Origin: Amia ocellicauda
Taxonomy: Eukaryota
Reading direction: 5' to 3'
Assembly: GCF_036373705.1 (NCBI RefSeq)
Contig: NC_089855.1
Coordinates: forward strand, 18,021,962 to 18,085,961
Length of the DNA stretch: 64,000 bases
Below the pieces are notes generated by a model. That model worked only from the letters and a program-made list of their open reading frames with translations. It made no database searches and was not told the origin of the DNA. Below, in pieces: positions 1 through 64,000 of this stretch (position 1 is the first letter of the stretch; each line of letters starts with the position of its first letter). The translations under genes and the position numbers were made by a program.

Positions 1-1708
1 TCTGCTTTAACACTAATGAGGAATGGAAACTACTTTGTTTATTTGTTTTTCACAAGGACAGTTACATCATTGTGCCTCTACAGTTCATGTCAAGGGAGAG
101 GCCTGGCTATTCCTGTAGTTATCCCTTGATAATCTTTGGTATGAACCTTCCACAAAAGAAAGAATTAGCATTTAGTTTAAATCTGTGCTTTCTATTCCTG
201 ACTACCTTTCGATGCCAAGTGGCCTAACACCAGGTCAGTGGTTGTAGCACATATCTGGTTTCCTAACAATGCATCTGGCTTTCTGTGGTGGATTGGATCC
301 AGGGCCTTCTCAGAAAACAGAGAGCTGGCCAACATGAGCGAAAATGTAGAGCAATACTGAAAGGCATTTAAAAAAAACCTGTAGCTGGGACTCACCTTGA
401 ATCAATTGTGCCATTTTGGGGTTGTAACTTCAAAAAGGAGGGGAAATCATTATAATGCATACTTCACAACATAAATATCAGGTTAGGAAGTCAGTTTTTG
501 TAATAAACACATTCAGCCTACAAAGGCTATTGGGAAAGGTCACTTGACTGAAATTTGTAACACCTTAAACACCATGTGTGCTGTGATACATTAGTAAAGA
601 TATGTTGTGCACATATAAACTGAAGTGATTTCATGACTCTGTTTTGTATTTTGTATCTCAAACTATTTGTTTTTCTGCTTCACTGTAATGTATTACTGAA
701 TAATCATTTCTGACAAGCACAACTGTTCTGATATATTACAGAGTCATACCCTGGCAACTGGAGCCAGCAGGATTTCGTATTTCTAACTCTAACAGCCTGG
801 AATGAAATTGCAAAGATATTGTATATAGAATCATGGACTTTTTGTTTCCATAACAATGCAGCCTGAAATGGTTCAGATCACACAAGATGACTGTTGAAGA
901 TATATGGAAACACTGGACATTTTAAAGTTAAAACTCAATGGAAAAACCTAAGATGGTTGTTCTTTAAGACATTATCATTTTGTTCAAGGTGTGTTTTTCA
1001 ATACATTTAATTCTGGGGGACATTTAAAGAGAGCTTTAGTTTGTTACTCCAGAAAACTAGGAAGTGAATTATAGTGACCAAGCCTTTAACGGTTTTCTTA
1101 CACAAGTATATAAAATAACAAAAATCTACTTGAAAAAAGCAAAAGATTGAAAAAAAATATGGGACTCCTTCCTTTAAATCAACTTGTACATCTCATGAGA
1201 GACTCTTGTATCTGCCTACAATTACCACAGGAACACTGCTTTTGGGACATGCACTAACAACTGGCACTTTCATCCTCTTATTCATGTGGCTATGGATTGG
1301 ATACAATACCTTCTATAGTCAGCACAAGGCTAGTAGCATGCAGAAAGGATCAGAAATCCCAGTGTAGTCAGACAGCTCTCCTGTGGATGTGAGCTGTCCC
1401 TGCCTCCTTCAGTCTAGCTGGTAAGGAAGCTCAATTACAGTGGCCTCTACTGGTAAGAAGAAGGTCTGTACCTGGGTTGCACAATTCCACAAGAGCACCA
1501 GTACTCCAAGGAAGTCTGTCCTTCTTGTGATATGATAAAATGCCAGGCTGAGACCCTGGCGGCTCAGGCTTGAATCACCAGTTCCCCGACTTTCAAAACA
1601 TTCATCCTTAATTGGTCATGGTGGAAGGAATGCGCCATGGCCACAGGCGGATCAAAAGGTGATGTGCATAGCCTTTTATACACCCAGCTTAAAATATCAA
1701 AGGCGTGA

Positions 1709-1711
<3 letters not shown>

Positions 1712-1769
<58 letters not shown>
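1712..1769. repeat. (TA)n microsatellite, about 29 units
   Basis: Perfect TA dinucleotide run read directly in the sequence. Confidence 0.95.
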
Positions 1770-1772
<3 letters not shown>

Positions 1773-4700
1773 GATTGTATAGTAACATATTTCTCAAACA
1801 TCCACATTTTCATTTTCAGATATAACCATTAATTCCCCTAACACCTAAATAATATTCTGGATAGGAGATCTTACCTTATACACCATTGTATTACATTCAG
1901 TAAGTTACCTAATGTAGTTTTAGCACTGACAGAAGCCAGGACCCCAGCCCTACCCAACAGCAAACATTCCAGCTAGGGCCATACAAAGTTGCACCTCACC
2001 TTAAAAAGCTACCTTCACCTTAACGAAAGCCTACATTTAATGGAGACTCTAACCCTAACCTTAGCCAAAACTTACCCCTAATGTGATTGCTAAATTAAAT
2101 TTAAGTGCATAATATAACTAAATTTCTAAGGAGAATTCTAAATGTAACAGTAAGACCATTCTCACTTTCATCTGTATTCCTAAAACAACTTTAGCATGAT
2201 GAAAATTTCAGGTTTTGGACTTATATCTAAATATTGATTTCCTGAAGGTAAAATACTTAATTTGTTTAAACAATAATTAATTCTTAATTCTGAACTGTGA
2301 TAGGGAATTTCAGTTTTCAAAGGAGAGACGTTATACTACACACCATTTTGTTACACCAGTTATCTGTCCCTAATTAAGATTGACCAATATAGAATGTTCA
2401 CATGTCTGGTGTCCCACAGAACATTAGAAAAGACACAACAATAAAAATGTTCAATAAATGTGCTAATATCAATGGCAGAAATCCCCTGTGGTCTTGTACG
2501 TACACACAATACACCTGTGAATGGCAGGTATATTGAGAAGGGCTCATACGGTTTCATTTAACATCTGAACTATTAGGGTTTATCTCCAAATACAACCTTA
2601 AATGAACTGAAGCTGTTTTCATTAGTCCTAACAAACACTAGGCTAACCCCTAGGACAGAAAGGAATATTTCTTGGAAATCCTATCAGGTGAGGGAAAGTT
2701 TGCTGTTCTTGGAATATAAACAGCATTCTTTATCTTCGCAGAGGAAGTGATATGAACATTTTAAAAACATTTCTATGCTTTAATGGGATGTTCTCTGGTA
2801 CAGACTTGCCAAGCTTAGAGTGCCTCTTAGGATACTAACCAATAATATTGAACTACAGCACTTGGAAAATATGTGTTATTTTCATTTGGTCAATATTGTG
2901 AATAAAATGTAAAAATAGAATCAAAACAACACATTTAATCACAAGGAAGGTACAGTTGTGAGCTCATATCTACATATCACATATAATTTATTGATTTCTT
3001 CTTTTTATATCCCTGACTGAAAGAGATTCTTATTACGCAATGTGGTGTTCTATCAAGTCTATTATTTTACTACAAAGTGTAAGAGTGGCAATTGCAGGGT
3101 CTGCATTAAGGATTTGGCTAAACCAATGCAATATTTTGACCTACCCCAAAAAGCAAGGTACAAACGTATACTCGATCACCTTTTTTAATATAAGTAGTAG
3201 AACATGGCTTCTGATTGTAAATTAAATACTGATAGTACAGGTTTGTACTTTGCAGTTAGTTGGTAGGTCTGATCTTGTCAAGCCTCAATATGATATGATA
3301 AACTACTGTACATTGTTTTATTGATTCTACAATGTATATTTTAAGAGGTAAGATAAGAAAGCAGTGCAGAGGACAGGAGAAACCCTCCCTGGAGAGGTAG
3401 CTGTTATGATCTGGCCATAAACATGTTAAGGGAATTACGTTGAATGATTTTCCTGACAACAGCGATGCTTTCAGAGGCCAGGACTGACTGTTTGACATTC
3501 CCTTCCAGTCTCTTACTCCAGCCAATGCCATTAACTCTGATCTTGCTCTAGATAGACAGTGCATTCACCTGAAACATACAAATTGTCTTTGTTTTTCTGT
3601 GGTGGTACAAGTGGTCATCATCTTATTGTGCTTTCTCTGATGCATACAGAGGTCTCATATTGTGCTGTGTCCATTATGGAGATGGAAAGGACTAGTGTTA
3701 TATATGGCAGTGGGGATCAGAACTTGCTTTAAGTTATCGTATGGAGTCATGGGGTTGGCAGACTTGTACAGTGTAGTATGAGAAATAGGGCTGTAAGTCA
3801 TGGAAGTTTTGGTAATTCCAATTGGGAGCACATGCTCAGATATCCAATTTTCTTGTCAACAAAATCTTAAAAACTACATGGCATTTAAGAACTGAAGAAA
3901 AAGAGTAAACTCATACAGAAATTAAAATAAGTTACCTACCTGAACTAGGGGTAAACAGAAATGTGGACATGAAACCAACTCCAGCGAAACTTAATTTTCC
4001 TGGAAGTGTGTTCCTCTTTAGCCCTGCATTCCAGTCCCAATTTACAGTCCATCTTCTTTGATCTTACAGCTGGTGTAAGAAATTAAAAAATGAAAACGTG
4101 GCACCAGTTGACCTTCTGGTGAACTGTAAATGATTAAACGGTTGTTGCTTGAATAGGCATTAAACTGCTTCATTTCACAAACCTTGCTACATATTCGGTC
4201 ATAAATCTTTTTCCGTGTTTGTGACATGCCGTAGTTCGTCTCGTTTCTAACAACAAGATCACCCCTGTAGTTCTGTGCTCCATGGAAGACATTTAGAGAA
4301 GCCATTTAGCTTTCATGCAAGTAATTTACATTTTAATCAACATTACAAGATAGACTGGACAGCATTTGCCTGCAGTCCCAGGATTATTTAAAATGTTGGA
4401 ATGATTGACTTTCTGTCCTCCCAACGTGAGATAAACACATAACAATTACCATGGGAAGAATGTACATGAAGCTGTCATTTAAAAGATCTTGTCAGATACT
4501 CTTTTATCTTCTTTGAATTTTGTACCTGTTAAAGACTGTTATTAAATATTTGAAGTTTAAATACAGAACATGAATACAGGATTCCTGCTGCAGAAGCTTT
4601 AGAAATACACATTATATTCTAGTTAAGTGTCTCAATACATCAGTATTCCCATCACTTCCTAATTTTTGTCCACTATAATGTTAGACATTAGCATAGGCTA

Positions 4701-4973
4701 GATAACATACCCCCTCACTCCCCCCTCCTCCCCTACACAGTTAATTAAATACCATTTTGTGGATTAGGCCTACAGGACCTGCATCTTGGAGGAATGCAGT
4801 GTAGGATGATATTTAAAATTGCCAGAAATCTACTACTTTATTGCATCGAAAGAAATGAGTAATCTCACTTTGCCTTATGGCTTTAATTTACTGGGTGTTG
4901 AATTGAAGTGCCAGCATTTTGTCCAGCATAAGCTAAGAGCTAAGAACTAAGAGGAATGCACAATGAAATGATA

Positions 4974-5711
4974 CAGTGAGGGAAAAAAGTATTTGATCCC
5001 CTGCAGATTTTGTACATTTGCCCACTGACAAAGAAATGATCAGTCTATAATTTTAATGGTAGGTGTATTTTAACAGTGAGAGACAGAATAACAACAAAAA
5101 AATCCAGAAAAACACATTTAAAAAAAGTTATAAATTGATTTGCATGTTAATGAGGGAAATAAGTATTAGATCCCCTATCAATCAGCAAGATTTCTGGCTC
5201 CCAGGTGTCTTTTATACAGGTAACGAGCTGAGATTAGGACCTCTCTCTTAAAGGGACTCTCCTAATCTCAGCTCGTTACCTGTATAAAAGACACCTGTCC
5301 ACAGAAGCAATCAATCAATCAGATTCCAAACTCTCCACCATGGCCAAGACCAAAGAGCTGTCCAAGGATGTCAGGGACAAGATTGTAGACCTACACAAGG
5401 CTGGAATGGGCTACAAGACCATCGCCAAGCAGCTTGGTGAGATGGACAGGGCCATGTACCGTCAAATCTTGGGTGAGAACCTCCTTCCCTCAGCCAGGGC
5501 ATTGAAAATGGGTCGTGGAAGGGGTCAAATACTTATTTCCCTCAAATCAATTTAAATCTTTTTTGAAATGCGTTTTTCTGGATTTGTTTGTTGTTATTCT
5601 GTCTCTCGCTGTTAAAATACACCTACCATTAAAATTATAGACTGATCATTTCTTTGTCAGTGGGCAAACGTACAAAATCAGCAGAGGATCAATTACTTTT
5701 TTCCCTCACTG
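4974..5711 (+). mobile_element. Tc1/mariner (Sleeping-Beauty-like) internally deleted non-autonomous copy, 738 bp, flanked by TA
   Basis: Terminal inverted repeats cagtgagggaaaaaagtatttgatcccctgc at 4974 and its reverse complement ending at 5711, each flanked by TA. The internal ORF 5340-5555 encodes [34 protein letters not shown] (Tc1 transposase N-terminus) fused out of context to a C-terminal segment [16 protein letters not shown]. The same family occurs full-length at 50165-51674. Confidence 0.85.
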
Positions 5712-6805
5712 TATACTAACTCAGTTCAAAATTGATGGTCCTCAGCCTAGGTTCTTTTCATTTACAAAGTCTACTGAGTTTTGTTACACCTGAATTCTTA
5801 ATTGCCTTATAGAGCTCTCTATACAATATGCCAGTTATATATCCTATAAATTCTACTGGACTGCAGCACTAGAAGACAAGAATTGGGAGTCCATGACACT
5901 TGCATATCAGAGCTGTAGTGTTTACGCTACACCTTTCTTTAAATGTTATGTTAAGTTAAACACAATGTTACCATACTAAACAGTGAATTTCCTGTAAGTG
6001 TGCATATAAACCACTCATTCCTGTTTTTTTATGCAGAAGCGACACAACTAAATTATAAACCCATGACTTTCCCTTCTGCAAGATTTTGTGATAAAAGTGG
6101 GTGTTCCTAGGGAAAACAAAATACAGTCATGGAAACAAAATGACAACCAGAGCAATTCTCTCTTTGATCGAGAAAAATGACTTGAGTAAAAATAGAACAC
6201 AGATGGGCACTGGCCAAATTCAAACACATTGGAAACACGTCCACTTTAAAAACCAACAAAATTGTCAGATCAAGACGTATAATTTCTCTCATAAAACAGA
6301 TTAAAATCTTCAGTCACAATTAATTCACTTGAATTCTGCAGTTTGGTTGGATTTTACTTTTCAATACAGGAAAATACAACTGTAGAACTATAATTAATTC
6401 CATATAGTGAATTTGTGTGCTCTTAAACATTCCAGAGATTTCCCTCCTTCATCCTCAAAGCCAAAGACAGCATTGGTCCAAATAATTTTGGAGCCCAGAG
6501 TTATTTCTGTAATTTCTTTAATATGGTGTGTCTTCAAGTTAGCCTATTAGTAGGCACTGACATCTAGGAAAAAATAAAGAACATTACCACACGTCAGAAT
6601 CTTTTATTGTTAACTACAAACTAAGTTAAAGAGGGAGCCACATAATAGTTAGTACAACTCTTGCCCGAATGGCACACCCCCTGCATATCGTACTCAATAT
6701 TTCAGTGCAACCGTACCTTCCTCCAAAATTAAGCCTTGAAACACAACTGGGGATGTTCACAAAATTTCCTGTAGTGTTCTGTGCTCTACCCTACTCCACC
6801 AGCCT

Positions 6806-6829
6806 AAATAATAATAATAATAATAATAA
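6806..6829. repeat. (AAT)n microsatellite
   Basis: ataataataataataataataa read directly. Confidence 0.9.
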
Positions 6830-9800
6830 GTGGTTGATGGAGCTCTCTGCCCTCTGGATGACTAGAGCTTCTCAATCTCCTGCCAGGCTCCTCCATCTAC
6901 ATTTCCTTAGTAATTTCAGTAATGTAAGAGAAATGTATCGACTGGTTGTCATTCAACAGCACATACTGTATAATACTGCATAAATCAAAACTGTGTATTA
7001 GACTAAATTTGATGAACACTTGATGAACCATATTATAATTGCATTCTGACCCTGTCATACACTCTTTTTAGGTACTACTAGGAATGCGGAAGGCAAGGAA
7101 GGGTGCATTTATCAGATGCCAGGGGTCTAGTTATGGAAATCAAATGTTTAAGAGACAAACAGGAAGGAAGAATGTGCACAGCAAGGTAAGGATGCAGAAT
7201 AAAGCTGTCAGGTTTGATTATGGAGGCTCCATTTAAAATTCTTGAAGACCTCCGTGAGTTTTACTCAGACTACTCAAGCTGTGAAAGCATGAACAAGTGA
7301 TTGCCTTTTGTATGTGGCAGGTTCCTTGACCCTTTTCAGTCTTGAACTCTTTGTCATCTGCTGGGTAAACATTCCTTGCATGGTAGAAAGTTCAGGGGTC
7401 TAGTGACTCAGTAGATGTTGAAATATCATTTTATACACGTGTGCACTTTGAATTAAATTGGGTTGCTCCGCAGGCATTTTCAGATGACAAAAACCAGCAT
7501 TTTTAAATGTATAGGAAGGTGCATTGCTGTCTGAAAGATGCACAATTTATGGCTGCCTAACTATAAGGCAAATTACGGTTTGGAGAAGCTGAGGACAATG
7601 ACAGAATGTGTATCCAGTTCCAGTTCCAGGTACATTTTTGTATCTAATGATTCATGCAGTGGCCATTGAAAGGTAGGTCCACTTCCACCGAGGCAGCAAA
7701 TATCTGAATATATTATGCAGCATCTGACCATGTTTGAAATGTTTCTGCTTCAATACACTGACATGAGTGGAGTATCTCTGAACAGTTGTCACGAGTGGTG
7801 CGTGACAGAATTAGTCACTTAATTGGGTTGATTTATCACTGATTGATTTGTATATTTTCTTTTGTTTTCTTTCCTGCTGTTGCACATATTTCACCCTCTG
7901 CCACAGAGACTGTTCATTGTGGTAACGGGGTTTGCTGCAGCAGCCGTATCTAAGGAGAGAAAAAGACAGATATTATTAGACTTTCCTCGTTCGTATCTTT
8001 TGCACAGAGAGTTTCTTTGCACAAGGACATGTTTACATTGCTTTGTTTTGCACAGGAGTTACCTTAATGATCTCTCAGTTGCAGGACTCCTAAATCTTTG
8101 TCTTTGCAGGCACAAATACAAAGGGCAAAGGTTCCGTGTACACGGAGAGAATCTGACTGGGTGTGACAAGCTCTTCACTCGTGAAAAAAGTGGCATAGTC
8201 GTGTTTGGTGTAGTCACCCCTAGCACCCATTGGTGGTGACAGTGACAATTTCACTTGAGAGGCAGAGGCAGTTTTCAGAGGCAAATGCACAGCTTGTGAA
8301 CAGGCAAGGCAGTCAACTGCCTGGGGCCCCAGGCCATTAGGAGGCCCCCAAAGTTATTTATAACATAGCCTAATGGTGATGATCGGTGGTTGGAGGAGAC
8401 CCCTTGAAATTGTTGCCTAGGGCCCCAACAGACTCTAGAATCGCCACTGTTCAGAGGGCAATGGGACAGAACTATGTTGCTCTATGTATCCAGGCCCTGT
8501 GAGAACTTCCAAAGCCCAACAGGAGCTCCTGACCCCCATGTGGAAACTACTGATCTAAGGCAATGTGGCAGGAAAATATAGCTGCTTTCATCTCGAAACA
8601 CAGGGTGATGTACACAAACACTGGGGAGTCTGCTTGTAGAGATGTCACATAGGAGGGGAGAGAAGGGAAGGTGAAAACAAAGTATAATTTTTACATTCAT
8701 AGAGAAAAACTATAATCTTTAGATTTGGTTCTAGTCATTGTAGTGATACCTGTTAAGTTTTACAAAGTCACGTCTCTTGCAATCTATAGGAACTCAATTC
8801 TGAGAAACTACAATTCTTGCCTCCATTTAATTAAACATGAGCTTTATTAACCCTTGATGACAACAACGTGTAGCTGAATCAGTTTGGTGTTGTGATCTAT
8901 TGACTATCAGGTTATGTCTCTTAATGCTGTCCTTCAAAGACTTCTTTATTCTTTAGTGCCCAATGTCTAGAAGCCTCCTTTGTGTGCTTTGGGCTGATTA
9001 TAGTATATGTTGATTGGACAGAAGCCAGTAAATAAAAATAAACTCATGAAAATACCCAAATATCTAGCCATGTGAACATCCACATCAAAGTATGTAAAAA
9101 TAACCATGTCTTAGAATACAACAGTGCTACAATATGTGTTTATACATCTATGATCATGAATGTGCAAATGCTGTTCACGTTAAACATAAAAAGACCGGGC
9201 ATGGGGTCATGGGTCATCACACAGGAATGCATCATTCAGCCCCTCCACCATCAATAGCTATTTCTCCACCTGTGCCAGGCAATACGGTCTCCCAGTTATT
9301 CCTCAACCGGAGGTGAGTTTTTTTTTAACCTGTTTACCAGATCGTGGTCCTGTTTCCCAGCAACAACGTCAATATGACTATGTATATACCTCCCTTCAAA
9401 ATGTTTCCCACACCCACTCCCTGTGAAAGTTATGTACACTGCTATCCAAACTGCGAAGATCCAGCCACAGCCTCAACCCCCCTCCAATGACTCCACTGTG
9501 ATCAGAAATGTGAGAATCTGCTCTCAGCATCGTTCTGAATCTAGTTTGTTAAATAATATGTTATGTTTTTACTTTCATATTTAATAAAGCCCTGTTATCT
9601 GAACAATAGATTACTACCCAAATGGGATGGGACATTGTCGTTTCCATGGAAACCCAGTGAACAGAATTGTCTAACAAAGCTGCCTATAGGCAGACCCTCC
9701 CCGTGCTGCCTGCTTTATCTACTGATGTTCTTCAGCACTTAGCCTCTCTTTCTATTCGAGAAAAGGGGTGTGGTACATTATACCCAAGCCGTCGCAAGGA

Positions 9801-10199
9801 AGGCAGGCAGTGGACAGATAAGGAAGCTAGCCCCAAGGCCTGAGCCTGCTAAGTGAAGGAAATAAGTTACAGTTTGAAAAGAAGAGGAAGAAGAATCAGG
9901 TGCCATTTATCCCAAGACCCAAGAACCAAAAACACAGGAGCAGAGTCCAAAGGTCAAGCTCTACTGAGGAAAAGAAAAGGGAGGGAGCAGGAGCAACAGG
10001 GCCTGTACCCCACTCCCATACATGTCCAGGAGCGGGTGAGATCACACTGTACTGGGACATCAGTGTCATGGGTGGCTGTGACCACTGGGTCCCAATGTAG
10101 TCTCATTATGCCACCCCAGTTTAGTTATGCGAGATGGGGACTCACTACCACCCAAGTAGTCACCCGTGCAGGTTTGGCAAAATCTCAGGGCATACACCA

Positions 10200-10961
10200 C
10201 GGACACAAGGCAGTCAATAAAACAAATGTTTTTATTCTAATTAGTTGTATGATATCCACAATATATTATCACAATTATAATAAAATCCTACTAAAAACTA
10301 TGCCCAAAACCATAGCCCTGAGTTCACTACTAGCACTGTCCAACGAAAAAAAAAAAAAAAAAGGAAAGAGGATAAATAGTCCCAATGCACAGTCTTATAT
10401 ACGGCAATCGCCACTAGTCACAACACGGATCAAAACACGGCTCCCGTCCTAGGCTTGGCATGAATCCTCGCAGCAGCACTCTCCTGCAAGCAGCCCCACT
10501 CGTCCATGCAAAACCCCCCCTTATCCAGGAAAAGAGGGAGAGAGAAAGAATGGAACAGGCTCAGGAAAAGGACAAGCTCGCTCAAAGGTAAGTGCTGCAA
10601 TCACACACACTCGCAGATGGTATTAAACATGTCCCTTCCTCACCCTTTACTATGCTCCTCTCTCTCTGTGCTGCTGGGTCTGGAGCCGAGGTGCCGCCTA
10701 CTGCTGTGGAACTGGAAGCCACAAAGCCTCAAAATTATCTCAAAATTAAAGCCAAGGTAAGTCCGATAGTGCATTCAACCAAAATACACTGTTGATTCAA
10801 AGGTCTTTCGACAATTATAATCCCTAGGTTCTTTGATCGCACTAGGCATACAGAGTTCAGCAGCTAGTATTTCTCCAACCCGCCATTCTTCCTTTATTTC
10901 TACTGGGACCAACTGTAGGACAACCCGAGGTACAATCCTCATAGGGAGGGGATACTACCCC
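10200..10961 (-). repeat. putative 3' LTR of the gypsy remnant (boundaries approximate)
   Basis: A purine-rich tract on the minus strand (tgggggaagggggagaga, at 10962-10980) lies immediately downstream of the integrase stop, and the sequence after it starts TG. A minus-strand TATA box (gccgtatataagact, about 10395-10410) and an AATAAA near 10215-10225 are present. No 5' LTR survives for comparison, so the limits are inferred. Confidence 0.3.
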
Positions 10962-11127
10962 ATCTCTCCCCCTTCCCCCATAGGGTTCACGGGAGCTGGT
11001 GCCGCAGGAGCCTGGGGCAAAAGGCCATAGCAGATGTGCAAATGCCGCCTATGTAAGGTACGCTCTGGGCCCCTCCCGCCCCTTGGGCTGAACTCGATAA
11101 GCAGGACCCCCCCACCTAACGGTTCTA

Positions 11128-12040
11128 CTACCACGAAGGGTGGTACCAATAAGGTGCCATTTTACCATGGGCCCCCCTGCGGAAGTTACAAACCAGTACC
11201 TGCTCTCCTGGAAACAAAGGGACATTCTTAGCCTGCCAGTACCGGGGCCGACTATCTCGGGACTGCTGCTGATGGGTCTTACTGGCTGCTGCGCTATACG
11301 CATCCCGTAGCCTCCGATTATGACCTGCCACCCACCCTTCTAGCATTTGCGGCACCTCTGCTGGAAATGCCCGTGGCCACATCCACGGGAAGCTGGGCCT
11401 GCCTGCCAAACATAAGAAAGAATGGTGAGTAGCTGGTTCTTTCATGTACTACATTATTATAAGTGTGTAATAATTCCAGAAGCTTATTGGGCCAATGGTG
11501 TTACTCCTCCTCCCCCAAAGTCCCGAACAGGGAAAGCAGGGTCTGGTTCATCTGCTCACAGGCTCCGTTACCCTGGATGATAGGGGTGTTCCTGCTTTTC
11601 CGTATCCCATACATGTTTGTTAAATCTGCCATTAACTGGGATTCGGAAATAGCCCCTCGGTTGCTGTGGAAACGTTCATGACAGTCGAAAGGCTGCATCC
11701 CAGTTTTCCACAGCGTTTTAACAGTAGTGGCCACTGTCTGGTCACAAACTGGGACTGCCCAAGCCTACCGAGTAAACAAATCAATAATCACCAAGACATC
11801 TGGGAAATAATCCTCAGGTCTTCCCAGCAACAAGTGATCAATAGCTACTATCTCTAATGGGTACGAGGTTACAATAGGCACCATGGGGCACTTAGTCGCC
11901 CATCGCCTAGAGTCCTCCCCTAATCCCGTACCAGAATTAATTGGAATTTTTTGAACACGCAACTGCAGCTGTGGATCATGTGAAAGCATATGATATGATA
12001 TACTTAGATTTTCAAAAAGCTTTTGATAAGGTTCCACACC
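11128..12040 (-). pseudogene. gypsy integrase catalytic core plus C-terminal domain (fragmented by stops and frameshifts)
   Basis: ORFs 11765-12037, 11501-11734 and 11128-11445 on the minus strand carry the DDE integrase core and C-terminal motifs typical of Ty3/gypsy pol. Confidence 0.7.
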
Positions 12041-13760
12041 AAAGACTGATCATCAGATTGGAAGCTGTAGACATTCAGGGTAATGTAAGTAGATGGATTA
12101 TGAACTGGTTGATGTACAGGAAACATAGGCTGTCGATTAGAGGAGTTGCTTCTAACTGGAGTGAGGTTGTTAGTGGAGTTCCACAGGGATCAGTACTAGG
12201 GCCTGTGCTTTTTCTAATCTATATTAATGATCTGGACTCTGGGATAGTTAGCAAACTTGTCTAATTTGCAGATGATACTAAAATAGGTGGCTCAGCAGAT
12301 ACAATCTCGGCAGCACAGGCTATTCAAAGGGACTTAGATAATATTCAGTTGTGGGCCGACACCTGGCAGACAAAATTCAATGTGGACAAGTGCAAGGTAA
12401 TACATGCAAGTAACAAAAATGTCCAATATAATTACACTATGGGAGGAATATAACTAGATGAAGTAATGCATGAGAAAGACCTAAGAGTCTATGTGGACTC
12501 CTCACTTTCTCCATCCAAACAATGTGGGGAAGCAATAAAAAAGGCCAACAGAATGTTAGGGTATATTGTCAAAAGTGTAGAATTGAAAACAAGGGAAGTA
12601 ATGTTCAGACTGTACAATGCACTAGCATTCAGTTCAAGACATTGACCCTCACCTACCGCTGTCTCAACCACACTGCACCAAGTTACCTCCAGACACTCGT
12701 CTCTCCATACATCCCCTCCAGACCACTGCGCTCCTCCAGCGCCAGAAGACTCACTCTACCTCCTCTCCGCTCCCCTTCCTCCAGAGCCGCTCCTTCTCAT
12801 CCCTGGCCCCCAAACGGTGGAACAACCTTCCCACTGAAGTCAAAACAGCAGAGTCCTTGACCTCATTCCGGCGCTTACTCAAGACACATCTTTTCAGACA
12901 GTACTTATAATATTAGTCAATTTAACCCCCGTCAGATAGCACTTCACAGATTGTTATTATGCTTCTTGCATTTTTGATTGTTTCCTCCTTGCTCCCTTTC
13001 CCGTAGCCCTTGACTGTGACCCTACATCTTGACAGCACTTAGTTTTACCATCCAGAATGTAGGACCTTGCCTGTGTAAATTGTAAATTGGAAGTTGTAAA
13101 ATGTATTATATTTTGAATTGCTATGTTTTATGTAAATTGAATTTGTAATGATTGATGCACTTTGTTTTGCACTTATGTTGTAAGTCGCCCTGGATAAGGG
13201 CGCCTGCCAAGAAATAATAATAATAATAATAATAATAACAGTTAGAGCTCATCTGGATACTGTGTACAGTTCTGGGCTCCACACTTCAAGAAAGATATCG
13301 CTGCTCTAGAGGCAGTTCAGAGGAGAGCAACCAGACTTATTCCAGGTCTGAAGGGAATGTCCTACTGAGAGACTGAGGATCTGAACCTTTTCACCCTGGA
13401 ACAGAGGAGACTACGTGGGGACTTGATTCAAGTCTTCAGAATCATGCAAGGCATCAACCATGTCAAACCAGAGGAGCTTTTCCAGATCAGCAGGGACACA
13501 CACACCCGGGGAGACAAATGGAAATTGGGCTTCAAGGCATTCAAGATGGAAAACAGGAGACACTTCTTCACACAGAGAGTTGTCACAATCTGGAACAAAC
13601 TCCCCAGCGATGTGGTAGAAGCTGAAAATTTGGGAACAAGTCAGACTGGATAGGATCCTTGGATCACTCGGTTATTAATGGACACCAAACGAGCACGATG
13701 GGTCGAATGGCTTCCTTTCTTGTGTAAACTTTCTTATGTTCTTATGTTCTCATGTTCTAG
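11941..13760 (+). mobile_element. CR1/L2-like LINE fragment (RT domain through 3' end) nested in the gypsy integrase, itself carrying a SINE-like insertion at 12628-13238
   Basis: ORF 11941-12264 and its continuation encode [17 protein letters not shown]...[23 protein letters not shown]...FADDTKIGG (RT motifs including FADD). After the nested insert the LINE resumes at 13241 (agttagagctcatctggatac) and encodes AHLEYCVQFWSPH...LIQVFRIMQGINHVKPEELFQISRDTHTRGDKWKL...FFTQRVVTIWNKLP, the characteristic CR1-type ORF2 C-terminus. Confidence 0.75.
12628..13238 (+). mobile_element. SINE-like interspersed repeat (5'-truncated) inserted into the LINE copy, ending in an (AAT)n tail
   Basis: Breaks the LINE reading frame exactly between LYNALA and VRAHLEY. 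It contains the widespread fish repeat signature translating as LTYRCLNHTAPSYL...FKRLLKTHLF and the 3' motif tgtaagtcgccctggataagggcgcctgc, followed by (AAT)n at 13212-13238. Confidence 0.6.
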
Positions 13761-13796
13761 AAGTAGCTCTTTCTGAAAATGGACAGGGTGCGTAGA

Positions 13797-14705
13797 CTAA
13801 TCACGTAGGCTACTCACGACCGCCTCGTGGTATTTAGTCCACAGTCCCCTCCCTCGGTTCCATGGGATGATGATCAGCGCCGCTCCTTCTCCCCCAGTGG
13901 AAGCCCCCTGTGTCAGCACGCCCTGGCAGATCTTGAGCTCCGTCCACTCTTGGAAGATCCTTTTGGCTTCAGGTAACATGGTCCGGGATATAGGCATGGG
14001 AGGCAATCTTCCCATAGCAACCCACTCACACACCTGCCAAATTGCAGGGTCTTCTTGCTGCCACTGTGCCCATGGAAAATCTTCTTCCAGTTCAGCCTCC
14101 TGGGGTACGGGTCTGTCTCCAGCTTCCACAGCCTGCACCTGAAGTAACTCTTCTCCAAGGGCCTCCCCTGGGAGTCTAGACAAAATGTCTGCATTGTCGG
14201 CCAGTATTAGATCTCAAAATTAAATATAAACCACAAAGGTTGTTCCCCAGAGGAAATCTTTAAACTTTTCAGTTACAGCCCATTTAAGCGCCAGCAGTTC
14301 CAGTTTAAAGGAGCTATAGTTCTGATCGGTAATAGCCCACAAACTTGAGGACCGATAGGACCTGCCTCACCGTGGTTGGCACTGCCTATTCTTCTACAGC
14401 ACTCTCTTTCTCCGGGTCAGGAGCCACCCCGCTCCGACTGACCCAGTGGCCCAAATAACTCACCTCCTTCTGTACGAAGAGGCATTGCAGAGTCCGAAGG
14501 GCATCCTCTCGAATTTGTACAATCCTAATGGTGTGGTAAAGGCCATCTTCTCACAGTCCCGCTTCGACTCACAGAGACTCAGCTCCCACCGGCTGGCACC
14601 CATTGATCCCCTCTCTCTTTCTCGTCAGGGCAGCTTTTATCCATACTGTGTGCTAACATGTGCAGTGGCTGTGAGTGAAGGATGGGGCGCTGCTTAGTGA
14701 AACAG
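13797..14705 (-). pseudogene. gypsy pol fragment: RT C-terminus, RNase H and integrase N-terminal region
   Basis: Minus-strand ORF 13797-14183 plus the upstream frames described above. It is truncated on the 5' side; no protease, gag or 5' LTR was recognised beyond about 14705. Confidence 0.6.
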
Positions 14706-15917
14706 GTGTGCCGCATTAGCTGTCAAAGTCCCATGCAATCATACATAAGTGAAACAAGTGCAGACCAATCAATTAATGAAAACAAACAATTAGTGAAATA
14801 ATACAAATTAAATCAACAAACAATAAAGAATAATATAATTGCAATGATGAATCACACAGAGCCTTGGCACCCTCTGTGACACTGAGCAGCACACACACAA
14901 GGGGACAGGGGCCACCAGGCGCCTGTACAGCACCAATCAAACCCAGGAGTGAGCTACCAGACTCTACTGTGGAGATGCCACCCTGGCAGATGGTACAAAT
15001 GAAAGAGGAGGTGGCAGACGGAGAAAACACACTCTCAACTGACTTCAAAAGAATAAAGGCCAGGACTACTGACACTCAACTGAAGCCAGCACCGAATTCC
15101 CAATAAAGGGAGCCGTGACTGTCTCATTCAACCTAATAAATGTGTGCAGAGAAACCCAACACACCACCACACAGATGTCAGTCAATGGGGCACCCTGGAA
15201 AAGTGCAGTGTGCTACCAGGTGCTCAGGCACTGGGATCGGTGTAGACTTGTAGGCAATAACGATGACATCAACAATCCTGTGAGACAGCCTCTGTTTAGA
15301 CAGTATCTACGCACCATGAGATACAAACAGCTGGTCTGAAGCACGGATCCCCCATGTACAATACAGGTAGCACCATAGCACCCAGACAAGGCAGAGCAGG
15401 TGCAAATGGCAAATGCCATTAACTCCACCTTCCTGTAAACATTGAAGAAGGAGATAATTTTTGGAAGAAATGCAGGGTTTAGCCAAAGCGTAACCCTGTA
15501 GCTGTTACCAGCAAAATGATCACATGAAATATAAAGAAACAGGATAGAAATCGGATAAAGAAAATCAAGGCAAATATTTGCAATAACCCTGGGATTAAGG
15601 ACAATAGGTAGAACAATGGTGTGCTGTAGTTTCATTCATAGTCTCTATATGTGTCACATTAATGTGTAGTGAGCAATTTAAACACCCAGAAAACCCATAT
15701 ACCAAAAGCCTTTCCTAGCTACTGGAAATGCCTTTGTTTCTGTCCTGGAGTTCACAATGCTAGATTTTGTGCTGCTCTCTAAGGAGCTTTTCATTTTCCT
15801 GGGTTGAATTATACCCAATATTTCCAAACGGTTATTTCCCCCTGCAGATTTTACACATTCAGCTGTTTTGTAGATTAACCCATATTTGGGAGTCAGTCAT
15901 GGGTCATATGGCTCCTC

Positions 15918-15944
15918 ACTGACTGACTGACTGACTGACTGACT
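15918..15944. repeat. (CTGA)n microsatellite
   Basis: gactgactgactgactgactgact read directly. Confidence 0.9.
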
Positions 15945-18534
15945 ATCCCTCCCCCACCCTCCCTCGGAAAAACGGCACTTCTCAGCTCAGCGCATTTGAT
16001 TCAAAGCTGCTCCTGACAGCTGGAGAGATGACATGTGTGGTTTTCTTTCCATGACGGTTGTGCTGATAGGAACTGTTAGCACCTGGGTAAGTCTGTGTCT
16101 AACTTCTCCAGCCAATGGCAAGGCAAGCAGCTGAGAACACTCTGCGCTGTGCAGCTGTCTGCAGGCTGCCTCTGAGGATGAACATACCCTGGGCAAAAAG
16201 TAATTGGACACATCCGATTGGGCGTGATTAAGCCAAATACAGTTGTTGGCAAGACAACTTGAGTTTATTGCATATTCCTGAATCCATAAACATATATTTG
16301 TATTGAGAATATTGCCCCATGCACAGCCATTGTTCTCTTGTTATAGTTCTTAAAGATGGAAGTTGATGTGGCAGAAGAGACAGATATAATTTTATCTCAT
16401 CTCAGGCTTTTTAAATGTCTTGTTAAATACTGTTTTATCTCCTTAAATTATTCAAATCAGCCACTGGTCGATTTTCTTGTACATGATGTTATTATAGAGT
16501 CATTGCTCTCTCCTTTGTTTTCTGTGTTGTGCTGTTGTATCTATTTAAAGACATCCAGCTGACAACACTTAAATTAGCATTTTCTTGTGCTGGATTGTCA
16601 CAATGTGTCTCTCCTTGAAGCTGAAGAAATGAAAAAGTGGGAGGGAATGGCAAGAGAACAGAATGCACATACATTGCATTAGCAAAGCATGAAGGGTACA
16701 CTAATGTGATTCCCTTCCATATGATTTGTTGGAAAACAAAAATGTCTTCCAAGCACAGCATTGTTGACCTCCCTTAACATGACTTAATTTCACTGTATCA
16801 CAAACACTGTACACCCCCTCCTGTCTCTGAGTTGACTGACTATTTTCCTGCATCTAACAAGCACAAATGAACTGTGCTAAACTCCTAGCACTGCTGACCT
16901 ATTTTGTGGGTAAAGTCATCCATTTTGGCGAACTTCCACAACATTACTGTCGTATTAGGTAGGGTATTAGAATTTAGTTAATCATAAAAACATTTGTGTG
17001 ATTAAGCTTTTCATTTGAAGTCATTACCATATTTGCTAATATATTTCTGGCTGTGTGCTAAGAGAAGGATGAGTGAACATATATAAACAACATTTTGATT
17101 TTGATTTTTATACACAATGAAAAGCTTTTGCTAACACCCAAACAACTAAAGCATGGTTTAATTCATTCCAGCAGCGCTTTATAGCTGGCTTTAGTCATCT
17201 TCATAGATATATTACATAAAAAAAAAAAAAAAACACACATTTGAAAACATCACAGAGGTAGCTCAGGTAGCTGCACACAATAGCTTAAATGGTTACTGAA
17301 TCCTTTCCAGTTATATTTTCATCAAACAGTACAACAATTCAAAATCTGCTGCTTGCTTCTGTGCTTTGCCTTTGCTGGGCTGTGTTTTTCCCCCCTGCTC
17401 TGTCTCTTTCTTCATAATCTGGGCCCTGCATGCTGAGTTTATTAGCAATACCTTTAATAGTTTATAGGGCTGCTTTTGTTTTTCCTTTTTGCAGATTACT
17501 TGAGTGTGAGGTTATACAATAACTCGTTGCACGATTGTTTAGAAAATTAATCGTTAAACAAGTCTTTAAAGTGATTTAGTTGTATTTAACATCTTTCGGC
17601 TCTGCGGCTATGCAGTCTCATTGAAGCCCAGTTAAGTATTAAGGTTAAGTAATGCTAAGGTTTCTTTGTCTGTTTAAATCTGGAACTAAACATTTTGAAC
17701 CATCTCTTCAGATCCCAGTGGAAGACACCTTTTCAGACAATCGTGAGGTGACATTTTACCTGGCATTTCAAATAGCAGCAATTGCACAATCATAAAAACA
17801 ATATATAGAAAATCATGTTGTAGTTTTCCTTTCAGTAATAAAGGCCATCAACTACAGAGTGCGTTTTCCTCCCTCAAAGAGACCAGGAACAGTATGTGTG
17901 AGTCTTAATATAATTGTCCCCATAGTTCTCTCTGGTGAATCAACTGCCTGCTTCATCACAGAATTTGTCATTTTCTGTTTGCAGAGAGCACTGGGATGCT
18001 CATTAGCAAGTTAGCAGGGCATCACGGTGCAAAGCTGTAGAAAGGTCATCTCCCTGAAGTATTCCAGCAGTGACTTCAAAGGCTCAGATGTGTCTGGAAT
18101 TCAACTGCCTTAATTGTCCTGATGGCGTTTTCAACACATCCGGAGCTCCGACAATCACTGCAGAGATTAATCATTTCATTTGGGCTCAAGAGATGTTGCT
18201 CAACTATACGTTGAAAGAACTTGGAGAAACGCAAGACAGATTGTATTGATTTTTTTAGGTGTATCATGAGAATTGCTCCAATACTGAATATTTCGTGTTA
18301 AAGAAGAAAGCTCTTACATTCAAATTTTAATTTCCATTTTCTTTTTCTGTTCTGTTTCCACAAAACTAAAATAACCTAGTACATTTAACTCCGGCTACAT
18401 ACTGGTATTATAGTTTATGCTTCTCAAGGGTGATGGACTAGTAAATATGAGTTATACGTAAACCATAATGATGCATAACAAGCATTTCAGGAAACTTGTT
18501 ATTTCCTGTAATTTCAGGAAATAACATGGTTGCA

Positions 18535-18775
18535 TTTTGACTGTCCCTTACGACACTCTTTTGTCCCATAATAACACTTTTTGAGTCTTGTATGAAATGT
18601 TTTAGTCCCTATTAGATATTTTGGTCGCATATTAAATTGTTTGGTCATTTATGACACTTTTGGGTCCCGTTTCACATTTTATGTTCCCATATGACACTTT
18701 GTGCTTGTCCTGTACCACACTTAGTCTTTAATTTTCTTATTGGGCTCATATTTTCATATTACAGGGGTTATGGTG
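18535..18775. repeat. minisatellite, about 10 degenerate copies of a 20-22 bp unit (consensus roughly TTTKGGTCNCATATNACACT)
   Basis: Successive units read directly: ttttgtcccataataacact, ttttgagtcttgtatgaaatg, ttttagtccctattagatat, tttggtcgcatattaaattg, tttggtcatttatgacact, tttgggtcccgtttcacat, and others. A short inverted repeat (gttatttcctg / caggaaataac, 18488-18520) precedes it. Confidence 0.6.
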
Positions 18776-21700
18776 TAATAAAAATGCTTAATTAGTTTTG
18801 GGGGCTATTTCCACTATTATAATAAGTTATAATATAAATAATAATCAGTTATAATAGAACTAATAATAGTTATTCTCATTATTATTAGTAGTATTAATGG
18901 ATGGTTGTTTCATCATTATTAAATCAAGCAATTAGTTCATTGGCATTGGGTAGCTTTAATAGGCAATAAAAACAGACAATTTTCACTATATATTTTTTTT
19001 TCCAGCATGTTTTGCCTAGAACAAATGTTCATAAAATACATTCTTAAATCATCACAGGTTCTCTGTGCCTCATCTTTTTATTACTGGAGAAATGCAATTT
19101 ATCATCAAAGGTCCTAAAACAGTCTGACGTTTTGGATCATCTTAGTTTTTCTGCCCAAAACGTTGCCAGTCTATTGCCTTGCATACAGATTCATTCTACA
19201 CTTCTACAGATTTTAAGAAAGTAGTTGGACCTTGATGTTCATTATCATCCAGGTAACTAGATTAGGTACTGTCTGACACACTTGGGAGGTCTCAGCTGGC
19301 TTTCCACATGACTTAACGCTCTGTTAGAAAATGCTGGAATCACAATTTCAGAGTGCCTACCCTGGTCTTTATTCCTTCTGCTTCATCTGTTCTTTCGGTC
19401 CTGTGGCATTGCCTCAGACACTCAGAGTTGAGAGAGAGGCAGTAAATCAACGAAGTGCAGAGCAACACATGACAGTGTTAATGCTGTTTTGGATAACTCA
19501 TTGTTATATAGACTAAGCCACTTTTTCAATGCATGACAAATGTAATGTGAGGGGACACAAGCCTACTTTATTGTTGTCCAAACACTGTATTTGTTTTAAA
19601 CATGAATGTAAACATATACAGTACATTATGTGCGGAAGTACCAAATCAAGTATTTGGTCCTCCTGTAAAAGTAACCTGAGGACAACTGAATTCATAGCTG
19701 TATGTATACCCATTCATCTTTATACTGACTTTATAAAATGAATGATCTGGTCCTAATATACATTGAGCATGATTCAAAGCAAAAAAATCTCACTTGTACT
19801 GGTCGTAAAATAAAACCTTTCCATTCTTTGAGTCTTTTAAATCACTACAACAACAAATGAGTGTAAACGTTACATACCTTCTGAGGGACTGAACAATTAT
19901 TTTGCTTCCTCCCAACATTAAACACATTCCTCTGCACTGATTACAGGTATCCACAGAAGAAACCTGGGACTCAATCATGTGTTTACTCCCTAAAAATATC
20001 CCAATAATGAAGATGACATGAGTGTTTGTTTCTATTAATACAAGACAGCTGATACATCAAAGCAGTGGTGCTCATTAAACCATTTTGCTCATTAAGGGGA
20101 GATGTGGCATCGCCACACAATCAAATCAATCTAATGGGCTGAATGTTTAGCTTTAAACAAATCTTTAGCAGAGACTTTCAGCTCAGCTATGTGAATTCCA
20201 CTCCCACTCATTAGTAACTATGTTCCTCGGGATCAAAGTCATTGCAATTAGTTATGTAATTATATTGGGAAATATATATCAATATGTTTATATTTTTAAC
20301 TTTTAATCTTCAGTGAAATCCACTACATTGTTGCTTTTGTTTAATCAATCAGCAGTTCAGGTGAATCGTTTGTCCCGTTTCCAATAGCAAAAAAAAAAAA
20401 AAAAAAAAGCAATAAAAACAAATTACCTTGAGAAATACCCATTCATCTAGAATTGGCATCAGAATGAAGACAAGAAACCTGATACAATGCTCAGTAATTC
20501 CCTTCACCCAGGAAATAATGGCTGGGAAAACCAGATGTGAAGGCTAAAGATTGAGCAGCCCTCATGGACTACAGAGCAAATAAAATACACCTGGAGGGCA
20601 CGGCAGTTTAGGGCTGAGAAAAAAATATGCCTTTTCTTCCTTCTGAGCAGGTCTGATTTTTCAGCCCTGGTTTCAAAATTACATCACAATTTCTGTATAA
20701 ACCTCCAAATATATGCTGATCTTTATTCACACAATAGCCTGGTCACAGCGGTGTTTACACAACATAACATAACTACTCAAGTCTTAAAGCGGATCTCGAT
20801 ATTTTGGAAACTGCACGTGGAAAATAAGCTCCTGATACACAATTTGCTCAGCATGGCCTCTTCAGAGGTTAGTATAACAGAACTTAAAGGAGGTTCTGGT
20901 TGGACTGGAGCCTAGGTAAGGATTTACAGGTCCCAGAACCATGTATGTATTCCAGCTGATTCCAAGGCATTTGCAGCATTTAGTCTGTAAGAGGAATCAA
21001 CTTTATTTTGTGTGACAGCCATCTGTTCCACAGCTTTAATTGTGTATATGTCACTGCCAGCATCCATGAGCTGGAGGGAAGACAGATCTTGGAGAAGAAA
21101 TAAACCACAGCCTTTTTCTTCTCATTAACTTAAATTTAGGATCTCTCATAATGTACATCTGTCTGAATGTTTTTCCTGTTACTACATTTACTTTAGAGTT
21201 ATAGTTTGTTCTTTTTTTTAACTTACACACAATTACAGAAATTGCTAGGTTTGGCAGTCTAGATATTATGAGGTTTAAAGATGGTGATACTATTTTCCAT
21301 TTGAAAAACAACAGATGTACAGAGGGGAAAATGTTATGTGTATTTAGCCTACAGCTTATGTTAGTAGTAGGAACTGTTGTAAATAAATAAACTAATAATG
21401 ACAGATTCATGCTATGACATTTTAGCCATTGCCTTTATTTGGCTAGTTAAAAACTCATAAAAATGTTTATTTATGCACCTTGGTGAATTTGAGAAGTTGT
21501 GTATGTTTTTTCTTATTCTGAACATCTTCTTTTGCCATTTATATGTATTATCTGGACATTCACATTACAAGCACTTGGCCATTTCTGTCAGCTTCTACTC
21601 CAATAGTGGCGGCCAGTTTTTTCTGTTGTCCTCTGACCTTTCTCTTCCTTGTTTTGTCTTACAAATTGAAAGAAATCTGGAGAAACTTGATCTTATGTAA

Positions 21701-24700
21701 TTATATCATTTCATCAGAACACATTCCAACAGCATCACCAATGCACATGAAATATCTGTTTTGGAGTAACAGAAGAATGGTAGAGAATATTTAAACTGAC
21801 AATATAACAGAATTGTGCAGCACAATTTTGATCAGATATTGCAAATAACAAATACAGTGTTGCTTTTATCTGTCATTGCTTTTTTCTTTTGTCAGTAAAA
21901 GATAAATAGATTTGCTAGAAATGTAAAAAACCTTCACAAAATGCGATTGAATTGCCAAGAAAAACTTAATTAAAAACATGAATTATCTGCACCACTGAGC
22001 CTCTATGATCCATGAATTATAAATATCTCAGATTCTAGGGAGATAGAAATCACCTGAATTGGTCAGATTCAAACCTTTCATCTGGGTGACAGGAGATCTA
22101 AAACCTTACATTTAGTGTTTTTGGAGGCATATGGAATTACAGATTTAGCAAAATGTATGACAAACATGTTACTAGTAACCACTCAAGACATATCCAAAAT
22201 CTCATGTAAATAACCTGCAGTTCCAGATCCTGCCTGTTGGGGTCCGTGCTGGGAGCACTTTCTGAGAAGGTCAAGAGTTGAATGCTCCAAATTGCAACAG
22301 CCAGGGATGGGACATATCCAAAGAATTTAAGATATTTAAGATAAAGAATGTATGTATTTATGTAAATGATGATTGTGTTTCACTTATTATGAGTTATTAT
22401 TATTTAAGCTTAGTCTGTGGTGGATCAAAAGCCCTTTGACCACCTAAACATTCCTCTGCATTAAGATATGCATTTTCTTCATCATTAGATATAGTTATTA
22501 ATTAAAGGCCGCTGATTAAATTAGAAAGGGAACATGCACATGTCAGATGCTATTATTGGAACCTGTAAATCACAGATTTCCATACCAAACTAAATTTTAT
22601 AAAGTTTTCTTTATATTACTTTTTTTCGATTGCATAACCTTATTATTAAAATATTTGAAGGCTTACTAACTAAATTGTTATACCATCCAAGTGATTTAAT
22701 TTCTTGGTAGAAGGGGGTATTACTTGCTAAAGCTGTCTTGGCTTTGTTTATAGTGTTGGCTACATGAGAAGATCTAGTGAATGACGGTTTGAGCAATGGA
22801 CAAAAGGGGGAGGGTATTCCAACAGACATCTGCAAACCAAGAATAGATACAATAACGTACATTTAAGCATTCTATATTTATAATTTAATCACCATTTGTA
22901 GAAATGCGCCACAACTGAAATACAAGACCAGGAAAGCCAACCACACCCAAGATAACACACTCTACTTCCAAAAAAAAAAAAAAAAAAAATAGAAGAGAAA
23001 GGGCATGAGAAGAAAAACAGCTGATTTATTGAATTTTCAAAATTTGAAAGAAAGTCAAATAGCAAAACAATCAGTGTTCAGTGTTATACCTTTCATAGAA
23101 TTAGAATTGTAGTTCCTGGAATATATATTTTTTTATGCCACTAATTTAATGGGAATCAATTCTTAGTATCTGAAAAACAACAGAAGATATTAGTTTTGAA
23201 AATATAACAGACTTCCCATCTAACAGGGTGAACAAATCAATGCTCACAGTAGAGTTTCCCCAACCCTGTTCCAGGGAGATCCATGTCTTCTGGTTTTTCA
23301 TTCCATCTGAGTTCTCAATTACTTAATTGAACCCAGAATTAAGATAACAACTATCTGTGTGTTCTCATTTGTCTTCAGTGGTTCTTCCAATGAGGTTGAC
23401 ATTATGAGCTCTGTGTGGACTTTCCCAGGATCTTAATTATCATTGACAGTACAGACCAACACTACGATTTGATTTGTCCATGAGCTTGTAAAAGTGAAAA
23501 CAAAAACTCTCCATGTCCCAGCATTGTGAGAATCAACTCAACCTGACTGCCTGGCTCCCAGTTTGCCTTCCTTCAGCAGGAATTATATAATGTGAGTTAT
23601 GTAAGAAATTCCCTGGCAGGACTTCTTGAAAAATGAAAATTAGTAGGGCCTATGCCTTGATTATATGATACGTGCAATTTTACCACTTTAAGAACATCAA
23701 TGTGCAATGTTTTTCTTTCAAAAGCTAAAAGAGATTTTTCTAGTTTTCAGATCATTCCCGGGGTACATGAAGCATACATTACATTCTTGTAAAGAAAATA
23801 GAAAACATTTCAACTCTACTGACACTTGAAGGCTTTCAATGGAAGCCTGTAATAAATGTGACCTTGTTTTGTTTTCTTCCTTTGGCCTTTATTTCCTGTG
23901 AGGAAGGGGCAAAGCAGGCAGTTTGGGAGATACAGTATGGGTGATAACGACTTGAATGAGGCGTTAAACTGACAACCTGTTTATTCTGTGAAAATTACGA
24001 TCCCATGGCTCTCTTTTAGTGGGTGGTGGTGGATATCATACTGGCAGATTCTTTAAGGAAACAAAAAGAGAAAGTCATTAGAAAGGAATACATGCCCCGG
24101 AGAAAGAACTGTGTAAATAGGAGAACCACAAGAAAAGCTAACAGACAGATATTATCCCTGTTTCTGAGCAATTTAGGAAATGCTCAAAGTAGGATATTAT
24201 GAACGTTTCATTTATATTTGGGTTTGGTTTCTAGCTTCGTATTTACAGAAGTTGTTTTTAGTCTGAATCTCAAGCTAAATACAACTTTCTAGATCATAAT
24301 CAAGGAATTCAAAGGATGAGATTTTAATTTTAGCAGTTTTTTTTTTTTTTTTTTTATTCTGTATTTCTACGTCAAAGGGAGTCATACAAAGCTCTCCAGA
24401 TGTGCTTCAAACACACTGACACTGACTCTCACTGACACAGACCCAATAGGACAGTTGACCTCAGAGGTGCCAGGGCAGCGAATGTCACCAGGTCCAATTT
24501 TTCATCAACTGCCTTATTACTGCACAAATATTCTGACTTTTAAATTCTTCCAGATGACAATTTGAAAGAATGTGATGACACACCAGCAGGCCAAAATCCA
24601 ACACAAACTCAGAGATGAAATCACACAGCCACTTTGAGAGTAAACTGGCTAGCAAATGAACACATTTGGATGTAGGAAAATTAGGTTGTTTGCTTAATTA

Positions 24701-25498
24701 ATTGAGCAAATTAGCCATGTGTTAGCATACCACACAAGAGATAAAGGCCAAGAGAGAACCACACTACAAATCCTGTTTTATTTGGACAATGAGAAAATGG
24801 TAGCAATTATTCATTAGTCCTTTAACTCCAACTCATTAAATCTCCAGCACCTTGTGTGGCCCGACTTCCATCAGTTGTTTTAAAAAGCATCAGATTATGT
24901 CTCTTCCTTCGTTCTGCCCTCTGGTTTATTATGCAGATGTGCTTTTAAGTAATTAAGTCATGGGAGGGGGTTGACCCACATGGCACTCAATGGAATGGAG
25001 GAGTGCGGGAGCTAAAACAACAAACAGCCCCTTGCGGTGCCTCTCCAAACAGGCTCATCAGTGTTATGAAGCTTTCAGATGCTGTGCTGTCAGTATAACC
25101 GCACTATCAGTTCTATTACAAACATCCACTAGAAAGCACTTCTCCTAAGGATGAGGCAGTAAACAGGTGCAGTGCTAAAGGCCCTTGTGTGGTGTGCTTG
25201 GCCTGTGTTTGTGCATGAAATCTCCAGACCTTGAGTTAACATGATATTAAAATTGAAGTAGAGCATAGAGCAATTCAAGAGCATGGAAATGTGTCACATT
25301 TCCCGTATTCAACAATATCCCCAGTTCCATCATCAACTATTCAATGTTGTGCTATTCATTATCTATGAAAGGCAATCACCTCCATATCCCATTGATTACT
25401 GCACTAGTACTTCACCGCCGATTTAAATATAAATGAAACATAATAGTAATAAAACAGCAATCAGGATGATAGTGTTGTAGATTGATGTTTTTTCATGT

Positions 25499-25831
25499 TC
25501 ATCCATCCATTTTCAAAACTGCTTGTCCTGGTGAGGGTCATGGGGAAGCCAGAGCCGATAGGGTGCAAGGCAGGAATACACCCAGGACGGGACACCAGTC
25601 CATCGCTGGGTAACACACACACACACACACAGGGCAATTTAGCATGGCCAATTTACCTTATCTGCAGGTCTTTAGACAATGGGAGGAAACCAGAGTGCCT
25701 GGAGAAAACCCACATGGATGTGGGGAGAACATGCAAACTCCACACAGACAGGCACCCCAAGCTGGAATTCAAACCCGGGATCCCTGGAGCTGTAAGGCAG
25801 CAGCGCTAACCACCGCACCACTGTGCCACCC
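25499..25831 (-). mobile_element. tRNA-derived SINE (actinopterygian type), about 333 bp
   Basis: The minus-strand reading starts with a tRNA-like head, gggtggcacagtggtgcggtggttagcgctgctgcc...gggtttgaattcc (A and B box-like). It is followed by the conserved core gtgtggagtttgcatgttctccccac and a 3' end ggatggatgg. A (CA)n tract is embedded at 25617-25632. Confidence 0.8.
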
Positions 25832-27887
25832 ACATTCAAGTTCAAAACAATTAATATTACATAAATACAGTTAGGATGGTTCTATGTATAGGCTGTGGGA
25901 AGGGGAGATAGAGAAGGTTTACTCTTTGTATAAAATCATTGATCGTGTCAGTAACAATGCCCAATGGTGCAGCTTCATCAGTCCAGACAATCAGACTGTT
26001 TGTTCTGCGCTTTGCTAATTCTCAACTGCTGGAGTGTTTCAGCACATGTCTGACTGAGAGTTTAGTGGGTGAAAGAGAAAAGAAGTAACATGCTGCTCGG
26101 CTTGTCCTGGCTGTTTAAAATATACGTGCCCAGTGCATGATCCACTGCTAGATTACAGTTCAGTCACGTCAAACGGACAGCGTTTTTAAATCACAACACT
26201 ATTTATTAACTAAATAGAAACTAAATTCAAAAATCCCTTTGAAGGCTCATTACCAGGCCAAACATAAATGCACAAATGCACTGTACCCTGCTTCAGGCAT
26301 AGGGTCAAATGAGTGCCATTGGTTTTTCCTACTTTCCTACTGACCAACAAATGTTTAAGTGGACATACTCCCCACTAACACATACATATTCTTCAGTCCC
26401 CTGAATTATTTGGACAACAGGAACCAGTGCAAGTGTCCCCTCCTCATCTGACACACAGGACTGAGCAGCTCCCTATCGCAACATTCTTTAACCCATCCAT
26501 GAATGGATGAATGAATTAATACTAGAAGAATCTCTTAATAAAAACAAAACACAATCAGTGTACTAAGTTATGATGCCCGAGAGGGTTAAGAGCTGATTCA
26601 CAGCTTGTCAAGAATCATAAATAAATAAAAATTGTCGAGAACATCCCTCTGTAGTGTTTGAAAGGGTAATAGATAGGAGGTGACAGCAGTTAAAAGGCAC
26701 AGTCCCTTAAGAATTATCTTAAGGTTGTATTTAATGAGTCTCTCAGCACCAATATCCTTCGGTGCAGATGCCCCCAGAACAAAACAGGGCCCAGTCCAGT
26801 AAGAAAGATTCAGTTGCACAGTTGTGTTCATTGAGGTCATACTGTACAATCACTTAAATTATGTTGAATTCCTGTGCACTGGCACAAATACAAATATTAA
26901 CTAAATAAGTTAATGTATTATCACATAAATCCTGTCTATTTTTACTGATCACTGGTGAAGGAGAGATGTATAGTGCCTTGGCAGAGGTAAAAGTAGACCT
27001 TGTAGGAAAGTTGATCTCAGACGCATGAGAACAATCATTCTACAAATGCTATAATGTGATATTTCAATTGAAGGCACAGTATGACATTCAAATTAGTCTA
27101 ATTATTTTATATATATATTTTCTGCTGGTATAACTCCACTGTGTCCTCATAATGGCTCCAGATATCTACTGTTTGTGCTACTCCACAAGTTTGACATAAC
27201 TGTAGTAATATTATTAATAATAAATAAAACTATATAGCGAATTAAACATTTAGCAATAGTATTACACATAGGCTGCCAATGGTAACTTTTCTATTCATTC
27301 TCTTGTCTGGGGTGTCCAAAGCTGGACTATTGCCTTTTACCTAACTTGGCACTTGTACTGCTTCAAACCAAAGACCTCCCGCACAGGATGCAAACATTCT
27401 CCACTCCAGTAGCGGATCTGAAGCCAGAGCGGGGTGTCAGTAAATTAAAAGCTGCTCTAGAGTGTGTGAATGGTAGAATGGTAGCAGGGACTCTTGCTTT
27501 AAAGAGATTTAATAAGAGCTGGTATTGACAGCAACTGGCAGGCTCTGACAAGGCTCTTTAGCTTAGAATGGATCCTGGAGTCTTCCCAGGAAGCGCCTCT
27601 ACCAGTGTAACAGAACGGTTCTGGCAGTGCAGCACTTGCTGACCACCACTGACTCAGGGCAATTCAGACCTGCCTCTTGGGATACTCCTGAAGGCAGAAT
27701 AAGTGTCCACTGTGATTTACACATTTTTGCCACAGTGTCATCTGTCTGTACTCATCATTGTTCACCTTTGACACTGATATGTGGAATGAAGGCAACATCA
27801 TGCTTCTAAGAAAGATTCACTTGCGCTACCATCCATGAAACATAAAGCCAACGCTAGTGTCATCCAGCCAGTCACACAGACCTTCAT

Positions 27888-28222
27888 CATAAGAACATTA
27901 GAACATAAGAAAGGAGGAGGAGGCCATTCGACCCATCGTGCTCGTTTGGTGTCCATTAATAACTGAGTAATCCAAGGATCCTATCCAGTCTGATTTTAAA
28001 TGTTCCCACATTTTCAGCTTCAGCCACATCGCTGGGGAGTTTGTTCCAGATTGTGACAACTCTCTGTGTGAAGAAGTGTCTCCTGTTTTCTGTCTTGAAT
28101 ACCCTGCAGCCCAATTTCCATTGGTGTGTGTGTCCCTGCTGATCTGGAAAAGCTCCTCTGGTTTGATGTGGTCGATGCCTTTCATGATTTTGAAGACTTG
28201 AATCAAGTCCCCACGTAGTCTC
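27888..28222 (-). mobile_element. CR1-like LINE 3'-end fragment (5'-truncated)
   Basis: Minus-strand ORF 27898-28275 encodes LIQVFKIMKGIDHIKPEELFQISRDTHTNG. It is near-identical at the nucleotide level to the copies at 13241-13760 and 45472-46012, including the shared 3' terminus cttatgttctaatgttcttatg. Confidence 0.75.
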
Positions 28223-29027
28223 ATCTGATGGGCTAAATGGGTAAAATAATAAGCAACAATAATAAGCAAAATCATTATGCTGCTATTGTGTAACCAATTT
28301 TAATTTTTAAATTTAAAATTAAATCAACTATAGAAACCTACAAGACAGAAAGACAAACATGGGATTCCTCTCCAAATAAGATGTGAAACAGCATGATTGT
28401 AGATTAAACAACACATTTTGGTTCTGAGCCATAGCTTTCTGAACCCCAGATTATTGTGTGTTACAAATTTATAGAACCCTTTCAAAGCAGCAGCACCTCC
28501 ATGTTAGTGCTGGTTTCAACTAATAAATATTTTTTTAGGAAATATTTGTAAGACTTCTACTCCAACTCATGTACACACCAGTCATAAATAACAAAGGCAG
28601 AATGCTATTTACATTAAAAAATAAATAAATGAGTGCATTACGCATATTCCAGATTGCATCAGACAAACATACCTTAGGAATTTCATATGAACAACTGAAG
28701 CCAAACTAATTTAAAGCCAATATCTAATTTTCATAGGAAGTGGCCAACTGGCTACAAATCAGAAAAATAATCAATGACTTTAAAAGGTCCCAATTAATCC
28801 ACTGTCCTTAGAAAAATGCTGTGAATCCAGACAGTCACTGCCAATGTCCATATTTAGAGGTAATCAGCGTCTGATGCCAAGTTTCTTAGTGGAAGACAGT
28901 CCCCACCAATTAAATATTATTAATAAATTACACTTAATTGTGAACCACAAGGGACAGGGAGGAGTAAAAGTCCTCCAATCTCATTACCAACTAATCTTTT
29001 TCAAAAATCAGCTTTTGGACTGATATA

Positions 29028-29050
29028 TATATATAGATATAGATATAGAT

Positions 29051-29097
<47 letters not shown>
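29028..29097. repeat. (GATA)n / (TA)n compound microsatellite
   Basis: tatatatatagatatagatatagatatagatagatagatag... read directly. Confidence 0.95.
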
Positions 29098-30650
29098 TTG
29101 GGCAGTCTATGATAAACCAGTTTTCAAAAGAAGTGAAAACATTAAAAAAGTGAAAGAATCCCAGGAGTATAGCGATGACAAGTTAAACATTGCTCTTTTT
29201 ATTAATTTCCCATTATGGTTTACAGTTTTTGGGGTTGTTAAGGCATCTCTGTTAATTATGTTAATGATCATCCAGTGTGTGCCATAAAAAAATTCCATGG
29301 TTAGTTTCCTAATCTATTCCTGGTCTCATATATGTCAATATATACAGATGTCAAGTCATGCTATGATGGAAGGGGAATTGAATGATATAGTTGCAGCCTG
29401 TCTCATAACTCTGAAAGCGTACCCAGCCAGTCAAGAAGTTTAATTAAATGGCCAATTGAGTTTTCCATTTGAGACTTAATGGATGGTGTAGCAGGCTTGT
29501 TCATCATTCATTAAAGATATTTCACATGCAGCGCTAACCACAATAAAATTACCGATGAGGAATGATGTTGGTAAGAAAAAAGCTGTTATTTTTTTCTATC
29601 TAGCACCTCTCTCCAGTGTGTTTGAGTAAAGTGTGAGGATTTCAGAACAGCCGTGAATGTTCAATAGATGTCAAACCTAAAAAGAAAAACCTGCTGGAAA
29701 ATGACTTCACTGTGGGCACAATCAGGAAAGCAACACTCCTTTAGCAGTCTCTCCTTTAGATTGTGGTATACTCTCAATGAAGTAATCAAGATGGAAAAAA
29801 AAAATAAACATCTGGTTAATTTCTGTCAAAATATGAATGCCAAAATATACTATTTAGCTAGGAAAGGTGCCAAATGTGGATTTATATTAATTTAGGCTTA
29901 TCTGCACTCTCACACAAACAAATGTGACAAGTTCTCTCTCAGGATGAATGGGATGTAACCTAGATATACCATATACTATATGGAGTGCAGGAAAACAAAC
30001 TTTCTGGAATCTTTCAGATTGTACTGTTTGCTGTCATCTAAAAACAGACATACTTTTCAAGCAAAAATATAATAATAATAACTAGAATGAAGACTTGGCC
30101 TTGCAATAATACAAGGTTAGGAATTGCCAGTAAATGTAGATCACTCTAAAGGTTAGGTTTGAGGTTCTACTGGGCTTTCTATGATGGTTTGAGATGCAGA
30201 GAGGGATGCACCTCAAACTGTGGTGTGGAATGGGATTTGTGTTGCAGGTATTAATCCTCAAACTTTTCCCAGCTATAACCAAATGGCAAACACAGATTTT
30301 ATCAATCTTATTCAGTCTTAATCACCTTCAACTCAATTCATCAACCCTTAGTGCTGTTATTATGACTACAGCTGTAACCCCTTTAGTTTCTGCTACCTAC
30401 ACCATAACTGCCAATTAAAAGACCAGTCAGAACTAATGGCATTCCTTTATCAAACATCATTACTTTCTTTGCTCAATGAAACCAAAAACCTGTGATTGAT
30501 TGTAAATTGTACACTATTATAACACTGGGATAGGCTTAAATGTAAGGTTAGATCTGGGTTACAGTTTAATTAGTGATGCTGTGATGAATGGGAGCTCCTC
30601 TTCCAACTGGAAATAATGTGTGCACGTAGTATGGCAAGCCAAATTATAAT

Positions 30651-30971
30651 TTAGAGATATCTTTAATTCGTTTAATTCATTTAAATTCATTTAAAGATAT
30701 CTGCAAATCAATTAGAGATATGTGCAAATCATTTAGCGATATCTGCGAATGACTTCCTGTTTATTTACAGATCTCTAAATCATTTAGAGATATCTTCAAA
30801 TCACTTCCTGTATGTATCCCAAGATTATCACTTCCTGTTAACTTGTTCATTCATTTCTATGTAACTGAATGAGGAAACAGGAAGTGATAATCTCAGCCAA
30901 AATACAGGAAGTCATTTGAAAATATCTTGAAATGATTTGCAGATATCTCTAAATGATTTGCAGATTTGTTC
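30651..30971. repeat. about 320 bp imperfect palindrome (foldback/MITE-like) built from about 21 bp subrepeats, with five consensus ETS motifs
   Basis: Left arm: tandem units agatatctgcaaatcatttag. The right arm is its reverse complement (ctaaatgatttgcagatatct). Perfect 17-bp arms gattatcacttcctgtt / aacaggaagtgataatc flank a loop of about 35 bp centred near 30857. ACAGGAAGT (ETS consensus) occurs on one strand or the other at about 30766, 30812, 30829, 30873 and 30907. Confidence 0.65.
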
Positions 30972-33846
30972 TGGTTGTACTATGGCAACATTAAAGGGGA
31001 AAGGGGTTTATAATTACTATAGGTAAACCCTGAATTTGTGAAGTTTAATGAAATCTATAATGAAACATTATTGGATTGTATCTGATTGGCCCATGACAGT
31101 GAACTGATTTAAACATGCTTTGAACAGGACCATGCTTTGATCAGGTATCCCATGTTTAACATTGATATGCTTTATGATTGCAGAGAAGTGATATTAACGT
31201 GAAACAGAGCGGACCAAATATTTCTTAATATTAAAACCTACCACTGCATTTGGGAGCAAGATCACTCACAATTATTATTTTACTGGATCTTAAATTTAAA
31301 GATCAAAAATACAAAGAAGTCTGGAGATTGCTTGCTCTGTGTGTTCTAGTCACATGACATCAGTCTCTGCTCTCAGCATATTTGACCACCCACCCCTATC
31401 TTTCATATTATTAAGGTCATTCAACATGCCCACATAACTACTGAGCCAATCAATTTAGACTCCCTTAAAAATAAACAATACAAAATCATTCTACAGCAAA
31501 TCGATACTTTTTTCCCCATTAGTCGCCCAAAAGGAACTTGTTGCTTATTCTGTTCTGGATTTGCAGAATAGACCACTGTTTCACAGCATGATGGTAAGGA
31601 AACTAATGCTCAGGGGCACTTTTCAGATTCAAAACTCTTGCCTTATGCAGTCGTGGTTTAAAGAGTGGTCTAAGTAGAATGGTCCAAACAGATTACTGCA
31701 ATCCTTTCTACTGAAGAAGAAACAGTTCTGCAGAGCTCCTCTCAAAAGCCGTCCAATCTCATCAAGAGGTCACTGTCATTATCAGCTCTGCTCCTTCTGG
31801 GAGTTCAAAATTTAATAGGTTACTAACCCAGTGCTGCAGGGTGAACACTGTTGCTCTGAGATGTCAGCTTTCATGAAGCTGTTAGAAAAGAAATCACACT
31901 GCTAGAAGGAGTGAGAGCAGGAATTGTTTTCTGAGTGCAATGTTTTAACCAGAGTTCAATGTGTTATTTCCTTCAAAATACCTCTTACTTTAAAGAGTAG
32001 GTAATTGTTGGTAACTTAGACTTAAGTTGAATCCCATTAAACAACAACCCATATCTAGATGCTAACAATGTATTCACTTAACCAGTTTGACAATACATGG
32101 AAATTACAAGTATCTATTAATACCGCACTAATAATACACAGCTAATATGCTGAGTGTCATTGTCCATGTTAGCAGATATTATGCAAATATTATTATCAAT
32201 GTAGTAAAGGCAACAGTGTAGCACAGTGGGGACAAAACAAAGGCTCACATACACAGTACACAGCCTCTGACTCCAAGCAGCACACAAAGGAAGGAGCAAC
32301 CAATAATAAGCAATGACTTTACGTGTCTTTGCTTCTTCCCCCATTGGTTGCAAACAAAAGCTGTAACCACATCATTAAAATTGAATGCTGCTTATTCATA
32401 TTTTTATTATACTGTACATATTTTGTTTTCTGTTTAGTGGTTGTGGAAAGTTACCTAGCAAATCATAAATTTTTATACCAAATATATATTTTTATGTTTA
32501 CATTGTGATCATTTAATAGTTCATTTCAGAGAAGATCTTGCTAGGAGTGAATTCTTTGACTCGAGTTTTTTTTTTATCAAAATGGCATTACATTTGATCA
32601 ACAAACCTTATCCTCCTTTGGGCAATATGTAATCCTGCCATCTACCCAAAGACTGTCTTCTTCAATTATGCACAGTGATGCATTTGGCTTAGAGACATTA
32701 CCAAATTTGTGTAAATAAATACAGAAAGACATTCACGTATGTGTCTAGGGTTAGCAATTATGATAATGTCAATCATTTCAAGCCATTTAGGAACCATATG
32801 AAATTTGACTTCAAATGAGCAATAATGCAAATGAACATAAATGTGACCAAGCCAGTGAGCTCAGTAGGTTAGTGTTCATATCCTAAAGTCATTAGCACTC
32901 TGCGTAATCCCTGTGGAGATGTGCCATTCCAATTAACTCATTAAAAACAGCAATTACACACTGAAAAGGCAGGAAATATAAACTAAAACTTGTATAAGAC
33001 ATACCATAGGCTTGCAATATATTTCTAAATTGATATATACACTTTAAGACATCAATTTTAAATGTTTTTCCTGATTTTTTCACTTCTGGCAACTTGGGCA
33101 CTGACAGGTAGTCTGTCAATTGGGCTTAGATCTCAGAGAGATGTCACATCTCAATTTAACAAATCTCCCAATCAGCTCAGAAGGCAGGATCTCAATTATT
33201 GTATTCATCATTGCAATCCACACTGATCTCTCAGTCTAAAGTAGCACCTTATATTTATGTTTCCTTGGTGGCTTTAATGAATATTTTTACAGGAAAAACA
33301 GGAAAGGGCATTGAATGAGGTTTGAACCTGTCCTTTAACTAGTCTCCATGTGAGATTTCTCAGCATGGTGTATTTCCAAAATAACCAATGAAAATCTATA
33401 TTAATAGCCATATATAAACAGTTTCAACTTGAAAACTGCTGAAGGCTTTAGAGTCTCATTTATTGAACTATTCTTTAGGATTTAATTTCATTGAGTGTTA
33501 AACAGTGGAAAATATATCCAAAGAGCCAGACTTGAAAAGGTTAGTAATTAGTAATACAGGAAAGCAATATTGTTCTGGTCTTTTCAAGGCACAGAATTGG
33601 TTTGTTAAGGGCAGATAAAGGGCCCTTTATCCTTAATTACATGTTTTAAATGATGTAAAAATACAATATATTGACCCTGAGCTGTTTTCACACAGTACTT
33701 TGTATTTTAGAGAAAGTGCTTTCTGAAAGTGCTTCTGACTATCATATGGGGTTTTATATTAAAATACACCTGAAATGTTATCATTTAACCTTAAAGAGGA
33801 ATAAATAGAGTTACAAATATAATTATAAATTATATATATATATATA

Positions 33847-35070
33847 CACTCACCTAAAGGATTATTAGGAACACCTGTTCAATTTCTCATTAATGCAATT
33901 ATCTAACCAACCAATCACATGGCAGTTGCTTCAATGCATTTAGGGGTGTGGTCCTGGTCAAGACAATCTCCTGAACTCCAAACTGAATGTCTGAATGGGA
34001 AAGAAAGGTGATTTAAGCAATTTTGAGCGTGGCATGGTTGTTGGTGCCAGACGGGCCGGTCTGAGTATTTCACAATCTGCTCAGTTACTGGGATTTTCAC
34101 GCACAACCATTTCTAGGGTTTACAAAGAATGGTGTGAAAAGGGAAAAACATCCAGTATGCGGCAGTCCTGTGGGCGAAAATGCCTTGTTGATGCTAGAGG
34201 TCAGAGGAGAATGGGCCGACTGATTCAAGCTGATAGAAGAGCAACTTTGACTGAAATAACCACTCGTTACAACCGAGGTATGCAGCAAAGCATTTGTGAA
34301 GCCACAACACGTACAACCTTGAGGCGGATGGGCTACAACAGCAGAAGACCCCACCGGGTACCACTCATCTCCACTACAAATAGGAAAAAGAGGCTACAAT
34401 TTGCACAAGCTCACCAAAATTGGACAGTTGAAGACTGGAAAAATGTTGCCTGGTCTGATGAGTCTCGATTTCTGTTGAGACATTCAGATGGTAGAGTCAG
34501 AATTTGGCGTAAACAGAATGAGAACATGGATCCATCATGCCTTGTTACCACTGTGCAGGCTGGTGGTGGTGGTGTAATGGTGTGGGGGATGTTTTCTTGG
34601 CACACTTTAGGCCCCTTAGTGCCAATTGGGCATCGTTTAAATGCCACGGCCTACCTGAGCATTGTTTCTGACCATGTCCATCCCTTTATGACCACCATGT
34701 ACCCATCCTCTGATGGCTACTTCCAGCAGGATAATGCACCATGTCACAAAGGTCGAATCATTTCAAATTGGTTTCCTGAACATGACAATGAGTTCACTGT
34801 ACTAAACTGGCCCCCACAGTCACCAGATCTCAACCCAATAGAGCATCTTTGGGATGTGGTGGAACGGGAGCTTCGTGCCCTGGATGTGCATCCCACAAAT
34901 CTCCATCAACTGCAAGATGCTATCCTATCAATATGGGCCAACATTTCTAAAGAATGCTTTCAGCACCTTGTTGAATCAACGCCACGTAGAATTAAGGCAG
35001 TTCTGAAGGCGAAAGGGGGTCAAACACAGTATTAGTATGGTGTTCCTAATAATCCTTTAGGTGAGTGTGT
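33847..35070 (+). mobile_element. Tc1-like DNA transposon (second family), full-length copy A with intact transposase ORF, inserted in a (TA)n tract
   Basis: 30-bp terminal inverted repeats: acactcacctaaaggattattaggaacacc at the 5' end and its reverse complement at 35041-35070. A (TA)n tract lies immediately upstream (33826-33846). The internal ORF is uninterrupted and 346 aa long. Confidence 0.85.
33995..35035 (+). CDS. Tc1-family DDE transposase, apparently intact (346 aa)
   Basis: Open from ATG to stop. It has an N-terminal paired-like/HTH region (GDLSNFERGMVVGARRAGLSISQSAQLLGFSRTTISRVYKEW) and a catalytic triad in Tc1-type spacing (WSDESRF ... FQQDNAPCH ... LNPIEHLWDV). It is 98-99% identical to copies B and C, which carry a truncation or a nonsense mutation. 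Confidence 0.8.
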   Translation: MGKKGDLSNFERGMVVGARRAGLSISQSAQLLGFSRTTISRVYKEWCEKGKTSSMRQSCGRKCLVDARGQRRMGRLIQADRRATLTEITTRYNRGMQQSICEATTRTTLRRMGYNSRRPHRVPLISTTNRKKRLQFAQAHQNWTVEDWKNVAWSDESRFLLRHSDGRVRIWRKQNENMDPSCLVTTVQAGGGGVMVWGMFSWHTLGPLVPIGHRLNATAYLSIVSDHVHPFMTTMYPSSDGYFQQDNAPCHKGRIISNWFPEHDNEFTVLNWPPQSPDLNPIEHLWDVVERELRALDVHPTNLHQLQDAILSIWANISKECFQHLVESTPRRIKAVLKAKGGQTQY

Positions 35071-35838
35071 ATATATTGAGTGTGCCAAGAAAACATCCCC
35101 CACACCATTACACCACCACCACCACCAGCCTGCACAGTGGTAGCAAGGCATGATGGATCCATGTTCTCATTCTGTTTACGCCAAATTCTGACTCTACCAT
35201 CTGAATGTCTCAACAGAAATCGAGACTCATCAGACCAGGCAACATTTTTCCAGTCTTCAACTGTACAATTTTGGTGAGCTTGTGCAAATTGTAGCCTCTT
35301 TTTCCTATTTGTAGTGGAGATGAGTGGTACCCGGTGGGGTCTTCTGCTGTTGTAGCCCATCCGCCTCAAGGTTGTATGTGTTGTGGCTTCACAAATGCTT
35401 TGCTGCATACCTCGGTTGTAACGAGTGGTTATTTCAGTCAATGTTGCTCTTCTATCAGCTTGAATCAGTCGGCCCATTCTCCTCTGACCTCTAGCATCAA
35501 CAAGGCATTTTCGCCCACAGGACTGCCGCATACTGGATGTTTTTCCCTTTTCACACCATTCTTTGTAAACCCTAGAAATGGTTGTGCGTGAAAATCCCAG
35601 TAACTGAGCAGATTGTGAAATACTCAGACCAGCCCGTCTGGCACCAACAACCATGCCACGCTCAAAATTGCTTAAATCACCTTTCTTTCCCATTCAGACA
35701 TTCAGTTTGGAGTTCAGGAGATTGTCTTGACCAGGACCACACCCCTAAATGCATTGAAGCAACTGCCATGTGATTGGTTGGTTAGATAATTGCATTAATG
35801 AGAAATTGAACAGGTGTTCCTAATAATCCTTTAGGTGA

Positions 35839-35842
<4 letters not shown>
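35071..35842 (-). mobile_element. Tc1-like (second family) copy B: inverted 5' portion (TIR plus N-terminal 215 codons), abutting copy A tail-to-tail
   Basis: It is the reverse complement of element positions 1 to about 770, and includes ORF 35046-35693 (minus strand). Its 5' TIR ends ggtgagtgt at 35842 and is followed by (TA)n at 35843-35904. It is joined to the copy A 3' TIR by only 8 bp (gtatatat). Confidence 0.8.

Positions 35843-35904
<62 letters not shown>
35843..35904. repeat. (TA)n microsatellite flanking copy B
   Basis: Read directly. Confidence 0.95.
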
Positions 35905-35910
<6 letters not shown>

Positions 35911-38900
35911 TTATTTATTAAAATATTCCTGTTTTCCCTTGTTTTTTAGCAGACAATTTAGTCTTCATTTCAATCATGCTCTACAAATATACACTGTAAT
36001 TCTTGAAATTCAAGAAAATGTGATTCAAATGTTATATGAAGATGGGAGGAAGAAGGTGTCTCTCTGCAACAGTTTGCCAGGTGAATTGTTTAATGGAAAT
36101 CTTCGTGCCTGCTCTTTATCTTTCATGAGCCAGTTGTACACATTTCTGATTCACAGAGGACGGGTTCTCCGTCTCAATGTTTGTAAATCAATGCACAGCC
36201 ATGAAATCCCAGCTGTGGCTCTACGTTATCTTCAGTAATGCATGTGACGGATTTGCAACTATATTGACATATTGCAATGTCCGGTTTGACTGGTGCAGTC
36301 AGTCCGCAGTCTCACATGTATACCTCATAGTCAGTTACCCTGAAGCACTGCTTCGGTGTAGCGTACCCTACAGTACATCTGTCAAGGCCCTGTACAATCC
36401 CATTAAACTGATGACGAAAGATCAAATCTGAAAAAGTGAATTATTGCTCTCTGGGCAGGATTGTAATTCTAGTATTGCCTGCAAACTTCCACTGCAAGGA
36501 AAATGAGAATGTGTGACAAGGATTAATTAAACACTTATCATTAGACGATCTTTATAATATCCTTCAGTACCCATCAGTGTTCTCAGTGTTAGAAATGTGA
36601 GGTCACAGTAAAAAAAAGACCTTTCTGTTCTTATAATTCTAGCTTCATAATACCATAGGCTAACCAATTATCTATTTCTCCTGACTTGCATATCAATAGA
36701 AGGTAATGACAGACAGCCCTGGGCAAGGTCAAAACTTCCCTAATTAAACCTTGAAGCACTCCAATCATCGCATTACACATAACAAAGTAGGCCAAAAGCA
36801 TACATTCTTTCATTTACAAAATTATACTCAATTAGCATGAACAGACACTCAATAGACTTATAAGATACATTTCTCTACCATATCCATATAATTTGTGTTT
36901 TTTTTTTTTCCCTTTTCTATGTATGTGACATATGTTGCAGTGCAACTTGCAGTTCATTATTAATCTCATTTTCCTGGTTACTTGCTTCATCTCTCAAAAG
37001 TGATGCCTAACCTTGTGAGAAACACAAGCTCAATGCAATTAAAGCATAATAAAGCACAGACAAAATTATTGTAAATTCAGCCAATCATGTTCCGGTGATG
37101 GTATGAACACTGCAACAAGTGCAAGAAATAATTGAGAATACATTAAAATGTGCCAGGACAGTTAAGACTTATGTTGTCCATACAACAGTTAACAGAAAAG
37201 TGACATCCCCAAATGCCATTCATAACTGGATGTACTGATGGACAGCAGCCCAGATATGCATTGACATTGCAATTAGTAATACATATCCTAAGCTGTTAAA
37301 TTCCACTAATGTTAAAATGGATCCCTTCACATCTGACTGGTTCCTCCATCCTATGTTACAGTACATCAGACTGTGATTGCATCAAATGCAGCATCGCTGT
37401 GACTGTACCACATCGTCTGTTATAGCATATTTGTATGAAACAATTTTGAAAAGTAAGCAATTAAAATAATACTAAATTGCAATAGAGAAAATGTCAACCT
37501 AAAGAAAGCTGATAAAACAGGGTTAAACTAAACACTGGGAACTCTGTACACCCAAAGGAAATACCGTTATTCACTAGGTATGGTTATTGGAGAGGTGGCA
37601 ACAACAACAACACATACTGGTTGGCCTATCTATCTTTTCCTTTATTCATTTCAGTTCTTACAGGAATTTATGTACGTATTTAAAAGTGCGTTTCATCATG
37701 GTGAATGCATTGAACACTTGATGGCAAAGCAACATAATTACTGAACAATTAAAGAAATAAAGGCCAAATAATGTTTCACATAAAAGGAAAATATACAAAA
37801 TTGGTTTGGCACTGTGAGCATTAATTCAGAATATTTACAACATGCACTGATACACAGGAATCCAGGGGCAATTCTGTGTTTGGTTCGCTCTCTGCCTCTT
37901 TCTTATTTCCATATTGGCATGGCCAGGAGGCAGAGTTTAATAACCATCTTTACATTTACTGCAATGTCAGATGACCTTTAGTTTGGACCATAAAGGTTGT
38001 GACTACAGAGTTCTTTAAATGCAATAAAGGTACACAGCCTCTGGGACTATACCAAAAACAATATGCAATGGGGAGGCAACGAGGGGAATAACAGGAGCAC
38101 AAATGATGCACAGGACTTGCCCATATCGCTGGAATCATTATACTGCAGGAAAAGCCTTTAAAGGAACATGACGACATGGTTAAGATCAGTTAGGCATTCA
38201 TTAAAACAATTACAAGGTATTTTTACAGCATTTTGAAACCCTTTCAGAAAACTGAAATGACCTGGGGAAAGCATCTGACCCACATTCAGAAAAAAATCTT
38301 CTCCCCTGGCTGCTGGGGGAATGGCTGCTTCATTACCTTCAGGATTAGACAGTATCTGGGCTTTATTCTGTCTATTTGTCTAGCTTTCCCCCCTGTCTGT
38401 GTAGAGCTGTGTAAGCCTTTTTCTCCATCAGAGAATATGCTTGTTTGGAGCAAGTCTGTTAATATGGTGCTTTGTAGTACTCCACTAGAAGGACATAGTA
38501 ATGCACCTTGTATCGTATCTTTAAGTCTTGTTTTTTGTCGTCCATCAAACCTAGACTAGGACAATAGACCCACCAACACCAACAACTGCCTACACATGGA
38601 TTTTGTATTTCCTGCAAATGCAGACTCATTCACAGCCAGGGTCAGGGACTAATTCTGTCTTCTTTTAGTGCAAAACGATAACAACCTGCGTAATATATTC
38701 AGTTACCACTGTGACACAAGCTGCTGCCATCGAAGGCAAAATGAATGCTAACTCTCTCACCCCAAGGATTCTCTTGACAGTTGACGAGTTTCCATTATTT
38801 ACTACTGGTGTATTTCTGGAATCAGACCCACACAAAGCTTTATGTAAGGCAGTCCTACAAACAAAAGGTCATTCTACTATTTAAATTGTATGGAAAAATG

Positions 38901-41900
38901 CTGCTCTTCATTTGCACCCTGATGGCACGTACTGGGAAACCAAACTTCAAACTTCTGTACCAAAACGCTTGAATCAGTCCCTTTAGAAATATAATTCTAA
39001 AGCAACATAATGGGAGATCAACTGACTGTTAATAATGTGACTTAAATAATTAGCTAGCTTACTAATTAGAGATATGGCAGCCAATTACAGTTGTCAAATT
39101 AATAAGGAGCTGCAGCTGATTTGACTAATGATAAAGGCATGAATAATATTGCATCCCAAATTTAACTCCAAACAATTGTAATTATTAAAGGTTTGAACCC
39201 ATTTTCATAAGCAATTTATGATATATCTTAGGTTATGTTATAGCATGTTCTATAATGAAACATTAATTTATAAATGCTGCATGGTTTCAGCAATCATAAC
39301 TCTGAGCCGAGGTCTCCACTCATTCATTAATTGACATTCTTATACTAGCACTTTTCCAAAAGCCTCATTTACAACATATTTAAAAAAATAGAGCAGCAAT
39401 AGTACAGAACACTCCTTGGTGAGATTATTGAGAACACACAAATGCAAGTTGGATGTTCAAAGGATGTATGTTTGCCCTCTCTGCAATATGCCAGCTGCTC
39501 CCTGTGTGAATACAAATTAACAATCCTATGGGCAAGGCATAAGAGAAAAACAGTGCTGTGACTGTGACTGAAAACAGAGACAACTAGCTCACTTTTTATT
39601 TGTTTCGTTTAAATGTTAAAATAAAAAGACAATTCAGAACCTTTCCTACAATTTCCTTGTCAGCTATGTTAGGTAACAAGAGTTAAGTAAGACCAAAAAT
39701 AGTTCAGAAACCTTGCTGCGACTGGGCACATGTACAGATACATTTGGGGCATAATTACACAACAAAGGATATCTTGTATAAACAACTACAAACAACAGAG
39801 CATAGGAAATCCAATTTGAAATGCCTAACTGGCTGATATCCTTGCAGTGACATAAATCTACATATTTCAATGGCTTTAAACTGACTATTAAAGTTGTATT
39901 TTGGAAATACAATCTAATTATGAATGAGTGGCATGTGCCTGCTTCTTCTGGAGATTGTGCTGAAGATAATTGCAGAAGACTTTCCTGTTACGAGAAAGCA
40001 AAAACGAATAATCCTGTAAATCCTTTCTCTACTGGAGGCTCTAGTCCAAACATTATCTAATGGAAATATAGCACAGGTGACAGGAGCCCGTTGATCTTAG
40101 TATATCCCAGAGTGGGCATGCATCCAAGCTTAGCAACAATAGATCAAATGCTTAAATGTGAAGTCAACTGAATGAATGTATGAGGTTGCATGCCAACATA
40201 GAGAAAGATGTTTACCTGTCTAGTTAACAGGGACAAAAATGAAGGTAGAAAACAAATCTGGATATTCTGACCAAAATACTCGCTGCTAATGATCTATGGA
40301 CCAAGATTCTCCAGGTTATGTAGTATTTACTGAAAATTATAGATAAACTGAAGCATGCCTGTACCCCCACTGTAAGTCTTAAGCAAAGCAGACATGCTTT
40401 CAATGATGTGACGCAATCTCTTCCATAAACATTTTCAGTGCTGGTGATGCACCTGCACAATGAGCAAGATGTCTACTTTGGCACCAGTCTCCACAGACAG
40501 TGACCCTTGGCTTACACAGCTGCAAATCACTCACATGTCTCAGACCATTATACAGTTTCATAATATCTTTCAGAATTCATTTATAATCTGAGGTGCAGTG
40601 AAGTTATGTCTGCTCATTGAGGCCCTCTTTTCACAGACTAAACCATGCAGACAAAGACAAGTGCCACTACAACCCACCCTGCATAACAGACAGCTCAAAC
40701 CGATCATTAATTAATTAAGGAAGATTGACTATTAACGATACTGTTATCATTTATTATAATGCAAAACAAGCACTTGGGCCGTCATTGAAACCTAGTGGGT
40801 ATATATTCTCCACTACAAGGGCTGTTCAGAATTTGTTGATTGCTGATGAAGACATTCTGTAATAAGGTTTATTGTTTAAGAAACTGAGGTCTGAGTGAAT
40901 GAGTTTAAAACGTCATACTATCGAAGCAGTGCGCCTGTGGATAAGCGTTTAGTCTGGTTCACAACAGTTCACGTGAACCAGTAAAAGCAGAACAAACTAA
41001 AGCACAGATAACATTTTCAGAACATTTTAATTTATTTGTCTTAAATTCATTACGAATCTGAACATGATGTTTACCTGAAAGGACATTACGCCTCTGCTTT
41101 GTTTCATATGTTATGAGAGTTCATAGGGGACCTTTTCTATAACTGGGAGAACTCGGTGGACCAGTCGGGCTAGACTGGTCAAGTTTAATTAGATGAACTA
41201 CAAGCAGCAAACTACTGTACACTACAAGGTAGAGGTCATCTTCATTTCAGGTTTCTATATATTCTTATGCATCATTTCACTGTTCCTCATTATCCATATT
41301 ACTTGTAGAACCTGTCACAGCTTGCAAACAAAAAATGAAACTCAACTGGCACATCTACATAACATGACATCATTCTACAGTTTCAGCTATCCAGACATCA
41401 GAGCTTTGGTTAAAATTATAAAATTCAAAGAAAGATAGATTACAGATTATGTTAAATGCCCTTAGAAGTAAATCAAAAGGATAGAAAGGAAAGCAGGTGG
41501 GAAAATAAACATTAGAAAGCTATCTTCTTCAAACCTCCTGTTAGTCAACAAGCTGCCCTTAAGTCAAACCCGACTTCAACATTCAATTAACCTATTTTAA
41601 TCTGTGTAATCTTTGTTAAAACAGCTTAGAGAGATATATTCCAGTTTAGCATGTTTACCATGTCTGTTTTGTCATTCACATGGATTTACAATGGGCTAAA
41701 AGAAAACTTAAAATCCTAGCCTCTGAAGGAGAGTTGTCATTGGACACACTTTAAATAAACATCAGTCATGCCTTGCCAGCTGAAGCTTTGCCATATTCAA
41801 ATTTAGCTTTTACCATGGCGTACAACAGCAATCTTAAGGGCAACATTTTCTTCTGTGATCTCAGACATACTCCTTGTTGCCCTATCCACCTACCCCCTCT

Positions 41901-42178
41901 GTTCAACATCTCTAGTCCTGATTTCATGTCGGCCTGGATTATCTATTACGGATTTCTTCACAGCGCTCTGTGGCTCCAGGCTACGACTGGTGCAGAGTTC
42001 AGCTGCACACACAGATTTAAATCGGCCTGTTACCTCGCGCAGGCTGCCCTGATCCCACTGCCCCCGGGTCCTCATCCCTCTCGGAAGGCATTCAAGCAAG
42101 AACAAGCAGATCACGAGCTCACAGAGGATGCCTGCCACCTGGCCGCAGAATTAAACACGATCTGACGCAGAGCACTTG

Positions 42179-42207
42179 ATACACACACACACAAACACAC
42201 ACACACA
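42179..42207. repeat. (CA)n microsatellite
   Basis: acacacacacaaacacacacacacaaaa read directly. Confidence 0.85.
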
Positions 42208-45200
42208 AAACATTTACTTTAACACACAGCGAAGGTGAATCTGAGTAGGTTTTAGGTTGGGAATGTTTTATAACTGATTAAAGATAGGTGTCCTTCCAAA
42301 AACTGAAATATTTGTATTACTAAAACTAGTTTTGTATGTGGAATATCGGTGATTAACAGATTTCCGGCAGCAGGCTAAAAGAATGCAACAGTATTTGTGC
42401 TCAATGTCTACACCATGACATTGTAAACCACAAGACTGCACAATGACAAGTGTGTCTGTCGTCATAACTCTCTATGGCACTCTTCAATCACAGGAGGCAT
42501 TGCCCACCGCATGTATACTAAATGCTGTATACATCATAAAATACAGACGCTAAAGGAAAGTGCACATTAATCAACAAAGAATGCCTATAAGATGAGATTT
42601 CAACAAAACACAAAACTGAACACGAAATTCCCAAACTCAAGTCACACCATGCAAGTACTACAGATACAAAAAATAGATTTGGAAATCTATTGCTTACTGA
42701 TATTTTTTTCATGTGAAGAATACAGATTTTATTGAATTGCTTTAACAATTTGGGGGGGAGAGATATTGTAAACCAATTGGACAACGATCACAGTATTTTA
42801 ATGCTCTTATTTCTTGAAGAGAGGCTGAATTGGGTTATGTAAGTCTCTCTTGTACTCTTTGTTGGCTGTGCATTCTGTCCTAGATTCAGTAATAGAGTAT
42901 TTCATTACATTCATTCTTCTTTCCTTGATAGAGAAACAGACAAAGGGAAAGCAGGGGATAACAAACTTATTGAAAGGTATAATCAAGCCAACACAAAGTG
43001 ATCTCATAAGCAATCTGTGTTTCTGGTTTGAAGCATGCTGGGAGCTTGTATGGAAGCATTGACCTACAGAACTCACCATCAAAATTATATAATATGGAAT
43101 GCACAGAAAACCTTGAACACTGAGGAAAATAAATAAACAACTGATTGCAGAATTCAAGTATTATGTCTGTTTCTCCCATCCCTTCTCAATTTCAATATGA
43201 AAGCATGTAAGATATGTTTTTATATATAGTTTTGGACTCCTTGAAACATGAAGTAAACAGAAGAGAAGTTATTTTTTTCACACACACATACAACTCTGAA
43301 TTGTAAGTTAAGTAGGTGTGTCTCAGGCTGATCAAGGTTGTGAACTTGTGAAACACTATTCTATTCTTTAGTTGTAGATAATGAATCATTTCCTAGAACC
43401 TAACAGGTTTATAACTGAAAACCACATCTTAAGAAGAGGCTAGAACCACTTCACATAGACAGATTCTGCACATATCACTGTAAAATGTCTCCCACAAATG
43501 TTATTATGGGACATGATTATTCATTTCAATATGAAATCTTTTCTTGGATAGAAGTGCTGGTGGAAGTTGGATCTTGGTCTTCTATAAACTGCAATTACAT
43601 CAATCTAACCAAAGAGAATACATTACAAACAAGACTTTATGGTTTTGTATTCCTTTACAAACTATCGTGTTTAATATACATACATAACTGTAATTAGATT
43701 ACATAAGAGACATTTTCAAGAAGCCTGCATATTCACCCCTGGGATATTTGGTCTGAATCGGGCAGTTTTCATGCTAGTTGTCTAAATATTATTAAAATGC
43801 AATCTGCAAACATCTAAGCAACCTTTCCAGCATAAGCATACATGGCAACCATTCTCACAGAGAGCCCAACCGAGTCATGGCTGCCTATAAACAGGAAAAA
43901 AACATTTCTGATGATTATACCCAGTTTATCATGCACAACAGTGAGGAACTGCACTTTGATGTGCATCTTAATTCTATAATTACAACAGCATTTAAACTTT
44001 TCAAGCACATCACAAATTTTAAATTATTTAAGAGTTATTGCTTACTCCAAAAGCCTACTACAAGTTCCTGTTTGCTAGTGTGCCCATTAGTGAATAGGCT
44101 TCAGCACGTTCGAAATCCAACCGCTGGATAACTCCTACACAGTGAGCCACAGTTACACAACATTCAAACAGTTCTGTGTTTACAAGTTGTTGTCATTTTA
44201 CACACACAAAATATATATGTGTGTATAACCCACAGGAAACACTGATGCACATAGGTTTACACTGGATTTGGTATCTCTGACAAATCAAACAAGCAACTTA
44301 TAACATTTGTTTCCTTTTCACCAGCAATGATCCTCCACTTACACAGGTCTCCCCTTAGAGATCTTATACAGGTTATATAAAGGTTTGATCAAAACACCTA
44401 GAGTTTTAAAATGTGTACTATTGTGCTATTTGAAAGTGACTCAAATGTTTGCTTATGTTTTAAATTACTTAATACTGGTAATTATTTTAATGGCATCAAG
44501 ACTGAACTGTCCCAGAGGAGGCAATACATGTCCAGCAGTAATCTCTCCCATTGTTAACAGCTTACTAAAGACTTTTAGTCATCAAGGAATGATGCTGAAA
44601 CTCTGTTGACAATTTCTAAAATAATCCACATAAGAGTTCTAGCACCGCCTGGTGGATTATTTTATGAATTACACAAAGAAATAAAGCGGGGGCCATGGAA
44701 AATCAGCTCAAGACATAGATATAGGGTTTTGGGTCATCTTAATTATGCATTCATTCAACTGAAAACACATTTAAATTGAGAATCTGTATGTGATTTGTTT
44801 CTATTCAAATGAATACATCTGAAACTGAACATAGAAATTAATTACTTTGGATTTGTTGCAAGCAGCTTAATAGGAAACCTAGACAACATCATTGCCTATT
44901 CTGTAATGTAAATGAATGGAGGAAACAATGATATTATAGAATGCAATATCATAGCCTTCCAAAAATCTAACAGGAAACTATGGAATATAGACTATTAGTA
45001 ATTCTTTATAAGTTGAATGTATCCTGTGTCCCTCCTCTTTGGAATGTGCATGGCAGAGAAGTGTTCTTCTAACTACCATCTCTTGTAAGGTAAAAAATGT
45101 GGCCTCACAGTCTTTCACATATGAACCACCAACAGGAACAGGTTGTAATGCTGTAAACCCAGGAGACGGCACTGCTCTAGCATTTGCATAGGGGGACAGA

Positions 45201-45471
45201 GTTGTACATCTGTGAGTTGTCCTGTGAGCCCCACACCCCTCCTGTGTGCAGTCTTGTCTGTCCACCCTACTGCATACTGCATACTGCATAGTGCATGAGC
45301 TTCCTCTAAGTGGCAGATTTGTCTGCAATTTTTTATTTCAAAGTGAATGGACTGTTGGCTGAATGTGAAGCATGATGAGATGCAGTATTCACTGTACTGA
45401 GCTGTGGTTGTCTACTACATATTTTGGCAAATGTAGCAAGCCATCTGGCTACTTTTACTATACTACAAATT

Positions 45472-46012
45472 CTAAAACTGTACAATGCGCTAGTTAGAGC
45501 TCATCTGGATACTGTGTACAGTTCTGGACTCCACACTTCAAGAAAGATATCGCTGCTCTAGAGGCAGTTCAGGGGAGAGCAACCAGACTTATTCCAGGTC
45601 TGAAGGGAATGTCCTACTGAGAGACTGAGGACCTGAACCTTTTCACCCTGGAACAGGGGAGACTACGTGGGGACTTTATCCAAGTCTTCAAAATCATGAA
45701 AGGCATCAACCACATCAAACCAGAGGAGCTTTTCCAGATCTGCAGGGACACACGCACCCGGGGACACAAATGGAAACTGGGCTTCAAGGCATTCAAGACA
45801 GAAAACAGGAGACACTTCTTCACACAGAGAGGCGTCACAATCTGGAACAAACTCCCCAGCAATGTGGTTGAAGCTGACAATTTGAGAACATTTAAAGTCA
45901 GACTGGATAGGATCCTTGGATCACTCAGTTATTAATTTACACCAAATGAGCACGATGGGTCAAATGACCTCCTCTCGTTTGTAAACTTTCTTAAGGTCTA
46001 TGTTCTTATATA
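45472..46012 (+). mobile_element. CR1-like LINE 3'-end fragment
   Basis: Encodes [16 protein letters not shown]...LIQVFKIMKGINHIKPEELFQICRDTRTRGHKWKLGFKAFKTENRRHFFTQRGVTIWNKLPSNVVEADNL (ORF 45696-45935). It matches the other two copies through to the terminus ctttcttaaggtctatgttcttat. Confidence 0.8.
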
Positions 46013-46519
46013 CTACATCTAATATGCATACTGGAAACTACTGAAATGTTGGTATGTAGTATGTGGTTTCGAATACAGCCCCAGTCTTTAAATCCAATCA
46101 ATCAAGCCCTATCGAAGTTAGCTTTTCATATAATACTGCTTGGCTTGAGGTGATAAAAACGAGTGGGTCCACAAGCATATTCACAGTCATAAGGGTCTGC
46201 GACCAATAATATTGATTCTCCTAATGAAAGGGCTGGTGTTGCATGGCAGATGTTAACACTTAATGTCTGACAGCTCATCACCAACAAGTCATCATGGAGA
46301 GACAAAAAATAGTGATCAACAGGTTTTCTGTTAACAATCACCAATTAAGGCCACAATAGATCATAAGCTATGCTAAAACTAAATAGCACTATAATAAAGC
46401 ATAAATAACAGATACTGTACATATTCACGTACAAATTAGCCTACATAAATAAAACCCGAATAGAGTTCCAAAACAGCCTTATATTAAACCCTACAGTGAC
46501 CCACGGCAGTTGAACACCA

Positions 46520-46754
46520 TACACAATCACAGAGCACTATACCTGGACAAGATGGCGCCTCTCGTTACTTGACAAAATGACGTAACGATCACTCTAGTCA
46601 TTCTAGCTCTACGGTCCCGCCCTTTTGCACATGCGCATTCCCGCCTACGTTAAAAACATTGCGCCCACCCTGAAAGCCCGTTGTGGTGGAGACGTCCGTG
46701 TGGGAGTGACGCCTGGTGACTCGACGATCTGTTTATTGAAGAAGTGCGGGGAAC
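46520..46754 (+). promoter_or_regulatory. rnf17: putative rnf17 core promoter / 5' UTR: short CpG-rich, TATA-less segment with CRE-like, YY1-like and GC-box motifs
   Basis: The 16 or so CpGs in about 180 bp contrast with the CpG-depleted surroundings. Motifs: TGACGTAA (CRE/ATF-like, 46578-46585), AAGATGGCG (YY1 core, 46549-46557), CCGCCC (GC box, 46624-46629) and GCACATGCGCAT (partial NRF1-like palindrome, 46634-46645). An in-frame TGA lies 18 nt upstream of the ATG at 46755. Confidence 0.5.
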
Positions 46755-46824
46755 ATGTCGGAAAAACAGGATAGCCACAGCTCTCTCATATGTTATATCT
46801 GCGCCAGGAAATACACACTACCAG
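46755..46824 (+). CDS. rnf17: rnf17 exon 1 (start codon; MSEKQDSHSSLICYICARKYTLP)
   Basis: ATG in a good Kozak context (gaacATGt). The first zinc-ligand pair of the RING (C-x2-C) is here, and the donor cag|gtacat is at 46825. Confidence 0.7.
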
Positions 46825-47830
46825 GTACATCATTTATAATAAACCCAGCAAAGAAATAATCATTAGAAAACAAAAACACGTTGAAAATGTATTCCGAAAG
46901 ATTAAGCAAAAACGCGTTGGTTTTGCGGGTTGTTACAAAAATAAAAGATTGTGCATTATTTATTTACTCTGTCTTGACACGTTTGTTTTAACAAACCGTT
47001 TGAACTTACGTAAATACAAGGAGAAAGAGGAGCAGGCCTTGTCGATACTGTTACTGTAGAACTGCGTGATTTGTTTTCGTATGGGATGAAAGATTATTTA
47101 AAATATGTATTGGTGATCATATTCTGAAAAAATGTAATCATTCCCCTTATGTGTTTTTTCCCGCAGCTGTTCTCATGGTCAAATATATTCTATTAATAAT
47201 AATATGTATTAGGTTACTAAACATTTTTACCCATGATTCACACTAATCAATAATAAGCTGTTCCTAACATTATAAAATAAAATGTTGCAGTTTTATATCT
47301 AGCCAAGAACTAGTTAATTGTGAAAATATAAATAAAGATGATATAGTTATGATCAATTGAAATATGATGACGTATAGTGCAGATTTCTGCGGGTCTGCGC
47401 TGTTCCGCCAATGGGATCGCAGGGATTCTGCGCACAGCTGCGCTACGAAAACCTTATTATTATCATTTTTAGTCTAACAAATTCATACACGTTGTATTGT
47501 TTTACTGGTACATATTTTACCCTTTTCATGTTTTTAATAATGCATGGGAAAGTCAGGACTCTGACAAGCCTTCAACTTCCATAAATGCATTTCAGTATTG
47601 TGGCCTGAAATGAAACTGATTCATGCAGGCCAGAACATAATTTACTGTGAATACGTAATACTTTATAACTCAGCACGAAAAATACGTTGAACACCTCTTT
47701 AACAACCAAAATAAATGCATAAATAAATGAATATGCCAACTGGACGAAAATATAGAACTGTACTGACCTTACCTGTACTGAACTTAACTGAACTTTTGGT
47801 TTCCTAATCTTATTTTTTTATGTTTCACAG

Positions 47831-47946
47831 AGGATGAGATAGTTGGAAACCTACCACATGTCCTAGTTTGTGGGCATGTCTTCTGCGCGTCATGTCTGCG
47901 GTCACTGGCAGATCATGATAAAGCTGTAGTTTGTCCAGAATGTGAG
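47831..47946 (+). CDS. rnf17: rnf17 exon 2 (RING finger: EDEIVGNLPHVLVCGHVFCASCLRSLADHDKAVVCPECE)
   Basis: Acceptor tttcacag|, donor gag|gtaagg, and the phase continues from exon 1. Matches the human RNF17 RING segment CGHAFCELCLL...IICPDCEV. Confidence 0.85.
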
Positions 47947-48463
47947 GTAAGGTGTATAGTGGTCTTAATGTATAGTCATGGCAATCATATGGGATTGTGT
48001 GTGAAGACGACTAGGCCTACATAGCAGGGGTGTGGGGATATGATAATTTGTTTTCATTATGGCTTCTGATTGTTTTTATAGAACATTTTATTATTTAACT
48101 CTTGACAACTGGCCACTTATGTTTGTTTTCCTTAAAAATATTGAATTATGTATAGGATGTAGCTCCTATGACCTTTAATTACAGAATCTTACAAAACCTC
48201 TTGTCAAAAGCTGTCCTGCAATTACATTTTACTTATGCAGATCTTTTCATGTTACACAGCATTCACCGTGTTGCTAGGAAGATATCCTATAGAACTTCTG
48301 TGAGCGGTGCCTGTTCCTGACAGCTCAGTATTGTGCGAGTTTAACATATTCCCACACACATTTAAAAACATGTACCTCTAAACTGGAATCCAACCTGAGA
48401 ACAAGACCTGATATGCATTTGAATGTTTTGTTCTTCTGATCATCTGACCCTGTTTTTCTGCAG

Positions 48464-48561
48464 GTGGAAACTCCACTGGATGATGGGGGAGTAGATGCAC
48501 TTCCAGGAGACTCCAGGATAATAGGAATGATCTATACTGCCAAAATGAATACAAGGAAAAC
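48464..48561 (+). CDS. rnf17: rnf17 exon 3 (VETPLDDGGVDALPGDSRIIGMIYTAKMNTRKT)
   Basis: Acceptor ttttctgcag|, donor aaaac|gtgatg. The frame is kept, and a stop would follow if the exon were not spliced here. Confidence 0.75.
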
Positions 48562-48899
48562 GTGATGCATTTGTTTACTTTTTATAAGACTGAAAATATT
48601 TAATGTCGTAGTAGTTTCTCATGTTACAGTATAAACTACAATTCCCCTATGTAGCTGATTCAGTTGTCCGGTCTTTTCATATGTACCATTGTATATAGCT
48701 TGCAGTTAGACTTATGTAGGCTAGTGATCGCGATTAAATTCTAACTGGAAAATTATAAATTCAATTCTGTTCTATAAATTGCAAGTTCTCTCCCACACCA
48801 GCAATGGTGTGTTTCATGTTAAGAAAATAATTTAGCTTTTTTGTATTTCTGTCTTTAAAAAATACTTTTTCCGTTTTTTTAATTTCCTTTTTTCTGCAG

Positions 48900-48996
48900 C
48901 CGTGTTAATGTACCATTTGATGGTGAAGGGCTGAAGGTAGAGAAACAAATACCAGCTGAGCCTTCAGACTGCACAGCTGGGGAAAAGGCTGCACTG
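48900..48996 (+). CDS. rnf17: rnf17 exon 4 (RVNVPFDGEGLKVEKQIPAEPSDCTAGEKAAL)
   Basis: Acceptor ttttctgcag|, donor ctg|gtatgg. Phase 2 on entry, phase 0 on exit. Confidence 0.7.
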
Positions 48997-49854
48997 GTAT
49001 GGCTGTAGGAGTACATTATTATTATATGCACACAACTTAACTTCTACTAAAGACTTGAGCAAGTTCCTGAGTTTAGAAATGCATCTGAGACTGCCAAAAT
49101 CACAAAAGCATGTCTTAATACTAAAGATTGAAAATATTAATCCAGATTAGCACAGACTGCGTCTCAAAATTTCAGATTGTCAAAAACCAGGAACAACAGC
49201 TCCATATGAACTGCACACAATTCTGTTGCACAGCTTTTGTTACTTCAGTGCCCGTATTCTGCCCGTAACTCAGCCAATATTACGGAGACCTCACCAGGAC
49301 TCTTCAACTAAAAGTGAAAGGAAAGGTGTTACAGTGGTGTGACGATGAAGAGTTATAGTGGTGATATATTTTGGACAGAAATTGAATATTCTTGGTTACC
49401 GAAAAAGTCAGTTTCTTCTGCCACTGTCAGAAATGTGGCACTGTCAGCAGAGGTAAAGGTGGTGACAATGTTGTGGTGTCTGGCAACAGGGAAAATACAA
49501 CAAAACAGCAGTGATGATTTGGGACCATAATCACAGTCTTCAGTAAGCAGAATTTTCCATCAAACCATAATGGCATTAATAGAGAAGTCATTTTACTCCT
49601 ATACTAACTTTTAGCGTGATTCCTAGGAGTAATTCTGGCCCATACGGGCCCAGATCTCCAGGTAATTCTTTCTTTGTGCATCTGGCAATGAAGGTAGCCT
49701 TTTAGTTGTGTCACGGAGAACATATACTTGTATAGGTTTGTGACTGGTCTTATAGATCTCACAGGCATTTCACAGGACAGTTTTGTAATAATGTGTATTA
49801 AAGTGATTGTTATCTTTGTTTTTGTTTAAGTAATATTGATTTGTTTGTTTTTAG

Positions 49855-49935
49855 GATTCATGCACCTTAAAAGCTCTGGATGATGCTTTATTGCTTGCTT
49901 CTAAAAACTTAAGTACGCTTCAGAATTTACACGAG
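49855..49935 (+). CDS. rnf17: rnf17 exon 5 (DSCTLKALDDALLLASKNLSTLQNLHE)
   Basis: Acceptor tttttag|, donor gag|gtgagg, 27 codons. Confidence 0.7.
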
Positions 49936-50164
49936 GTGAGGTTTGAATAAATCCATGTTTAGATGTATGTTCTTACAGAAAATGGTCCTGCAACTGATAA
50001 TGCATTGGTTTCCATTAGTTCTCAAGTGTTTCATCCTTCCACATAACATAATACTTTATCATTCTGTCAATGGGTTCTGTTGTTAAATACTGAAACATGC
50101 TTGATTCTCTTCCTAGTTTCTAGAGAATAATTAAACATTGTAAAAATGTTTGATTTCATTTGTA

Positions 50165-51674
50165 CAGTGAGGGGAAAAAAGTATTTGATCCCCTGCTGAT
50201 TTTGTACGTTTGCCCACTGACAAAGAAATGATCAGTCTATAATTTTAATGGTAGGTGTATTTTAACAGTGAGAAAATTGATTTGCATGTTAATGAGGGAA
50301 ATAAGTATTTGACCCCTTCGACTTAGTACTTGGTGCCAAAACCCTTGTTGGCAATCACAGAGGTCAGACGTTTCTTGTAGTTGGCCACCAGGTTTGTACA
50401 CATCTCAGGAGGGATTTTGTCCCACTCCTCTTTGCAGATCCTCTCCAAGTCATTAAAGTTTCGAGGCTGACGTTTGGCAACTCGAACCTTCAGCTCCCTC
50501 CACAGATTTTCTATGGGATTAAGGTCTGGAGACTGGCTAGGCCACTCCAGGACCTTAATGTGCTTCTTCTTGAGCCACTCCTTTGTTGCCTTGGCTGTGT
50601 GTTTTGGGTCATTGTCATGCTGGAATACCCATCCACGACCCATTTTCAATGCCCTGACTGAGGGAAGGAGGTTCTCACCCAAGATTTGACGGTACATGGC
50701 CCTGTCCATCGTCCCTTTGATGCGGTGCAGTTGTCCTGTCCCCTTAGCAGAAAAACACCCCCAAAGCATAATGTTTCCACCTCCATGTTTGAAGGTAGGG
50801 ATGGTGTTCTTGGGGTCATTCCTCCTCCTCCAAACACGGCGAGGTCTCATCTGACCACAACACTTTCACCCAGTTCTCCTCTGAATCATTCAGATGTTCA
50901 TTGGCAAACTTCAGACGGGCCTGTACATGTGCTTTCTTGAGCAGGGGGACCTTGCGGGTGCTGCAGGATTTTAGTCCTTCATGGCATAGTGTGTTACCAA
51001 TTGTTTTCTTGGTGACTATGGTCCCAGCTGCCTTGAGATCATTAACAAGATCCTCCCGTGTAGTTCTGGGCTGATTCCTCACCGTTGTCATGATCATTGA
51101 AACTCCACGATGTGAGATCTTGCATGGAGCCCCAGACCGAGGGAGACTGACAGTTATTTTGTGTTTCTTCCATTTGCGAATAATCGCAGCAACTGTTGTC
51201 ACCTTCTCACCAAGCTGCTTGGCGATGGTCTTGTAGCCCATTCCAGCCTTGTGTAGGTCTACAATCTTGTCCCTGACATCCTTGGACAGCTCTTTGGTCT
51301 TGGCCATGGTGGAGAATTTGGAATCTGAGTGATTGATTGCTTCTGTGGACAGGTGTCTTTTATACAGGTAACGAGCTGAGATTAGGAGCACTCCCTTTAA
51401 GAGAGTGCTCCTAATCTCAGCTCGTTACCTGTATAAAAGACACCTGGGAGCCAGAAATTTTGCTGATTGATAGGGGATCATATACTTATTTCCCTCATTA
51501 TCATGCAAATCAATGTATAACTTTTTTGAAATGTGTTTTTCTGGATTTTTTTGTTGTTCTTCTGTCTCTCACTGTTAAAATACACCTACCATTAAAATTA
51601 TAGACTGATTATTTATTTGTCAGTGGGCAAACATACAAAATCAGCAGGGGATCAAATACTTGTTTCCCTCACTG
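50165..51674 (-). mobile_element. Tc1/mariner (Sleeping-Beauty-like) full-length copy (1510 bp) with frameshifted transposase, in rnf17 intron 5, antisense to the gene
   Basis: The TIRs cagtgaggggaaaaaagtatttgatcccctg sit at both ends (inverted), each flanked by TA. The minus-strand ORFs 50816-51391 and 50323-50850 together encode a complete SB-like transposase ([26 protein letters not shown]...DDE...[14 protein letters not shown]...KGFGTKY), split by one frameshift near 50816-50850. Confidence 0.9.
50323..51391 (-). pseudogene. Sleeping-Beauty-like Tc1 transposase pseudogene (single frameshift)
   Basis: Two overlapping ORFs cover the N-terminal paired-like DNA-binding domain and the DD34E catalytic domain. 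The overlap of the two frames at 50816-50850 indicates an indel. Confidence 0.85.
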
Positions 51675-51750
51675 TAAATTGAGATCTCTGAGCAATGATG
51701 CAGCTTCTGGAAGTTTCTGCTAAAGACCTGACATTTATTTTTTCTTTTAG

Positions 51751-51854
51751 ATTCTTCTTGAAGGTGTTCAAGTCCAGATTAAAAATGAGAAGAGTAGACT
51801 TTTAAAGGAAATAAACGATGCTTTTGACAAGGCAGCCACTGCATTAAGCAAAAG
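51751..51854 (+). CDS. rnf17: rnf17 exon 6 (ILLEGVQVQIKNEKSRLLKEINDAFDKAATALSK)
   Basis: Acceptor tttcttttag|, donor aaaag|gtagtt. Coiled-coil-like sequence, as in the human RNF17 region between the RING and the first Tudor. Confidence 0.65.
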
Positions 51855-52242
51855 GTAGTTTTATGTATTACTAATTTACTTTTTATTTGTATTATATTCC
51901 TTAGCAGATGCCCTTTATCCAGAGAAACTTAGTTGTTAAAAAATATCACATTATATTTACGTACAATTACCCATATATACAGCAACTAGGTACAGTACCT
52001 TGCTCAAGAGTACAACAGCAGTGTCCCCCACCTGGGATTAAGCCCACAACCTGCTGCTCGGGAGTCCAGAGCCCTGACTACTACTCCCATATATTAATAT
52101 ATATATTTATTTTTGACTCAATGATCACATAGCTTTAACACTGGGATATAAAACAGATTCTCAAGAAAACAGACCCAATATAAAAATCAGGAACCTGTGG
52201 AAGATCTCCAAGATCTCTAATGTTTGTTTGAACTTTCTGCAG

Positions 52243-52411
52243 AAGAGGAATGTTAGTGGGAGAAGTGGCTAGTATCGAACAGTATTTCTCCATCAGTAAA
52301 CAAGCAATCAACGAAGTGGAAGAGAAGAAAAAGGATTTGGAAATGGCTATTTTGAAAGGGAAGCAAGTCAAACAATTTCCTGTCCTTGAAAGCTACTGTA
52401 ATTTGGATCAG
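52243..52411 (+). CDS. rnf17: rnf17 exon 7 (RRGMLVGEVASIEQYFSISKQAINEVEEKKKDLEMAILKGKQVKQFPVLESYCNLDQ)
   Basis: Acceptor tttctgcag|, donor cag|gtatgg. ESYCNLDQ matches human TYCDLNQ. Confidence 0.75.
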
Positions 52412-52775
52412 GTATGGTATGGTTCAAATGAAAACCACTGAGTAGTTTCATTTGGTGTGTGTGTTTGCTTCTCTGTAAGTTTCTGGAGACTGGCCAGGCT
52501 CCAGTGCAAAATGCCCCAGGACTGCATGTTATAGGTGGTAGGACAGGCTTGTGTCCTGTTGTCTCACCTAAGTAGAGCTATGCTTCTCTGCACCAGGGGC
52601 CACTCTTATCATTCGTCTTGTTCCTCTATTCTGCTGATAAATAAATGGATGAAACTTACCTGCATACCAAATGGGCTTTCTCATCGTAAAATTTGAAGAT
52701 ATTTTTGGTGGTTAGAAATGTTGTTTGTATTTTTAATTTAATTGTTATTGTTCTCTCTACATTTGATTTGTGAAG

Positions 52776-52852
52776 GTGCTAAAGACACTGCAATCCCCGG
52801 TAGAGAAAGAGATGGCTTCTTTATCCAGTCTGATGTTGGGATCTGGGCTCAG
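52776..52852 (+). CDS. rnf17: rnf17 exon 8 (VLKTLQSPVEKEMASLSSLMLGSGL)
   Basis: Acceptor tgaag|, donor tcag|gtagga. VLKTLQS continues the human match IIRTLQL. Confidence 0.65.
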
Positions 52853-53210
52853 GTAGGAGGATGTAAATGTAAATCACTTAGTCTTTGCAAGGATCTGTTT
52901 TTCAGCTGGAGAAGCCTGTGTTTGTTGTTTGTTTTATCATATTATAGTGTGGTACAATGAGCAGTCCAAAAGCTGTGTTTTGGGGTGTATGATTCATAGT
53001 TGGTAAGGATGTTATTCCTTTGAAGTAATTATGGACAATCTTAAAAGTTGGGCATCATACCAAATGAGTGACCACTTTTGTCTCACAAAGGTGATGTATT
53101 CATCTTGCATAATCACAACTTTGTATTTCATTACTTTTAATTTACATTTTATTTACTGCAGAAAGATGTATGATTGTCAGTGATCCCCACTAAGTCTTAT
53201 TTTTGAACAG

Positions 53211-53285
53211 CTGCAGTCTCCAGTTTGATGAGTTTATTCAGAGTTTAAAGAGCTGCATGAAGATTACACACGGAACCCCCAAACT
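53211..53285 (+). CDS. rnf17: rnf17 exon 9 (SCSLQFDEFIQSLKSCMKITHGTPKL)
   Basis: Acceptor tttgaacag|, consensus donor aaact|gtgagt, phase-consistent. Confidence 0.6.
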
Positions 53286-53473
53286 GTGAGTCCACTTAGT
53301 GCTGTTTCTTTTTATATGCTCATATGCGCCCTCTGTGCAGAGGCCAACATTAGTGCTTCAGCGAATGTTCAATTGCCTGCAGCCATGCAATGGTGTATTG
53401 TTTGCATTCCAGGGCAGACCCTACTCTCTTTTGCCTGGCTTAGTTTGTACTATGTTCCATGACCTTTTTTTAG

Positions 53474-53697
53474 CCTCGTCCCTGAGGAATCTGTACAGGG
53501 CAGCACACTTCAACAGGTGCCTGAGAAAAAGCGATGTAGGAGCAGTTCGTCCCAGGAGAAATCATCTTGTAATTCCCCTGAGAGCAGGAAGGAAGTGCTT
53601 CCACAGCACCAGGAGATGATGATCCAGACTTGGGCTGAAGAGTTGCCCAGAATCCCGAATGTTATAATTGAAGAAATCATTGAGGATGCAGAACCAG
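53474..53697 (+). CDS. rnf17: rnf17 exon 10 (Ser-rich linker ending ...[19 protein letters not shown])
   Basis: Acceptor ctttttttag|. An open frame runs through ORF 53517-53717, with donor ccag|gtaatg. VIIEEIIED is identical to human RNF17 ([12 protein letters not shown]), which lies just N-terminal of the first Tudor domain. Confidence 0.75.
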
Positions 53698-53819
53698 GTA
53701 ATGCTTTTAAAGAATGACCATTCCATCCTGCATAAATGACTCTTACTTGGTTTTGATGTCTGTATTGTCTGCAAGATCCCTGAATTGTAATTGGTTTCAG
53801 ATGCCCACTCTGTTTACAG

Positions 53820-53912
53820 GAACTGACATGAAGCTTCAAAAAGACAGAGCAATCATGCAAAACAAATACAAGAAGGTTTCTGCAGTGTGTGCCCCTCTCC
53901 CATCAAAAAAAG
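53820..53912 (+). CDS. rnf17: rnf17 candidate exon 11 (GTDMKLQKDRAIMQNKYKKVSAVCAPLPSKK), possibly a cassette exon
   Basis: Good acceptor tgtttacag| and donor aaaag|gtaaac, phase 1 in and phase 1 out. Skipping it would keep the frame. There is no counterpart in the human protein, so it is uncertain. Confidence 0.4.
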
Positions 53913-54328
53913 GTAAACCATAATTAGATGTGTGAACGAGCCCTAGACTTGTTTTCGGCAACACCATCCCATTTCCTTGTACACCCGCCTTGTACTTCTG
54001 CATTGGCCAATCATACACATGCAAAGCAAAGACACGGGTGTCTCTGATCTTTGATCTGCACAAATCACATGGCTTAACCCACCCCACAGTATTGCTGTTG
54101 GGTGAAAAGTATCATATTAGGAGAAGCCAGCGACTTGTGAGTGAAAAATCACATTATGATCCAATCTGCAATTGTATTGGTTTGTTGGCCAGTTTGTGAT
54201 GAGCGGATCAATATTTAACCGGTTCCCTTATAAATATGGACCGGATTGGGGAATTTGAATCAGTGCAGTTTTATCTCAAACAGCTGGATTGGTGTATTGA
54301 TTCGAATTGGTGAATTGTTACACCCCGA

Positions 54329-54374
<46 letters not shown>

Positions 54375-54427
54375 ATGTATATATATATGTATGTATATGT
54401 ATATATATATATATATATGTATGTATA

Positions 54428-54463
<36 letters not shown>

Positions 54464-54587
54464 TATGTATATATATATATATATGTATGTATATGTATAT
54501 ATATATATATATGTATGTATATGTATATATATATATATATGTATGTATGTATGTATATGTATATATATGTATATATGTATGTATATG

Positions 54588-54658
<71 letters not shown>

Positions 54659-54683
54659 GTGTATGTATATATATATATGTATA
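54329..54683. repeat. about 355 bp compound (TA)n/(TG)n/(TATG)n microsatellite immediately 5' of Tc1-like copy C
   Basis: Read directly. It generates the spurious YIYIY / CVCVC ORFs at 54246-54743. Confidence 0.95.
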
Positions 54684-55904
54684 TACTCACCTAAAGGATT
54701 ATTAGGAACACCTGTTCAATTTCTCATTAATGCAATTATCTAACCAACCAATCACATGGCAGTTGCTTCAATGCATTTAGGGGTGTGGTCCTGGTCAAGA
54801 CAATCTCCTGAACTCCAAACTGAATGTCTGAATGGGAAAGAAAGGTGATTTAAGCAATTTTGAGCGTGGCATGGTTGTTGGTGCCACACGGGCCGGTCTG
54901 AGTATTTCACAATCTGCTCAGTTACTGGGATTTTCACGCACAACCATTTCTAGGGTTTACAAAGAATGGTGTGAAAAGGGAAAAACATCCAGTATTCGGC
55001 AGTCCTGTGGGCGAAAATGCCTTGTTGATGCTAGAGGTCAGAGGAGAATGGGCCGACTGATTCAAGCTGATAGAAGAGCAACTTTGACTGAAATAACCAC
55101 TCGTTACAACCGAGGTATGCAGCAAAGCATTTGTGAAGCCACAACACATACAACCTTGAGGCGGATGGGCTACAACAGCAGAAGACCCCACCGGGTACCA
55201 CTCATCTCCACTACAAATAGGAAAAAGAGGCTACAATTTGCACAAGCTCACCAAAATTGGACAGTTGAAGACTGGAAAAATGTTGCCTGGTCTGATGAGT
55301 CTCGATTTCTGTTGAGACATTCAGATGGTAGAGTCAGAATTTGACGTAAACAGAATGAGAACATGGATCCATCATGCCTTGTTACCACTGTGCAGGCTGG
55401 TGGTGGTGGTGTAATGGTGTGGGGGATGTTTTCTTGGCACACTTTAGGCCCCTTAGTGCCAATTGGGCATCGTTTAAATGCCACGGCCTACCTGAGCATT
55501 GTTTCTGACCATGTCCATCCCTTTATGACCACCATGTACCCATCCTCTGATGGCTACTTCCAGCAGGATAATGCACCATGTCACAAAGGTCGAATCATTT
55601 CAAATTGGTTTCTTGAACATGACAATGAGTTCACTGTACTAAACTGGCCCCCACAGTCACCAGATCTCAACCCAATAGAGCATCTTTGGGATGTGGTGGA
55701 ATGGGAGCTTCGTGCCCTGGATGTGCATCCCACAAATCTCCATCAACTGCAAGATGCTATCCTATCAATATGGGCCAACATTTCTAAAGAATGCTTTCAG
55801 CACCTTGTTGAATCAATGCCACGTAGAATTAAGGCAGTTCTGAAGGCGAAAGGGGGTCAAACACAGTATTAGTATGGTGTTCCTAATAATCCTTTAGGTG
55901 AGTG

Positions 55905-55905
<1 letters not shown>
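54684..55905 (+). mobile_element. Tc1-like (second family) copy C in rnf17 intron 11, sense orientation, flanked on both sides by (TA)n; transposase inactivated by one nonsense mutation
   Basis: TIR (t)actcacctaaaggattattaggaacacc at the 5' end and ggtgttcctaataatcctttaggtgagtgt at the 3' end. ORFs 54832-55344 and 55363-55872 are separated by a TGA at 55345 (RI*, versus RIW in copy A). A few missense differences otherwise. Confidence 0.85.
54832..55872 (+). pseudogene. Tc1-family transposase with a premature stop (TGG to TGA at 55345)
   Basis: Compared with the intact ORF at 33995-35035 it has the same length and frame, one nonsense change and a few missense changes. Confidence 0.8.
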
Positions 55906-55979
<74 letters not shown>

Positions 55980-55992
55980 TTTTTTTTTTTTT
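55906..55992. repeat. (TA)n followed by (T)n, 3' flank of copy C
   Basis: Read directly. Confidence 0.95.
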
Positions 55993-56059
55993 CATGTTCC
56001 TGATACAGAAAAAAGCTTTAAATAGAGCTTTTAATTATAGTAATTTTATTAACTTTTAG

Positions 56060-56221
56060 TTTTCCAGGAGTGGGTGTTCGTTACCCATGTGGTAAACCCA
56101 AACCATTTCTACATAAGAAGACTTTCAGAGAGCAAGGCTGCAGCTGTGCTGACCAGAAGGATCAATTTGTTTTGTAATGGGGAGAGAAATATTTTTAATC
56201 CTAGTGATGTTCTGGAATTAG
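56060..56221 (+). CDS. rnf17: rnf17 exon 12 (start of Tudor domain 1: [54 protein letters not shown])
   Basis: Acceptor ttttag|, donor tta g|gtgagt. Matches human [50 protein letters not shown]. Confidence 0.85.
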
Positions 56222-56449
56222 GTGAGTGCCAGTTACTGGATAAATGTTGTATTTGTATTAAATTAGTGAGTGACACATTTTTCTTTTCATCCTAACCAGC
56301 AGATAAATACTTGTTCTTTATAACATCTGTAAGATAATTTTAGGCTTGAATTAATCCCTCACAAATAAACCTTTTTGTATATGTTTTTGGAAAAGGTAGA
56401 AATTAGAGATTTGTGTGTGCTGTATAGCTGAGTGTCTTCTACATGACAG

Positions 56450-56624
56450 GTTCTACAATCTTTGTGAAATGGAAAGAAAACATGTGGTGCAGAGCAACCA
56501 TAATGGAACTTTTCCAAGAGTGCAAGGAACCCCGGGCTGTACCAAGGTGTACCATGGCAGAGGTTTCTGACCTCAAAGTCTTTTTTGTTGATTTTGGCTT
56601 CAGCAAAAGGATACCTCCTGCAAG
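56450..56624 (+). CDS. rnf17: rnf17 exon 13 (Tudor 1 core: GSTIFVKWKENMWCRATIMEL...VFFVDFGFSKRIPPA)
   Basis: Acceptor catgacag|, donor caag|gtattc. Matches human [21 protein letters not shown]...IFMVDFGNSEV. Confidence 0.85.
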
Positions 56625-56944
56625 GTATTCAAAAAAGCATTTTGACATTTAAGTTGGTGGTAAATTGACAATTAATATCTGGTCAAAGCTATATCCTCAT
56701 ATTGAACCCAAAGAGCAGGATGGAACCAGACTGCTTTGTGTTTGGTGTTAAGGTGCTGTGACAGTGTTTGTTTCTTAAGTTGTCTGTCAGATAAAAGCTT
56801 TTTCATTTTAAAATGCATCTACTTCCCAGAGAAAATTATAGCTTTGTGGTGATGCTGGTTTAAGATATTCCAAAATGTTGAGTCCCAATTCAAAACATAA
56901 ATATAATTAAGAGAATTCATTTTTTTGTTTGTTTACATGTATAG

Positions 56945-57155
56945 ATCTGAAAACCATTCTGAAGCAGAAGACGGTCATGTTCTGGACTTTCAGTTGGACA
57001 TCAGTCAGTGCATTAGAAAACCTGACCTCGCAACTCGTGCTGAAATGAACAAATGGGCTTCATTGTCCATCAGATGTTCACTCAAGGACATTGTACCTGC
57101 AGACTTGGCAAGAGAATTTACTTTGACATGTCTCTTTTATAAGAAAATAATTGTA
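56945..57155 (+). CDS. rnf17: rnf17 exon 14 (Tudor 1 C-terminal part: [52 protein letters not shown]...); 3' boundary uncertain
   Basis: Acceptor tgtatag|. CSLKDIVP is identical to human RNF17. The next exon must be entered in phase 0. In-frame GT donors exist only at 57093 (gtacct, weak, and it would remove the conserved VP), 57153 (gtagta) and 57156 (gtaaag). I list the end at 57155. Confidence 0.45.
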
Positions 57156-57524
57156 GTAAAGGGGCTCCCCTCAATACTTTAATTATCTGTGCTTCTGTTC
57201 CCAGTCATTTGATTAAACTTTGTGGTTTTTGATCCATTTGTATTGTTTTGTGAATCAATTTTACATACTCTTGGCATATTAAAATGAGAGCTTCATAGAG
57301 CTAACGTGCAACTCGACTCCAAGCACAAAGCTCAGAGTACACAGAGTAGTGATGGTAATTTGGTCTTGTGCAAGACACAAGATACGCTACAGAAGCTCAT
57401 GCAGAAAACTCGTAGTTGTGCCATGGGTGTAAAAACATTGCAACAAAAATGGACCCCTGTGTGTTGCTTTTTGATTTTGCAGAGCTGTGTAGAGGAGGAT
57501 CTCTCGGTAACAATAGCTGTTCAT

Positions 57525-57545
57525 TTTTTTTTTTTTTTTTTTTTT
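57525..57545. repeat. (T)21 homopolymer serving as the polypyrimidine tract of the exon 15 acceptor
   Basis: Read directly. The acceptor tgtcag| is at 57556. Confidence 0.9.
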
Positions 57546-57556
57546 CTTGATGTCAG

Positions 57557-57747
57557 GAGAACGGCTGGGGGCCAGAAGCTCAGACAGAATTTGTGCGTGT
57601 TGTGGGCAAGAATGCAGTTGAAATGAAAGTGTTTGGGGAGGATGGGGACACGTTGCTGGTGGATCTGAAGAAATCTCCAAGGGACAAGATGGCCACTGAC
57701 ATGCCAGTATCCCTCAGAGATCACCTGGTCTTTCTGGAGCTGGCAAG
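57557..57747 (+). CDS. rnf17: rnf17 exon 15 ([63 protein letters not shown])
   Basis: Acceptor ttgatgtcag|, donor gca ag|gtggga. Matches human [63 protein letters not shown]. Confidence 0.85.
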
Positions 57748-58101
57748 GTGGGACAGTTCAGACCATCACCACTTTATTATTATTATTATTTTTATTTCAT
57801 GGCAGATGCCCTTATCCAGGGCACAACATAAGTGCAATACAAAGTGCAAGAATACAGTTAAGTACAAGGCATCAAATATTACAAATTCAAATTAACATTA
57901 TACAAAGCAATTCAAAATATAATACATTTTACAACTTCCAATTTACACGGGTAAGTACAGTAAGTGAGGTCATACATCCTGGAAAGTAAAAGCTAAGTCC
58001 TGTCAAGGGCTATGGGAAAGGGAGCAAGGGGGAAATCAATCCCTTTCTATAAAAACCTCCATTAACTCCTTGTGTCCATTACCCATTCTTTCATTTTTAA
58101 G

Positions 58102-58252
58102 ATTTTACTCCCCAATTTCTTGGACTCCAAAGACATTGCCTTGTGGTAGAAAACCTCTGCCGTATTGCTCGCCACTGTATCCCGAGCTACTGGTTGACTT
58201 CAATGCAGTTGTGTGCCACATCAACAGTCCCTCAGACTTCTACATTCAGGTT
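58102..58252 (+). CDS. rnf17: rnf17 exon 16 (start of Tudor 2: ...ELLVDFNAVVCHINSPSDFYIQV)
   Basis: Acceptor tttttaag|, consensus donor gtt|gtaagt. Matches human VSVTVCHINSPGDFYLQL. Confidence 0.8.
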
Positions 58253-58611
58253 GTAAGTAGGGAAAAATGTGTATTCTAGGGTTTCACAATGTTTCTTTAA
58301 TTGTATTTCCAAACCGTAACAAAAGCATGTAGTATGTAATGTACTGAACTGAAGTTGCTTTAATTTAGTAGTGTGGCATTATGAGCCTAAAAATCTGAGA
58401 TTTAAAAAATAATTAAAACAAATGTGCCATCTACCAAATAATTAGTGTAAATATGGTAATTTTTACTATCTTTAAATTATTTTTCTACAATAGTGCTCCT
58501 TTTAATATTAAAGCTGATGCATTTTATAATGAACCCCTCTTTTTAAGGTGTTTTAAAGACTGACTGAGTTATTTAAAGCAGTCTTTACTTTTTGCACTGG
58601 TTTGAAAACAG

Positions 58612-58762
58612 GCAGACAAAATGGAGACCCTCATTCTAATGTCAAAACTTCAAGATTTCTACTCTCAAGGAGGACACGGATTAGAGATTAACAGCCCCTA
58701 TCTTGACCAGGCCTGCGTAGCTCTGTTTGAGGATAAGGTTTGGTACCGGGCACAGATAATTG
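58612..58762 (+). CDS. rnf17: rnf17 exon 17 (Tudor 2 core: ADKMETLILMSKLQDFYSQGGHGLEINSPYLDQACVALFEDKVWYRAQIIG)
   Basis: Acceptor gaaaacag|, donor att g|gtaagt. Matches human QACVAKFEDGIWYRAKVIG. Confidence 0.85.
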
Positions 58763-60321
58763 GTAAGTATATAACTGAAAAGTTGTTGTTCAAGCCCCTT
58801 CTTTCAAGCATGGTATATTTGACAACAGTGTTATGGAACAAAACAAAAACAAAACCCTTCTTTGTCATTTGAGAGATACAGCATTTTGAATGAGTTCAAA
58901 TGTTTCACTTAAACTGGTTGAAGTTGAGTGCTAAGTCAAAAAATGAGTCTTTACCATTAAAGAAAATCATTATCTAAGTTAAAACTGGGGTGTCATGATT
59001 TTTCACTTTTATAGTACTGGTGGTAGGTCAAAACAACAATTTGTATAGGTTTTAATGCGAAGTGTATTAAAAACGAGTCTGAAGTTGACACTCAAAGCTG
59101 TGGATAATTTATTCTCAACGTCACAACAGGACAAGCTCACAGTCTCTCAAACGGTTTTGCTGCATTAGCGCTAATGAAAACACGTTACCAAAAGATAACG
59201 CACCCAGGGGAGAGATACCATAGTAAATAGGTGTATAGTATATGGTTTCTCTAACACAACAGGGCCAGTGGTATCTCTCCATGGGTTTCCTAAGGAGCAG
59301 GTACTGTGCCGGCAGTGGGTGAAATTCGTGAAGAGAACCAGGATTGTGATGCTAAGCACAACAGCAGCTTCATCTGCAGCACCCACTTTTTTATAAGTTC
59401 AGTGATGTTCAAGATGGGTGCTGTACAAATAATTACAATAAAAAAAAAAAAGGATGCAGTACCATCAGTTTATCCAGATGGTACCTCCAACACCGCAGCA
59501 TCTTCCAGTAAAAATGGGTACTTGGACTCGATCGGCTGACAGTAAAAGAGGCGCAGAGTGTAAGGGCACGATACCAATACATTATTCTCTTATTATTTCG
59601 TGGAAATATGTATGATTTGGAGAATAATTTAAAGCTATGGCAATTTAATACAATATTATCAACGTAAACTACTTTAACGTATTAGTGTCTGCATATGAAC
59701 AAAGGAAATTATGATTAATACTAATGAAATACATAGAAAAGTAATGTATCCATTATTATTATAATTATACTATTGTTATACTATCGTTTGCCCTGCATGA
59801 TGATTAAGCACCATTATTCATGTCAGTGAAGGTATAGGTTAATTCCTCTCTGTTAAAGAGTCCTGGGATTGCAACAGTGCCCCTACAAATTAAAAGAAGA
59901 AAGAACAAAAAAGAATAGCACACGATCAAGGTTTGATGTTTCATTTAAGACCGTTAATTATCAGGAAACGGATATCCTTAAAGAAGAGCCTGACGTGGAG
60001 TCTTGATTTGTCATCCACATCAAAACTTTCACACGAAACATCCGAACCAGTAACATTGCATTGTGACGTCACGTACTCTCGCTCTTCCGGATAGAAGAGT
60101 TTTGTTTTTACAATTTGTTTTTTTCATCTTATAAGCAACAGAAGTGAATGAAACTTTCAGGACATTTAGAAATTAAAGGTACACCCATTTATGTATATAA
60201 AAAATTAAAAATGATGACACCCCAGCTTTAAACCATGTAGTGGGAGGACGAAGAACAATTTAAGGGGGGAAGAAATTCTTAAAGTTATAGCCAGTATGTG
60301 GCTTTGTACATTTTGTCACAG

Positions 60322-60437
60322 GTCTCCCTGGAAGCAGGACTGTGGAGGTCAGGTTTGTGGACTTTGGAAACCACATGACCCTGTCAGTGAACAACGTGCG
60401 AAAAATTAAAGATGAGTTCTTTGCTTTACCAGCAATG
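60322..60437 (+). CDS. rnf17: rnf17 exon 18 ([39 protein letters not shown])
   Basis: Acceptor tgtcacag|, donor atg|gtgagt. Matches human [39 protein letters not shown]. Confidence 0.85.
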
Positions 60438-60577
60438 GTGAGTTATTTACAACATAAAGAAAATAAAACTACATTGTTAAAATGTTACTTTAAATGTTCG
60501 CTGTTCTCACAAAAACTTCTCCCTCTGAAAAATGCGGATGCAAACAGACTTAGAGACGATTTTGAAGAGTTCCCTCT

Positions 60578-62343
60578 TTAGTAGAGATGCGCCGATCCGA
60601 TAATCTGTATTGGTATCGGTCCAATACAGGCCAAAAACACTGGATCGGATATCTGAAATAGATGTTGTAATCTGATACGATCCACCGACAAATCTAGCCT
60701 GAAACTTCGCCTTAAAGGGGAACTCCACCGAAAATCCATATTTTCTTGGGTTATTCTATAAGTAGAAACATATTATGTGGAGTGAGTTTTTCATGTCCAG
60801 CTCATTCTATGTACCAGAAATCAGAGATAGCGGCCCTAACTGGAGCTGCTTTCCTGAGAGTCAATGGGGGAAATCAGAAAAGTCACGAAAATCGTTAAAA
60901 AATAACATTTTATGCACGTTCGATTGGATCCATCACCCTATTTTTCCGAAAGGACCATCGGTTTGTAGTCATCAAAAAATCATAAAAGATTATTTTATTC
61001 CAGGCACCACCGTGTGGCTACAGCGCAGTATGAACTGTGACACGCATTCTCCAAAGAGCCTGCACTGCGCTGGAGCCGCACATCAGTCCCCTGAATAAAA
61101 TCTTGCAAAATAATAGCGACTTCAGGAAACCTCAGTCACATAGAGGGCATAACAGTCACATCACAGCAAGGTTCCTGCAGGTTAAGGATGTGGAAAAATA
61201 ATTACTTTTTAATTACTTTTCATAGTCTGAATTACTGACTTTTTAATGACCTGGATCAAAGGGTTTTAGGATTATGATAGTTGCATTGACAAATTCCATA
61301 TAAGCACAATCGGTGGAATTCTGCAGATCTGCGCATGTCTGCGGAAATCTGCACTACAAGAACGCGACCAATGACTTCCTCACAGAGACGAAAACACTTT
61401 TAAGTGTATAATATGTGCAGTGCAATTAAACTACCACACATCTACAGCTGGTATGTTAACCCACCTAAAAGCTGAACACCCTTGTGCGAAACTAGCAATG
61501 ACAGAAAAGGGAAGAGGATCAACAAACAAATTAATATTATTAAGCTACATACACACAGCCAGGTATTGCCATTTATTTTGTATTGACTGGAACTCGAGCG
61601 CACAGGTATGTTTCCAAATGTAGACCTGCAGTCTGTGTTGAGTGTGGTTTGGAAACGTGGAAAAGTAAATTATTTAGTTAAGTAGATTTGTATAAATTAG
61701 TTACATAAATAGTCTAATACATTTTGTATTTCGCTGTTATGACCAGAAAACATTGCCTCAAGGACACTAATGTTAAGGCATTTTCGGTGCAGCTCACATT
61801 GCTAAACTATTAGGCTATTGAATGAAAAATAAATTGAAACAAATTGAAGATCTTAAAGTGAAAACTTAAATGTATGACTTAGGACTAACACTGGAGATGC
61901 TATTTACGTTAATATTGAGTTACATTCTACATTGAAAAGTCTTTTTTTTTTTTTTACTGGAAATGCTTTTATTTTTAGATGTGTATATATTGAGGTTTGA
62001 GTTATTTATATTGTCATCTTTTAATCCAGTGTATGACACTAGAATTATATATTGTGTTAACTAAATGTTGCGATTTGAATTTTGCACAATTGTACTTTCA
62101 GTGATAGTATTTATTTTTAATGTTTAAATACTGCTTAAAAATATATATTTTTTCATTTACAAGTCTCACTAAATAAAAGGAAGCAGCATTATTGCATAAG
62201 TTGTGTTGTTGTGGGCTTTGTACTTTTTCCTTTAGGGAAATAGATAATTTGTTTCACATTGCATCCATACATATGGCATATTAACAGCTTAGTAGTAAAA
62301 TCGGTATCGGAAAAGAAAAAGTGGTATCGAGCCATCCCTACTC
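60578..62343. mobile_element. candidate non-autonomous DNA transposon remnant (hAT-like?) in rnf17 intron 18; boundaries tentative
   Basis: The ends have similar inverted motifs (tagtagagatgcgccgat at 60580 versus the reverse complement of ggtatcgagccatccctactcc at 62320). There are subterminal repeats of ggtatcgg / ccgata-type motifs. ORF 61420-61623 and its upstream frame encode a C-x2-C...H-x3-H segment (FKCIICAVQLNYHTSTAGMLTHLKAEHP) resembling a BED-type zinc finger of hAT transposases. Confidence 0.25.
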
Positions 62344-62617
62344 CTTAGACCTACAGCTTTAACATACATTCTCTGTGACGTCTATTGCATATATTACCCA
62401 CACAACTGCATTTTCCGAGCATCTTTGGTCATTGTTGGATTCACTTTTCCCATCCAGAATTCCTCAGGGAATGTACTATTAGTGCTATTAAATAGTTTTC
62501 TCTTTTTGTCAGCTTTGCCAGATTGCTTTAGAATGTCCTGTTTGTCAACATGCATTGTTTTACCAGGACCTTTCCAGGTTTCTAGTCCATATTTTAACTT
62601 CCTGATTTTCCTTAAAG

Positions 62618-62738
62618 GCAATCCAGTGCAGTCTTGTGGACGTTAAGCCTTTAAGAAGTGCAGATACTTGGTGTGAAGAATCTATCAAGAAATTCAGTGA
62701 AATGACTGGTGAGAAGTTAGTTACTGCAATGGCAACAG
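62618..62738 (+). CDS. rnf17: rnf17 exon 19 (AIQCSLVDVKPLRSADTWCEESIKKFSEMTGEKLVTAMAT)
   Basis: Acceptor ccttaaag|, donor aca g|gtgagt. Matches the human Tudor tail motif [21 protein letters not shown]... / [25 protein letters not shown]. Confidence 0.75.
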
Positions 62739-62983
62739 GTGAGTTCTACAAGCTTTTTGATGCTTTTAAAGTCCTATTTGAAGATGTTCTGATAGACAGA
62801 ATGTGTCTGAGCAATTTAAGTAATCATGAAAAAAAATGTTCATTTTACTTAAACCTACAGCAAATGCACCAATATACATGTCTGCTTAGAAATTATGTAA
62901 TATGCTGTTGATCTAGAATAATTAATGGAGGTTGATTTTTATTTGTCAAGTTCAGATTTCTAAAAATATGTATTTTCTTTCAG

Positions 62984-63101
62984 GTGTTGCAACTAGAAAA
63001 AATATTCTGTTAGTCAAGTTGTTTGAAACAAGTGAGACCTCTGACAAAACCAATATCAGTGAAGTTCTAGTAAAGGAAAAACTGGCTCGTTTCAGGAAAG
63101 G
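62984..63101 (+). CDS. rnf17: rnf17 exon 20 (GVATRKNILLVKLFETSETSDKTNISEVLVKEKLARFRK)
   Basis: Acceptor ttctttcag|, consensus donor g|gtaagt. Comparable to human [33 protein letters not shown]. Confidence 0.7.
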
Positions 63102-63486
63102 GTAAGTAACGGTTGTGTCACTACAGTTTTCTTTTCCATAAGTCAGCCCAGGCTTCTGTCTATAACAGGGAGATGGTGAATGAACAATGTCACAATGTCA
63201 TACTCTTGTGAACATGCCACAAAAGGGACTTTTGTAGCTTGCATGCCTGTTTTATTTAATGTGTGCATTTCAGTTAATTCCAGTATATGTTTGTAGTTTG
63301 CTTGATTGTGTTATTCAAGAAGTGGAAATCAGTTTCAAAAGTATTCGTGTTCAAGAATGGTATTCGAATGATTTGCATGGATCTTCCATTCAAATTTGAC
63401 AAAGGGTCTCTTGCTTTGAAATAAATGTGCATACAAATGTAATAAACTCAAAAAAACCAGTAGAGCCGTTAACCTTTTTTGTTAAG

Positions 63487-63744
63487 CATGAGGTTGGAGA
63501 CCTGTGAATTACCTGCTACTGGAAAAGAAGTCTGGGATCCTCCCATTGAAGAGAATGGAGAAATTCCCGAACCAGACCCCACAACAATGGGGTTCTTGGC
63601 ACAGGGGGAGCAGGAGAACCTTCCAATCAACCCCGATCTGGAGCTTCCTGACAGCCTGAAGGACATCCGAGTAAAAGTCACTCATGTCAAATCTCCAGGA
63701 AGCTTTTTTGTTCAGCTTCTTCAAACTGATGGTCAGCTTAAAAG
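63487..63744 (+). CDS. rnf17: rnf17 exon 21 (...KEVWDPPIEENGEIPEPDP...KDIRVKVTHVKSPGSFFVQLLQTDGQLK, start of Tudor 3); the gene continues beyond the window
   Basis: Acceptor ttttttgttaag|, donor aaaag|gtaaac. Matches human IEVWDPSPEEIISNEV...[30 protein letters not shown]. Confidence 0.75.
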
Positions 63745-64000
63745 GTAAACTTGTAGTGGTATTTTCTTGGTGAACAGGTCCAGTTCTGTTAATACAGTGT
63801 GGAAATTTAAAGGGGTGTGATTCTGTTTGAAACCGTATACTGAGTGAATGAAAACATGCTCCTACACTGGTCCAGATCTAAATGGGAGTCTGGTTTTGTG
63901 ATGGCTTTAGGCTGTTTCTATAGACCTGGATTATTACCCCGTTAATGGTCAAGAGTGGAATATCTGGTGGCCTGGGGATTTCTTACTGGTTGCTATCCCT

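Follow-up and report, generated by a model that had tools for sequence, protein, structure and literature searches.

In the 64-kb window (the whole stretch of DNA that was analysed), three copies of one Tc1-like element were located beside (TA)n arrays and were named A, B and C. The identity among them was ~99%. Copy A (33847..35067, plus strand), delimited by TIR matches, alignment and consensus distance, was a full-length element of 1221 bp with perfect 29-bp TIRs and an additional TG at the 3′ terminus. Its intact transposase ORF (33995..35035, plus strand), supported by Pfam and by alignment to SB100X, encoded 346 aa including Ala189 and Cys250. An 11-bp filler TGTATATATTG (35068..35078, read from the sequence) separated the 3′ end of A from the broken end of copy B, which was an inverted 5′ fragment (35079..35841, minus strand) covering element positions 1-760 according to blastn and alignment. 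A and B formed a 1995-bp head-to-head composite having a 5′ TIR at both outer ends, that of copy B facing the right-hand array. Copy C (54684..55904, plus strand) was full-length as judged from the TIR, ORF and alignment; its first base was changed from C to T and its ORF was broken by one stop.

The elements were identified as young copies of Incomer (IC), a DD36E family of Tc1/mariner cut-and-paste transposons, because the DD36E spacing, the 1221-bp length, the 29-bp TIRs and the 346-aa ORF matched the published IC description. The DDE motifs were anchored by alignment to D244/E279 of SB100X (5cr4); D155 was the first catalytic residue in copy A, and the spacing from D246 to E283 was 36. The Pfam domains HTH_23, HTH_Tnp_Tc3_2 and DDE_3 were recorded in the same protein. 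The 29-bp terminus CACTCACCTAAAGGATTATTAGGAACACC had five matches in the window (33847+, 35039-, 35813-, 54684+ and 55876-), with none expected by chance. The inverted termini were perfect over 29 bp, inside the published TIR range of 22-32 bp, and read TA/CAC...GTG/TA, the slashes marking the element ends. All copies diverged from the family consensus by 0.7-1.5% (copy A by 0.66%), and copy A may still be autonomous. Homologues of the transposase at 57-98% identity had the DNAPCH motif in common, and SB was only ~38% identical. Exact-protein look-ups with the copy A transposase and its closest UniRef homologue gave no contigs. A TIR scan followed by a protein scan of bacterial and archaeal genome contigs, a TIR scan of viral contigs and a full-text literature search for the TIR sequence gave no match.

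The arrays were mapped by Tandem Repeats Finder (TRF) and confirmed by direct reading of the sequence. Directly left of copy A was a (TA)8 run (33831..33846), and right of the A+B composite was (TA)31 with a degenerate tail (35842..35918, pure run 35842-35903). Copy C was preceded by a compound (TA)n/(TG)n array of 355 bp (54329..54683; 357 bp, 54329-54685, in the TRF output), which had a 28-bp higher-order periodicity (12.8 copies in the TRF period-28 row) and ~15% divergence between units, and was followed by (TA)35 (55905..55975) and then T15. Five arrays of at least 8 TA units were present in the 64 kb and four of them touched Incomer. The sole exception, of 28 units (1713..1768), had no Incomer contact; hence, unoccupied arrays exist in the window. 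No convincing host exon was found near the Incomer copies in the window, and a segmental duplication of the sites was rejected, as the flanks outside the arrays were unrelated.

The sequence-only reading had placed three copies in TA arrays, with coordinates that proved correct to within a few bases. All outer ends of A, B and C were indeed in arrays. The number of independent sites had to be lowered from three to two, because A and B occupied one array with only the filler between them, and the statement that every copy lay in an array did not hold for two ends, the inner one of A and the broken one of B. The same reading had pointed to SB-like elements at single TAs, and this was correct for both: a DD34E Tc1 element at 50165..51674 (minus strand; catttgTA/.../TAaattg) and a copy of that family shortened to 738 bp by an internal deletion, at 4974..5711 (plus strand). 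A difference between Incomer and SB-like elements on this basis rests on two SB-like copies and conflicts with the AT-repeat preference published for genomic copies of SB and ZB. The transposase remnant of the 50165-51674 element retained KH..DNDPKH, equivalent to SB H187, P247 and K248; thus, H and K were kept in an element sited at a single TA.

Further Incomer copies, sharing at least 97% identity with copy A, were retrieved irrespective of their flanks. Together with the two window sites, eight independent same-family sites were obtained, from the window, Leuciscus waleckii, Polypterus senegalus and one metagenome contig; six sites of a sister subfamily were added. The sample was small, and a bias was possible since external copies were ascertained through gene models. 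Five of the eight same-family sites were in long arrays, the repeat continuing on either side of the element, and the other three were in short (TA)2-6 runs. Array lengths were ~142 bp left and ~115 bp right at locus L002, and ~28 bp left and ~176 bp right at L004. L006 was flanked by (TA)9 and by (TG)18(TA)11, the (TG)18 starting exactly at the TIR end, without a TA. The Polypterus copy (L005) was between (TA)4 and (TA)3, and L003 between TATATA and a single TA. L001, read on its left side only, had a 16-bp TA/CA tract. The metagenome scan gave one contig, a host contaminant, with the left flank only. Arrays were present on both sides at all five array sites and on neither side at the others, and flank lengths of Incomer copies of similar age ranged from 0 to 355 bp. 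Two sister-subfamily sites of six were in arrays and two, both in Pimephales, were at a plain single TA. Thus, flanks with microsatellites on both sides were a majority in the main subfamily only (5/8 versus 2/6), and the preference of IC was not absolute.

At most of the eight main-subfamily sites the target matched ATATATAT fully or at 7 of 8 positions, a sample too small for a logo. The main exceptions were L003, with 6 of 8 positions (ATATACAT), and L001; further exceptions were the two Pimephales copies. The TA duplication was indistinguishable from the surrounding repeat inside (TA)n arrays and was clean at L003 (...TATATA/element/TAcattt) and at L010, which also had TA on both sides. 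Owing to these clean boundaries, the TA tracts were rejected as a part of the mobile unit; array length and composition also differed at every site. A transposon insert common to four Leuciscus copies was considered and rejected, as the four inserts were unrelated. A Ly6/uPAR gene adjoined the L002 copy, but as an anchor for orthologous empty sites it provides no more than a short, fast-evolving exon.

The association was assessed against a uniform-TA null built from ~190 kb (the window and the loci) and against random ATATATAT sites. Random TA sites had 10 or more TA in each of the two 30-bp flanks in 1.4-3.8% of cases, and random ATATATAT sites in 51-60%; the observed value was 4/7, comprising both window sites and two of the five fetched sites with two readable sides. 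At least 8 TA in one or both flanks were expected at 6-10% of sites under uniform TA and at 90-95% of ATATATAT sites, and were observed at 6/7. Among the independently fetched sites, four of five had at least 8 TA in one flank, with a binomial estimate of ~4e-4. Occupied arrays had a mean length of ~174 bp (five arrays), unoccupied arrays of 52 bp, or 68 bp after size-biased weighting. This excess length was not predicted by a simple per-site model.

Based on these data, it was considered probable that Incomer prefers a TA in a short alternating-AT core and that most insertions therefore enter pre-existing (TA)n arrays. We proposed that the IC transposase would integrate at TA with a strong bias for TA within a short alternating-AT stretch, the favoured target being of the ATATATAT type, a palindrome of high bendability, as known for Tc1-like transposases. 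Since most such cores in these fish genomes lie in (TA)n microsatellites, the majority of insertions would fall there and would divide an existing array into two tracts, one on each side of the element; the remaining ones would go to short (TA)2-6 runs. Both half-arrays would then go on mutating and may grow. The targeting of (TA)n suggested by the sequence-only reading was upheld: the association recurred in fetched copies with arrays on both sides or neither, unoccupied arrays were frequent in the loci carrying Incomer, and other TA-duplicating elements resided in the same arrays, namely a 901-bp Tc1-like element, a third transposon end and a 96-bp palindromic MITE. As other families were also in arrays, the behaviour of IC may not exceed that of other Tc1-like elements. 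We inferred that the arrays were older than the insertions. A search for paralogous empty sites, in which 400 bp on either side of every array-element complex were matched against the whole of the DNA analysed, returned only self-matches and neighbouring transposon ends. No excision footprints (TA, three terminal bases, TA) were apparent in the arrays on reading the sequences. The TG/CA interruptions of the arrays kept the dinucleotide phase, and the IC ends (CAC/GTG) would leave no canonical footprint anyway.

Recognition of a non-B DNA structure had been offered with the idea of targeting. In a broader form, the transposase or a host factor would recognise long (TA)n as a structure (cruciform, other non-B or nucleosome-free DNA) rather than a short core. 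This would fit host arrays ~2.5 times longer than length-proportional sampling predicts, three transposon ends clustered in one L004 array and the SB mutant work that connects AT-repeat targeting with bendability. We regarded it as unlikely. Copies of the same family were present at (TA)3 and (TA)6 (L003 and L005), sister copies were at single TAs, and the null of ATATATAT sites already yielded the observed fractions; thus, preferential use of an alternating-AT core of 6-8 bp is sufficient, and non-B DNA need not be recognised. The excess length, measured on five arrays, could equally be due to later growth. Growth of arrays after insertion was indeed possible, because occupied arrays were longer than size-biased sampling predicts. 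That the arrays arose by seeding, as the sequence-only reading had also suggested, was judged improbable. It supposes insertion at an ordinary TA, after which the duplicated TA and the TG/CA-ending termini nucleate a microsatellite that expands on each side. The termini do resemble a proto TA/TG repeat, the (TG)18 of L006 and the extra TG of copy A are at the element ends, occupied arrays exceed unoccupied ones in length, and occupied sites of Medicago MuTAnT have more TA units than empty ones (PMC4486113). Nevertheless, among copies of equal age L003 lacked an array and L005 had just 3-4 units, and independent expansions would not yield arrays on both sides or neither. The interruptions of left-hand arrays were often TG, which a CA-type 5′ end could not supply, and the array left of copy C, with its diverged units and 28-bp structure, stood beside an element only ~1% diverged. 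Many arrays were free of elements, and several unrelated elements shared common arrays. A duplication of one unit is also a poor slippage substrate, as one or two repeat units fall under the usual threshold for microsatellite slippage.

Retention bias was also weighed, in which insertion occurs at random TAs and copies in microsatellites persist by being neutral or harder to excise. SB work places TA arrays outside exons and regulatory DNA, and only fixed or assembled copies are observable. Such a bias seemed very unlikely to account for the pattern: the window and the loci were mostly intergenic or intronic repeat-rich DNA in which nearly all TAs should be neutral, an enrichment of 15- to 40-fold in copies ~1% diverged was too large for selection alone, and SB-like copies persisted nearby at ordinary TAs. 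Coincidence or ascertainment in a genome rich in such arrays was scarcely credible. Such arrays are indeed frequent, with about one per 5-20 kb of these genomes, but the pattern recurred in the fetched copies, of which 4/5 had 8 or more TA in a 30-bp flank versus 6-10% under the uniform-TA null.

The short-core preference may have a basis in the transposase itself. In the alignment with SB100X (5cr4), Ala189 and Cys250 of IC corresponded to SB H187 and K248 (IC TVQAGGGG to SB TVKHGGGS; IC DNAPCH to SB DNDPKH), and Ala and Cys were conserved at both positions among IC homologues. In SB, H187 and K248 contact the target DNA, mutations at either residue make an otherwise weak preference for AT repeats strong, and this targeting is tied to DNA bendability (PMC8934666; PMC7913693; PMC9777934). 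Insertions at ATATATAT make up ~2% for SB100X or wild-type SB and 21-39% for H187V and K248R, in which TA-rich simple repeats are enriched 24- to 43-fold; K248C has only 4% activity, and the main text gives no ATATATAT frequency for it (PMC8934666; PMC7913693; PMC9777934). By this analogy, Ala189 and Cys250 likely cause the AT-repeat preference of IC and would make it rely on intrinsically deformable target DNA. A bolder proposal, which we hold only tentatively, is that the IC transposase is a natural counterpart of the engineered SB variants H187V and K248R, lacking the His and Lys that assist target-DNA bending and therefore largely confined to intrinsically deformable AT repeats. If true, TA microsatellites would be the main genomic niche of IC, and IC would provide a vertebrate transposase that is active by nature and inherently biased against exons and regulatory DNA. 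Across Tc1/mariner families, target choice would then be tied to which residues occupy these two positions. Insertion may also divide arrays and make them unstable, with growth of the occupied microsatellites as a result.

The preference of Tc1-like elements for alternating-AT targets is already established; therefore, the qualitative finding was unsurprising. The analysis adds that Incomer shows this preference strongly, in fixed copies of several fish lineages, and, by a simple count, that a 6-8-bp core preference is enough to place most insertions in long arrays of fish genomes rich in TA microsatellites. The latter bears on repeat annotation and assembly gaps around Incomer-type elements and on the reading of transposon-adjacent TA arrays as contamination. 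The natural Ala and Cys at the SB specificity positions offer a testable structure-function prediction, relevant to safer integrating vectors.

In comparison with known systems, the elements agreed with the original Incomer description (Sang et al. 2019, PMC6875036) in the length of ~1.2 kb, the single 346-aa ORF, the DD36E motif, the TIRs (22-32 bp, 29 here), the TA duplication, the abundance in ray-finned fish and the signs of recent horizontal transfer. No structural difference was seen, and the TA-array association is an added property, as that paper (Mob DNA) makes no mention of microsatellites or flank preference (PMC6875036). SB and ZB likewise target TA in a palindromic ATATATAT core, reported as a logo for ZB, and their genomic copies are reported to prefer AT repeats (Miskey et al. 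2022, PMC8934666; Shen et al. 2021, PMC7913693; PMC9777934). The fraction of SB H187V/K248R insertions at ATATATAT is similar in size to the 4/7-5/8 found in IC, although the SB mutant values came from insertion profiling and those of IC from fixed genomic copies. SB and ZB are DD34E elements, whereas IC is DD36E with short TIRs and natural Ala and Cys at the H187/K248 positions. Micron of rice, TAFT of maize and MuTAnT of Medicago also lie within TA microsatellites, the repeat continuing on either side (PMC4486113), but they belong to unrelated superfamilies (Mutator-like and others) of plant hosts and have longer target duplications (9 bp in MuTAnT versus TA in IC). For MuTAnT, empty sites of ~9 TA units have been demonstrated against ~15 units on each side at occupied sites (PMC4486113), whereas for IC the earlier presence of the arrays was deduced. 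A parallel in a sibling Tc1 family is Intruder (DD38E), whose copies on cat genome contigs are flanked by TA-repeat regions; its authors took these flanks as a sign of contamination rather than of target preference (PMC7731502).

Five occurrences of the 29-bp terminus CACTCACCTAAAGGATTATTAGGAACACC were found in the window, where none was expected by chance, and three transposon copies, mutually ~99% identical, were delimited: copy A (33847-35067, plus strand, full length, 1221 bp), copy B (35079-35841, minus strand, element positions 1-760 only) and copy C (54684-55904, plus strand, full length). Copy A contained perfect terminal inverted repeats (TIRs) and an uninterrupted 346-aa transposase ORF (33995-35035) with the domains HTH_Tnp_Tc3_2 and DDE_3; judging from its sequence, it may be an autonomous copy that is still active. 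The ORF of copy C contained one stop codon. Copies A and B were arranged head to head (33847-35841) as a composite of 1995 bp, in which the full copy was followed by an 11-bp filler, TGTATATATTG, and an inverted 760-bp 5' fragment. Due to this layout, a 5' TIR was present at each outer end, so that movement as one unit would be possible in principle. The composite could have arisen by a nested insertion beside a truncated copy or by aberrant gap repair.

In the catalytic triad, the second Asp (D246) and the Glu (E283) were separated by 36 residues. From this DD36E spacing, its overall length, an ORF of 346 aa, TIRs of 29 bp and a duplicated TA, the element was judged to match Incomer (IC), a DD36E Tc1/mariner family first described in 2019 (PMC6875036); four of the five defining features were found, and the assignment was made from these. 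The proteins nearest to the copy A transposase came from Cyprinus carpio, at 98%, and from the mormyrid Paramormyrops kingsleyae, at 96-97%. On an 874-bp contig, a protein named "transposase, partial [Vibrio parahaemolyticus]" (P0106) was 77% identical to the fish transposase of the window, and it is almost certainly host-DNA contamination of the bacterial assembly.

The arrays around the window copies were identified by Tandem Repeats Finder and by direct reading of the sequence, which agreed on (TA)8 to the left of copy A (33831-33846), a TA array to the right of the A+B composite (35842-35918), a 357-bp TA/TG array to the left of copy C (54329-54685) and (TA)35 to its right (55905-55975). 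The sole further long (TA)n within the 64-kb window was at 1713-1768. The left-hand array of copy C had a higher-order period of 28 bp (12.8 copies, ~85% matches). Its right-hand array was nearly pure and was followed by T15, and the two looked different in kind. The sequence-only reading had placed all three copies inside (TA)n, and every array it named was confirmed. However, the sequences outside the arrays showed no relation between sites, hence the insertion sites were two independent ones, not three.

Six extra Incomer copies were chosen without regard to their flanks: Leuciscus waleckii contributed four (loci L002, L003, L004 and L006), Polypterus senegalus one (L005) and a metagenome contig one (L001). 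Their DNA identity to copy A was at least 97%. The left and right flanks were a ~142 bp TA/TG array and a ~115 bp array in L002, arrays of ~28 bp and ~176 bp in L004, (TA)9 and (TG)18(TA)11 in L006, (TA)4 and (TA)3 followed by GATA repeats in L005, and TATATA and a single TA in L003. In L001, a 16-bp TA/CA tract on the left adjoined the end of another Tc1-like element, and the contig ended on the right. With the two window sites included, five of the eight independent sites of this main subfamily lay in long arrays, each with repeats on both sides, and the remaining three lay in short TA runs. Six sites in three assemblies represented a sister subfamily (~82% DNA identity, TIR CACTCACCGGCCACTTTATTAGGTACACC or similar); of these, two were in arrays (L009, L011), two at (TA)2-3 (L007, L008) and two at a plain single TA, both in the Pimephales locus L010. 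The preference for TA arrays was clearly not absolute. Nevertheless, the other copies of the main subfamily were not mostly in unique sequence, and the proposed association survived in this respect.

The association was compared with a background of ~190 kb, comprising the window and the loci. Of random TAs, 1.4% had 10 or more TA in each 30-bp flank when host arrays were excluded and 3.8% when they were included, and 6% to 10% had 8 or more TA in one 30-bp flank. The observed fractions at Incomer sites with both flanks readable were 4/7 and 6/7, respectively. For the five such sites that were fetched independently, they were 2/5 (binomial estimate ~0.002-0.013) and 4/5 (~4e-4).

This enrichment agreed with the earlier idea that (TA)n tracts are targeted. 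When TAs centred in ATATATAT were taken from the same DNA, 51-60% had an array on both sides and 90-95% had one flank containing 8 or more TA. Since these fractions matched the observed ones, a favoured alternating-AT core of 6-8 bp is a sufficient explanation, and neither long arrays nor non-B DNA need be recognised. The arrays are probably older than the insertions, as we infer from occupied sites. Arrays were present on both sides of a copy or on neither, unoccupied arrays were frequent at the loci examined, and arrays were shared with other elements, namely a Tc1-like element of 901 bp and one end of a third transposon in L004 and a palindromic MITE in L002. Furthermore, the flanks were as short as a lone TA and as long as 355 bp although all main-subfamily copies were 0.7-1.5% away from one consensus, and the diverged 28-bp structure left of copy C stood beside an element only 1% diverged.

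The occupied arrays had a mean total length of ~174 bp (only five arrays), whereas unoccupied arrays in the same DNA averaged 52 bp and length-proportional sampling predicts 68 bp. The excess could be due to growth after insertion or to a more-than-proportional preference for long arrays. In L006 (12291-12348), (TG)18 abutted the 3' TIR end (GGTGAGTG followed directly by TGTG) with no TA duplication, and (TA)11 came next; one additional TG was observed at the same place in copy A (window 35068-35069). These sequences suggest that the TIR terminus took part in slippage or that TA changed to TG.

Other elements were also found among the arrays. In L004:16372-17500, the Incomer 3' end was followed by the ~176 bp TA array, the 901-bp non-autonomous Tc1-like element (16548-17448, TIRs of ~180 bp), 28 bp of TA/TG and the third transposon end, CACAGGGGTTGGACAATG; the Incomer copy in L001 likewise adjoined a relative of the 901-bp element. 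A 96-bp palindromic MITE-like element lay between two arrays in L002 (12210-12305), a 204-bp MITE-like inverted repeat in L006 (9633-9836) held an array of ~110 bp at its centre, and a palindromic element similar to the latter was found in Pimephales (L011:9073-9140). In these cyprinid genomes, TA-associated MITEs seem to use TA arrays as general landing sites, or even to contain them as components. At L007:16693-17554, two perfectly complementary 40-nt arms, ending GTGAGTGTA and beginning TACACTCAC, were observed, and the Incomer-like termini faced each other over 782 bp holding the remnant of an SB-like transposase; the structure may consist of another element with an element end on either side.

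Each Leuciscus copy carried a different unrelated transposon insert of 1-5 kb (L002:10172-11184, L003:10679-11673, L004:10105-15406 and L006:10023-11245). The Leuciscus genes annotated as "hypothetical protein" (312-315 aa) were transposase models in which the inserts had been bypassed by splicing, and such annotations are therefore artefacts. The DNA identity between copy A (33847-35067), the Leuciscus copies and the Polypterus copy (L005:9853-10955) was 97.5-98.4%. This near-identity, along with the mormyrid protein at 96-97%, indicates very recent horizontal transfer, already claimed for Incomer in general (PMC6875036), or assembly contamination. TA-repeat flanks were noted once in the sibling family Intruder and were taken as contamination (PMC7731502). 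The 2019 description of Incomer (PMC6875036) did not mention microsatellites, and no report of its association with TA arrays was found in the literature searched.

[quoted passage not shown] The mutants were read as unable to bend target DNA, for which intrinsically bendable AT repeats compensate (PMC8934666). When the IC transposase was aligned by HMMER with the SB100X catalytic domain (PDB 5cr4), the alignment was unambiguous at both motifs (TVQAGGGG in IC and TVKHGGGS in SB; DNAPCH and DNDPKH), so that Ala189 and Cys250 of IC correspond to H187 and K248 of SB, respectively. Both residues were conserved among IC homologues. The SB-like element of the window retained His and Lys at these positions, and its location at single TAs, noted earlier, was borne out by its two copies only. 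By analogy with SB, we proposed that Ala189 and Cys250 would be the basis of a strong AT-repeat preference of IC.

The behaviour of Incomer corresponds to the Tc1-like preference for AT repeats already documented for SB and the DD34E element ZB, genomic copies of which reportedly show a preference for AT repeats as insertion sites (PMC7913693; PMC9777934). It also resembles that of Micron, TAFT and MuTAnT, plant transposons that target (TA)n (PMC4486113). MuTAnT of Medicago, whose occupied sites carry ~15 TA units per side and whose empty sites carry ~9 (PMC4486113), is a precedent for array growth after insertion, one of the two readings of the long occupied Incomer arrays.

Follow-up and report, generated by a model that had tools for sequence, protein, structure and literature searches.

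The question raised by this locus is whether the reading frame at 33995-35035 of the window (the whole 64,000-nucleotide stretch of DNA analysed here) belongs to a transposon that still moves by means of its own transposase. The original prediction had read it as an apparently intact Tc1-family gene in a young element, with two further copies (here called B and C) in the same stretch. Self-BLAST of the window placed the boundaries of the full-length element that carries the frame, copy A, at 33847-35067 on the forward strand (1221 bp), and the frame itself was confirmed to encode 346 aa without interruption. The features of copy A are as follows.

33845-33846, no strand: left TA target-site duplication of copy A, from the flank readout, bordering a (TA)n run
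33847-33875, forward strand: left TIR of copy A, 29 bp, CACTCACCTAAAGGATTATTAGGAACACC
33995-35035, forward strand: transposase ORF of copy A, 346 aa
34457-34459: codon of the catalytic residue D155
34730-34732: codon of the catalytic residue D246
34776, T>C: private substitution L261P
34841-34843: codon of the catalytic residue E283
34980, T>C: private substitution M329T
35039-35067, reverse strand: right TIR of copy A, 29 bp, perfect match to the left TIR

The TIR sequence, CACTCACCTAAAGGATTATTAGGAACACC, is perfect at both ends of copy A and occurs five times in the window, where shuffles gave an expectation of 0.00 occurrences; a search of the window allowing up to three mismatches found no MITE or solo-TIR derivatives. 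While the left flank of copy A is TA, the right flank reads TG (35068-35069) at the place where the TA duplication is expected.

The 346-aa product carries three Pfam domains, namely HTH_23 (residues 11-47), HTH_Tnp_Tc3_2 (residues 71-142), and DDE_3 (residues 151-295), all of which scored above their curated cut-offs. The first two bear out the N-terminal paired-like DNA-binding region that had been claimed for this protein, as do six N-terminal helices (residues 9-112, pLDDT ~80-88) in a structure predicted by AlphaFold from a 26-sequence alignment; this model is confident for the N-terminal DNA-binding half only, the pLDDT being below 50 for residues 152-279. In the second half, the triad is made up of D155 in WSDES, D246 in FQQDN, and E283 in NPIEH, with 90 and 36 residues between them, which is a DD36E spacing. 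A sequence search of the PDB returned one relative, the catalytic domain of Sleeping Beauty (SB) SB100X (5CR4; E=3.8e-44), whose alignment (i) brings WSDE, QQDN, and NPIE into register with the SB catalytic motifs and (ii) leaves a two-residue gap in SB ('WLK--DNKV') opposite 'WFPEHDNEF' of the copy A transposase. The alignment with 5CR4 found D155, D246, and E283 intact, and thus none of the inactivating catalytic substitutions for which a check had been proposed. The Tc1-type DDE triad of the original prediction therefore stands as far as the catalytic residues are concerned, but its spacing makes it DD36E, where Tc1 proper has DD34E.

On these features, the ORF very probably encodes the transposase of an individual copy of Incomer (IC), the DD36E sister family of Tc1 in the Tc1/mariner superfamily. 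Incomer, known from over 130 fish species, was described by Sang et al. 2019 (Mob DNA 10:45; PMC6875036) and defined as an element of ~1.2 kb with a single ORF of ~346 aa, a DD36E triad, 22-32-bp TIRs starting CACTC, and a TA duplication; intact fish copies measure 1169-1229 bp and encode 314-356 aa, and the clade was delimited by its authors via phylogeny (PMC6875036). Copy A has (i) the spacing of 36 residues, in the register confirmed against 5CR4 and shared by 74 of the 77 retrieved relatives that keep both the D and the E, (ii) a length of 1221 bp and a product of 346 aa, (iii) perfect 29-bp TIRs with the terminal sequence of the Esox, Leuciscus, and Paramormyrops entries, and (iv) the N-terminal bipartite helix-turn-helix, seen as HTH_23 plus HTH_Tnp_Tc3_2. 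The TA duplication is complete in copy C (TA/TA), present at the preserved end of copy B, and degenerate in copy A (TA/TG). In Table S1 of the Incomer study, entries with this same terminal sequence include those of Esox lucius (5418 copies, 266 intact), Paramormyrops kingsleyae (547 copies, 224 intact), and Leuciscus waleckii (235 copies, 13 intact) (PMC6875036).

At the nucleotide level, copy A and IC_Caau, the goldfish consensus, share 99.27% identity over 1225 bp (8 mismatches in 1221 bp), and the identity of copy A to the IC_Paki consensus is 99.02%. Membership in the Incomer clade is certain at 99.27% identity to IC_Caau, the basis of the assignment being identity and not a tree, and nothing contradicts the family assignment. 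A DD34E Tc1 in the strict sense, which would have a 34-residue spacing, was ruled out by the spacing of 36 together with the 99.3% identity to IC_Caau. Of the Tc1-family label given in the original prediction, the placement in the Tc1/mariner superfamily and the completeness of the element were upheld, whereas the family proved to be Incomer.

Within the family, copy A is a member of Cluster B, as the family's authors call a young lineage of fish and frog elements; they inferred horizontal transfer for its 56 fishes and 3 frogs (PMC6875036). The top protein relatives, which are 96-98% identical to the copy A transposase, come from carp, Paramormyrops, Polypterus, Esox, Leuciscus, and Neogobius, with a Xenopus fragment in addition, and this spread agrees with the horizontal transfer inferred for Cluster B. 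Intact Incomer copies were reported in 33 ray-finned fish species, with current or recent activity suggested (PMC6875036). Copy A is, in this respect, an ordinary copy of a known family, whose structure, horizontal spread, and intact and possibly active copies were already published in 2019.

Two entries met among the relatives carry names that are probable database mislabels. A cluster of 19 sequences (P0106), 77% identical to the copy A transposase, is named 'transposase, partial [Vibrio parahaemolyticus]' and comes from an 874-bp contig, likely animal DNA contaminating a bacterial assembly; the other, a 346-aa Incomer transposase of Fundulus heteroclitus (P0035), carries the UniRef name 'Mitochondrial ribosomal protein L58'.

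Copies B and C were delimited as follows.

35079-35841, reverse strand: copy B, inverted, element positions 1 to ~760 only, with its 5' TIR at 35813-35841
54684-55904, forward strand: copy C, full-length, 1221 bp, with TA/TA duplications

These extents lie close to those first given, and the identity of 98-99% that had been stated for the two copies was reproduced, copy B being 98.95% identical to copy A (five mismatches and a 3-bp in-frame insertion) and copy C 99.3% identical (8 mismatches in 1221 bp). Pairwise divergence among the copies in the window is 0.65-1.05%, and their youth was thereby confirmed. Copy B lacks the 3' 460 bp of the element, and its private changes comprise, besides this truncation, four substitutions (two synonymous ones, W143C, and V184A) and a GGT insertion. 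Copy C has a stop at codon 171 (W171stop, TGG>TGA, 55342-55344), as well as R19T, M55I, R291W, and a C>T change at base 1 of its left TIR. The copies had been thought to differ only by a truncation, one nonsense mutation, and a few missense changes; all of these were found, but the insertion in copy B and the mutated TIR base in copy C have to be added to them. Further, R106H is common to copies B and C, whereas copy A keeps R106.

The differences among the copies were polarised with the published Incomer consensus, copies A and C having 8 and 12 mismatches, respectively, to IC_Caau. Six substitutions from the consensus proved common to the window copies, copy B being too short for the last two of them; in a numbering of the element plus TA, they are located at 63, 148, 468 (synonymous), 563 (R138Q), 908 (A253G), and 963 (K271N). 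All six are absent from every tabulated element of PMC6875036 and from eight public loci, and the two diagnostic 5'-UTR variants of the sublineage were found in none of the tabulated elements of PMC6875036. Exact look-ups in the protein collection returned neither the copy A protein, nor the copy B and C fragments, nor the inferred sublineage ancestor, nor any of four other ORFs of the window, and none of the public contigs searched encodes the exact copy A protein. By these sequence comparisons, the shared substitutions identify a source lineage peculiar to this genome. R138Q, A253G, and K271N are each present in two or more copies that inserted independently, which means that DNA with these changes was mobilised after they had arisen.

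After insertion, the copies appear to have been left to themselves. Among the private ORF substitutions of the three copies, 9 of 11 are nonsynonymous or nonsense and 2 of 11 are synonymous, and the neutral expectation for the nonsynonymous and nonsense share of this ORF is 77% (p=0.53), which argues for copies that decay without selection, as inserted transposon copies do. By analogy with Sleeping Beauty and Tc1, the N-terminal helix-turn-helix pair would bind the 29-bp TIRs, and the RNase-H-like domain (D155/D246/E283) would excise the element and paste it into a TA dinucleotide, with duplication of that TA. The three copies would descend from the genome-specific source lineage marked by the six shared substitutions and would then have decayed neutrally, copy A keeping its frame by chance, copy C gaining its stop, and copy B losing its 3' 460 bp. 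Divergence from the inferred local source amounts to 0.16% for copy A, 0.4-0.5% for copy C, and 0.5-0.7% for copy B. If a neutral rate of 1-5e-9 per site per year is assumed for vertebrates, copy A is probably a recent insertion, ~10^5 to 10^6 years old (roughly 0.3-1.6 million), and copies B and C would, at the same assumed rate, be roughly up to a few million years old. The youth of the copies does not demonstrate ongoing activity.

All three Incomer copies, which lie within 22 kb, sit in microsatellites of the (TA)n or (TA/TG)n type, the (TA)n runs around them being located at 33826-33846, 35842-35918, 54329-54685, and 55905-55975. Copies in (TA)n tracts are as expected for a transposase that targets TA. 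Sleeping Beauty prefers AT-repeat targets. This setting suggests TA microsatellites as insertion hotspots, local hopping of the element, or both. Copies A and B are joined tail to middle in inverted orientation (33831-35857), as a pair with 744-nt arms that are 99% complementary and 539 nt apart, in which position 1221 of copy A abuts position ~760 of copy B at the following junction.

35068-35078, no strand: A/B junction, 11 bp, TGTATATATTG, its first two bases being TG at the place of the expected right TA

The A/B arrangement and the TG at the right end of copy A are unexplained by simple insertion. A nested insertion of copy A into copy B was rejected, as the junction is not at the TA of copy B (763-764) and the missing 3' part of copy B is not found beyond copy A; a simple fold-back artefact was rejected as well, since the asymmetric join excludes a symmetric fold-back. 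The simplest reading, though unproven, is that the two copies inserted independently into one (TA)n tract and that a deletion came afterwards.

Inverted arms of this length and complementarity, so close to each other and flanked by low-complexity (TA)n that is hard to assemble, could also arise if the adjacent copies were an assembly artefact (a fold-back or a chimeric join) and not two real insertions. We consider this very improbable, because a fold-back would pair each position with its own complement, whereas the join is asymmetric, and because copy B differs from copy A at five positions and one indel and has H106, as in copy C, instead of the R106 of copy A; the finding of the ORF is, moreover, independent of copy B. 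Even closer to nil is the chance that the ORF is a domesticated, host-co-opted transposase gene that is not part of a mobile element. While its reading frame is intact and the region also holds a host multi-Tudor gene, the ORF has perfect TIRs on either side, three neutrally decaying copies lie within 22 kb, and the sequence is 99.3% identical to mobile copies at unrelated loci in distant fish orders; the TIRs and the multiple copies effectively refute domestication. Copy A thus remains, in our reading, one copy of a mobile Incomer element, and the question becomes whether it is an autonomous, currently active one, whose own transposase drives ongoing transposition in this genome.

We regard such activity as unlikely, although several observations speak for it. 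Copy A combines an open ORF and an intact D155/D246/E283 triad with two perfect 29-bp TIRs; it is only two private substitutions away from the source sequence inferred for it; R138Q, A253G, and K271N, which mark the sublineage, are common to at least two independent insertions; and Incomer's authors consider the family possibly active in fish (PMC6875036). However, the shared sublineage changes are no proof of a working protein, because mobilisation in trans is possible, and the 'apparently intact' ORF of the original prediction is, at this divergence, a weak sign of function. Random substitutions create a stop codon in this ORF in 4.6% of cases, and an ORF with 5-7 substitutions stays open with a probability of 0.72-0.79, that of copy A having six from the consensus; with so high a chance of an open frame at this divergence (~75%), intactness of the ORF carries little information on function. 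The changed residues themselves also argue against activity. Five residues of the copy A protein depart from the consensus (R138Q, A253G, L261P, K271N, and M329T), and both of its private changes, L261P and M329T, are nonsynonymous. Among 94 relatives of 300-400 aa, G253, P261, and N271 are found in none, 88 of them having A at the first of these positions, 82 having L at the second, and 75 having K at the third; T329 is found in one of the 94, while Q138 is common in the wider family. In the stretch that separates the second D from the E, P261 is the immediate neighbour of the two inserted residues by which DD36E is defined; its position was judged via the sequence alignment to 5CR4 and not via the AlphaFold model, because the pLDDT of the latter is below 50 at residues 152-279. 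Finally, copy A has a TG and not a TA at its right flank, and flanking TAs matter for excision in Sleeping Beauty. Copy A, in short, has the open ORF, triad, and TIRs of an active transposon, but it has changes at conserved positions and lacks a TA at one of its two ends.

In terms of sequence, copy A is not the best-preserved example of Incomer. The consensus protein, which equals the translation of IC_Caau, is found verbatim in public data (P0163), and seven full-length elements from ENA metagenome assemblies have 0-2 mismatches to IC_Caau, two of them with zero, versus 8 for copy A; these seven have unrelated flanks, and six of them have TA/TA duplications. The public loci in question (L001-L008, from ENA metagenome assemblies ERZ272... 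and ERZ18665320) hold vertebrate Incomer sequences that match the goldfish consensus exactly or almost exactly, with a different flank in every case, and are presumably host (fish) DNA in the samples; in two of them (L003 and L004), other Tc1-like ORFs adjoin the Incomer copy.

The window contains a second, unrelated Tc1-type element at 50172-51668 on the reverse strand, a Sleeping Beauty/Passport-like DD34E element with the Pfam domains HTH_SB, HTH_Tnp_Tc3_2, and DDE_3. Its transposase is split into ORFs at 50816-51391 and 50323-50850 and is thus frameshifted; its arms (50172-50273 and 51567-51668) are 102 nt long and 96% complementary, and a near-perfect palindrome of 48 nt (51350-51397 and 51399-51446, 98% complementary and 1 nt apart) lies at the 5' end of the ORF. 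This element looks older and decayed. The exons of the host multi-Tudor-domain gene occupy 56053-60578 on the forward strand, possibly extending to 64000 (Pfam PF00567, E=2e-9 and 1e-19), with the first recognisable Tudor exon starting ~170 bp downstream from copy C of Incomer. When the first Tudor repeat, 106 aa from two exons, was used to search for homologues, no match was obtained, which indicates that the gene is divergent or that its host is poorly represented in databases. A search for upstream Tudor exons, which would make the copies intronic, returned the query exons themselves only. Elsewhere, a GC-richer stretch at 8000-16000 (0.43-0.49, versus ~0.37 elsewhere) holds retroelement-like ORFs, for example, at 13797-14183 on the reverse strand, and a LINE-like ORF lies at 27898-28275 on the reverse strand; Pfam gave no match for three of these retroelement-like and LINE-like ORFs, and Rfam gave none in the window.

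What the locus may add to the published picture of the family can be stated with caution only. It is possible, if doubtful, that the window copies represent an uncatalogued, host-specific Incomer sublineage that transposed after R138Q, A253G, and K271N had arisen, and that the DD36E transposase encoded by copy A, or by its immediate ancestor with L261 and M329, might be active in nature. If copy A or that ancestor were active, it would be the first functional DD36E member for the vertebrate transposon toolbox; the consensus-identical copies in public contigs are, however, more sensible candidates for an assay than copy A. With its three copies in 22 kb, the window also illustrates the accumulation of TA-targeting elements in (TA)n microsatellites.

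Among known systems, the closest are the Incomer consensuses themselves. IC_Caau, IC_Paki, and IC_Eslu (Esox lucius) share with copy A a length of 1221 bp (1225 bp with TA), a 346-aa product, the DD36E triad, the same 29-bp TIRs, and the TA target. Compared with the Cluster B consensus, the window copies have the six sublineage substitutions, three of which change the protein (R138Q, A253G, and K271N), and copy A adds its private L261P and M329T; the host, moreover, is apparently none of the species for which the tables of PMC6875036 give sequences. Sleeping Beauty and Tc1 proper have the same order of domains, a paired-like bipartite helix-turn-helix followed by an RNase-H-like DDE domain, and they target TA as well. 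In contrast to Sleeping Beauty, copy A has two extra residues (E262 and H263) between the second D and the E, and its TIRs are 29 bp in an element of 1.2 kb, whereas Sleeping Beauty has ~230-bp IR/DR repeats in an element of ~1.6 kb.

Active Tc1 elements had been called rare in vertebrates when this locus was first noted, so rare that Sleeping Beauty had to be reconstructed, which was true in 1997 but has been outdated since the native vertebrate Tc1-type elements Passport (2009; PMC2651795), Thm3 (2015; PMC4683633), and ZB (2021; PMC7913693) were shown to transpose and Intruder/DD38E (2020) was found to transpose with ~45% of SB activity in HeLa cells (PMC7731502). In the literature searched, no DD36E element was found for which a transposition assay is on record, which counts against assuming activity for copy A. 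Like copy A, all four of these are young fish elements with intact ORFs; they are, however, DD34E or DD38E elements whose transposition was seen in cell assays, whereas copy A is a DD36E element as read from its sequence.
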